From NCBI GenBank assembly GCA_051362555.1, contig CM120648.1:4460587-4524586 (forward strand): DNA of 64,000 bases. Direction: 5' to 3'. Below, piece by piece: positions 1-64,000 of the stretch (the first letter of the stretch is position 1; every line of letters starts with the position of its first letter). The notes beneath the pieces were generated by a model that saw only the letters and a list, made by a program, of their open reading frames with translations, ran no database searches and had not been told where the DNA came from. The translations under genes were made by a program, and so were the position numbers. The DNA comes from Lingula anatina (Eukaryota > Animalia > Brachiopoda).

Positions 1-140
1 GTTTGTTTTTTTTTCAAACGCGTGCATGATAGCTTTAATATAAATGTCAGCAATTGTAATATGCGGACAACATAGTGGGGAGCGGTGGGCTTTTAGTTTG
101 GGGTCAAGATCCCGGAATCATGCCACTAGAGGGCACTGGT

Positions 141-809
141 CACCCTGAGCTTCAGAGATAACTTGACACTAAACTCTTCACTATAGCCTATCTTCATCGT
201 GTCAAGTTACCTCTGACCACATTCGATTGCCCCCGCCGCCCGCCAACCAAATTTAAAGCCCGCACTCAATGACTCATCGAACGATCTAGCCAATGAACGG
301 GAACGAGTCAAAGCGCGCTTTGTTCAAATCCGGACCAATTAGAGATAAGGCTCAATATCAGGGACTTGCCGTAACCTGTGGGCAGCACGCAAAATACATC
401 ATCCCTCAGTAGATAATGATGCAGGGCCTCAAACTGCTCTGGTTTCAATTCCGATATACTCATATTTTGCAAAGAATCAAGAGATAACTTAACACATTAT
501 TTTAAGTAGTCACTCGTAGAAGACGCCATGCTTTCTTTGTGTACGGTTATGCACTCGGCACTACTCGGATGTCTCCGCACTCGACAATAACTTTGTTGTT
601 AGTATGGAGCTTGCGGAATCAGCCGAGGATTACCGATTGACGGTCAACCAATCAGCGTTTTCACCAAACTTTGGTGAAAAATTTTGAAACTTGGATTCGA
701 TTGGCTTATATAAACTAGGTCAAACTATTTTCGTCAGAGGTAACTTGACACGACGAAGATAGGCTATTGTGAAGAGGTTAGTGTCAAGTTATCTCTGAAG
801 CTCAGGGTG
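141..809 (+). mobile_element. Non-autonomous DNA transposon (MITE), about 75-bp TIRs, 8-bp TSD (hAT- or P-like)
   Basis: TIRs CACCCTGAGCTTCAGAG...CTCTGAAGCTCAGGGTG; TSD GCACTGGT at 133-140 and 810-817. The element is absent at the paralogous site near 12545, and a second copy lies at 38800-39467. Confidence 0.95.
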
Positions 810-1651
810 GCACTGGTGGAATGTCCAGCTAATATCTGATGGCCCACTGGTAGCAAGCCGCATGGGTTTGGAGCCTGAAATCCTCGGCAAACGAGAACAG
901 CCGGGTTTAAAATTTATTCCTGGCACCAGTTTCTCAAAAGAACCTGTAAGTTCTGGTGGCTTACATCTTTTGTTACCAACGTTACGTAGACACATGCACA
1001 CATCTTACCCTACCAGAAACAGCACTCTCATGGACATATGCACACATCCTAGTCAACTAACGGTTAAAATTTTCTGTGAAATGGGGCTCTAGTCTATTGG
1101 AATCTGTTTAATTTTGAAACGATTCCACCTTTCTTGGGGTGGAGAGGGTGTGGGTGTGAAGGGGGGGTCTTTTAAGGGAATTGTCATCAGGGTTGAGAAT
1201 CGTACGTTCCACGATTCTACGCTAATGCAAACCTCCTATTTCTAGACGTAGATTATTTCTTTGTGTCCGGCAAAGGTGCACGGGTTTGTCATAGAGGTTG
1301 ATCTAAGTAGCAGTTGTCCAAGGTGACATAGACGCCATTCAAAACATGTTGAAAAACCTCAACTTTTTTATCAAATAGTTGTCGGACTTCGATTGAATTT
1401 TAGTTAAAAATATTCTAGGAAGACCTCTTCGAAATGTGTGTATGTAATTAAGTAAATTATTGGTGAAGCAACCAGGAAAAAATATTGATTTTGCTTTATA
1501 AAGGTATGTCAGGATCCGTGTTCCCTCAATTAGAGGAAAACATAGTGACAGTAATGTCAATGAGGATCTTGATAATAATGAGAAAAGTGCTTATTTTGGT
1601 GATTCCGACTTGTATTATGGAAATGACAGAATCACATGTTTGTTTTTTCGG

Positions 1652-2166
1652 AAAATGCAAATTGTGGAAATTTTAGCCTTTTGACTGTTCCAGTTGCAGG
1701 AATGCCATGTGAGGTTCGAAACGATTGCGAGCTGCTAACCCAAGACTGCCTCGGTATTTCGCAGTGGATGGGAACTTTCATGTCTGACGCGCTCAGAGAG
1801 AAGTTGATTGTGCGTACATATTTCTTTCTCCCTCCCTTCTTTCTCCACCTGTCTGTCTTTTTATTAAATGGATTTCCTTGTTTATTTTAAGTAGGCCTAA
1901 AACAAAAATCTGCAAAACCATTTCGGTACCACTATGCTGCAGTCAATTAGATGAATTATAACTAGACATTTCTGATCTCTCTCTCTCTGACACATTTTCC
2001 TGTTTTCTTGCAGTTAACTACCAGCATAATATGCATTTTCGGTCTCGAGCAACAAGTGGCAGTACCATCATTTGAGTGCATTGGTGGTTTGTGTGTGGAT
2101 ACTGGAGTACCTGTTGCCATAGGCTTGGTTGCGCAACCCACCGTGACAGAAATTTTGGGCGACTGA
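1652..2166 (+). pseudogene. Duplicate of exons 4-5 of the secreted Cys-rich orphan gene, with the exon-4 acceptor lost
   Basis: Encodes NANCGNFSLLTVPVAGMPCEVRNDC... and LTTSIICIFG...FECIGGLCVDTG...ILGD*. The acceptor ttgttAG (12856-12857) reads ttttcGG here (1650-1651). Any upstream exons lie outside the window. Confidence 0.7.
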
Positions 2167-3554
2167 AGAATGACGTGAATGGATCAAGCAGTTTTGAAAT
2201 TTTCCATCTTTTAATACAGTTTTGGAATAGCATAGGATCCCGTCCTTATACCAGGCATACAAACAGACAGACAGATGTACGGACGGAATGACGGACAGTC
2301 ACTCCTAAGCACACATATTAGGATTTACTGGTGCTTTGTTTTAGGTTCAACCACAGACCTCTTTAAGAAATTCACAGCTCTCCATTCAAACGTAGAGGCC
2401 GACCCTGATGTTACTGTAGTCACCCCAATAGCAAAAAAAAATGTCAGTTTTACAAGAATGGTAGTCCGTGGTCCCATATGATTGGTATAGGTTGGGGTTA
2501 GTCGAAGTATTGGTGTTACTATTGGGACGAATGTCACCTGTGCAAAGTAATGGGGAACGGACTTTGGTTCCTAGCTGACTATCATGCCTGACACACCCTG
2601 TCGATCGTGTACAACAGAGCTACCTGTGTCACAGGGTCTGACTCCTAATGATTTGTACAGCTTAGCCGCGTCCTAGATTTGGAATAACATACGTCACGCT
2701 AACCCTAGCCTGTACGAATCTAATGGAGGGTGGACTCTCAAACATTAGGTGAATCCATTTAAAGAGAAAAGACCGACCTTAATTGCTGTACAATATAAAG
2801 CGATGTACACCTGACTGAAGTTCATAATATTTTTGATCGAAATATCCTTTTTGAGAATTTGTAATTTTAAACTTTAACCTTAAAAGGACCTCGTTGTCAT
2901 AAGGTATAAATGATATCAAATCACGTATATATATATATTTCAGTGGGATATTGATGTGCAAGTAAAATTGGCATTATAATCATAGGTCTCTGTTGTGCTT
3001 ACCTTTCTGTAAGAGTCTTCATCACCTTTTTATTCCCTTTTGGGAATAAAAATAATTACGACTTTAAAACAAGGAAATGTTCTGCAAATTATCACAACCC
3101 TGAATAAATAAGTGCCGCCGTCTGGATTTTTGTGGGGGTTATTTTCAGTATTTTATAAAAAAAGGATTGTTTTAACGGCCGACAATGTTTTTGTTAATTT
3201 TAGTGACAACATTTTCTCCAAATACACCAACAAACAAAAACAACACTCTGCAACAGCGCAAACAAAATGACTATGATTATTTCAAATAAGGTATATTACT
3301 GTAGAAACGGGCTTTTATCAAAAGAACTAAGGGAATTTATACGGTTCAGAGGTCAAAGAAGCATTCTTGCTAAAAGAAAGTATTGTAAAAGGAAAAATAA
3401 GTCCAATCTTTTCATTCACTTGAATTAAGGACTACTTCAGTCTTTCAGTTTCCTTGAATAGCATTTGGCAAATTTACCGTTCGACTGCGCATCAAAATAA
3501 GAATACTTTCCCTTACGACTATGTATTCAATTCCATCAAATGATAGCCTGTAAT

Positions 3555-6316
3555 TCACCGTGGCGAGAACACCAAATCTGAAGAAGGGGAACAGCTTCCA
3601 TTTAATGGTATCGTTTTAACCAGTTTGTGCGAGGGACTGGTGGTCGTCACGTCGCTAGCCGTGCTAAAGAAGCGCTGCCGCTGCGTCAAACCCCAGCGAC
3701 GAACTCTTCGTAGACGCACGCACAAGATGGTCGTCACCAGAACGCCGAGGATGCCGAGAAGAGAGATCATCTCGATGCTGTGGAGATCACACTCGTCACT
3801 GGCATAGTCTTCCTCATCCGGGAATTTAGAAATCTAACCTGAATAATTAAAATATATATAATAATAATGATGAAATCGTAATTTAGTCATGAAGACATTT
3901 TTCAAATATTTGGTCTTGTGGATAAAATGTTTAATAAAGTGAAAATATATGTATAAAAAATAATAATAAAAGAAGTAGAAACAAATTACAGAGACTACAA
4001 ACTTGCTTCGTGAAATTATCGGTATAAATGGATATAATACGTGCCCCTAGAGACCGCTTGGTTATATATATAGATATATATTTAAATAGACTATTGAAAT
4101 ATATATATAGATATATATTTAAATAGACTATTGAAAACCCGTAACGAGAAGTTGCATTCACCACAGACTTAGTGAAACTGACAAATGTTGCTCTAACCGC
4201 TCTGCTTATTCACATACATGTATAATACGCGATAGAGCGCTCACAAATAAAATAAATCATTAACTTTCATCTAATTTATCTTTTATCGTATCCTTTTTAT
4301 TACACTAAGGTTTATTTTCACATCTTAAATTTGATGATTGTATTATTAGCATTACTACATTATTATTATTTCACTTTTAAATCACCTTCAAGGGCATACA
4401 AAAGAATACAATTTTTGACGTATATTTTACATATATATCAGCTGAATAAATTATTATCATTAACATATTAATAAAAAAGTTAACGATAATTACTGGTGTT
4501 TGTTTGTAAATCACCTTTAGTTTGTGCCTGTGGTTTCTCTCTATCATCATCCAGAACCATGATTAATTCTGAGACGCTCAAAACAGGTCGGTAGTCACCC
4601 TGGTCATTTTCGTTCTTCCTTTCAGTTTCGGTATCATTCTCTTCTTTTCCTTTAGTCGGTGGGTCTTCAGTGTCTGAACTGCGTTTGTTAACTTCTGTGA
4701 AGACGAACAATACAGAAACACCAAGAGTGTTAAACCTTTATATAGAAAAACTTAATTTTCTGGGAAATTTCATTTCTTTACTTTAAAACACTGAGGTGCA
4801 TTGTAAGCAAAACCGTTGAAAGAATAGCGGTTCACAACCCCACTTTTGGGTCTTATGTTGCTGGTTTATCTTATAGCAGATACGAAGTCTCTTGATGTCA
4901 TAATAGAAATGAACAAATCGTTAACTGGTTCACACTCTCTGTAACTGTTTTGGACATGATAAAGAGAATATTGCTGAAAGCGAACTCACATAATAAACAA
5001 CTGAACATTTATAGAATTATTGTGACATACTTCAAAATCACTTGAAAAGAAAACTCACTTGGTTGCTCTGTCTCTAGCCACCAACTTTCATTTTGAAAAT
5101 TGTAAGGATGAACTCGTAACCAAGGAGGCAGGGTGGCGACCTTTGAATGACCGTGAAAACCATGATAAGACTCCTCTGTGTCCTTTGGTTGGCACTGATT
5201 CTTTTGAAACCGTAATGAAAATTGCAATGAAAATGTAGACATTTTCTATCACTTAATGGGAAATCCATTCAGATGATTACAATACATGTAACAAAAATTT
5301 CCATTTCCAAATGAAAGAAATAAAAAATGAACAAAAATCTTATTATAAAGTTGCCAATGCCTTGACTTTTGGCATTGTTGTTTAGCAATGGCTGATGGGA
5401 CTGTCTCATTCTCAATGAAATGTGATGCTTTTTTTTTTTTGGCAGTGTGTTAGGTGTGACAGTGTGTTATATGTTGTAGTATGTCTGATGCGACATTGTG
5501 TTAGCTGTGACAGTACATGACATGTGACAGTGTCTTTACTATTGCTTACCCCGTCACACCTATTCCCAGGCAGTTGGCTTGCACACGTTGACACCTGGCA
5601 TTCAAAATACAGAGTAATAAACTGCTCGTATTTGATCACTCTGAACTTGGGGGAGTACACACTCCTTACGGTGCTCTTTTCACCTAAACCAGACTGGAAA
5701 CCTTGATTATGGGGAATCGGAGATTCCACACCACAACTGGAAACAATAATGTATGATCTTTAATTTAAAGAAAGCAGCTCTTTTGTTTTTATTGTTAGTG
5801 TTGATATATGGCAAAACGTATGATAACAGGAGTAATTGAAACAAATTTGAAACCACATTTTCTTTGGCTTTTTAGCAGAGTGAAAAGTAACAAGAGTGTG
5901 TGAAAAAGTACTGCTGCTGTTAAAGTAGAAAGTGGTTTACAGTGGTTTTGTCACTTATCAAGAGTTAACGGACCACTGTAGGTCCACGGTTCAAGGAGAC
6001 ATAATGGCACAAAACTATGACCTGTGGAGAGCTTTTGTTGGGGGGGGGGGGGGGGGGGGGGGGGGCATGTCCGATCAGCTCCGACCCAACTGTTCTTGAT
6101 GATTACAGGCTAATAGACTTATTGGCTCTATTCTTTTTTTTTTAATCAAAACAAGTAACTGATTATTACAAGTGATATTAGAGAGAATCTGTCCATGCAC
6201 TCACAAGGTCTTGTGTTGGCTGTTGGAGTATAATAGCGCCCTCTTTTTCCTGCGGTCTAAGTGTACAATGGAGGGATCATGGGACTGAGTGAAGATGTAG
6301 TTGCCATCTTGGCTTC
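3555..6316 (-). pseudogene. Internally deleted paralog fragment of the MAM-ZP gene (exons 6316-6205, 5736-5550, 5194-5059, about 4694-4515, 3838-3555)
   Basis: Exons match 23467-23371, 16978-16792, 16330-16195, 15830-15651 and 15015-14714. There is a GAG>TAG change at 3836-3834 and an 18-bp deletion inside the TM helix (ILLFLL lost). Confidence 0.85.
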
Positions 6317-6840
6317 CTAACGGAACAAGCACATGCCACCTTTTATATGACAAAGGAAAGCGCAAATTATACTTATATCTGTAACACTAGTCTGAACTCA
6401 CTGATGCAAATGGCACTGGGACTACCTTACACTGATAGATTATTGACTATCCTGATTCATTTGATGAAATAAAGGAAATTTTCATCTCATCATTAATGTT
6501 GAGTATATGTGTGTTAACAATAAAACTGCTTAGATGGTATATTCATTATATTGTTTTAGAGGCTTACAAATGAGAAACGGGCATAATGATCAGACTTCCT
6601 AAGGAAGAGAAAATGGCAGCAAAACACTGACTCACAAACAGACACAGAAACAAGCAGTTAGGGAAACACGCAGAGAGTCAGCCAGTCAGACAAACAAACA
6701 GATTGTACTGCACATTGTACTACACAACAGAATTCCGTAATAAGTTTACCACGGAGCTCTACACTGACCCAAGAGAACACTGAGAGAAAACTGATAGGGA
6801 AAATTAACCAACACAACACAGCAGCTTTGGTGCAAAATTA
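6165..6840. repeat. Duplicate of about 23335-23995 (RRKKR exon of MAM7 plus flanking intron)
   Basis: Direct sequence match, e.g. GAAGATGTAGTTG..TCTTGGCTTCCTAACGGAACAAGCACATGCCAC occurs at both sites. Confidence 0.9.
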
Positions 6841-7365
6841 AAGGGATAACAGCCGTACGTAAGATATCCGTATTTCACAATAAATACATTGTAAATAACT
6901 CATAGAAATACAAAAAATTCTATTTTGCCCCCAAAACGGCAGTTAACACATTTATTTTGGAATTTGCACTTGCCATCACATCACGTGACCTTCATAGATG
7001 GCTACACACTGTAATAATCTCTTAAGATTTTTTTAGAAAAAAAAACAGGGACTAATTTTGAATGTGGGAATGCATTCATTTACAATTGGTACGTATGGGA
7101 AAATTGTCCTTTACCCCAGGAAAATTCATTTTTTGGCCAAATAAGATTGATAATATAAAGAGACTAATTTCCATCGGTTTTCAAACGCATTTAGTTCACC
7201 AACATTTCAGAAAACTTACTATATAGGGACAGCTGAATAACTACCAGTACGTATACAAATATTCTACCTTTTCTGCATTTGGTCTTACACCATTCTTAAC
7301 TCTTCAAAGTGAGGAAAACTCGATCTATCTTGATGTAAAAAAAAAAAACGTTTGGATAAAGTTTA

Positions 7366-8279
7366 AGCCTCGGTCACAACCGGACGCACGACTTTCATGA
7401 TCGTACGTCCCCTGCGATTTTTGGGTGTTGCGGAGGCCGTGGAGTTCGTAGAGGTAGAGGAAATTCTGCCTTGCGAGTCGCAAGGGCCACATGAGATGTC
7501 CTTTCAACCAGGGACGCTAATTGCAAGGAGCGATGGCCGTGGAAATTGTACTCATTTCTTGAGTTTGTCTTGCTTCCTGTGTGCGTGGCACACACTCACC
7601 ACTTACGAAGGGAATGCAACGCACGGCGAAAGTAGTGCCCTTTTCCGTCAGTTTTGCTTCACACTTGCCTCACACGTTTGTGGTGACGTACTGACGGCGT
7701 ACGTCAGTTTTGCTTCCTGTTCTCCTCTCCTTTCTTTTTCCTCCTCCCTTTTTTCTACTATGTAAGCTTTTTTTCTTGCCTTTTGGAGGCATATTAGAAA
7801 GTAAATCGCGCAAAAATTGAAAATTTTTTGAAAATTGTTGTACACGTAACACAGTCGACGTTCATTGTAAAGACAAGAGCGTGCGCCGTGAGCACGCCTT
7901 TTATACATCGGGCGTGGGGGTGACGCACGTGCGACGCATTCCCGGTGTGTTCTCGATTTTGTTCGTTGGTTGTGAGGGCGTGCACCTTACTCAACACGCA
8001 AAGGGCATTTACTCCTTCATTGCCTGCGACGTGCGTCTTGCACAACGCGCGTCTCTCTTGCTAACTCCGTGCGAGAGGAGCAAGTTACGCTTGCGGCCTC
8101 GCTGTTCGCAGGCTATTCGTAGAATCTTTTGGACATGTCCAACATCCTCCGTACGTGCTTACGGGCTGTCTGCGAACTCGAAATTTCGTAAGAAGGACTT
8201 GCGTGGGACGTGAGATTCTGCGCAAAATTTGGACACAAACAGCCCGTAAGAGCCCGTACGGCCGGTTGTGACCGAGGCT
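7366..8279. mobile_element. PIF/Harbinger-type non-autonomous element
   Basis: TIR AGCCTCGGTCACAACCGG / CCGGTTGTGACCGAGGCT; TTA TSD at 7363-7365 and 8280-8282. The interior is CpG-rich with a broken minus-strand MPPKGKKK start. Confidence 0.85.
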
Positions 8280-8883
8280 TTAAAATAAAGTAGAATACTA
8301 ATAGGCCCTTTTTTCAACCAGCTTTACCCCCGCCCTCCTATTTGTTCAGTTGCAAGATTCATATATAATAAGAATTTCGGTCACCTAGTGAGGGCAGTCT
8401 GGATATTATTTTTCAGTATTTGAGTGGTTATTTTTAAAACAAATTGGTAGGTAGCATTATCAGAAGGGACGTCTAGCCATTATCTTACGTCGCCCTTACG
8501 AGGTCACCTGCAACTGCGGTTAACGTTATCTCATATCAACCGAACCGCAAACAAAATGACACTTCTTTAGAAAGATGATGATATACATTTACACTTCGTG
8601 TGTAATCAACAGTTTTAAATGACATAACATTTTTTCAACTATAAAAATGATAACACTTTTTTTAAAATAAATTCTTATCACATTAGTTGCGTTATTTCCT
8701 TAATGTGTCTTATATAACACGGCGTCACATCGGATAAGAAGGTCTCAGGCGCGTTTTGTGACTTTACTCAGTACCACACCACGGGGTATCTACGGTTAAA
8801 ATAAGAGGTAAGTTGTCACATCTATCTATTTCTATGAAATTTGGGTACTTAACATCATCAGGCCAGATCAGGCATGAGCCTAG

Positions 8884-8935
<52 letters not shown>

Positions 8936-9379
8936 GATTATTTATCATGGGACCTAACACCTAACCGGTCGGAAATCTCAGGGATCATCAGTTTCCGCGG
9001 AAAAAGGTCATGTCTGTAAGATAATGCAAAGAGGGAGAAGAGCGTTACACTTATTCTGTACAGGTAGACATTTAGTTATTAATATGTTTAATTAATTTCC
9101 TCTGTAAAAACCTACAGACTTATGTAGGATGAAATTAAAAAAGGACTGTTAGGAAGCTTTATCAAAAATACCAGTTGTTATTGTTGTCGGTCAATAAATT
9201 TTTTAATTAAGGATTTTTTGCTCTGCGTTCAAAGCAACATGCACATGTCGGTATAGGTCCGTATAAAGTATACATGCACTTTGCTGTTTGAAGGTTTATC
9301 AAAGGTTTATCATGAACTTTTTGTTTCTTTTCAGTTGTGGACATCACTCGCGCTGCCCTTTCTGCTTCACACAATCACA

Positions 9380-12300
9380 ATGAGGAACTCAACAGTCCTG
9401 GGGATTCTTCTGATCATCGCTGGTCATCAGGTAGGGTAAAACACCACGTTTATTAACCTGATATGTCACACAAGTCATGTTGTAAAAAAGGTTTCTTTAA
9501 GAGAGCCTAATAACAAGCGGATCCAGTACAAGGCGCAGAGATCACGTGTCACGTGCCACTCGGAAGTTTGTGCATAAATTTTAATTTCATTCTGAAATTT
9601 TAGTTACTGCAGGAATCCGCTTTTTGCTGTAATTCCCAAACCACCTACCCACTCCCCTTTTTTGTTAGCCATTAAAAACCTATTGCACTTCAAAATCTAT
9701 TTTATTCTTGCGAACATGTATAATGAGGTTCTATTGTTAGATTTTGTGGGCAAGCAGGTTCTGAATCCTTCTTAATTTGGCCCCCTGAAGACTTCATAAA
9801 TTACAATCACGCGCAAAGGTTGTGAACTATTTCCTTACCTTGACCACTGGAATATCTTTGTCAATGCATGCCTTGATGAACTCTTCCAATATGGCCGTCA
9901 AAACCACTTCTGCAAATCTATCCGAAACAAATGTATATATAACCAACACCACTTGAAAAAAGAAAATGCCAAATGTGCCGCACAGGAGTTATAGAGGATG
10001 AAAAGCACTTTTTAATTAACTGTCCTCTGTATATTGAATACAGAAAAGAACGCTTTCAAATAGTTCAAAGCGGCCATACGTATACATGCTTTACACATTT
10101 AAGCAACGAAGATAAATTCTCCTTCATAATGAACAGCCCAAACGAGTCAGTTACAATATCCTTGGCCAAATTCCTTAACCTCGATTTTGGCAAAAGAAAC
10201 TGTGCTAACTCTTCCACTTTGTGATGTCTATGGCTATAAATAATTTCTATAAATATGAAGGTTTGCTTCACATAGTAGAAAACAGGCTTGTGCATAATTA
10301 ATATCTATGTCTTACTCATGTATACAATACTTGTAGTATGATGCAAGCATATGATCAGTGTTGTGAGCAGTTGACTCGGCATTAAGACCATACCTAGATT
10401 ATGATTATGAAATACTGAACATGTATGTATAATAATAGTACATTTCTATATATGTAATTTTGGTGCTATTTATCTGTGTATTTTATTATTATTATTAGGC
10501 CTTCCATTACTATTGTTGCTATTACTTTAACTCTGTACATTCTCAGTCTGGTGTAGAAAATATGAATAAAGCACAAAATATATACGGGAGTATCAAACTT
10601 AGATGAAGTTTGTAAATAAGTGCTATTATTACGTGAATGTGTTTTGAGATGTAAACAAAAAGTGTCTTTCAAATTGTACATGTATAACAACTGAACACAC
10701 ACACACACACATGATAAAAGGAAGAAAAAAAGTAATTATAATATCTGAATTTGATAAAGCGAATGGGTAGTCGCAGTGACAGTGACGTAGGCCTACACTT
10801 TGGCCGAATAAACATTCGATTGTAAACAGATGTGAACAGCGTTTGGATAATGTTTCAAATCAAGCAAAATGTTAAGTTGACCCAGGACGTACAGAGAAAG
10901 TATCAAATCTAAGTTAATTTAGTTTAAGTTTCTTTTAACATTGTACAATAACCATTGGGTTGCAATTTTACTGAATAAATTATTATTATTATTATTATTA
11001 AAGATATGCTTTAAGCTTGCCTCATAAGATCACTTTGCGCCTATCGCACTCGCCGGTTGTCACTCGATCATTAGGTTGTCTTATTCACGTAAATTATTTG
11101 TGTTTTCATTTCTGTAACGTTCATATTCATTTTGTTTCAATAAAGTTGTAAATTTTCATCACTACCTGTAATCGTTTCAATAAACTTATAAAGTTGTAAA
11201 TTTTCATCACTACCTGTAATCATTTCCTTGCAGATTAATATATATATATATCAATTAATTTTTTAACAGGTGTTGGTGTCTGATGCGCAGGCTGCACCAT
11301 GTGAGTATTTAAGTGTGTGACGGTTATTTGAAATTCTGCCCTGTTTCACGCATTGTCATGTTGAACTACGTGTATGTAATGTAGTTTAGCGTGGGGTTGG
11401 CGTGGGGTTCGGGACCCAAAAACTTTTGGTATTTTAGAGAGTGAACGGTTCCATTTGGTACGGTTTAGAACTACGATTACAGCTTGAATCAAAATTCTAA
11501 TTTCAAGAGGGGACCATTGGCGTGATTTTTTTTCCAGAAATCGAAGGGGGGGGGGGGGGGGGGTCATTATCCCCCTCAATTCGCCACTGTAATGTCACTG
11601 TAATGTCATGTAATGTCATGCTCTCAGGCCCGTAGGTAGAGGATCTGCTCTGAACTAAACTTTTCTCTAGGTTCAATGCCAATGATGAACCACATATAGG
11701 TTTCTAGGCAAAAAAGAACTTTTTTCAGAAAAACGGACCTCTGTTAAATGAACTGTGCTATGTTGTATTATGCCATGATATTATGCCATGTTATATATAA
11801 TGTTTTGTTATATTATCTTATGTCACGTCATGATTATATTAACGTCATCAGATTCTAAAGAAAAAACACCGATATTTGGTTGTGTACCAGTCATTGATAT
11901 TTCGTTCTTCGTTTCATTCTTCAGCTTTGTTTCAAGCATGCGACAACGCTCCACTTACGACAGCAGCGCCACCTACCTTCATAACAGGTCCAGCCAACTG
12001 CCCAGACGGCGTAACCGAGTGTGTGACCAACCCGTTCTTTATCAACTTCAATTCCAATGCGACAGGAGCGACACCTGCAAACTCAGCAGCCAGAGTTTGC
12101 CTGTGTCCCAGGACCCAGGTCCCAGTGTACCCGCTCGCAACTGCTGCTGGGGTCACTACGGTAGATCCGTCGTGCATAAACAGTAAGTTCACAAAACACA
12201 GTGTCTGAATTGGGAAATAAAATATAACAACTTTTGTTGTACGCAGTTTCAAAATATTGTCATTTCCGTGGCTTAGTTGACTAGGATCAGGGAATTATAT

Positions 12301-13376
12301 CGGATAGGCCTTTAATTCCCTGCTAGGATTTATAAGAGACTGCTGTAACACTGTTCCTGATAGGTTAAAATGTGCACATGTGACCATGTAACGTTGGTAG
12401 CGAAACCGGGGCCAGGATTGAAATATGGATGTTGGTTTTTTTTTTCAAACGCGTGCATGATAACTTTAATATAAATGTCAGCAGTTGTAATATGGTGCGC
12501 TTTTAGTTTGGGGTCGAGATCCCAGAATCATGCCACTAGAGGGCAACTGGTGGAATGTCCAGCTAATATCTGGTCAAACAGTTGTCGGACTTCGATTGGA
12601 TTTTTAGTTAAAAGTATTCTAGGTAGACCTCTTCGAAATGTATGTAATTAAGTAAATTACTGGTGAAGTAACCAGGAAAAAATATTGATTTTGCTTTATA
12701 AAGGTAGGCCTATGTCAGGATCCGTGTTCCCTCAATTAGATGGAAACATAGTGACAGTCATGTCAATGAGGATCTTGATAATAATGAGAAAAGTGCTTAT
12801 TTTGGCGATTCTGACTTGTATTATGGAAATGACAGAATCACATGTTTGTTTTGTTAGAAAATGCAAATTGTGGCAATTTTAGCCTTTTGACTGTTCCAGT
12901 TACGGGAATGCCATGTGAGGTTCGAAACGATTGCGAGCTGCTAACCCAAGACTGCCTCGGTATTTCGCAGTGGATGGGAACTTTCATGTCTGACGCGCTC
13001 AGAGAGAAGTTGATTGTGCGTACATAATGCAAATTCTTTCTCCCTCCCTTCTTTCTCCACCTGTTTGTCTTTTTATGAAATGAATTCCCTAGTTTATTTT
13101 AAGTAAAACAAAAATCTGCACAGCCATTTCGGTACCACTCTGCTGCAGTCAATTAGATGAATTATAACTAGACATTTCTGATCTCTCTCTCTCTCTCTGA
13201 CATATTTACCTGTTTTCTTGCAGTTAACTACCAGCATAATATGCATTTTCGGTCTCGAGCAACAAGTGGCAGTACCATCATTTGAGTGCATTAATGGTGC
13301 GTGTGTGGATACTGGAGTACCTGTTGCCATAGGCTTGGCTGCGCAACCCACCGTGACAGAAATTTTGGGCGACTGA
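9380..13376 (+). CDS. Secreted Cys/Thr/Pro-rich orphan protein, 216 aa; exons 9380-9430, 11270-11300, 11925-12182, 12858-13015, 13224-13376
   Basis: All introns are GT-AG and phases are compatible (0,1,1,0). Signal-peptide-like start MRNSTVLGILLIIAGHQVLVSDAQA; 13 Cys including EGF-like C...C...CLC...C spacing. The duplicated exons keep frame and all Cys. Confidence 0.75.
9955..10224 (+). mobile_element. 5'-truncated non-LTR retrotransposon (LINE ORF2 C-terminal remnant)
   Basis: RKCQMC-x5-EDEKHFLINCPLYIEYR is the CCHC-type motif that ends many LINE ORF2 proteins. No RT core is present; the fragment lies in intron 1 of the orphan gene. Confidence 0.75.
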
Positions 13377-14713
13377 AGAATGACGTGAATGGATCAAGCA
13401 GTTTTAAAATTTTCCATCTTTTAATACAATTTTAGAATAGCATAGTATCCCGTCTTCATACCAGGTATACAAACAGACAGACGGACGGACAAACAGTCAC
13501 ACATATTAGGATTTACTGGTGCTTTGTTTTAGGTTCAACCACAGACCTCTTCAAGAAATTCACAGCTCTCCATTCAAACGTAGAGGTCGACCCTGATGTT
13601 ACTGTAGTCACAAAAATGTCAGTGTTACAAGAATGGTAGTCCGTGGTCCCGTATGATAAGTACAGGTTGGGGTTAGTTGGAGTATTGGTGTTACTATATG
13701 GGACGAATGTCACCTGTGTAAAGTAATTGGGAAACGGACTCTGGTTCCTAGTTGACTACCATACCTGTGACACACTGTCGTGTACGAGAGAGTTCCCTGT
13801 GACACAGGGTCCGGTTCCCATTGATTTGTTCAGCTTAGCCGCGCCTTAGATTTGGAATAACATACATCACGCTAACCCTAGCCTGTACGAATCTAATGGA
13901 GGGCGGACTCTCAAACATCAGGTGAATCCATTTAAAGAGAAAAGACCGACCTTCATAGGCGTACATTATAAAGCGATGTACACCTGACTGAAGTTCATGA
14001 AAATTTTGATCGAAATATCCTTTTTGAGAATTAGTATTTCCGACAATTTTAAACTTTAACCTTAAAAGGACCTCGTTGTCATGGGAACTCTTAATGATAT
14101 CAAATCACGTATATATATTTCAGTGGTATATTGATGTGCAAGTAAAATTGGCATTATAATCATAGGTCTCTGTTGTGCTTACCTTTCTGTGTTTAAATTG
14201 CACAAACGTTTTGGGAATAAAAATAATTACGACTTTAAAACAAGCGAATGTTCTGCGATCTACCACAACCTTGAATAAATAGGCGCCACCGTCTGGATTT
14301 TTGTGGGGGTTATTTTCAGTATTTTATAAAAAAAGGATTGTTTTAACGACCGACAATGTTTTAGTGGCAACATTTTCTCCAAATACACCAACAAGCAAAA
14401 ACAACACTTTTGCAACAGCTCAAACAAAAGACTGATTATTTCAAATAAGGTATATTACTGTAGAAACGGGCTTATACATGTATCAACAGAACTAAGGGAA
14501 TTTATACGGGTTCAACGTGCAAAGAAGAATTCTTGCTAAAAGAAAGTATTGTAAAAGGAAAATAATTCCAATCTTTTCATTCACTTGAATTAAGGACTAC
14601 TTCAGTCTTTCAGTTTCCTTGAATATCACTTGACAATTGATTGCGCATCAAAATAAGAATACTTTCCCTTACGACTATGTATTCAATTCCATCAATAAAT
14701 GATAGCTCGTAAT

Positions 14714-17601
14714 TCACCGTGGCGAGAACACCAAATCAGAAGAAGGGAAACTGCTTTCATTTAATGGTATCGTTTTAACCAGTTTGTGCGAGGGACTGGT
14801 GGTCGTCACGTCGCTGGCAGCGCTGAAGAAGCGGCGCCGCTGCGTCAAACTCCAGCGACGAACTCTTCGTAGACGCACGCACAAGATGGTGGTCACCAGG
14901 AGAAAGAGGAGGATCAGAACGCCGAGGATGCCGAGAAGAGAGATCATCTCGATGCTGTGGAGATCACACTCGTCACTGGCAGAGTCTTCCTCATCCGGGA
15001 ATTTTGATATCTCACCTAAATAATTAAAAATATATAATAATAATAAAATCGTAATATAGTCATGAAGACAATTTTCAAATATTTGGTCTTGTTAACTAAA
15101 ATGTTTAATAAAGTGAAAATATACGTATAAAAAAATAATAAAAGAAATAGAAACAAATTACAGAGACCACAAACTTGCTTCGTGAAATTATCGGTATAAA
15201 TGGATATAATTCGTGCCCCCAGAGACCGCTTGGTTATATATATACCTCTCTGTTTAAATAGACTATTGAAAACCCGTAACGAGAAGTTGAATTAACTGAA
15301 ACTTAGTGAAACTGACAAATGTTGCTCTAACCGCTCTGCTTATTCACATACATGTATAATACGCGATAGAGCGCTCACAAACAAAATAAATCATTAACTT
15401 TCATCTAATTTATCTTTTATCGTATCCTTTTTATTACACTAAGGTTTATTTTCACATCTTAAATTTGGTGATTGTATTATTATCATTACTACATTATTAT
15501 TATTTCACTTTTAAATCACCTTCAAGGGCATACAAAAGAATACAATTTTTGACGTACATTTTACATATATATATCAGCTGAATAAATTATTATCATTAAC
15601 ATATTAATAAAAAAGTTAACAATTATTACTGGTGCCTGTTTGTAAATCACCTTTAGTTTGTGCCTGTGGCTTCTCTCTATCATCATCCAGAACCATGATT
15701 AATTCTGAGACGCTCAAAACAGGTCGGTAGTCACCCTGATCACTTTCGTTCTTCCTTTCAGTTTCGGTATCATTCTCTTCTTTTCCTTTAGCCGGGGGGT
15801 CTTCAGTGTCTGAACTGCGTTTGTTAACTTCTGTGAATACAAACAATAAAGAAACACCATGAGTGTTAGACCTTTATATAGCAAAACTTAATTTTCTAGG
15901 AAATTTCATTTCTTTTCTTTAAAACACTGAGGTGCATTGTAAGCAAAACCTTTGAAAGAATAGCGGTCCACAACCCCACTTTTGGGCCTTATGTTGCTGG
16001 TTTATCTCATAGCAGATACGAAGTCTCGTGATGTCATAATAGAAATTAACAAATCGTTAACTGGTTCACACTCTCTGTAACTGTTTTGGACATGATAAAG
16101 AGAATATTGCTGAAAGCGAACTCACATAATAAACAACTGAACATTAATAGAATTATTGTGACATACTTCAAAATCACTTGAAAAGAAAACTCACTTAGTT
16201 GCTCTGTCTCTCGCCACCAACTTTCATTTTGAAAATTGTAAGGATGAACTCGTAACCAAGGAGGCAGGGTGGCGACCTTTGAATGACCTTGAAAACCATG
16301 ATAAGACTCCTCTGTGTCCTTTGGTTGGCACTGATTCTTTTGAAACCGTAATGAAAATTGCGGTCAAAAGCATATGGAAAAGACTTTACTGATATACATT
16401 TTTTTTCACATTACATCTGCTAAAAATGAAAACTTTTTTCTTTCTTTTATGTATGATGAAGAGAAGTAACTGAAAACATGTAGACATTTTCTCTCACTTA
16501 ATGGGAAATCCATTCAGATGATTACAATGCATATAACAAAAAATTCATTTCACAAAGGAAAGAAATGAAAAAAAAAACATGAACAAAAATCTTATTTAAA
16601 AAGTTGTCTATGCCTCGACTTTTGGAAATTAAATAATGTTGTTGGGACTGCCTCATTTTCATTGAAAAGGTGTGGTGATTTTTATGGTGTGTTAGGTGTT
16701 ACAGTGTGTTAGGTGTGACAGTGTGTCTGATGCGACATTGTGTTAGCTGTGACAGCACATGACATGTGACAGTGTCTTAACTATTGCCTACCCCGTCACA
16801 TCTATTCCCAGGCAGTTGACTTGCACACGTTGACACCTGGCATTCAAAATACAGAGTATTAAACTGCTCGTATTTGATCACTCTGAACTTGGGGGAGTAC
16901 ACACTCCTTACAGTGCTCTTTTCACCTGAACCAGACTGGAAACCTTGATTATGGGGAATCAGAGATTCTACACCACAACTGGAAACAATAATGTATGATC
17001 TTCAATTTAAAGAAAGTGGCTCATTTTCATTGTTAGTGTGGATATATGGCAAAACTTATGATAACAGGAGTAATTGAAACAAATTTGAAATCATATTTTC
17101 ATTGGCTTTTTAGCAGCGTAAAAAGTAGCAAGAGTGTGTGAACAAGAATGCTGCAGTCAAATTAAAAAGTGGTTTACAGTGGTTTTGTCACTGTTATGAA
17201 GAGTTAATTAATGGACCTCTGTAGGTCCATGGTTCAGAATGGCACAAAACTGTGACCAGTGGAAAGCTTTTGTTAGGGGGGCCATATGGCAGATCAGCTC
17301 TGACCCAACTGTTTTTGGTAATGATCAAGAGATAATACTGCGGTCACATTATACATACCCTTGGCTATCAATCAACTGCATTCGCCTCCTCTTCTGTAAG
17401 GATTCATACATAACACAGTTTGTTATATACAGGTCCTGAAGTACTGGGGAAACAGAAAAACAATGATCACTGTCTGTGCATCTCGCTGATAATTTGCCAT
17501 TACCAGAGTAAACTTTTACCTATTCAGTAACTGAAGAGTTCCTCCAAAAATAATACTATATATATTTTTTTTTACATAAAAAAGTCACAATAATAAATAA
17601 G

Positions 17602-17632
<31 letters not shown>

Positions 17633-19964
17633 ATTTCATGCCAGGATTTAATTCATATTTTCATAAAATAAATACACTGGTATTAAAGAGAAGTAGAATA
17701 AAACATCTGCTGTTTTCTCAAGATATATAAATTCATAATACCATATGAGGGTATCAGTGACACTTTCAGTCGAATCCAATCCCCAACTTTTGTCACTGTA
17801 ATTTTCTTAGATGACACTCCCTGCACTACCTCCATGTGAATATTGGCGTCAGCCAAAAGGAGGCTGGAAAATGCAGAATATCCAGCAGTTTGTCTCAGGG
17901 AAGTTGGCTGACCTTGACCTTCAAATGACCTTTCAAAGGACCTTGGCTGAATATTGAAAAAATTTGGAGGTCCAATAGGTGCCATGCTGAAATAAATAAG
18001 GTAAAAAGTAATAAAATTTTGTGTATATCAACTTTGGTGAAAAATTACAAATACAATATACAATATATTCAAAATTCTAGCAGTTACATAATGTACCAGG
18101 AAATTTGAGGAAACTAATTATTTAAAAATCTTACTGAATATAAGTTAACATAAATTACCATAAAGTACTGGTAAAAGAAATCTTTGTACTTCTTAACTTC
18201 AACTGCACAAAATGTTGAAAAGTTCAAACCATAAAAAAATTCACGTATTCTAAAATCTTATCTGTATTTGCATAATTATTTATAACATAAAAGATGTGTT
18301 TTTACAAATTTCCATTGCTTAGTTTTGCATCCAGTAAAATATAACTACTAAAACACTGTATATGAATTTACATCAAATTAAGTACTAGACTTTTTTTTGC
18401 ATATACTCACAAATCTACATCATATTTTGTATCAGCAACCACTTTATTTTCTATGTCAAATGTGCAGGTCATTGTGAAGGTTTTGTCATTTCCATATATG
18501 AGTAAGGCATGTCTGCGGGCCACAACATCCATGTGGTACACCATACGGTTCTGTGCTGTGACCTGTAATAGTCATCGCAATTTGGATTAACTTTCTCAAT
18601 TTTGAGACTGAATTCTGCTTGTTAATTAAACAAGAACTGCAAAAGTACAATACATTTTGAACTGTTCACAAAAGCATTTTTAAAAGTATAATAGGTTTGA
18701 ATATCCTGAAACATCTAAATTATATTTTTATTATCATTGCAATTTCACATTCCAGTTTTTATCATTCTTGGAAAAAAATCAGCTTAAATTTTTAATGTGA
18801 CAATTTTCTCAAATGACTTAAAAATTTGATAGAAGAAAAATGCTAACCAATTTTACTCCGCAACGATTCAAGTCTGCAATCAGGTCAATGTCCAGCGAAT
18901 ACTCGCTGGCATAGTGATGATGGAAGGAGCAGGAATCCTCATGTCCAAGGACATACACATTATTGACAGGACTTCCTTCATCATACATTATACTCATGGT
19001 GCGGGAGAAAGGCGTGGCCGTGCACACTATCCTTACAGGAGGCTTGATGCACATGGCGTCCGGGTTCTTTGCCAGATCTTCGTCAGTTCTCCCATCACCA
19101 TCATCATCTAGAGAATTTTAATTAGAAAGCTAAAATAATTTTTATCTTCATAATGAGAATTAACAAAAATATTGAGTATTATAACTATTCAATTTATTTA
19201 AAAGAGAAAACAGAGCTTACTCAATGCAAATTTCTTTTTGATTTTTCTAATTCTTTATATGGCTATTCTGATTGAAATCAGGCATATATTCATTATACAA
19301 GTATTCTGTGCTTGCATACTTCTACTATCTAAATTATTTTTCATGCACAATATAAAGTCAAGTAAATTTTTTAATTGTATTCTCTCTAGATCTGTTTTTA
19401 AATATGATCAAAGATGTATCATTCTTGATATAATGTATGTGATGAATTGTACATTGTTATTAGCTGCTACAGAATTAAAATGAAGTACTGCAGTAAAATG
19501 AAGTGAAATTAAGTATATATCTTTCCAAGCTAATCCATTTAAAAAAAAAGCATATCTGTATATTTCTGCCCACCATAATTGTTTGCAATCTCCTCATCTA
19601 TCCTTCCGTCACAATCATTGTCCAACATGTCACCAAATACCGGGATGGAGGTACGGCACTCCTAGAAAGAAGACAGCTCTTTGTTAACTTCAAAGAATAA
19701 TCACAAACCAGATACACTTACTGGCAGAACTGTTTTCTGTGATAACAAATAAAAAGAAAAATTCTCTCTTTCCATGTGTCCCCTTATTTCACACCTCCTG
19801 CCTTCAGAAAAAAAGCCATATCTTCTTGGTCAAAGAGAGGAGCATGACAAAAAAAAAAAAAAAAAAAAAAAAAAAACGAAAGTGAAAGTGAAACTGACTT
19901 ACTGTATTAATCTTGGCAGCCCTGCCCCCAATGGAAGTGGCGGAGTAAGAATGGCTTGCCTGCA

Positions 19965-20002
<38 letters not shown>

Positions 20003-23000
20003 GAGATCACAAAGAAGTTTACTCTACTGAATTATAATTCACCTAATAAAAACCTTTATCATTCTTAATATCATCCCATACTTATTACAAAGTCAACTTA
20101 AAAAATGTGATTGGAATCAGAGCATATATACAACTTGAAATTACATGCTGGCCAAGGTTTTTATAGAAAAAAATCTCAATCAAACGTCTTTTTAGTATAG
20201 TAATTCCAAATATGTAACAGGCCTTGCTAAATTAGATACATGAAATAAATATAAAACATTTTACTTACGCCTGAAAAAACATCTTTGGAGCCAAGGACAA
20301 AGAAAGTTGCCAAGGGATCCACATTATACAGATGAAGTGCAACACTCTCATCCTGATAATCAGAAACATCAACAAAAAGAATGTCAAAACTGCCCAAATC
20401 AGGTATTGTCACACTCTGGGATGGTAGCTTGAGAGACAGGGGTTTCCCATTTATCCTAAGACCCTCTCTGTCTACACTGTGCACGAGTATGGAGATATCA
20501 AACTGAGGCAATGTGAACCAATACTCGTGTTGCATTTGACTCCAGTCTGGCAGAACATACTGTGACATCAGCAAGAGGCCCCCCTGGGATACATTCTTGT
20601 AACCAGTAAACCCTACAATCTGGGCATCTTTATTGCAGAAAATGTGATTGATTCCATCTTCGGTAACCTTGTATGTGTCCCCACGATCATTGATATGGTA
20701 AGTCCCTCCCCCAGGGTTTGGATGACAGGTGGTGTTGTCTTCCAGGGCTTGAATGTGGTACCGAGTATTGCCACCAGATGTCAGCAATGCATATTTCTTC
20801 CCGATGGTCGAGAGTGGATACAGATGTTGATACATGGTGGTATCTGCTTCCAGTGTGCCCCCAGTGATAACAGAGACTGGTTTATCTGCAGTTATGTACA
20901 GACCATTTATGGAATAATCCATATCATCATCGACAATAATCGTTGCCTGGAAACGGCTCAGAACTCTTGTGTACGATTGGCCACGCAGGTAAGCCTCTCC
21001 ATCTATCAATAAAGTACGATCAGGCTCCTTGACTGCTGGAATGAAAAAACTCACTCTTGTTTCATCATGCACTGCAACAATGGCTACCACATCGGACTTT
21101 GATATGTCTGGAGGGTACTCTGCAGCCAGTGCGCTGCTAGTCACTGCTATGTATCTTTCTCCCAAGGCATCCGTGGGTAGAACACTAAAAATATCATTTC
21201 CTGTGGAGTCGTCTTTCATCACAAAAACTGCTACATCAGCATCAGACTGCAGGTGGAGTCCATATTCTTTCACATCTTTACTATCAGCAGCTACGTCAAA
21301 TAGCCCTGGAATTGTAAGGTATTCGGTGGCCCCAGGGGGTATGGCTATGGTGATTTGGGTCTGTGGGGCAGGGTGCCGAGGTGCAGACAGTGTCACAGTG
21401 GCTGGATATGGGGAAGCTGACGTCACAATGACAGAGAAGTCCTCACCAGAATTACCACCGAAAACTGCAAACACAAAGTCCTTGCCAACTGAGTCACAGT
21501 ATCCTGGAATGTGACAAAAAAAACAATAATTTAAAATAATTCTTTAAAAATCTGTTATCAATATATTGGGTTTCATACATCACGATAAAAAATCAACATC
21601 ACTCAGCTGAAGAAATATTTTTGAAAGCAGGAAATGTCCACTCTTTTCAAATACTTAAATGTGGCGAAATACATATGTACAGATGTATCACATCTTCCCA
21701 TTGGCTGGCACATACAGACTTACCATCCGTGGCTGCCATTGGCTGGCAGGTACAGGGGGCACCACTGGCACTACATGTTGGCCTCTCTCCCCAGCACTGA
21801 CAGAAATCTCCGTTACTGCATGGGTCAACTAGATTGAAAAAAATTAATGAATAATCAGTAAATATAAGTGAACCACTTTTGAGACAGACAAATGTAACTG
21901 AATGTATCATATAATATTTTTAATTAATTAAGGTTGTGTGCAGTCTTTGGAGATTGAGGTTGGCTAATTAACTGAGTGATGATAAGACTGCAAAACTGTT
22001 TTTATTATGTTTTATGTTTATCGCTAACTTTTAAATTTTAAACTGACACTGTTTAAGAGTAAATTAAGCAGGGGCAGATGGAGACCATCTTCTGGGTCAT
22101 TCGGAAAAAGTTTACATTGACAGACCATTTATTTTATGGGAAGATGGTCAAACATGGAGGGTGGATCAACAAGCATATATAATTTAACAGACTAGTCTGT
22201 CAGAAAATATCTCTGGATCCACCCTTGTAAAGGTTCAGTGATCACCATTGCATTTTCCGGGTGAGATACGGAGGTCATCAAGTGCAATCTCTCCAAGACT
22301 ATCTTCAACTCCTCTAGCCGCAAATTCAAATTCAATCTAAAATATTAATGATAAATAGGTATTTTTCTTATTTTTTATTTTATTCTGTCAAAACCAGACT
22401 CTCACGTGATCAATTTAAAACAAGTTTTTGGAGAGACTTTACTAATTTATAAGTCAAACATGCACATCCGAGCTCACATATTTTCTTTATAATGTTTATT
22501 GATTTGAATTCTAAATTATGAAAGGTGCTGTAGACATAAAAAGGTGAGTAAGATGTCAAAAAAAAAAAAAAAAAAAAAAAAACAGTTTTCAAATGTTTTT
22601 TACTGGAAAGAGGTATATATGCAGTGCTGACATCTGGTAGTGATACCCAGTACTTATATATTATTATAGTACATGTACGCACCGTTTCTGGTGGCGTCAA
22701 GGTAACTTGGGCAAATAGCCACTTGTCTCCTTGGTTACCCTCTCTCCTCCAGACCTCTGTCATCTCATTGTCAAATCCCAGCCTGTGCGTGTTGAGGGAC
22801 AGTGTCCCAATGTCCTTGCCGTACATATGATACCAGAATGTGAAGCACGACTGACGAGACAAATACACGGGGAAATACAACCTGCAAATTTTCATTTGAG
22901 ATACTGAGTGTGAATTGACAAAACTTTAATTTATAGCATATTTAATTTTCTTTTAATGTGATTTCATTGATAAATCTGGTTATATTTAATTAGAAAAAAA

Positions 23001-26000
23001 CTGCAGAATAAAAAAAAACTTTTTCAATAAGATAAAAGGTAGGAACATTAGAAAAATGACAAAATCAAGCCCTAAATATAAATTCACCAAATGTTCACAA
23101 AAGGTCAAGTAATGTGCAGACTATAATATACTAAGTACCAATTTCAATGTAATCAACATCAAAAAAGCATATTTCTAAAAGTACCAAGTAAATGTTAAAA
23201 CCATTTGTTTAAACATGATATAATAGTTACATGCATTGCATTAACAAATAATTACAAATATCCTGCACGATATCAACACTCCCAAGGAAAGCGGCACTAG
23301 CAATATTTTTTTTATCAGAGCAAGTTGTTGATGTTACAAGTAATTAGAGAAAATATGTTCATGCACTCACAAGGCATCATGATGGTATGATATTGCCCTC
23401 TTCTTCCTGCGGCCTACAATGGCGGGATGAAGGCACTGAGTGAAGATGTAGTTGTCATCTTGGCTTCCTAACGGAACAAGCACATGCCACATTTTATATA
23501 ACAAAAGAAAAAACAAATTATACTTACGTATATCTGTAACACTAGACTGAACTCACTGATGCAAATGGCACTCAGGGGCTGCCTTACACTGATAGATCAT
23601 TGACTATCCTGATTCATTTGATGAAATAAAGGAAATTTTCATCTCATCATTTATGTTGACTATATGTGTGTTAACAATAAAACTGCCTAGATAGTATATT
23701 CATTATATTGTTTTGGATCGATGCTTTCAAATGAGAAATATAGCTAAGATGCTCAGACTTCCTAAGGAAGAGAAAAAATTAGTAAAACACTGCCTCACAC
23801 ACAGACACAGAAACAAGCAGTTCAGGAAACATGCAGAGTCAGCCAGATAGACAAACAAACAGATTGTACTTCACAGCAGGATTTCTTTTACGTAATAAGT
23901 TAACCAAGAAGCTCTACACTGACACAATTAGAGAACATTGAGAGAAAACTGAGAGGGGAAATTAACCAATAACACAGCAGCTCAGTTACAAAATAAAATC
24001 AAAAACACCTTATTGATCATTATTCCCAGGACTTTGCCTTGTTTTATAGTAGAAGGCAATGGCTGGCTGGCTGGACAGTCAGTCAGTCAGTCAGTCAGTC
24101 AGTCAGACAGACAGACAGACAGACAGGAGAAAGCTAGTGGAGGTAGGGTACCTGTGGTATGGCCTTCCTTTGGCCCAGTATCCTGGAGATCCTCCAGGCC
24201 ACGTCCTACTAACCAGTCGTACTCGTCACCATCTGAGTTCTGTGTGAACTCACATGTATCCTTACCCGATTCACCAAAACCAAAGTTACACTCCCAAACT
24301 AAGAGAGGAGAAAAACCATTTTTCATTATTTTAGAAACTTAACCTTTTACGCAACAATATTATTAAGATTCATATTTAATACATAATTTTTTAAATAATT
24401 AAACTACCTTTAATAATATAATTTGCATCTTCTGTGAACAAAGAATTAAACTTGTGAACTAAATGTAACATATCTTAATTGTCAGCTTTCATGTTTGGTA
24501 ACTGATTTTTTTTTACACTGTTGGGTTAATTAATAGGAGCTCTAAGGGTTGTTAAGGCAACTCTCTGAGAGTTGCCTTAACAACCCTCAGAGCTCCTGAC
24601 TCTAAAATAATCAGTCTAAATTAAGTTTTCAATCTCTCAAATACTGTATCCCCAGTATTTCTGCAGGCTGTTTCACTGAAAGTATATACATGTACATCTG
24701 TAGCTTGATGTGAAAATTAATTAAGGGCCTTATCAGGAGAATCTTTTCGGAGTAAGAGAACCACTTACTGGTGCAGTTCTCTGGTGATATCTTAATATCA
24801 TCTAGTCCAAAGTCATAGGCTCCAGAAATGTAGGCATCCACTCTCAGATTGAGCTCCAGCTCCACCTACAGTGTAATGTCAAAACTAAGTCTGCCAGCAG
24901 AAAACAATTTGCTGCAGTTAAGCTGACTTAAAATTAAGCTTTTGCTCCTCTAATAAACCCCAGCCATTGAAATAAATCAAAAAGTTTATCAATAATTAGC
25001 AATTCAATATGAGTAACTGCAAACCACTGCCAATTAAGGCAGCTCAACTATCATTTTATTTAATGGTTCACCATGCATCAATATCTAATCAATTCTAAGT
25101 TGGCCCATTTCTGATCTTTCCTCAAAATTTTACGAAGATATGTTCATATCTACAATTAACCTTTTGAGTTAGGCCGTACATTGACTGTAATAAGTCGAAC
25201 AAAGGCAAAAACTATCTCCTTAGGGCAGGTAAACTTACCTTGTCCCCAATATCAATAGGTATTTCCTGCTTGGTCCAGATATTCACTTCAGTGGTCCTGT
25301 TCAGTGTCCAGATGTTTTTGGGGACTTTCCCCGGCCTTGTCATTAAGAGGTTCACACTGAGGAAATCTGTTCCTACCATGTAGTACCAGAAACTAAAACA
25401 GCCACCAGATGTCAGCACAAAGGGGAACTTCAAGCTGGAAATTGAAAGTGAAACTACATATAAAAATAACAGTTATAACATACAAACTAAATACTTGAGG
25501 AAAAAGTATGTGAAAACAGAGACTGGATTGAATTTCTTTCATAGCATATGCAGTGACAGGCGTATGACCAGGTTTTTGAACTTGACACTAAAGGAGTTTT
25601 CAACTGAAAAATATGAAACTTCAATTGAAGGAATTAAAAATATACTGGAAATACATTTCATCACTAATTTTCTATAAAAGGTGCAAATGGATCTTCTTAA
25701 TTTTATACACTAAAATACTTGAAAATTTACAGGCTTAATTACTGAGTTGAAGATAGTGATATCTACTTAGTAAACAGCAAATATCACAAGTGGCACAATC
25801 AAATTTATGCATTCAGTGTCATCCTATTAAAGTGTAGAACACATTATGTAGAAAGTTCCATTTAGAAGAGAAGCGTGCTAGTTAACAGCTTAAAGTGTTT
25901 AAAAATTTATCAAGCTAAAAGCCAAATATTGGTTAATCTATTTTAAATTCTCAACTTTCGCATATACATTTTTTTAGTAATATGGATTGTTTTGAAACAA

Positions 26001-26741
26001 AAATTATACATGTAAGAATACCATCATTTTTTTAAACAAATTAATCACTGGGCTAGCTAAAACAGAGCTACATGTTTCTTAGCAACTGATACCAGCATTT
26101 TGTTTTAAATAATCTCTTATTCATATTTTACAATTCTCTCTGACCTTTGGCTTTTCCCAGCCCTCACACTCTGGTGATTCAGTCTCAGAAACAGGTCACC
26201 AGATGTCCCCAGTGTATGCCCAAGACGAACCTCGCTTACAGTTGTGCTGAGCAGACGGGCCCCTGGTGTCAAAACAGTGTCCCCACTATTCACAACTGAG
26301 CAAGCTTGGTATGCATGTTTTACCTCTTCACTAGTAATTTCATCTGGAAAATAAAAAAAAAGAATTTTTTCACAGTGCTCATGTCTAATTAAAAAATCAT
26401 TGCAAGAATTACTCTTACTGTTTGTATTAATTCTATGTGAAATATAACTCTATAGCTGTTTCCCATATCACAATTTGCAGTTTACTTTGAAAAAGTCTCT
26501 ATATATGATTCTAATGAAATTAATTTATCAACTCTGACAATTTTTTTTAATAGTGCCAACTGACCTTGGGTGGGAGCCAACTGTTTGGATTTTCCAGGAG
26601 TGCTTGGTAGGAAGCCAAAGTTGCAGTAGAAGTAGGGAAACTCTGTGGATAAATGACAATGAAAATATATATGAAGAGGTGGATGCATATCTAATCTACA
26701 GTTAAGGAGAAAATGCTGTACCTACGTAAATTGTTTTTTGG

Positions 26742-26828
<87 letters not shown>

Positions 26829-29800
26829 CTTGAGATTCACTTGGTGCATACCTGCACACAATGACTGACAAATAAATAAATGTGTGAATGTAATTTTTTT
26901 CTTCTGTGAATGTCAAGTACTGACTGATTTCACACAGGTCAAATTTTAAACATCATCGAAAAAATTCTCATTATCAAGAAAACCTACTTCAAATGGAACC
27001 ACTTAATCTAAAACTAATGAAATACCTGTTGGCAATTTGCATGTTGTTTAAAACATGAACCTACATATAATGACATGCCTCATATTAAAATACCTATTAT
27101 TTATATGATGTACATCTTAGTCTTATCAGTTATTTTCCCACGGCTTAACACCCATTCTGCACCTGTTGCCACTACACTGGGTTAATTTTCATGACAATAG
27201 GTCACCATGACCTCTGGTTGCTATGACCACTGGGTCACCATGACATTGGTTGATAACTATGGCACAAACAGGGTTACCATGACCTTGGGTTGCTACGACA
27301 CTGGGTAACTATGACCTTGGGTTGCCATGACACTGGGTCACTATGACCTTGGGGTGCCATGACACTGGGTCACCATGACCTTGGGGTGCCATGACACTGG
27401 GTCACCATGACCTTGGGCTACAAAGACAACAGGTCACCATGGCATGAAGTTACTAAATGGCCAGATCACTGCAGGTATGACATTGAGTTAACATGACACT
27501 AGCTTACCATGACACTTCCCTGTCTTCACATAGATGTCATCCAGTGCAATATCACCTAGGTTACTTCCATGGTCCACCATACAGAACTGCAGTCGCAGTG
27601 CCTCCTTGTACACTGGCACAGTGACAAACACCCTCTTCCACTCGTTCCCCTGGTCCCCCCTCAGGACCAGCAGCTCAGTGGTTTCACCCTCAGGGTTGAC
27701 AGCGAGGACCTTCAGAGCGCCAACGTATATGCTAACTGTTCCATGCATGTGGAAGTGAAAGTCCAGACAGGATGTCTCGTGGAGGAGGACTGGCAAGTCT
27801 ATCCTGGAGGTGGAATATAACACAGTGATGCATGAGAAAAGAATATATTAAAAATAAAAAAGTGAATTTAAGGAAATTGATAAAGTGATGTTGCAGTGTG
27901 GATCACATGTCCCTTGTAAATTGCCAAAGTGCCACCTATACTTTGGTTTCAAAACAAATAGTGGGATACACACTGGACCCACTTATCCCAGGTTTGGTTG
28001 AGCCAGGTATTTTGTCCCAAATCTCTTCAATGACACACAAATAAACTATCAGCATTACTGACATATAACAATACTGACAAAATGAGCTTTGTGTGACAAA
28101 TTGAGGATCCAGGGTGTTTTTGCAGTAGCTTTATCATACAGAATTTTACTGCACCAATGCAGTTTTAGAAGCCCCTATCCTCATAAAAGAGATTACGTAG
28201 CTCTCCCAGGCCACCAGTTTAAGCATATCTGTAAGTAAAACTGAAACAAAACTCAAAATTTCATTCTCCATTTATTCCAGTTCTGATATATAATTACCTG
28301 GCAGAATGCCCTATCTGCTCTCCTGTAATCTCTGTATAGATATAACAATCGTCCAGTTCTCCAGTGGTGTGGCCAGTTAAGGGTCCAGTGCCAACATCTG
28401 GGGTTGAGCCGCTGTGCAGTGTCCAGTTGAAGTTGTCCGTGGTGACATCTTGAGTTATTCCACACCAGCTGGACATTTCTCCCATACCAAAGTCACAGGT
28501 GAATGTTGAAACTGCAAGACATTTGTGAAATTTATACTTCTGCACACATATGCAAAAATAACTTTAAATCTGACATTATGTAGAAAACTGATAATAAGGT
28601 AACCTTTTTCATTCAACATAATTAAAAGGTTTCAGGATAAAAAGTGAAATCCTGTATCCATGCACCCTGATTTTATAGCATCCATTGGTTGCTATGGTTA
28701 CACTTACACAAACATGCCCCTGGCTCCAGTTTGATGTCATCTAATGCAATGTCGCTGTGGAAACTTTTTCCTCTGTGGCTGGTGAAATCAATTTCTAACT
28801 GCAATAACAAAAGTATGAAATTCCAGTAATATTAATTTTGCATTTTACCTTTACGGAGGAGGTTTACAGTTTATATTCACAAAAAAATCTTCATATCACA
28901 CCATTTTACCTTCTCTCTTGGTATAGGATGACTGACAAATAGATAGTAAGATCCTTTGAGAGAAGGAGGGGGTTATAAGGAGTGTAGGGACACAGACATG
29001 ACAGACGGACAGACAGACAAAGAGAGGGTGAGATATGGATGAAAAGGAAAGAAGACAGATGCACAGACATTCAGAGGACAGATGGACATACAGACATGAC
29101 AGACAGATAGACAGACGAACAGACCACAGAAAAACTGACAGATCAACTTACATTATCTCCTGGCTTCACAGTCACCCTTGCCTCCTGCCATTCCACTGAC
29201 TGCTCATGTGTCATAGTGTACAGGACTTCTCCCGCCTCCTCCATGTGGCTGCTCATGACTCTCAGGGTGCCGACATCGGCACCGTACATCATGTACCAGA
29301 AACTGAGGCAGGCCGTGTTGCCAACTTGGAACGGAAGGCGCAGTCTAGATAAAATGATTGGTTTAACTAGATTAGAATAATGGAATTTTTAGAGTAATTT
29401 TTTCAACTTCATAGCCATACAGACCTGCCTGTGTAAATTTGATTTCTTGTTATAAATCGATTTTCCACTGGAAAAAACTGCTTACCTTGCCATATCTTCC
29501 TGTTGTTGGTTGCTTCCATCTGTATAAATATACCAGTCCTCCACATCCCCCGTTGTGTGCCCTGCCCTGGGTCCAGTCTGCCATGTCCTTGTGACCCCCC
29601 TGTTGAGGACCCACTGCATTTCATCATGAAGGTCCTGTTCTATACCGCAAAATTTACCCTCAGGACCCTCACCAAAGTTGCATTCAAACTTTGTGACTGG
29701 AAAATTATGTAAAAATAGGGCAAAATCATATAAAATCACTGCTTAACAAAATTGAAGAAGTGGGAACCTCGGGTTACTATTGGTTCCATGACAAATATGA

Positions 29801-32800
29801 TCTTATAACTTAAGTTTTCTTTGGCAAAAGTATATATTACATAAATCACACAAACATGCTAATAAATACAGATTACAAAATATATCAATAAATAAAAGAT
29901 GGAATTTTTTTAAAGCAGTGTACCTTGACAGTGGCCAGGATACAAGTGGATGTCATCTATTGCCACGTCACTACGGTACGTGGAACCAACTGTCTTTTCA
30001 TATTCAAAGTGCAGCTGAAATCAAGAGAGAAATGCATGTTAAAATATCATCATATAGGCAAAAACAACTCATATCATATTTGTTTGTTATAGCCATTACG
30101 TGCAGATGTGATCCCATTGTGTTTGGATGTTCAAAAGATTGCACTTGGCTGTGCATACTTTAAGGATTATGTTGTGTACAAAAAACAGCACAACACAAAT
30201 GTACAAGTTTAACAACTTACCACCTTCCATCGACTGATCTGTACACTGCCATAATTCCATAAATTGCCCTGATTACCAGCCCGCATCCATACGACCTGTC
30301 TAGGCTCTCCTGGAATGGAGGCCAGAATCCTCAGCGTTCCCTGATTAGTTCCATACATGTGGTACCAGAATGTCAGGCAAGAGTCAGCACCAACAGCGAA
30401 TGGAAGTGTAGCACTAGATAAGGACATTAAGAAAAGATTTTATTTTTAGCCTGATATCCAAGATAAACTGACCAAGGTAACTTTAAAAAGAAGTAAATTA
30501 CCAGCAACATGCGCTCTATTATGTACAAGTTAATTCAAAGCATTGGCATTTTTTCTAATTTAAACCATCCAAGAAATACCAGCTACAAGTATTTGAAATA
30601 TCCACCCACTGCCATAGCAGTAAGATTTCTCCAAATTTATCACAATCTGCTGCCCTAAGAAGTTGGTCAAGTTCAAAGTAACAGGGCTTACCACCATATT
30701 TAGAAATATCATTTTCTAACCCTCATCCACACATCTCCATTTTGTTTATAAAGTACTGATTATATTTGTTATCTTTTTTCAAAACATCAAACGATGGCCC
30801 TCAAAATAGATTGATTAATAAACAACAACATGCCACTATTTAATACTCTTATACCTTGCTTTATCGCCTTGTGGAATCCCAGATGTCTCAGTGAACATGT
30901 AGAAATCTAGCAATCCTCCATCTGTGTGGCCCACAACTGGCCCAGTGCCAATGGACGGAGTTGACCCACATTTGAAGGACCAATCAAAGTCGTCCGTTTC
31001 AGCCTGCTCAATCCCACAGGTCTCTTGCTGGCCCTCGCCAAAATCACATTTGAATTCAATGACTGGAAAACGGGTAAATTGAAAAAAGTTTTTAGGCCAA
31101 TAGCTGCTTTAATTGATTCAGTATTTTTATCTCTGCATTAATCAATGCAACTGACATCTAGATTGTTCTCTGAGTCACTTAATCTCTTCCATTCCCTCAT
31201 GTGCCTTTTGGATTAATTAAAAAAACAACAACTATTTTTCATTTATACATGCACTGACAGTAATATTTGCTCCATTAATTATCTTCCATTTCCTCATCAA
31301 CCTTTTCATTTATCACTATTTATTAAAATATCTTATTCTGAAAAAGAAATAAAAAGGCTTTATAATGTACCTTCACAAGCACCTGCATGTATAAAGAGAT
31401 CATCAATGGCAATATCACTGTTGAATCCATCAATCACTGCGATGAACTCTATGGATACCTGGAACAATTAAGAATCAAAGTTACTGGAGGAAAAAGTAGA
31501 CATACTTTACATGGAAGAAAATATGTGACAGTTTTCCTTGACTATGTGTCCATTTGGGAATGTTTAATGTCTGTGGCTCGATCTCTAACTGTGGTGTGTG
31601 CTATCAAACAGAAATGACCAAAGGCTCAATTTTGATATCATTTTTTTTGAGAAAATGTACAGTGTAATATCAATTAAGGTGTTTGTGAAAAGTTGTGTGT
31701 AGCACCTGTGGATTCTATTTCTGAAGAATCTTCTTCAACACAAATATATGTTGAGCATTTTCAGATTGATCAAACTATACTGAACTGGCTTTGTGTCTTT
31801 ATAAAGGATACCTAGCGCAGTATTCCCCTCACCTCAGTCTGTCTGTACAGAGTGACATTGGCCTGCTGCCAGTCATCACCTTGGCAACCGTGTCTTGACC
31901 ACAGGACAGTGGTGTGGCCCTGGGTGCTGACCGTGCGGACCTTCAAATACATACCCTCGTCTCCCTTCATGTGATACCAAAACTGAAGGCAGGTTTTACT
32001 GGACAGGACATAGGGAAGTCTTAAACTGAAAAAAAAAAAATGAAATGTGTACTAGTATTATCTATACTTCAGTTAGAATTCAATTCACGCCATTAATTTT
32101 TATTTTAAAAAAAACTACTCATATTTCACTATTCACAGTTGAACTACATGTATCGGTACATGTATTAATTACCTCTACCTAATACAAGACCATTGTGTGA
32201 ATGACATTAATATCATTCGGTTGATATCTTACACTGCATAATCTCCATGTTTTCTTGGATGACTGCTTTCAGCATAAGCATAGAAGTCATGTGCATTTCC
32301 TGTGTGACCGGAACTTGGTCCTGTCTTGGGTGTCAAAGTGCCATCTATGTTCAGGTCCCAGTCAAACCTGTCATTCTGCATGTTCACAATGCCACACCAA
32401 TCGCTTCTGTTATTCTGTGAGAAGTCACAAGCAAACTGATCAACTGAAAAAAGGACATCCTTCAGTACACACCTTGTAATGAACATAGATTCCACATCTG
32501 TTAAAATATATGCTAAATTGTTGAGGAAAATTGGATGATTATACAGATAGGGCATAATTTTTTCTGGCCAAATGGTTTCTTGAACCTTTGCAAACAGGAA
32601 TAATACACTCTACCTCGATATCCATGAAATGTTACTATCAGTGAAAATTTTCTGTTATACCCTCCTAATTTCCTTCACAAACCACAACAACTTACATGTA
32701 AACAGTTATGATGGGCTGTTATGAGACCTTATAAGTCAAAACCCTATCTCACTTAACTGACCATGCAGTGACCATAAAATGACCTTTGACCTCGTGTCCT

Positions 32801-35516
32801 CACCTGAGCATTCTCCAGAAACCAGCAGCACATCATCGATGGCAATGTCCCCCTTCCAACCGTCTCCAACCACCCCCTCAAACAGAATCTGAGAAGGCAA
32901 AATCTTTGGAGTTAGCACGTAGATACCAGGGTTAACAGTGATCCTGGCCCGCCGCCATTCATTGCCTTGGTCCCCATGCATGCCCCAGATCTCAGTGGCC
33001 AAGCTCTCGAATGGTTTCAGAAAGATGCGAAGAGATCCAACCTGGCTGCCGTGCATGTGGTACCAGAACTGCAGGCAGGAGATGGTGTAGATAGTTGGTG
33101 GTAACATGAATCTGAATAGCAGAACAATACTAAGGTAAAACACAGAACAATATTCTATAGGACAGGATAAATTATTCAAATTTACGTCTCTAGGGGTAAT
33201 TTCTTAAGGTACTAATTTCAGTACAGTACATGGATGACAAACTAGACCAGTCAATCTGACCAAAATATATATACTCAGCAGACAGTGTTATTCAGATACC
33301 GTACACAAGTAACATGGTACTACTTATAAATAACAAGAATGATACCAAGAAATCCAATAATTAACATATTATTATGCTGGCTTCATGTTAACATGCATGC
33401 AGACGTGTACAGAATATACATTATCAGGGTACATGTACAGGTACATGAGGATCAGCCGGAACTGGGAATGAAGCCTTATGAATCAGTTTCAATCTAGAAA
33501 ATATGTTCTAAAAGAAAAAGTTCAATTTATATAGTTTAGTAAGCCTAGACATAATGAAATATCTGCTAAGACAATGAGCAGCACATGCAGGTAAGGGCAT
33601 TTACGCACCCCCTCCCCCTTAAATGAATTCATATAATGCGTGTCAACATTAGCCATCTTACAAACACAATCAATTTACCTGGCATTCTCCCTCACCACTC
33701 GTGGACTGCTGGCTTCCAAATAGAAGTAGATGTCCCCCACGTCCCCCGTGGTGTGGCCTTGGGCTGGACCAGTCATCTTCGAGGTTGTCTCGCCATTATG
33801 TAATGTCCAGTCGAAATTGTCGTCCTGGGACTGAATTATGCCACACTTGCTGGCCCCCTCACCAGTGCCGAAGTTACAGTGGAACAGCTGCACTTTACCT
33901 AGAATTCAGTTGTTTGTGAAGTTGTGTTGTTGGTGATAAATAAAAGTATAATGCTTGACCCTTATAGTATAATAATTATTATATAAATATACTAGTGGAT
34001 TGGGTCCTTGGTCAGGATCGTTTATGGATGGGGGGGGGGGGGGGAGTGGGCATGAGCAGAGAAAATGTGCTTAAGTCCTACTTGCTAAAGCATGGGTTTT
34101 GCAAAGTCCGCCATCACTCTGAGAACTAGCTTCCGGATTTCCTGTGATTCAGTTTTTTCAGAATTTTTTGGAAGGGTAATGTACGTAACTCTTGGTATTT
34201 GTCTGTTTAAAAAATGATTTAAAAAACAGGTGGTTTATGTACTTTATTATTAACAAAGTGTCTCAAATCTTAAAATATTTAAAATTAAAGTATTCAGAAG
34301 CGATAAGTTATACAGCAGCCTAGCATTTACTTACCTGCGTCAGTTTCATCACCAGGAGCAGGACCACCTGAAAGGAAAAAAGGAGAAATAATGAACTAAT
34401 TTTACTTATTTGACTAAGAATTTAATTACCAAGGTTACCAGGTCACATTTTTTTTTTTTTTTTGTGAAACTGGGGCCAGTTTACACAGTATAGACCTCTT
34501 ATTATCATGGACTTGATGGAGAAAATATCATTATTCAGTGCAAATTAACTGTTACTTCTTTCAACACAATAAACATTACTCGAAGAAAAAAAATTCAAGG
34601 TAGCATCATTTACATGTATTTCGTGATATTCAAATACAGTTGTACGGGTCTGCTAGGTCAAGCAAAATCATCACCTCAGCAGCTACAGAGTGCTTTATTT
34701 AGAAGCCCGAATTTCAAAGGCGATTCTTTTTTTTAGTCACCGTAGTTGACCAAATTTGAGAAATGAAACAGAAATGGCCTTGGTCAATTTTCAGAAATTT
34801 TGAGTCAGTGTGGACCTTTTCCGACCAAACGAGCGGTTCTTTCAATTTCCTCCCTTTCCAAATTTTATGTGTTTGTTGTTACAGTTCAATACGTCAAAAT
34901 GCAATTTATTAAAAACGTTTTACCTTGGAGGCAGCGTTTTTGCTCAAAGACAATTTACCTTTCACGGCAGCGAGCAGGAAGGCAAGCCACCTCAAATAAT
35001 GCAGCATCTTTCCCGTCACTATCGTAGCGAGTCTGAGTTCCTGAATCAGCCAAAGTAAATGGCAAATACTCAAGAAGCACAGGCAAGGAACTGACAGTTG
35101 AGTCGCTCCCCAGTCGGTCGGCAAAGACAGGTGAAGATGGACAAAAAACCCGACTGCAACTCGGATACACCAGGAAAAATCGCCCTGCTACTACCGCCGA
35201 CACGTTGGTCGGTAAGCGGTCACACTCAGGGCGAAGGGGAAAGCAAGAATGACCGTGTCGTAGTGTATCCGATCTCAGAAGATTACCTCTCAGTCATGTG
35301 ACGTTGGAGTGAGGCATTCTTGAATTCTTGGAATCGGTTTCGTTCTGCTTCGCAGATTTCTTCACAAAAGGTGAGGAGTAGTGATAATGCTGTTTGGCGA
35401 GGTCATTTTGAGAACGGTTCTTATAAGACTGAAAATTATGATCGGTTCTCATAAGAATTAAAAAGAATATATCAAAGAAACATTATACAAAATGACATTC
35501 GTGTTTAAATCATTGT

Positions 35517-35557
<41 letters not shown>

Positions 35558-35774
35558 GATAGATTGGCTCTACCGTGCGCACACCAGTACTGTCAAATTT
35601 CAGTTCACCTTGAGAGAACAGTTTCATTAGCTCTGTATGTATCAATTCAAATTATTGAATTATTTATTGTTTTTCTTTTTATCAAGAGCTTGTAAAATAT
35701 GTGGGTATTACCTCCAATATTTCTGTGACTGTCAGTCACCATCATCAGGTAGTAAATGACTAGGGTCATTTCAC
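14714..35774 (-). CDS. Multi-MAM / EGF / IgGFc-binding / ZP-domain type-I membrane glycoprotein (about 35 exons, about 2,250 aa; start exon uncertain)
   Basis: Seven MAM repeats (C[DN]F...C...W...TGP..GHT; CL.FWYHM.G...G.L; W...G.QG..W; DIA[IL]DD...G.C) lie between 33898 and 22244. They are followed by an EGF exon 21828-21724, an IgGFc-binding exon 21503-20269, [11 protein letters not shown]...[13 protein letters not shown] exons 19107-16195, and [25 protein letters not shown] with stop at 14714. Splice phases were consistent at the junctions checked. Confidence 0.9.
16195..19107 (-). other. Zona pellucida (ZP-N + ZP-C) domain exons of the MAM-ZP gene
   Basis: Motifs VRIVC...SC...LNRCGV...[10 protein letters not shown], then [10 protein letters not shown]...LYITNC...LIDSQGC...FRVIKY...[10 protein letters not shown]...CDGC. 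These are followed by VNKR and a hydrophobic patch [12 protein letters not shown] (EHP-like). Confidence 0.85.
20269..21503 (-). other. IgGFc-binding protein (FCGBP) N-terminal domain, single 1,235-bp exon
   Basis: Motifs [88 protein letters not shown]. Confidence 0.9.
26742..26827. repeat. Compound (CA)n(GA)n microsatellite
   Basis: Directly visible. Confidence 0.95.
27175..27442. repeat. 32-bp minisatellite (CTGGGTCACCATGACCTTGGGGTGCCATGACA), itself made of two related 16-mers
   Basis: CTGGGT recurs at 27301, 27333, 27365 and 27397; intronic. Confidence 0.9.
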
Positions 35775-36819
35775 CTGGAATGAGAATCCGCTCGGCTGAC
35801 TGCAATTTAGCGTGAACCCCCAGGGAGTTAGGTCGATCTAAATCTTAATCTTTAGATCGATCTAAATCTCTGGGAAAGCATCCCTTGTTATCGACCAACA
35901 CTGGGCTAAATTATGCAGTTTATTTTCATTTCATTGTTATTTGCTAATTAAATTATATGAAATAGAATAGAAAGTGGTGAACCCAAAATCAAGGTTTTCA
36001 CTATTACCAGTAAAACGATGTTCACAGATAAATTTTACAATTCACGGTTCACAAATAGATTTTACTCTTTACCTGTCTCCTGGCACCTGCAGGTGCCCCG
36101 AAAAAATTTGGCATTTTAGAGGGCGAATGGTGCCATTTGGTACGGTTTAAAACTATGATTCAGTTGGACAAAATAAGAATTTCAAAAATTTCAAGAGGGG
36201 CCAGAAATCGAAGGACACCCCTGACCCCCCTTTAAATCCACCACCGATCTGCTTCACGTGAGTTTATCATGTGTTTCACGTAGAGTGTCTCTCACGTGTC
36301 CCACCGCTCCCTCTTTAAAATCTCTGGTCAGTTAAATCGACTTTTTCTCAAAAAGTATTGTTTCGGAAATGTAGTTTCTTGGCCATCTACTGCAGCGTAA
36401 TTAAAATGGTATGTCACAAGTCGAAGTTTATGATTGGTTTTTTTTTCTTCTCTCCTGTTTGTGTAAAATCTACCATGGAAGATGGGTGGCCAGATTTAGG
36501 TCCCATCTAAATGGGACTTTTACCACGTGCCTTGGTGACATTGAAAAAATGAATGCATTTAAATTCCATTTCCGTCATTTATTATTTCCACGTGTCTTTT
36601 ATCAATCCGTAATAATCATGGACATGGTGTTAGTGTGCGTGCCTCTACAAAAGTGTTGCTGGACTTGATGAAATTATGATCAAAAACAAATTACGAATTT
36701 TTACTGTGTCACAAGTACAGCAATGCAATCCATTCAATCAAAAGTTTTGACATCAAAAATCCATTCTACGTTCCCAACCCTCGTCAAGGTTAAAATAGAA
36801 CTTCTCTCGGATTAAGACG

Positions 36820-36995
36820 AAAAAAACGTGGGAATAAAAAGTTTTCCTTCGCGGATAACGAAAATACCCAATGAGACCCTCATAAAGGGGGCTTTCCCTT
36901 CGGAAATCCCAACGTCCTATTTTTATTAACTTGTTTGCTTGTTTGGTTCGCAACATCCGGGACCCTTGTGATAAAAATGAAAAGAAAGATATCGA
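36820..36995. promoter_or_regulatory. Putative NF-kB/Rel site pair, copy 1
   Basis: GGGGCTTTCC at 36888-36897 fits GGGRNYYYCC; GGAAATCCC at 36902-36910. The block is repeated at 38368-38460 and lies upstream of the MAM-ZP gene. Confidence 0.45.
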
Positions 36996-37196
36996 TTAGT
37001 CGGCAAATACTACCGCCAGTTCCACCTTTTAGATTGTAGAACATTCCACAATATTCACTTAGGGTGATATTTTGAGGAGAATCAATTTTCTATCAACCAA
37101 GAAAACATTGAAAAGGAGATCAACAGTTTACAGCCTATTTTCATATTGTACCTTTATTGGCAACAGGTGAGTGAGTGATTGAGTGAGGAGTAAAAG

Positions 37197-37365
37197 CAGG
37201 CCCGTAGCCAGGGGGTGTTCGGGGGGGTTCGAAAGAACCGCCCCTTTTGCTGGGAAAAGGTCCACTCTGGGTAAAATTTGATCTAGGTACATGAAGTTTT
37301 TATGGGAAAGGGTCCACTTTTTCAGAAAAAGAACCCACCTTTTGAGATTGCTGGCTACGGGCCTG
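37197..37365 (+). mobile_element. Short MITE with CAGGCCCGTAGCCAG termini
   Basis: TIR CAGGCCCGTAGCCAG / CTGGCTACGGGCCTG; inverted copy at 53801-53970 and a degenerate relative near 11625. Confidence 0.8.
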
Positions 37366-38367
37366 AAAAGCATCTGGAGACCCACAAATGTTAGTCATGA
37401 ACATGATGTGGCTCTGATAAATCGTCTTTTTCAACATAACGTAAGAAGATTTTATCATATACCTGTATGGGGTACTTGTTGTGTTTACAGTCTAGTGGTG
37501 TATAATGCGAAAATATCTTCAGTCTGTAGTGTAGAAATAACTTCAAATATCGAAACATGGATGTGATATTAAAATAGTCCAGTTTTTATATGCCACGCTT
37601 CGCTGAGTCTTGGTACTTTTTACTATTCACAACAAAAATGTTCCTCATGCCTCCAATATAATATTAAATGCGCAATAAGGGGGATGGGTACATGTGCATG
37701 TATGTGCACGTTAAAATGGCCATAATTGATCAAACTAGCTTTCCCCCATTTCAATTATATAAAATATGAAGATGTCATTGTAATAAAAATTTACACTTGT
37801 AGAGCAAAAATTCCTTTTTGTGCTGTTTAATTCACCACCCACGCATTTCTGGTTGAATTACTAAACAAAATTTAAAACACAAAATCCCTGCTGTTCTGTT
37901 ATCAGTTTGAAATGGCAAATTCACTATGATCTATCTTTGCTGTTACAGCATTATCTCAGGACATGGCGAGGTTGATTTCTGCATTATCAAAACAGATAAA
38001 GAAACAGATCCTAAAGTACCTACTGCCCCCTTAAAACCTGCTTTTAAAGCCCGTAACTTTGCTCTATTAACATACAAAAGGTCCTTTTAATCTTTTGTTA
38101 CGCATTAACTGCAATAATAAAGGTCTTTATTTTTAGAAACTCCCATGCCCATTCAATATCAAACGCAAATAAGCTCGTTTAAAATCCTCTTTCAGTTTTC
38201 AGTTGTACAAACGTGTATTAGGCATAATCCAACTTTTGGGCTGTGCAGCCAATTAAGTTTATCAGGGTCCCTTCTCTGCTCATTGATGTACTTTTTCTGT
38301 TGCTTTGCACTTTACATATCAGTAAAAATGAGTTTCAGTATGAATTTGAACGTTCACGCATCTTGGG

Positions 38368-38460
38368 GGAATAGTTTTCCTTCACGGATAACGAAAATAC
38401 CCAATGGGAGCCTCATAAAGGGGGTTTCCCTTTGGAAATCCCAACGTCCTATTTTAATTG
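38368..38460. promoter_or_regulatory. Putative NF-kB/Rel site pair, copy 2
   Basis: GGGGGTTTCCC at 38420-38430 and GGAAATCCC at 38434-38442, inside a direct repeat of 36820-36930. Confidence 0.45.
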
Positions 38461-38799
38461 TTTATCGATTTTTAAATTGCATAAAAGGCATATCTGTATA
38501 GGGCTACAAGCTCAATCGGTAAATTTTCGCTGGGGTTAATTTAATTCAAGTGAAAATGACTCACTTCTTCGAAGGTAAATCAGTTCAGGCCACTGGGCTT
38601 GTACAAATGTAAATGGTTCAAGGGCATATACGACAAGTTAGCAGAACATGCCAGGTATCCGAAGCTTCTGAGGCTAAATATTAACATAGAAGTACCGGTA
38701 TATTAAAAGTGTTGCGTGTTTCACAACATCCGGGACCCGTGTGATAAAGGCGACAACAAAGATATTGATTAAGATTTTGGCAGTATGCCCTGATACCCG

Positions 38800-39467
38800 C
38801 ACCCTGAGCTTCAGAGCTAACTTGACACTAACTTCTTCACTGTAGCCTATCTTCATCGTGTCAAGTAACCTCTGACGAAAATAGTTTGACCTAGTTTATA
38901 TAAGCCAATCAAATCCATGTTTCAAAATTTTTCACCAAAGTTTGGTGAAAACGCTGATTGGTTGACCGTCAATCGGCAATCCTCGGCTGATTCCGCAAGC
39001 TCCATACTAACAACAAAGTTATTGTCGAGTGCGGAGACATCCGAGTAGTTCCGAGTGTATTACCGTACACAAAGAAAGCAAGGCGAGTGACTACGAAAAA
39101 GAATGTGTTAAGTTATCTCTTGATTCTTTGCAAAATATGAGTAAATCGGAATTGAAACCATAGGGTCTAGCAGTTTGAGGCCCTGCATCATTATCTACTG
39201 AGAGACGATGTTATTTGCGTGCTGCCCACAGGTTACGGCAAGACCCTGATATTCAGCCTTATCTTTGATTGGTCCGGATTTGAACAAAGCGCGCTTTGAC
39301 ACGTTCGCGTTCATTGGCTAGATCGTTTAATGAGTCATTGAGTGCGGGCTTTTAAATTTGATTGGCGGGCGGCGGAGGCAATCGAATCTGGTCAGAGGTT
39401 ACTTGACACGATGAAGATAGGCTACAGTGAATAGGTTAGTGTCAAGTTAGCTCTGAAGCTCAGGGTG
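38800..39467 (-). mobile_element. Second copy (inverted) of the MITE at 141-809
   Basis: Same TIRs; TSD GATACCCG at 38792-38799 and 39468-39475; the interior is the reverse complement of 141-809. Confidence 0.95.
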
Positions 39468-41204
39468 GATACCCGGGGCTTACGCTATGAAAATAAAAAT
39501 GTCAAGGGAATGGGCAAGCGTCCCAGGCACAATACCACTATGGTATAATTCGGACATTAAAATTAGTATTGAGTCTGTTTTCATTGCTTCCTAACACAGA
39601 CAATAAAGGTATCAGGGATATTCTTGTCACTCAGGGAAAATTATTTAATAAAAACGCGCTTGAAATAAAATATAATGTGAGAGTCTCCACCTTGTGATTC
39701 AACATTGCGTACAGTTCAGTTAAGTCATTTTTGCTTTTGAAACAGTTTAAAAAAGAAAAGGTCATTACTACAATTACTCCATAGGATGCATTTCATTTTA
39801 AATGGCTGACGTTAAATGAAAAAGAAATAGATACGTCTGCAATGTTTAAAAATAATTGTCATTCCTTCTGGTGTTTGTAAATGGAATCACATATTATTCC
39901 GGAAGGAGGACGTTTGCTTACTGAGGAAATCTTTGGGACTTGCTTTATAACCCCTCAGGATACACCACTGCAATGCACGGCTTCAATTTCGAATCATATA
40001 TAGAGTACTGCCTTTAGGTGTTTACCTAAAAGAACGACATTCAAAATTATGACATTTACAGGCTTTGCGGAAAAGATATGAAGATCTCCTTCTTGTGTTC
40101 ACGCAGTGTGATAGGCCGCATTCACATCAAGAAGAGCCGAGGCTCAACAAAGCAGAGACCTAAATATGGCAGACGTACATGAAAGGAAAACCGCATAATC
40201 TTTTAATAGTCTCTAAGCCTCTCACACGCCTCCCCACGCGTCATCCCTGCAGGGGTACAGTCATTAATCTCGGCTCCATTCGCCCGGAAGCTACCTGAGA
40301 AATATTTAGTGTGCATGCTCATCAATTAAATGCGAGGTGAAGAAAGCATATGGCGGTTGGAGACGATCGAAGGAAAAAAGCTTTTCTGTTCTATTATCTT
40401 TCTAAACAGAGACAAAAAAGTAATGAATTGGCCAGAGGAGCAGCAATGAACTATCTATATACGGAGATAATGTTAGCTGACCCAAGACCAATGAGCATGC
40501 GCACTTATTGTACCACCAGCGTTAGCGCTGGCGGTACACATGGTTTTAGTCCCGTCCGGTCCGTTCCGCCGGCTCCTGCGGCTCCGTGGCCATTCTACCG
40601 TTACCGCTTCTCTTCCTAGACGGTAAGGGCCCCCATACCCATCTCTTGGATTTAGGTCACCTATAACCTCAACTCGTTCCACGTAAAATTTGGGCTTTGT
40701 CGGTATTGGGGTCTAGGTGTGGCACTCATTGCAATGCACCTTTGTCTAAAAATGGCAAAATTAAATGCTAATTATCTACCCTACGGAAGGAATTATGGGA
40801 AAAATTTCTACAGAAGGCTTTCCAAAAGTCATATGTGTAGATTTCAAATATGCCCTTGGATTTGACCTTTGACCTTTATTTCAAGGTCAAACGGGCAAAA
40901 ATTTTCAAAAAAATGAATTTTTTTACGAAAAAAAATTTATTTGCGCTGTTATTCAGATACCACACAGACTTAACCAATAATATTATTGGAAAATGTTACC
41001 CTTCAGGTCATCTTTCATCTGTGTGAATTTGGGGTCAATCGGTGCATTTTCACGGGTGTAGCGGCCATAAGATACCGAAACTGTAAACTGTCTCTAATTC
41101 GGGAACAGTTAATGCTAGAGACCCATTCTTTTTTGCATTTTGTAGAGCATGTAAAGCCCAACACTGGTGGTGGTCTCCGTTTTTTTGTATTCCATACGGT
41201 TTTC

Positions 41205-44200
41205 GAGTTACGCTGTATCAAAAAGTACATATTGGTGGTGAAAGCAAAATGTGCAGTACGGTAATGGATAATAAATTTTGAACTCTGGAAAAATAAAACA
41301 TAAGGCTTGGCAAAGGCTTAAGCAGACAACTTGTGGTCAAAAATGACATTATTTAATCAAATTTGAACTTCTGGAACTTCAGAGCACCTCCCATTTCAAG
41401 AATTTTGACCAAAATGACCTTTTCTTTATTTTAATTAATTTTTTCTGTAGGAAATTTTTGGCACATTAAGGTAACTCCGAAATTATAACATTTAGTCCCT
41501 TATATCTCCAAAACTGGCAGAGATAGGTCCAAAGTTACTATTGAAGTTGAATAGGAAGTCATATACTGGCAATCTTACTGTGACCTTGAAATTGACCTTT
41601 GACCTACTTTTCACCATAAATTGAACTTTGCAAATTTTGCTTCCCTTTTATCTCTAAAACTGGCAGAGATAGGTCCATAGTTACTATTGAAGTTGAATAG
41701 GAAGTCATATACTGGCAATCTTAATGTGACCTTAAAATTGACCTTTGACCTACTTTTCACCATGAACTGAACTTTGGAAATTTTGCTTCCCTTTTATCTC
41801 CAAAACTAGCAGAGATAGGTCCATAGTTACTATTGAAGTTGAATAGGAAGTCATATACTGGCAATCTAAATGTGACCTTAAAATTGACCTTTGACCTACT
41901 TTTCACCATGAACTGAACTCTGCTAATTTCTTTCTCTTTTAACTCCAAACCTGGCAGAGATAGGTCCATAGTTACTATTGAAGTTGAATAGGAAGTCATA
42001 TACTGGCAATCTAAATGTGACCTTGAAATTGACCTTTGACCTATTTTTTATCATGAATTGAACTTTGCAAATTTTGGTTCTCTTTTATCTCCAAAACTGG
42101 CAGAGATAGGTCCATAGTTACTATTGAACTTGAATAGGAAGTCATATACTGGCAATCTTTCTGTGACCTACTTTTCATCATGAACTGAACTTTGCAAATT
42201 TTGCTTCCCTTTTATCTCCAAAGTTACGCTGTATCAAAAAGTACATTTTGGTGGTTAAAGCAAAATGTGCAGTACAGTAATGGATAATAAATTTTGAACT
42301 CCGGTAAAATAAAACATAAGGCTTGGCAAAGCAGGCAACTTGTGGTCAAAAATGACATTATTTCATCAAATTAGAACATCTGGAACTTCAGAGCACCTCC
42401 CATTTCAAGAATTTTGACCAAAATGACCTTTTCTTTATTTTAATTAATTTTTTCCGTAGGAAATTTATGGGACATTATGGTAACTCCAAAATTATAACAT
42501 TTAGTCCCTTATATCTCCAAAACTGGCAGAGATAAGTCCATAGTTATTATTGAAGTTGAATAGGAAGTCATGTACTGGCAATCTTACTGTGACCTTGAAA
42601 TTGACCTTTGACCTACTTTTCACCATGAACTGAACTTTGCAAATTTTGCTTCCATTTTATCTCCAAAGTTACGCTGTATCAAAAAGTACATTTTGGTGGT
42701 TAAAGCAAAATGTGCAGTACGGTAATGGATAATAAATTTTGAACTCCGGAAAAATAAAACATAAGGCTTGGCAAAGCAGGCAACTTGTGGTCAAAAATGA
42801 CATTATTTCATCAAATTTGAACATCTGGAACTTCAGAGCACCTCCCATTTCAAGAATTTTGACCAAAATGACCTTTTATTTTAATTAATTTTTTCTGTAG
42901 GAAATTTATGGCACATTATGGTAACTCCAAAATTATAACATTTAGGCTTCGTTCACATGCAATGTCTATTTTCTCAATTCTATTTTCTATTTGTGGCATG
43001 TGTTGTGATCATGGTCTGTGCCCTGAATATCCCGCGGCGTAATTTCTGGCAGCACGAGCCAGTTACTATAAGTTACTTTAAGTAACTGGCTCGCGCTGCC
43101 AGTAATTACGCGGCGGGATATTCAGGGCATAGACTGTGATCATAAGATAGCGCGAATAGAAAATAGATTTTTAGAAAATAGACATTCCATGTGAACGAAG
43201 CCTTAGTCCCTTATATCTCCAAAACTGGCAGAGATAGGTCCATAGTTACTAATGAAGTTGAATAGGAAGTCATATACTGGCAACCTTACTGTGACCTTGA
43301 AATTGACCTTTGACCTACTTTTCACCATGAACTGAACTTTGGAAATTTTGCTTCCCTTTTATCTCCAAAACTGGCAGAGATAGGTCCATAGTTACTATTG
43401 AAGTTGAATAGGAAGTCATATACTGGCAATCTAAATGTGACTCTAAAATTGACCTTTGACCTACTTTTCACCATGAACTGAACTTTGCAAATTTTGCTTC
43501 CCTTTTATCTCCAAAGTTACGCTGTATCAAAAAGTACATATTGGTGGTTAAAGCAAAATGTGCAGTACAGTAATGGATAATAAATTTTGAACTCCGGAAT
43601 AAGGCTTGGCAAAGCAGACAACTTGTGGTCAAAAATAACATTATTTCATCAAATTAGAACATCTGGAACTTCAGAGCACCTCCCATTTCAAGAATTTTTA
43701 CCAAAATGACCTTTTCTTTATTTTAATTAATTTTTTCTGTAGGAAATTTATGGCACATTATGGTAACTCCAAAATTATAACATTTAGTCCCTTATATCTC
43801 CAAAACTGGCAGAGATAGGTCCTTAGTTACTAAACTTGAATGGAAAGTCATATACTGGCAATCTAAATGTGACTTTAAAATTGACCTTTGACCTACTTTT
43901 CACCATGAGTTGAACTTTGCAAATTTTGGTTCCCTTTTATCTCCAAAACTGGCAGAGATAGGTCCATAGTTACTTTTGAACTTGGATAGGAAGTCATATA
44001 CTGGCAATCTAAATGTGACCTTGAAATTGACTTTTGACCCACTTTTTATCATGAATTGAACTTTGCAAATTTTGGTTCCCTTTTATTTCCAAAACTAGCG
44101 AGATAGGTCCATAGTTACTATTGAAGTTGAATAGGAAGTCATATGCTGGCAATCTAAGTGTGACCTTGAAATTGACCTTTGACCTACCTTATGATGAACT

Positions 44201-44215
44201 TAACTTTGATTGTAC
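41205..44215. repeat. 146-bp satellite array with a higher-order unit (about 295-bp spacer plus 1-5 monomers)
   Basis: Monomer starts at 41505, 41651 and 41797 (period 146). The spacer TTACGCTGTATCAAAAAGTAC recurs near 41208, 42224, 42669 and 43517. Confidence 0.92.
42945..43202. mobile_element. 258-bp palindromic Tourist/Harbinger-type MITE inserted in the satellite
   Basis: GGCTTCGTTCACATG...CATGTGAACGAAGCC forms a near end-to-end hairpin; TTA TSD at 42942-42944 and 43203-43205. Sister units show the empty site ATAACATTTAGTCCC. Confidence 0.93.
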
Positions 44216-45269
44216 CATTTTAAGTTATATATATTTTTTGAGTATTTTGAAAATTCTTGTTGATTGCATTTTTATAGCTTGTCAAGCATAAGACTGGTGG
44301 CTGTGTCCCTTATTTTGTGTATGTGGGGGTCTATACGAATGCGCTTGCTCCAGCTGGTGGTACAATATTCGGAGGCGGTATCGCCTCTCTGATCCTCTAG
44401 TTTTTTCTTAGGTACAGTAGCTTCCGGGTGAATGGAGCCAAGATTTAATCGACTGTACCCCCGCAAGGATGATGCCTGGGGAGGTGTGTGAGAGGCGGAG
44501 AGACTATTAAAAGATTAGACGGTTTTCCTTTCATGTACGTCCGCCATATTTAGGTCTCGGCTTTGTTGAGCCTCGGCTCTTCTCGATGTGAATGTGGCCA
44601 TAGTGCGCATCCCCCTTGGAATAAACTTACTGTTATCTACTTGGGTCTCAAATTAACGACTATAATATCTTATTTGAAACAAAATGTATGGTGAAAACCA
44701 AAACCTTTAATTAATTTTTGTCATGTATGTGAAACAATACATTTACAAATGCCTGAAAGGAAAAAAAAAAAAACTAGTGTTCAAGGCCTCTTAAGTCACA
44801 TCAAATTTATGTATGAATGTTCTTGCTATGCGTCATGGTTTATACACGCTGTTATGTAACTTTACATATACATATGAGATGAATGTCCTAAACTTATATA
44901 ATTTTGAACGCTTAATTCAAGTGTGGGCTTGAAATAGGACATTACGTTTTCGTCTAACTATATGGATAACGCGATCCAAAGATTCCACGGTTCGTGTCAG
45001 ATTTACGTAAGGTCGCGCAAAGAAAACACAAGTCCACATAATGACCAGTTTAATGGTTTATTGGTTGACGCTCTCTAACTACATCTTCTACATGAAGTCT
45101 CCAACTATCAAGCCGTCTCGCCTGGCTCTGTCGAGCGGTCACCTTTGAGTCTTCTCCAGTCTGAACCACCGATATTAATTCTGAACGTCTTTTATACAAT
45201 ATTTCTTATCAGTGGTGGATTCTGTGCTGCATTATTTATATTCAAATTGCACACGTCCACTTAAGTTAC

Positions 45270-48200
45270 ATGATTACAGGTAAGGTCATAAACTAGTCGA
45301 GTGCACAAGCAATCGACTCTAATCAAATTAATTAAAACGTCTGGTAATTATATTTGTGAACTCTACAACGTACGATAATTTTGTTGAGCAGTAGGTATAG
45401 TGTTAAGTGTTAAGGTTTTTCGATAGTAGCTTTCATTGTATTATTATTATTATTATTATAATCATCAAATAATTTTGTACTGTAAACCTGTAAAGGAGCA
45501 AACGATTGAATATGAGAGATAGTCACATGCACTGTGAGAAAAGATACAACGTCCATATCCTCCTTGCTAGAATCTGATTGATGGTTGTCTCCATAAAATG
45601 AAGTAAACAATTAACAAAATAAACACCAATATTTTTACCATTGCAGCGCAAAACAGATCTCTCCTGATTGCTTGGGAATCAGAAATGGATTCATCTCCAA
45701 ATTTTGATTTTCTTGGGTCACAATCGCAAAGCTACATGGAAGCAGCCTACCCATTGTCTTCAGACCAAACAAGAGCTTAGGATTCAAAACGGGGAAGAGA
45801 TAAATCACTTACATCACAGAAACACACAGGGATTTCCTCCCCAACTCAGTCGGTGAAAAATGAAGTGACAAATAACAGGAAATCGGCCACTCATGCATGT
45901 TTAACAAGCTTTCAGACATCAGATGAAAGATGCTATATAAAGCTTCAATCTGGTTTCACGTTATCAGAGACTGTAGTGAATCCGTCAGTTGAGGATAAAT
46001 TGCCACAAGCAAAGCTCGTCAGTGATGAAAGTTTCACCAAGACCACTTCTGTGCATTCCAATTTTACATCTACCTATAACCACGGAGCAGTGAGGCTGCC
46101 AAGTATCAGTCAAAAACACCAGAGCCTTTTCAGAGATGTACAAACCCAAAATTTAGACCAATCCAAGGAACAAGAGTTGACCCCAAGAGTTGTGCCTAGA
46201 TACTGGCAAAGTTGTAAGAGTTTTTTCAGAGATATAAAAATTAAAAACATAGACCAATCAGAGAAACACCAGTTTTGCCCGGGGCAAAATCTGATGCCGC
46301 CCCCTGACACTTTTTCAAGATGTAGAGCACCAAAAAGACCCAGGAGTGAGAGATGTGTCACCATAGAAGGCATAAGCAGAAACGAAATGATGGATTATAA
46401 AAAACTTGACACAGATAGCATGGCCAGTGAGAATAAAAATGAAGCAGTGATCAAAGGTCGTATGTATACCACTTTGGCATCTGGTGTGGCTCGAGCACAA
46501 TCAATCCCGACACAAGAAAGCAACAGTGGTACTGTGGTTCAAAGGACAGTCTTGTCTCCAACCAGCAAAGAAAGAGAGGTTCAGGCTTTGACCAGTAAGA
46601 CTGAGAATAAGGAAATGGGCCTGAATCATCAGACTGATGCCACACATATACAAGCCATGTGGAAAAATGTTGATTCTGCAAATCCAACCACAGCAAATGT
46701 CTCCTATTCCTCAAACCACGACAATGCATCAGAAGTACAGTCAGCCATTAAGAAAGGATCGAGGTTATTAAAAACAAGTGTGAGTCCGTCAGTGGATGGC
46801 AAACTGCCAATTACAGGATGCTATAGAAAGCGCCAATATGGTTCCACATTGTCAGAAACTGTAATGAGTCTGTCAGGCGAGGACAAATTGCCAATGAGTA
46901 GGTTTGTCAGTGATGAGAGTTTAACCAAGGCCACTTCTATGCATTCCAGTAAAATATCAACCAGTAGCAATGGACAAATGAGACCAAGCATCACTCAAAA
47001 GTATTCAAGTATTTTTAGAGATGTTAAGAATGAAAATTTAGACCAATCCATGGAACAAGAGTTGAACCCAAGAGTTGTGCCTAGATACTGGCAAAGTTGT
47101 AAGAGTCTTTTCAGAGATATAAAAATTAAAAACATAGACCAATCAGAGAAACACCAGTTTTGCCCGGGGCAAAATCTGATGCCGCCTCCTGACACTTTTT
47201 CAAGATGTAGAGCACCAAAAAGACCCAGGAGTGAGAGATGTGTCACCATAGAGGGCATAAGCAGAAACGAAATGATGGATTATAAAAAACTTGACACAGA
47301 TAGCATGGCCAGCGAGAATAAAAATGAAGCAGTGATCAAAGGTCGTATGTATACCACTTTGGCATCTGGTGTGGCTCAAGCACAATCAATCCCGACACAA
47401 GAAAGCAACAGTGGTACTGTGGTTCAAAGGACAGTCTTGTCTCCAACCAGCAAAGAAAGAGAGGTTCAGGCTTTGACCAGTAAGACTGAGAATAAGGAAA
47501 TGGGCCTGAATCATCAGACTGATGCCACACAAATACAAGCCATGTGGAAAAATGTTGATTCTGCAAATCCAACCACAGCAAATGTCTCCTATTCCTCAAA
47601 CCACGACAATGCATCAGAAGTAGAGTCAACCATTGAGAAAGGATCGAGGTTATTAGAAACAAGTGTGAGTCCGTCAGTGGATGGTAAACTGCCAATTACA
47701 GGATGCTATAGAAAGCGCCAATATGGTTCCACATTGTCAGAAACTGTAATGAGTCTGTCAGGCGAGGACAAATTGCCAGAGAGTAGGTTTGTCAGTGATG
47801 AGAGTTTAACCAAGGCCACTTCTATGCATTCCAGTGAAATATCAACCAGTAGCAATGGACAAATGAGACCAAGCGTCACTCAAAAGTATTCAAGTATTTT
47901 TAGAGATGTAAAGAATGAAAATTTAGACCAATCCAAGGAACACAAGTTTTGCTTTAGGCAAAATCTAATGCCGCCTCCTGACACCTTTTTAGGAAGTTTT
48001 CTAAGAAGAAGTAGTGTACCAAGAAGACCCAGGACTGAGAGACGTGTCACGATAGCAGGTACAGGCAAAAGAGAAACTGTGGATTATATGTATAGCACAG
48101 ACTGTGAGAATGGTAACAAAGCTCTGATTCACGCTAAAGATGACACTTTCAACATGACGCCATATGATGATGGAGTTTTCCCCATTGATCTGGACCAGGG

Positions 48201-50132
48201 GCTACATACATGGCAAGTAGGTATTCAGATGTCCAGTTTTCCGAGAAAAAATGATGAAACACTCTTAAAGGGGGGTAATTCACTATTGCCGAAACCAACA
48301 CCATCAATGAATAGGCCTGGTATGCAAAATTATATAACTGCCTCTCAAGGCCAAAACTATTTGCATTTTCGAAGAACCTATTCACTTACACGGCGAAGGG
48401 AAAATTGGAGAGAATCTCCGTCAGCATTAACATCAACTTCCAAGGTTCCACAGTCAAGAGCCAATAGCAGTCAAAATACCAATGAAGATTGTGACACAAA
48501 ATTAAGTGCAATTTGTGAAGACAAAAAAAATTCGCTGTTTGAATTCGCTTCTGATAAGCAATCAGCATCATGCTCTTCAGCAACTATGTCTACTCCAGAA
48601 TGCTACACAACGGAAGATCACCTAACTACCAAATTTAACAGAGATAACAAGATTCCCCTCTTTCAAAGAACATTTCATTTAAAAGATCACAAAAAAGAAA
48701 GCATAATGAAAACAGTGACTAGAAAAAACAATTCTAGTTATGATGGCGATGTTCCTGATTGCATGACAGAGGCAGAACATACCTTGTCCGAATTTGGCAA
48801 TCCATTGACTACAGTGTCTGGTAAGTTTTTTGGACAGTATTTGTGCTAAAAAGTAAAAATGGCACATTTTTTAATGTTATTTTATTATCAAAAGCAGGGT
48901 TCTGCCCAGAGCGCGACATTGCGACGTTGTCGCCCAAAAATTGAAAATGTCGCCAAAAAATTCCTAGAGATGCGCCCTCGGGCGCACTCGTAAAAGGGGA
49001 CCGAAGTATCAAATAAACATACCCAGTACGCTTATTAATTTTTCAAAATTCTTCCACCCGGTATGTTTATTAAATACCTATCGTACCGGTGAGAAATTAT
49101 ACAAGTACAAGTCAAGTTTTTTATTTTCTTAAATTGAAGTGTAATGAGAAGAAATACCGGTGCAGCTACTGTTCGACATACAGCACTGGAAAGTAGGTCA
49201 AGTGAAAGTCGCTCTCTGAACACAACAATACATTGCGTCATCTGATTTCAGTTCCTATAAATAGACGTGCTTTCCCTTCAACAGTGACAACTACTCATGT
49301 ATATCGATCGAATGATGTCACGTCGCAAGGTGATAGGATCATATTTATAGCTAACGAGGTCATTTCAAGGGGGGCGTCTCGATAGTCCGAAGGTTCATTG
49401 GTCCGAAGGTTCATTGGTCCGAAAATTCGTAAATTTTTCATCAGATTTTCAACAAAAAGGTTCATTGGTCCGAAGGTTCATTAGTCCGAAAATTAAAGGT
49501 CCATTGGTCCGAAGGTTCATTAGTCCGAAGGTTCGATAGTCCGAAGGTTCATTAGTCCGAAGGTTCGATAGTCCGAAACATTTTAAGATGTTCTTCGATT
49601 TTAAGAATTATAATTACAAACGGAATCTAAGGGTGCGTTCCCAACGAAACTATCATTCTACGTAGATTGATCCAACTCCACCAGGATTCTCACTGTATGC
49701 AATCAGATTAGCAATCCTGGAGCTGCTAGGGGGTGATTAACTTTCGTGTGAACTCAGCTTCTAGAATCTTTATCATTTCGTTTTGAGTGCGACCGAAACG
49801 CACGTGAAAATTATCCATATAGGTCGTATTGTTTCCGTGAACTACTCTTTACAATGTGGGGAAGTTTGGGGATATGCAATGGCTACCCTTTCCAACTCAT
49901 GAACACATATACATGTTTCACATGAAATATTGAATAAAGATTGGAACGCATAAAATGAGAGGACGCCTATAATGACATTTTCTTACGATGTCTTAAGATA
50001 CTATGATTAGAATTCAAATTCTTCTAACCTACACATTTCTTAAATTATGTAAAAGTTATAGAATAATTGCATTTCCAAACAAACTATGTTGTTGTTCGCA
50101 CAGCCCACTCCCCTCCCCTCCCCCCCCCCCCC

Positions 50133-50171
<39 letters not shown>

Positions 50172-52144
50172 AAACAAACAGCCGTTCCGCCAGCAGTATT
50201 GTAGGCCTATTACTCATAGGGATGAGGATGAATTAACTGGAGTGTAAACTTGGCATATAAACAAAAATTACGAGCATTTACGAAAACAAGCTTTTCCCTT
50301 ACTAGGCCTTTAAACATAAAAATTGTATCAGAATACAATGCTCAAATATCCACAAATAGTAATACATATTTAATTCCACCCCCTCTTCCCCAGCAATACT
50401 GAAGGTGCTGAAACGTTTATAATCTGAATAGAAATGTGGCAACGCCATATCAACCCGGTGGGCCTATTTATTTATTTATTTATTTATTTATTTATTAAAC
50501 GTAAAATACAAGTGAGAAGGCAGTTTGAACATGTTGAAATATTCTAAAACAGTTAAACTTCTAATCTGATGAACAACATCAAAAATGCTGTCTTTGTAAC
50601 AAATTCATTTAAACGAAGAAAAACGTACTCTGCAAAAAGTAGATACACTTGTGACTCGTGAGAAAATTTCCATTTGATTTTACAAAATAAACCTTTGCAG
50701 TTAAATATCGTCAACTTCCAATCCCATGAAAAACATCAAGATCTGTTTTTTCTTTTTTTTTTGTAACTAATGTAATATGCTAGTATTGACGTTATTTTTG
50801 CCCGTGCAGACCTAACTTTTAAAACCTCTACCAGGGCGACTGATAGATTTTTTACAGATATTCACAGATGTGTCTCTAGATAAATAGGTGGTCATTTTGA
50901 GACACCAACAATTTTCGGGGCCCTTTAGCGGGCCCCAGATCCTACGCCAAGGGGGGTGGGGGCTTTGCAACCGCGGACCCCCCTTCAAATAATCTTGGAT
51001 CCGCCCCTGTACATGTAATTCACTATACACTTATACAGCGGGCCTACATTCGGACTATCGAACCTTCGGACTATCGAACCTTCGGACTAATGAACCTTCG
51101 GACCAATGAACCTTCGGACTATCGAACCTTCGGACCAATGAACCTTCAGTGCACATTCGGACCATTGAACCTTCGGACCAATGAACCTTCGGACTATTGA
51201 ACCTTCGGACTATCGCTACGGCCCCATTTCAAGTGCAGCAAAGAAGTTGTGTACGTTTTCAAACGTCATTTATTTCATGCCGATTAATGATTTACACGAT
51301 GTTAAATCACACTTCTATGTAAGATAAACCCTTAGATCTAGGAGTTTACAGGCATGCAAAACGAACCTTTATTATATCTTAGCATAAATTTACTTTGAAT
51401 AACGTCTCCTAACAGCGTATGGCCACCGGAGGCGGCTTAGGTGCGATACTGGGTCTTCGGACCCTGACGTTTATGAAATTTAACTCGTTTCCGTGGATGC
51501 TGTTCACACGAACGTATATTTTCATTATTAGGCGGTGACAAAAATGACATTTTCATACATTATTCAGGACGTATGGCAATTTTTAAAAAAATAAATTAGA
51601 TATCCTGTTTTCAAGATAATAGGCCTACTGAGTAAATTTTACCTGGTGAAAGTTTTTTTTAACAATGATAATAGCTAGCCTTGTTCTTTCTCCTTTTCTT
51701 TATTTTTATTTATTTATTTATTTATCTATTTATTTATTATTATTATTTTTGGGGGGGGGGGGGGGGGAGTGGTGCAAAGGTTTTTTCTGGGCAGTACTTT
51801 TATTCCATCCAGTACTATTATTAAATTTCGAGAATAGTAATTTTATGGTTTGGCCCCCTCTTTTTGAAAATGTCCCCCTTTTTTCAGGTCCAATGTGCCA
51901 TTTGGCCCCCAAATTTTGATTCCTGGGCAGATCCCTGCAAAAGAAATTGGATTTTGCTGTATGTAATGTGTACCCCTCTGGTTGCTTAATACCGTTAATC
52001 ATATACTATACCTTATCTAAATTGAAAGTAGCAGAAACAGCCCTATTAGTGTGTGGAAAATGTGTATTTCTGCAAAAGCATCTTAGCTGTTTAAATTTTG
52101 CATGGTAAAATTCTTTCCTGCAACTTTGCAGCTGGTCTGAATTT

Positions 52145-52205
<61 letters not shown>

Positions 52206-54890
52206 CCTAATATATGTAATAAACTGCACAGTTTGGTTTATATGAGATTCTTCACTCTCCTGTTTTAGGTTATAGGCCATTATAATTTTTCTGGGGTCTG
52301 CAGAACAATATGTTGACCCCATCCAAATTAATTTATATAATAGTTTACTTATTTATACTTAGATATCAATTCTGAAAATGAAAGCGTGCTATCCAGTGAA
52401 CGAACATCACGCACAGCAGAGTATTCAGATGTTTCAGATCTTGATGATTTCAACTACAAGGGACTGGTTCTAATTCTAAACTATGTGAACTTTCCATCGG
52501 CACCACATCTTACACAGAGAGTTGGTGCAGAGCATGATGAGAGTGAGTTATCTGTCTTTTTCTGTTGCTTTGCTAGTTTTTAGATGACCCTGCTAGTAAT
52601 AGTATAAAGCAACATGGATACATTCTATGGCACTTGTATGTGTACATGTACACCTTTTTTAGTGGGAGCTGCTCTCTTTGTACATGACTGTATCATGATG
52701 GATTTTAACATTTTTGTTGAGAAGGTATGACATTGCTCAGATGACAAATTTTTCTGCATGGAACTTGTGATGTAATGATGTAACAATTAAGTCATATGGT
52801 CTCGAGTGTGAAGCGGAGTGATGTGATGTGGCATATGAGACATGGACTATTAATTTCGTAATAAATATTTTAATCTTTTATACATATATGTTGTTACAGT
52901 ACCATAGAACTATCTGTTTGCATGACAGCTTAACTGGCAAGGTGTACTGGGTTAACATTAAAATTACTCTGAAGCCATTTCTCATTTTAACTACCTCATA
53001 TTTCAGTTACATTATTTTTAAAAAATTCATATTGCTATAAAGATCCAAGCTTCTGGCTGGGGCATACAGGAAACATTGAAATAATAATGATAGTTAATAA
53101 TAAAAAACAATGTTTGAATACCAATTTCTTATAAATGGGATGTTAATTCAAAATGCATAGAATTTGGATAACTGATGTAGAAAGTAAAAAAAAAAAGTTT
53201 CAAGATTCATTAATATTACCAATACACCTGTATGTAATTGTTTTGAAATATAAGTTTGACGAGCAACCTCACAATTTGCTTTTCATTTTTGTTAACTGCC
53301 AGACGTATAAATGTACCAACAGAATGAACATGACACGTATGAGCATAACATGCATACGGTTGTACTTGGCATTTTTCAGGTAAGGTGAAGGACTTGTTTG
53401 ATTCACTAAGATTCAATGTTATTGTCCGAAAAGATCAGACTAAGGAAGAAACAATGGAAACAATACATGATCATTCACAACTAGACCACAGCAACTACCA
53501 AGCATTTATATGCTTCATATTTTCGCATGGCAGCAATGGAAACATTTACTGCTCTGATGGTGGTATATTGCCACTAAGTGACATATTTGCTCCATTTGAG
53601 TCTGCAAAGTGTCCCACACTCAAAGGTAAACCAAAGGCATTTTTTATACAGGCTTGTCTAGGATCACAGGTATTAGCAGGTATGTATATATTTGTACTTA
53701 TGCAAAGGGCATATATACATTTAATGAATATTTAACTAGATATCCATGTTTTAAACTGAAACATCAGAAATTTGCCAATATTAAGAATATGTATGCCACA
53801 CAGACCTGTAGCCAGCAATTTCAAAAGGAGGGTTCTTTTTCTGAAAAAATGGACCTTTTTCCACAAAAACTTCATGTACCTTTACGTCAAATTGTACCCA
53901 GAGTGGACCTTTTCCCAGCAAAAGGGGCGGTTCTTTCTAATCCCCCAACCCCCCCCTGGCTACGGGCCCGCTACATCTACTATATGGCTGCTGCTATGAG
54001 TTATGAAACAGTGTTTAATGTAATGTTTCTTTGTGAAATTGTACATAAAATTATATTAACTACTTACAAGATTACAGCATTGAATGTTAATATGATTTTA
54101 ATTATTACTTCATAAACATCACTTGGTACATAACCATGAATATTTATTAACAAAATACAATAAACTGAACATGCACAATATATTTATTAAATGAAATTTT
54201 AAAAAATGAACTTGCATGTAAAGGTATGATTTTTGCATCAAATTTAATTTCGTCCAGAATAAAAAGCAACTTTGTACCATTGTAAATGAAAGAACTTAGC
54301 TGTAAATGAAACATGATTAATTTAGATTAGCATCTGTCCTCTTGACATTTCAAAAGAAAATGTTGACATAAGGTACTTGTATTAAATGTATCTGATTGGT
54401 TTTATTCTATTTATAAACATTAAGAAAATGAAGACTTCGAAATATTCAAATGTGTACGGGATACCCTTAATCAAATGGATCTCTTATACTGATACATTAA
54501 CAAATAATTCTATGTTTAGGAACTTCAGATGCCTCACCATTTGCAGCAGAGTCTGAAGGAGTGGCCAAACCTAATCTGCCAGCATGTTCAGATGCTGATT
54601 TCCTGCTGTCCTATGCAACTCTGCCTGGGCATGCTGCAATTCGTACCGAAGAGGGTTCACCTTTTGTGACTTCCTTAGTTAAATACATAAATAAGTATTC
54701 AACTGGTGAAATGAGAAAAACATTATATGATATCGTGACCAGGGTGAACAAAAAGTTGGAAAGCATTACTGTCCGAGATGCATCAGGGATGCTAACATCA
54801 TACCGCCAAGTTTGTTCAGTTGTAGGGAATCTAAAGAAAGAGTTTTACTTGAGGGCATGCAAGTTGGTATCCCATGAGATGCATAACTAA
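45270..54890 (+). CDS. Caspase (peptidase C14A, caspase-8-like catalytic domain) with a very long repetitive N-terminus; exons 45270-45279, 45647-48820, 52363-52542, 53380-53679, 54520-54890; in-frame TAG at 45778-45780
   Basis: Motifs KGLVLILNYVNF...QRVGAEHD, FICFIFSHG, CPTLKGKPKAFFIQACLG, ADFLLSYATLPGHAAIRTEEGSPFV...RQV...LKKEFY. All introns are GT-AG, phase 1. The catalytic exons are certain; linkage to the large exon and the start codon are inferred. Confidence 0.85.
45945..48085 (+). repeat. 885-bp (295-aa) coding tandem repeat, about 2.4 copies
   Basis: Near-identical blocks offset by 885 bp (e.g. 46110/46995/47880); reading frame preserved. Confidence 0.95.
49370..51225. mobile_element. 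Foldback/MULE-like non-autonomous element with tandem-repeat TIRs
   Basis: Inverted arms built of a 16-bp repeat GTCCGAAGGTTCATT(G/A) at 49381-49577 and 51049-51214; termini GGGG.CGT..CGATAGTCCGAAGG; TSD (C)ATTTCAAG at 49362-49369 and 51226-51233. Confidence 0.88.
52147..52202. repeat. (AT)n microsatellite
   Basis: Directly visible. Confidence 0.95.
53801..53970 (-). mobile_element. Short MITE, inverted copy of 37197-37365
   Basis: CAGACCTGTAGCCAG...CTGGCTACGGGCCCG; the interior matches the reverse complement of 37197-37365. Confidence 0.8.
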
Positions 54891-55755
54891 TAAATTTCCA
54901 CCCTGTGGTCATACATTTATGGGTCTATTCCCACAACTTTAGATCGATCTATCACCGTGGGAGTCTCACAAGATTACTGTCAGATAATCCCCCTTAAGTG
55001 TCCGTCCCCGCCTACTACAAGCTGTAAGGGGTAATTAACTTTCGTGTCCGCCCGGCTGACAGCTATTTAGTGTGAACCCCCAGGGAGTTAGGTTGATTTA
55101 AAGTAGGTCGATCTAATCTATGGAAATGGGGTGTAAGTGTTGTGGCATGGAACTTTTGTTGTTAGAAGCTACTGGTTTGACATTAAGGAAATTTTGTTTT
55201 TGTTTGATACATGCACATATACTTTAGCTTTGGAATTCATCATAAATTTTTTTCCTAACTTTAAACAGCCAAAGACTTGAATGTCATGTTCAACCCAAGC
55301 AATTAAATTTAAGCCAACTTTAAAGACTGGGCTACTGACATTACTGTTTATAAAGGTATAATCTGTTGTGTTAGCAATGTACACATGCCTACTGGTATCT
55401 ATTCTACAAGTATTTATCATTAGCATATATTTTGTATTTAAACGTATACTGTGATGAAAAAACGGGTTAAAACTATCCATTAGGTGCCCAAAAGTCATTT
55501 TTGAGTAATGAAAAAAAAGTTCTTACGTTTATTTAGTTTTTAAAGCTGATTTTATGCAGGTGTTAATTTAGTTTATGATACTCCCGCGTGGTGGCGCTTT
55601 GAGGCGAGTGACGTCACTTGAGTCGAGGCTCAGAAAGCCATATTCGATTCAGCTATCCGCTTGCTAGCAGTGCAAACTTAAAGCGATACTATGGGCAGGG
55701 GTTTATACAAAAATGCAAAACACGATTAGTCGTCGTCGTTATGAGATCAGAAGGC

Positions 55756-55860
55756 AAAATACAACTAGTAGTCGTCAAAACGCAACTAGTCATCAAAACG
55801 CAACTAGTCATCACAACGCAACTAGTCATCATCAAAACGCAACTAGTCATCAAAACGCGA
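55756..55860. repeat. 18/21-bp minisatellite AAAACGCAACTAGTCATC
   Basis: About five adjacent copies. Confidence 0.85.
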
Positions 55861-56494
55861 TTTGACACCAGATGGCGCCCATTGTACGAAAATCTAGGCC
55901 AAGTCACATGATCCACAGTGATCAAAATGGCGGACGTTATTGAAGCAGCATTATCATATTCCTCGCTCGAACTCGAGAATTATCTCGAGTTCGAGATATT
56001 ATTATATATATAATATCATTATTAGATTGTACGCGTAGAGATGGTGTGATTATTGGACTATTGGTGTGATTTTTTTCAGAAACTGAAAGGTGGGAGAGAC
56101 ACCCTCCCCTAAATTCATCACTGCTTAATCAGGTGTACTTGATTGTAGGATTCTGGTTTCAGTAAATACATGATAAAAGTTTCACATCATAAATGTTGTA
56201 ACATATATATTCTTATTTAATAATGCATGAGCAAAGAGCAGAATTGCAGAATTCCTACAGAATTCAGACTTTTCTTATAAGTGGATGTTATGTGTTTGTC
56301 TATTTCTTTCAATATTAACATTGAGGTATTTGTAAGAGCCTTCTGCTATTAGAAGTTGTCTTTAGTCAATTTTCCAGACATTTGGATAGGATGTTAATTT
56401 ACGTAGTTTTAGAACAACATCTGTACTTATATCAACAATACAGTTGCTGGGCATGAAGACTAGTTATCACTTCATGGATAAGAAAGTCATGTGG

Positions 56495-56662
56495 CAGGGG
56501 CGGATTCAGAGTTATTTCCTGACAGTCTTCCAAATTATCTTTGTTGATCCGTTCTTCATTTTTGACCGTCTTCCGGCAGAAAAAATTATATACCCGCCAA
56601 TGTAAACTTGAAAATCTGACCGTCTTCCGGAAGACCCAGAAGACGCCCTAAATCCGCCCCTG
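56495..56662. mobile_element. Short MITE with CAGGGGCGGATT termini
   Basis: CAGGGGCGGATT / AATCCGCCCCTG; related single ends occur near 11580, 36236 and 50998. Confidence 0.65.
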
Positions 56663-57996
56663 TGTGGTGTTCAGTTTCTTGGCATTATATCCTGAATAAT
56701 ATATGATGATGTTTGATATATCATTGCTACAACCTGGCATTGAGAGAGCTAAGAAAGAAAAACTACATGAAAGATAATCTTTCATTTAAGCTGTTTAATT
56801 ATTCTTTAAGGTCTAAATTGGGGAATAGTTATCAACCTGCATTAAGGTGAAAGTTTGACACAAGTTGAAAATAATAACTTCAAGATATATAGTACAATAT
56901 ATGCATTTCCACCAAAAATTCCCTATTCTAAAATTAGAATGCTGAAGTTAACAACATTCTTTCTATTGTTTTGGTTTAGAAAATTACAATTACCATAGTC
57001 ATTAATTAAATGCAGTATAACTTCTGCATAAAGTTGTTAATTTTTTTCAAATGCTTATTAGCAGCATGTCACATGTAAGTAGCTTATACCTCAAAACAGT
57101 TAACAAAAAAGACTAGAAGTAAATAAGTACATAAATATAGTATGGTAATAGTTAAATAAAGTCAAACAAAATAGATTAATGATTATTGATTGATAATCTT
57201 CCCCCACACTGTGCCTTGCTATTTATACAATAAAATATTGTTGATTTGTGTTTCTGAAGTGTTACTAATACTTTGCTTTATGTCAAAAAGGACATTTTTG
57301 TGAATAACTAAATATAAAACCTGGAAAAGTAAAATATTGGAATAAGTTCTTAGATGCCTGCAACAAATTAAAAATGAATAAATCAAAATATATAACACAT
57401 ACATTTGCATATGGCAATTACCATAGGAGAACATAATAATAGTTTCTATTATATATATAATCGTGGTTAATTCATGGAATGAAGTATATAAATGTTAAAT
57501 GATGCCAAAAGAAGCATTTAATTGGTAAAAAATCTGTAAACAAATTTGTTATGAATAACAATAAAAGATATGCTGAATATTCTTATTAAATAATTACGTG
57601 CACCAAAAATATAGCACTTGACAACAACATATTTTGTTCTATGGCCACAAAGAACAAGACATACATGTCTACTGAATGCAATAGTACTACTATATGTTAT
57701 ATGGCAGACCTGGGATGGGGGGGGGGGGGGGGGGGAGGGGGGCACACAGTACCATGCCCTTTGAGGTTCTACTTTCTCCCCACCCCAAAGAAAAAAAATC
57801 ACATGAGCATTATTCCATCCCTGTGAAGACTGAGAATAGTTTTACCTGCTTCTCAATAGACTGGATAAAATCTCCAAGAGGGGGAGACAACATAGTGAAT
57901 TACACTAAACTGGAAGAAGTGTTAGTATTAAAAACCTTAAGCTATGTATGGCATTATCTTAATTAGAAAGATCTTAGCTTCCAGTTTACAAAATGT

Positions 57997-58899
57997 CTAT
58001 TCAGTACCAATTTCTTCAAGCTGTGGAATGTGTGGAAGATCCATAAGAGCTGATAAACTCTCCAACTTCTCATACAACATTTGCACCTAAAATGACACAA
58101 AAATATCACAAATATTTTTATATTTAAAAGTAATCAAAATCCATATTTGTATTTTTATATTGTTGTAAGATAAGAAATAAATTAAGCAAAAATGTTCATT
58201 AGCTTGGTAGTGAAAAAATGAAAATTATCAAACATAAGCCGAAAAACTTTCATTCAGTTAGGTTAAGGCCACCTACATGTAGCAGTCAGTGAATGTCAAC
58301 ATCTGCTCACATCAGTCTGATGAAGGCCTACGTCCAGGTTGGCCTTAAGCTTAAGGTATGAAAGTTTTTTTGGCTTGTGTTTGATAATTTTAATTTTATG
58401 AAGAAAAAATTTGTTCAATGACTTCAAATTTGATATGTGCATATAAAAACTTATGAATCATGTATTCATCATTTATTTCATATAAGACTATAGTTAGTCA
58501 CCTTTTCTTCTTCAGTTTTTTCTTCTTCTTGTTCTTCTTTTTCTTCTTCTTCAGGGGTTCCCTCTTTCTCCCCATCAGCACTATCACCCTCAGAGGGTTG
58601 AAATTTTGGCGTGTCTGAATCTACCTTTGACAACAAGGTTATCAAGTCATTTAACTCCTCTGACTTGACATCAAGACCCAGCAAAGTCATCACCTGCAAA
58701 TGTGATCATGCAAATTAATTAAAAATCACTGAATTACAAACAAAAGGGGCAAAAGACAAAAGGAACTAATAAATATGAAGAACAGGATTCAGATCTCTGA
58801 GTCCAATTTCGAGTTCCAACCTGGGACACAAAAATGCATATTGCAAATAATTCCTTGGTCCAGAAACGATAATGGACCTTAAAAAAATAAGAAAAAAAA

Positions 58900-58941
<42 letters not shown>

Positions 58942-61191
58942 TTTGAAGTTCTCCTTCTTTACTCTCCCCATCCTCTCCAAGAAATTGAAGATATACCCTG
59001 TTAAAATGCACATTATGAATTAATCAATGATATTGCAGATGGATGGCATACATTTCTATCCTTTTGATTGATATACCAATGTGCAAGAATGACCAACACA
59101 GCCGGGAAAAATAAATGAGGTATCATTGTCATCCCCCTCCTCGTTAGTATATGTCTGGCTTTGCCAATGGATACTCTGTACCTTAATTATGTAGAATTCA
59201 ACCCATGTCATCACATGTTGCAGTTGTGGCACCAATCCTTTGTCAATGGAAGCCAACACGTCTGCACAGGAAAGACATGCCAGTACACACAGGTCAACCT
59301 TAAACCAGAGACGAAAGTGAACATAAAAAAAATACATCAAATTCTAAACATTTTGAGTACTGTCCTGTTGACAAAAAATTAAAATGAAATAAATACATTA
59401 TTGAAACAAGTTTAGTTCAACTTGTAAAATTCTGGATAAAAGTTTTCTACTACAAATGCTGTGTACCAATTAAGTATTTCACATACATTCATCAAGGACT
59501 CAGGGGTGCCAGAAACATCTATTTTCTTCAGCTCCTGATGAGAAAGTGCAGCAATGGCCTGGGGCAGGAACACCATCATAGTGTTGTACATCTCTGGGGC
59601 AAACAGCAACCTTTCTTTATAGAGGGTCAGCAGAGCTCCTCGGGCCTGGAGGTGAATACAAGGCAGCAAAGCTGTCAAATGTACAGGCTTAAAGTATAAC
59701 ATAACAATGACAGTGCAGAAAATAATATCACATGATGCTTAACAACAGTAAATAAGATCATTCACTATTTTGTAAGATGTTCTTTTTTCTACCTGTTAAG
59801 ACAAGTTTCATTAAAAGTTGTTTCAGTGTTTTACATTTTCATATAAAAAATTCATATTTATCTGACACTTCAATTGATAGGCACTCAGTGTACATTACTT
59901 TAAATAGGCAGAGGAACAAACAAGCGAACAGACAAACTAGGCAAATTAAGGAGAACATGTGGAGCTATACTATATAGGTTTTCTCTTCAAGTACCTGTAT
60001 GTCAAGCCAACCCAGGTCCACAGAATCAGGAATTCGTGTCATGCAATCTGCAGGCCTGCTACAGCTTAGATACCTAGTGATGTGGTCAAACTGCCACAAG
60101 TTCTTTAAAAAAAAAGAAAGGAATTACTATAAAATGCTGTTTTTGTAATATAAAAGAGAGTAAACATTGAACACACAAAGGATGTATAACAGTCTAAAAG
60201 CACAAGGCAACACTGGCCACAATACGTATTTTGAATGAAAAAACATGCACAGTTAAAATGTAAGCAAGTGATATAAATATACCTGGTATATTGTATATTT
60301 ACCCTTATTGTCCTGGGCCCTCCAAAGTTATCTTCTTCCTCATGTGAATTGACACTGAAAGATGTTGCTTCTGGCTCCATTAATACATCACATCCCTTGG
60401 CAGGGCTGAAAGGACAAATATTCATTTTGTACTTGCACCAGTGCTACACAACTGTTCTACATGTTATAGTTTGTGTAAGAAAAAATAAACTCTTTCCTTT
60501 TGACATTCAAAAGCTTACAATGCATGTCAAACCTTAATACCTCAAAAACAAAGGTAATATACCCTGGCACATACATGTACCAGTACAAGATACATACTGG
60601 GTGTTAAAATTTCCAGAAAAACTTCTTTGCAATAAAATAAGGTACACTGTGTGCATTTTTATACATTTAAAGCCATATTAACCTTATAATAACTGCCACT
60701 GCCTGACACAATGGTTTACAGTACTCTATCAGTGGGTAAATAGGGAACTCTGGTGTCTCTTCTTTCCTCTGTCTCTCCCTAAGATATTTGGACATGAAGT
60801 AGGTGAAAAATCCGTGTCCAATCTTTTTATAATGTAAAGCTCTCTGCATGCCACTGCAGGCTGCTACAATATGTGTAGTTACTTTCCCTGTTGATTCTTG
60901 GAGGAGGCTTTCAGCTATTTGACCTGGGGAAAAATGTATGCCTAATTATATGTAATTCTTTAGTATGTATATTAATCAATGAATAATCTTACTAAATATA
61001 TGTCCCGTGCAGCATATAAATGAAAATATATCATGTCACCTACAAAACAGACTGACATACCCTACTGACATATTTAACTTAACCATGCTTTAACACTGCT
61101 AATTTCCTATAGCAATCTGGAGGCAATATATGGCTGACACATGTTGACTAAAATTTAATTTTTAAAATACAGATGACAATTTAAACTTATA

Positions 61192-61235
<44 letters not shown>

Positions 61236-63818
61236 CCCTGTAACTTACCTGCATAACAGCAGTCAGCTATGAAAAGGAAATGCTTGGCCTTGGTACCTTC
61301 AACACAGGCAACTATGTCTGAGATAGACAGAGCAGAATCTTGGACATTGGGAGTGAAATCTGCAGGTACCAGATATACCTAATAATAAATAATACTAATA
61401 TTCAGCTTATATATATATATGCAAAATATACAAAAATAAATATATAAAATTGGATTCTGTCAATTAAAAGTGATACAAAAGTGAAATAAAAATGAATCTG
61501 TAATAATAATTATAAATATTGTTAAGTTTAAGATGTGAAAATAAAATGATTAATAAAACCAGTATAAAAAATGTACCAGTATTAAAAAAATAATTCAAAT
61601 GAAGTATTTGGCAAAGTTTGGTACACTGTATCTCCTCATTTCATTCACAATTTTTCCTAGAAATATTTCATTGCACCTGTAGTGCTACCTGGCTAATCTC
61701 ACCTGTCCAGAGCGTTTCTTATCACAGTGACCGGAGAACTGGAACAGTAGTATTCCGTCCTCTGACACCTGCCCAGCTCTCCTCCGCAATGCCTCCTTTA
61801 TGGCAGCACAGGTTGGTATATCTGGGCAGTCAGTGGTCAGCAGGGTCATTTGAGCCTGAAAGGATTGTATTTAAAATGTTATATCAACTGGTCTAGGATT
61901 AAAATAAACATGGAATCAGAAACATTATTGCATATATTGTTACACTGTACACAACTAGAGGATCAGAGAGGCGATACCGCCTCCCGATATAGTACCACCA
62001 GCTGGAGCAAGCGCATTCATATGGACCCCTCCCCCCCCAAAAAAAAGAGACACCACCACCAGTCTTGTGCTTGACAAGCTCTATAAAATGCAATCAACAA
62101 GAATTCTCAAAATATGCAAAAAAAAAATATAACCAAAAATGGTACAATCAAAATTCAGTTCATCATAAAAAGAAGGTCAAAGGTCAATTTTAAGGTCACA
62201 GTAAATTGCCAGTATATGACTTCCTATTCAAGTTCAATAGAAACTATGGACCTATCTCTGCCAGTTTTGAAGATAAAAGGAAACCAAATTTTATAAAGTT
62301 CAATTCATGATGAAAAGTAGGTCAAAGGTCAATTTTTAGGTCACAGTAAATTGCCAGTATATGACTTCCTATTCAAATTCAATAGTAACTATGGGCGTAT
62401 CTTTGCCAGTTTTGAAAGTATAAGCATTAAAAAAGTTGCAAAGTTCAGTTTAAGGTGTAAAGTAGGTCAAAGGTCAATTTCAAGATCAAAGTAAGATTAC
62501 CAGTATATAACTTCCTATTCAACTTCAATAGTAACTATGGACCTATCTCTGCCAGGTATGGAGTTAAAAGGGAAATGAATTAGCAGAGTTCAGTTCATGA
62601 TAAAAAGTAGGTCAAAGGTCAATTTCAAGGTCACACTTAGATTGTCATTATATGACTTCCTATTCAACTTTAATAGTAACTATTGACCTATCTCTGCCAG
62701 TTTTGGAGATAAAAGGGAACCATATTTGCAAAGTTCAATTCATGATGAAAAGTAGGTCAAAGGTCAATTTCAAGGGCACACTCAGATTGCCAGTATATGA
62801 CTTCCTATTCAACTTTAATAGTAACTATTGACCTATCTCTGACAGTTTTGGAGATATAAGGGACTAAATGTTACAATTCTGAGTTACAATAATGTGCCAC
62901 CACAATGTATTTTTTAATACAGCATAACACGAAAACCGTATGAAATACAAAAAAAAAACAGAGACCACCAACAATGTTGGGCAAAGGGTAACACTTTCCT
63001 ATAATATTATTGGTTAAGTCTGTGTAGTGTCTGAATAACAGCGCAAATAATTTTTTTTTTGTAAAAAATTTCGTTTTTTTGAAAATTTTGGCCCGTTTGA
63101 CCTTGAAATAAAGGTCAAAGGTCATATCCAAGGGCATATTTGAAATCTACACGTATGACTTTTGGAAAGCCGTCTGTAGAAATTTTTCCCATAATTCCTT
63201 CCGTAGGGTAGATAATTGGCATTGAATTTTCAAAAATTTTGACAAGGGTGCATTTCAACGAGCGTCACACCCATGTCAATGCACCGACTGAGACAAAAAA
63301 ACCTGGGGGTTCAAGTTGAGGTTATATGTGACCTAAATCCAAGAGATGGGGACAGTGGTCCTTGCAGTCTAGGAGGAGAAACGGTAATGGTGACTTGTAT
63401 CCGGCGCCAGTACGCGGAGCTGGCAGAGCTCACGGAGCTGGCGGAGCCAGCAGAGCCAACGGAGCCGGACGAGACGGGTCAGGACTTAAACCATGAGTAC
63501 CACCAGCGTACACGCTGGTGGTACTAATTATAAAATAACTTCTGTGTGAAATATCAAGAAAAGTACTTGTGAAAGAGTTTTAATTGTAAAACAAGAACAA
63601 CTTTTGTTGAAAAGGGAGGGAATACGTAGCCTTCATACTTATAAATTCACCTATGTTGTTCTCAATATTACATTTTACTGAAATACTGTACAAGTAGGCT
63701 GTTACTAATACCTCCAAAAATCCATAATGGTCTTGCAGCACTCCCTTTATCACCTTGGCATCATTGTTGGCTGACTGTCCTACATGGTTACTGCCCAATT
63801 TTAACTGCTCACCAACAC
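57997..63818 (-). CDS. Metacaspase/orthocaspase-like peptidase C14 protein with an unknown helical, acidic C-terminal half (5'-partial, about 466 aa visible); exons 63818-63712, 61855-61703, 61378-61249, 60923-60683, 60405-60303, 60102-59995, 59645-59487, 59298-59182, 58693-58502, 58086-57997
   Basis: Spliced product: GVGEQLKLGSNHVGQSANNDAKVIKGVLQDHYGFLE/AQMTLLTTDCPDIPTCAAIKEALRRRAGQVSEDGILLFQFSGHCDKKRSGQ/VYLVPADFTPNVQDSALSISDIVACVEGTKAKHFLFIADCCYAG/QIAESLLQESTGKVTTHIVAACSGMQRALHYKKIGHGFFTYFMSKYL... Nine GT-AG introns, all phases compatible, no internal stops. Confidence 0.9.
61953..63527 (+). mobile_element. Second, shorter copy of the satellite-bearing Helentron/HINE-like element, intronic in the metacaspase-like gene
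   Basis: Same ends as 40506-44402 in the opposite orientation; about five 146-bp monomers (62150-62860); terminal hairpin AGTACCACCAGCG-TACA-CGCTGGTGGTACT at 63496-63525. Confidence 0.8.
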
Positions 63819-64000
63819 CTAGGACATGAATTAATTATAACTTTCTAATAAAAAAATCCATATACATGTACATGAATTTCAGACACGTGATCCATATTAA
63901 TATGTAATACTTGTATTACTGTGTGTTGTTTGCATACAGGGCATGTTTGTGTGTGTGTGTGTGTGTCTGTTTGTGTGTGTATGTAAGTACCTGTCTACAG

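Follow-up and report, generated by a model that had tools for sequence, protein, structure and literature searches.

Caspases (C14A) carry SHG and QACxG motifs and a basic S1 pocket to which helix 1 and loop 5 each contribute Arg. Metacaspases have a calcium-binding aspartate loop (DGxDE-type) after the catalytic His and cleave after Arg/Lys as active monomers. The paracaspase dimer forms through strand 6, and legumain (C13) has a signal peptide, an Arg-His S1 pocket and a death-domain-like LSAM prodomain. According to the available part of PMC4357240, the sheet of canonical metacaspases has eight strands, of which an additional pair is inserted between strands 4 and 5; AtMC9 is described as a calcium-independent metacaspase (PMC5756287, partial text). 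Metacaspase-like proteases, or orthocaspases, consist of a p20 without the metacaspase-type p10 calcium loop and often have added C-terminal domains (partial texts of PMC5756287 and PMC3734836). Type 2 paracaspases are presented in the accessible portion of PMC5978004 as a lone domain found in non-metazoans, early-branching animals and cnidarians. Reviews place metacaspases and metacaspase-like proteases in all organisms but animals (PMC10896300 and PMC5756287, as far as their available text goes). A published exception is the bdelloid rotifers, whose metacaspase-type C14 genes are described as lineage-specific gains from fungi or bacteria (PMC11258130, available in part); the general absence from animals cited in the original prediction thus already had an exception in print.

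Gene structure and transcription

The window (the whole 64,000-nucleotide stretch of Lingula anatina DNA analyzed) contains a metacaspase-like gene that is real, spliced and transcribed. Its ten minus-strand exons joined into 466 codons ending in a stop, and the product was identical to the RefSeq protein XP_013416943.1 (Lingula anatina) at 432 of 466 positions with zero gaps, which bears out the uninterrupted ten-exon C14 protease originally predicted. Nine of the ten exons were open in a single frame, the exon phases chained, and the nine introns (1856, 324, 325, 277, 200, 349, 188, 488 and 415 bases) were all GT-AG. The first Gly codon of the GVG motif is interrupted by the upstream intron; the N-terminal 43 residues of the protein lie beyond the window, with at least one further coding exon past its end. 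None of the ten exons, taken singly, matched Pfam C14; the RefSeq protein matched PF00656 with 35 bits (cut-off, 21.4).

All exons lie on the minus strand, and residues are numbered as in RefSeq. Exon 1 in the window (63712..63818; residues 44-79) encodes the last part of strand 1 as well as helix 1, which carries the S1 residue Asp63 (codon 63762-63760). Exon 2 (61703..61855; residues 80-130) encodes the FSGH motif with the catalytic His122 (CAC, 61729-61727), and exon 3 (61249..61378; residues 131-174) encodes LVPADF, the S1 residue Asp169 (61264-61262) and the catalytic Cys171 (TGT, 61258-61256); both catalytic codons were found where they had been placed. Exon 4 (60683..60923; residues 174-254) carries the short post-Cys helix, strand 5 with AACS (60864-60853) and GHGFFTY (60819-60799), and exon 5 (60303..60405; residues 254-288) carries strand 6 and an acidic disordered linker with the degenerate EEED-N (60341-60327). 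The family-specific helical domain begins in exon 6 (59995..60102; residues 289-324), continues through exon 7 (59487..59645; residues 325-377) and exon 8 (59182..59298; residues 378-416), which holds the conserved Tyr413, and ends in exon 9 (58502..58693; residues 417-480), which also encodes an acidic tail with the candidate caspase site DSAD-G (58585-58571). Exon 10 (57997..58086; residues 481-509) encodes a C-terminal helix and the stop codon.

RNA reads supported eight of the nine junctions as well as an additional 5' exon beyond the window, in line with the missing 5' exons that had been suspected. Six introns were cleanly skipped with canonical ends (the 324-, 277-, 200-, 349-, 488- and 415-base joints), the exon 7-8 junction appeared as a joint with 23 differing letters, and the exon 1-2 junction was indicated by loose read ends only (46 reads, three of four runs). 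The exon 3-4 junction was absent from the RNA joints listed and is based on the RefSeq model. Read depth at exon 1 was restricted to 63712-63821, and the loose ends matched exon 2 and the RefSeq upstream exon. The reads were mostly 88-95% alike to the window, so their source is a related population or species, not the sequenced individual.

Intron 1 contains a non-autonomous transposon (61989..63526, unstranded) whose inverted ends lie near 61992 and 63524 and enclose a 145-base tandem array; a second copy is located at 40510-44363 of the same window. It is a host repeat outside the protein, as had been proposed, and the nine introns, the transposon and the spliced reads agree in arguing against contamination.

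Catalytic domain and S1 pocket

The predicted model of the protein had a pLDDT of 85.5 and a pTM of 0.85, with a disordered linker (pLDDT <50 at 272-283); a fold predicted from 2 sequences only reached pLDDT 39 and was unusable. In the predicted secondary structure, His122 follows strand 114-120 and Cys171 follows strand 163-169, and the modeled protein has the caspase/hemoglobinase fold of clan CD, family C14, in which strands 3 and 4 are followed by His and Cys. The DSSP string of the model (secondary structure, not coordinates) contained six core strands, and 17 residues with one helix separate Cys171 from strand 189-194; the median spacing from Cys to position 196 in the family was 27 residues. 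The six-stranded core excludes the protein from the canonical metacaspases, since the segment joining strands 4 and 5 in the model seems too short for the additional pair of strands. By its domain features, the Lingula protein fits the metacaspase-like protease or orthocaspase definition.

A search of the PDB with the family profile gave 13 matches to E 10, of which 10 were metacaspase sequences and none was caspase or MALT1, in agreement with the original assignment as metacaspase-like. Metacaspases of C14B (AtMC4, 6w8r/6w8s; AtMC9, 8a53; Yca1, 4f6o; TbMCA2, 4af8) were the best sequence matches (E 7.6e-11 to 7.1e-4) and the best structural matches to the model (Z 23.2, rmsd 2.3, 210 aligned). 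They share with the Lingula protein the helix-1 Asp, the Asp two before Cys, a YGF-type loop, F-S-G-H and LVPxD. Unlike metacaspases, the Lingula protein has DCCY instead of DxCH, lacks the third S1 acid, has an extra helical C-terminal domain and occurs in an animal host. Unlike caspases, it has SGH, DCCY and Asp at both S1 positions.

The position that we take, through the motif, to be that of MALT1 Glu500 is His in Lingula and Ser, Val, Ala or Thr in most members, and the third acidic S1 residue is absent. MALT1 resembles the protein in its animal host and six-stranded core (Z 20.5, rmsd 2.9, 204 aligned), and its Asp365 and Asp462 match Asp63 and Asp169 in position (PMC4357240, available text). 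However, the Lingula protein has no death or Ig domains, only 30 residues precede C14 in the RefSeq protein, and its C-terminus is all-helical. The Cys motif of the family is DCCY/F and not the paracaspase DxCR (PMC5756287, in part), and there is no Glu500 equivalent. Type 2 paracaspases also differ from this family, which is bilaterian and carries a second domain.

Prolegumain shares the order of catalytic domain, flexible linker and helical C-terminal domain (PMC4357240, same partial text), and legumain aligned with the model catalytic domain at Z 20.2 (rmsd 2.5, 195 aligned; 10-11% identity). The likeness to LSAM is by layout and not by fold match; unlike legumain, the Lingula protein has a metacaspase-type acidic S1 (Asp63) and no signal peptide. 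Pfam C13 (PF01650) had no match in the RefSeq protein and a weak match in 26 of 119 family members. Bacterial metacaspase-like proteases or orthocaspases (MaOC1; NF047832) were the nearest sequences outside the family. They share DCCYAG, the short post-Cys loop, GHGxFT and the absence of a calcium loop; bacterial-type relatives did not exceed about 22-39% identity across the catalytic part and have neither the helical domain nor a Met-Gly start. The best NCBIfam model was EACC1-associated caspase (NF047832), with 47-70 bits against a cut-off of 140.

The two S1 aspartates, reported as kept in the original prediction, are Asp63 and Asp169, which align with AtMC4, AtMC9, Yca1 and TbMCA2 (Asp95 and Asp211 in the last). 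Among family members, Asp63 was retained in 74 of 102, Asp169 in 109 of 116 and both in 69 of 102; the dyad was retained in 92 of 111, and all four residues in only 57 of 102. His and Cys are kept in Lingula and four other named bilaterian proteins. The absence of the dyad from 19 of 111 members, about one in six, points to putative non-catalytic roles. The residue after the catalytic Cys was Tyr in 76, Phe in 19 and His in 8 of 116 members. Acidic calcium-loop patterns matched 0 of 119 family sequences (median spacing from His to Pro135, 13), consistent with the predicted loss of the Ca2+ loop. Cleavage after Arg/Lys by the family protein is a probable prediction.

Distribution and phylogenetic analysis

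Homologue searches seeded with words had little sensitivity (1, 2 and 2 matches); a full HMMER scan of 1.84 billion representatives recovered the family, which comprises some 120 sequences. By our own sorting of the best 150 matches, 118 belonged to the family and the remaining 32 were bacterial-type. Of 10 members looked up, 3 yielded organism names (Owenia, Branchiostoma and Ptychodera), and Lineus was named as well; together with Lingula, these orthologues represent five bilaterian phyla. With members in a brachiopod, a ribbon worm, an annelid, an acorn worm and amphioxus, the family was already present in the last common ancestor of protostomes and deuterostomes, and it is very probably an old metacaspase-like family of animals. 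It is apparently undescribed: literature searches listed no account of it, although earlier surveys may include members.

In the phylogenetic tree, a branch with support 100/99 separated the family from 22 bacterial-type domains. Owenia paired with Lineus (96/94) and Branchiostoma with Ptychodera (96/73), following the animal tree. The family stayed on one side of a branch across samplings of 20-67 bacterial-type rows, in unrooted trees of these sequences without eukaryotic metacaspases or MALT1. The 180-row FastTree, in which two long identical rows sat next to the root, supported the family branch at only 79; long branches were omitted from the 56-row and 43-row trees. The one true caspase in the tree fell among bacterial rows on a branch of length 3.1, and its placement carries little weight. 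Because orthologues occur in four more phyla, any transfer predates the protostome-deuterostome split; of the two origins first offered, patchy retention is supported, and horizontal acquisition in the Lingula lineage is not. Unlike the bdelloid gains (PMC11258130, accessible portion), this family is common to protostomes and deuterostomes. It provides a living animal reference for the origin of caspases and paracaspases from basic-specific ancestors.

Met-Gly start, helical domain and DxxD motifs

The Met-Gly start and the enriched DxxD-G/S/A motifs are new observations here. A Met-Gly start was found in 49 of 94 family members, about half, with MGxxxS/T in 37 of 94, and in 0 of 32 bacterial-type matches; judged from sequence, these proteins are likely myristoylated.

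The all-helical C-terminal domain was specific to the family among the sequences examined and has its own conserved residues (Trp, Ser354 and Tyr413). It was found in 0 of 70 prokaryotic or viral loci retrieved by pattern-seeded scans. Full-length members were absent from the loci that such scans retrieved from metagenomes (43), GTDB (21) and viral contigs (0 and 6), and plasmids gave 8 weak matches; all of these are weak negatives. In the Atlas, the whole protein retrieved bacterial C14 clusters only and the helical region nothing above 0.77; in fold searches with the full model, the matches were filled by the catalytic domain.

DxxD-G/S/A motifs flank the helical domain on both sides. They were enriched in linkers (32/103 vs 4.8 in shuffles; maximum 12 over 1000 shuffles) and tails (20/71 vs 3.4; maximum 10), counts that are not independent because members share ancestry; the enrichment persisted in 20 subsets below 35% identity (5-11 vs 0.8-1.5). 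The folded domains had no enrichment (6/89 vs 13.1 expected; 4/94 vs 4.8), nor had the linker control DxxE-G/S/A (5 vs 4.9), and DxxD before other residues was inside the shuffle range (28 vs 20.3; maximum 31). Among bacterial-type segments, 1 of 24 had the motif. The strict motif was missing from 71 of 103 family linkers and 51 of 71 tails.

The looser D/ExxD matches had Thr/Val at P2 in 34 of 52 and Glu/Gln at P3 in 28 of 52, and the caspase-3/7 consensus has a like preference at both positions. The four other named bilaterians each carry one or more such sites C-terminal to the protease domain. At the linker site, relatives have DETD-A, DEVD-A or DVVD-G; the Lingula gene, with its degenerate linker sequence, retains only the tail candidate. 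The looser motif is as frequent in dyad-less members (9/15) as in intact ones (36/82), and cleavage therefore does not have to be a means of activating the protease.

Proposed mechanism and alternative explanations

The best explanation, held tentatively at a little under an even chance, is a cytosolic zymogen of an Arg/Lys protease, with predicted membrane tethering, from which effector caspases would remove the cap. A caspase-switched Arg/Lys protease is predicted from the metacaspase-like resemblance together with likely caspase cut sites in many members. Myristoylation of Gly2 would anchor the protein to the membrane, and the two acidic S1 residues would select a basic P1, perhaps less strictly than in MALT1 given the lack of the third acid. 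The helical domain and tail may keep the enzyme closed in the way that the activation peptide and LSAM do in prolegumain; the capping of the active site is an analogy. Caspase-3/7-like enzymes would then cut the DxxD sites and remove the C-terminal cap, outside caspases being proposed because the acidic pocket could not cleave after Asp itself. The freed six-stranded domain would work without calcium, possibly as a dimer. Regulation of the family by caspase cleavage is somewhat favored; that such cleavage activates the enzyme instead of inactivating it is possible, a little short of probable. If the DxxD sites are cut by caspases, they would provide a direct, testable link between two protease types, and amphioxus is a workable model. 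The broader picture is speculative and rather doubtful: a third C14 lineage from sponges to amphioxus, comprising a myristoylated Arg/Lys protease that needs no calcium and loses its helical cap to executioner caspases, and forming a caspase-to-metacaspase membrane relay lost in vertebrates, insects and nematodes.

The members without a dyad, more than half of which keep D/ExxD, and the helical domain's own conserved residues would also suit a family that is mainly a membrane scaffold or a constitutive low-activity protease, in which the caspase cut inactivates the enzyme or frees an active helical domain. Non-proteolytic roles of membrane-bound metacaspases have been published (PMC10896300, available part), but most members retain the dyad, including Lingula and the four other named bilaterians, and this reading is considered unlikely. 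It is still less probable that the acidic motifs are not caspase sites and that the protein processes itself like prolegumain or MaOC1, or that the linker is an inhibitory pseudo-substrate or ion-binding loop. The prolegumain-like layout (PMC4357240, partial text), the weak C13 matches, the legumain Z score and the missing third S1 acid are in its favor; however, the motif depends on Asp at both P4 and P1 followed by a small P1', as the two shuffle controls indicate, it is retained by dyad-less members, two S1 Asp would repel an Asp substrate, and the proteins have many Met-Gly starts and no signal peptide start.

Six core strands, an uncut short post-Cys loop, the MALT1 Z score and the MALT1-like positions of Asp63 and Asp169 (PMC4357240, in part) could indicate a divergent paracaspase (type 2 or MALT1-like), dimer-activated and already counted in earlier surveys. 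This is quite improbable given the absence of MALT1 from the PDB matches, DCCY/F instead of DxCR (PMC5756287, partial text), and the second domain and bilaterian range against the type 2 description (available text of PMC5978004). Recent bacterial transfer into Lingula, or contamination, accords with the bacterial-type nearest non-family sequences and the below-cut-off NCBIfam model, but is refuted as a recent event and has a negligible probability: the named orthologues in Owenia, Lineus, Branchiostoma and Ptychodera, paired as in the animal tree, lead to its rejection, and the introns, host transposon, spliced reads and absence of the C-terminal domain from the prokaryotic and viral loci stand against it.

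Neighboring caspase gene

The next gene, 3 kb from the metacaspase-like gene, is a true caspase gene, an adjacency that counts in favor of the proposed caspase switch but may be chance. A tandem duplicate of this caspase was rejected (best BLAST E 3.6). On the family profile, the caspase scored 3.4 bits, against at least 158 for family members.

Gene Structure and Transcription

The gene at 57997–63818 on the minus strand is a real gene of an ancient family of metacaspase-like proteases in animals. All ten exons of the original prediction were found, with nine introns that were all GT-AG, and their join gave 466 codons up to the stop; nine of the ten exons had a single open frame, and these frames chained. 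The predicted catalytic codons were located at 61729–61727 (His) and 61258–61256 (Cys). Exon 4 as the sole query retrieved one protein, the RefSeq entry XP_013416943.1 of Lingula anatina (P0001; "uncharacterized protein LOC106178350", 509 residues), whose record was already tagged PF00656. P0001 and the join shared 432 of 466 residues with no gap, and P0001 had 43 extra N-terminal residues, starting with MGNEKS; residues are numbered as in P0001. To judge from this alignment, the Lingula sequenced here most likely represents a population or species other than that of RefSeq.

Reads of four RNA runs in the region 57500–61900 lay on every exon, and canonical-ended joints skipping 415, 488, 349, 200, 277, and 324 bases bore out predicted junctions. 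The joint of exons 7 and 8 appeared as a 217-base skip plus 23 other letters, which would fit a 188-base intron with a diverged exon end; none of the joints listed for these runs and this region connected exons 3 and 4. In the region 63530–63940, read depth was restricted to exon 1, where 46 loose read ends continued into exon 2 (three of the four runs) and another 46 into the upstream exon of RefSeq. First mates over the exons were almost exclusively plus strand in two runs, as expected of minus-strand RNA in stranded libraries. Among the read differences listed, 45 were inside exons (22 silent, 23 residue-changing, and no stops), a rough sign of purifying selection.

Family Distribution and Phylogeny

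A profile from P0001 and one homologue, searched against 1.84 billion representatives, gave 9402 matches to E 0.001 and 57 to 1e-30. Using the N-terminal motif and the profile scores of the catalytic and C-terminal parts, the best 150 of the 9402 matches were sorted into 118 family members and 32 bacterial-type sequences. Species were assigned for three of ten members looked up (Owenia fusiformis, Branchiostoma lanceolatum, and Ptychodera flava), and a Lineus longissimus member was added by a later search.

In the IQ-TREE phylogeny of 56 catalytic domains, 34 family rows and 22 bacterial-type rows fell on opposite sides (100/99). The named bilaterians and the family member P0014 formed one group (93/86), which included the pairs Owenia and Lineus (96/94) and Branchiostoma and Ptychodera (96/73); the position of Lingula inside this group was weak. 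The family was still on one side in a FastTree of all 180 rows (support 79). The profile of the C-terminal domain matched Lineus (E 2e-11); the 70 prokaryotic, metagenomic, and viral loci searched (4005 frames) and the 32 bacterial-type sequences gave no match (best E 0.49). The grouping of the named bilaterians and the confinement of the C-terminal domain to the family among the sequences searched indicate that the gene likely predates the protostome-deuterostome split. Vertebrates, insects, and nematodes were absent among the few named matches, which hints at possible loss in these groups.

Ten members lacking the catalytic His, Cys, or both (P0059, P0069, P0073, P0083, P0084, P0091, P0100, P0101, P0123, and P0126) formed one clade (FastTree 99), a pseudo-enzyme branch in which the helical domain was mostly kept.

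In the available text of PMC10896300 and PMC5756287, metacaspases are stated to be absent from animals. For bdelloid rotifers, the portions available of PMC11258130 report a metacaspase gained by transfer along with numerous divergent C14 proteins; those of PMC5978004 and 10.1101/046789 limit type 2 paracaspases to non-bilaterians. The family was not described in the accessible parts of PMC7836458, PMC8195603, PMC10959488, PMC13303787, PMC3501461, PMC3734836, PMC11521996, and 10.64898/2026.01.21.700432, and no publication on it was found in the literature searched, which took in a minority of subscription papers. This metacaspase-like animal family is apparently undescribed so far.

Comparison with Other C14 Proteases

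The view that the protein is neither a caspase nor MALT1 held in a PDB search with the profile of 119 family sequences. Its 13 matches to E 10 were ten metacaspases (7.6e-11 to 7.1e-4), a CHAT protein, GSU0716, and Raptor, with no caspase and no MALT1. A single exon from the adjoining true caspase, searched as a control, retrieved 181 PDB sequences to E 0.01. The family profile gave that caspase 3.4 bits, 67 bacterial-type domains 29–97 bits, and 113 family domains at least 158 bits.

The predicted structure (pLDDT 85.5, pTM 0.85) aligned with AtMC4 at Z 23.2 (rmsd 2.3, 210 aligned) and AtMC9 at Z 22.9, compared with MALT1 at Z 20.5 (rmsd 2.9, 204 aligned), GSU0716 at 20.5, legumain at 20.2, and caspase-8 at 20.0. 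The model thus favours metacaspases by a small margin, and a wide fold search was consistent with these rankings. The defining feature of metacaspases is a pair of additional strands between strands 4 and 5 (PMC4357240, in part), whereas the model has 17 residues with one helix there. The calcium-loop pattern, predicted to be missing, was absent in 119 of 119 family sequences. The Cys motif was DCCY/F, differing from both DxCH and DxCR (PMC5756287, in part). With its metacaspase-like pocket and its paracaspase- or orthocaspase-like core, the protein belongs to neither named type.

Within the catalytic domain (about residues 28–272), Asp63 and Asp169 occupy the positions of Asp95 and Asp211 in TbMCA2 and Asp365 and Asp462 in MALT1 (PMC4357240, in part). 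In the family, Asp63 was kept in 74 of 102 sequences and Asp169 in 109 of 116, compared with 93/111 for the catalytic His and 102/116 for the catalytic Cys. The third acid of MALT1, Glu500, presumably corresponds by its motif to position 204, which was His in this gene; most members had a small or hydrophobic residue there. The original prediction of Arg/Lys specificity was right in both S1 aspartates; because the third acid is missing, an Arg/Lys preference is likely but less sure than first held.

N-terminus and Candidate Cleavage Sites

The original prediction was incomplete on regulation, as the Met-Gly start and the DxxD motifs were absent from it. Among 94 complete N-termini of the family, 49 started with Met-Gly and 37 with MGxxxS/T, the myristoylation consensus; a Met-Gly start was found in 0 of 32 bacterial-type sequences.

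In the disordered linker that follows the catalytic domain, 32 of 103 members carried DxxD-G/S/A (shuffles: 4.8, sd 2.1, maximum 12); in the tail, beyond the helical domain, 20 of 71 did (shuffles: 3.4, maximum 10). The motif was not enriched in either folded domain, nor was its Glu variant in the linker, and the excess persisted in subsets below 35% identity. The most frequent forms were DETDS, DETDG, DEVDG, and DQTDA, and the sites match the caspase-3/7 consensus. Sites lay on both sides of the helical domain in Branchiostoma, Ptychodera, and Lineus and in the tail in Owenia; in Lingula the tail carried DSAD-G, whereas the linker site was degenerate (EEED-N). Since the acidic pocket would not cut there and 9 of 15 members without the His122/Cys171 dyad keep a looser motif, these candidate sites are likely cut by another protease rather than by the enzyme itself.

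Beyond the observed gene, transcript, fold, residues, distribution, and motif enrichment, the favoured regulatory scheme is a proposal somewhat less likely than not; the wider reading, a relay from caspases to this protease, would be less probable still. The protein would be a zymogen, anchored by myristoylation and capped, as in prolegumain, by the helical domain and tail; executioner caspases would cut it, presumably removing the cap, and the cut enzyme would act on Arg/Lys bonds without calcium. Against this scheme, the strict motif was missing from most members at any one place, the linker site was lost in this gene, and about one in six members were pseudo-enzymes. In the stretch of P0001 residues 460–509, several alignments of the model with prolegumain and caspase chains reached as far as residues 497–505; this is a hint that the tail may be close to the catalytic domain, in a part of the model with pLDDT below 50.

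Neighbouring Features

A true caspase gene with the motifs SHG and QACLG was found on the plus strand at about 52362–54890, with at least three exons (about 52362–52542, 53380–53679, and 54520–54890) and best PDB matches to caspase-8 (E 4e-22) and caspase-3 (E 6e-8). It is convergent (tail to tail) with the protease gene and 3.1 kb from its stop; this adjacency may be chance.

Minus-strand exons at 20227–33203 encode an IgGFc-binding domain (E 9e-26) as well as three or more MAM domains, and probably belong to one or more large secreted proteins. A Ser/Thr-rich open frame of 1022 codons (45781–48849, plus strand) contained a long internal duplication and had no Pfam match above the cut-off. 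The stretches 1371–6046 and 12574–17281 are direct duplicates, each about 4.7 kb long and 86–90% identical, and a minus-strand frame at 5415–5759 had a weak VERL_C match (E 4e-5). The transposon predicted inside the protease gene sits in intron 1 (61989–63526) and has a second copy at 40510–44363. Both copies are gene-less, with inverted ends and tandem arrays of 145–146 bases; in the copy at 40510–44363 the arrays are duplicated and there is an internal inversion.
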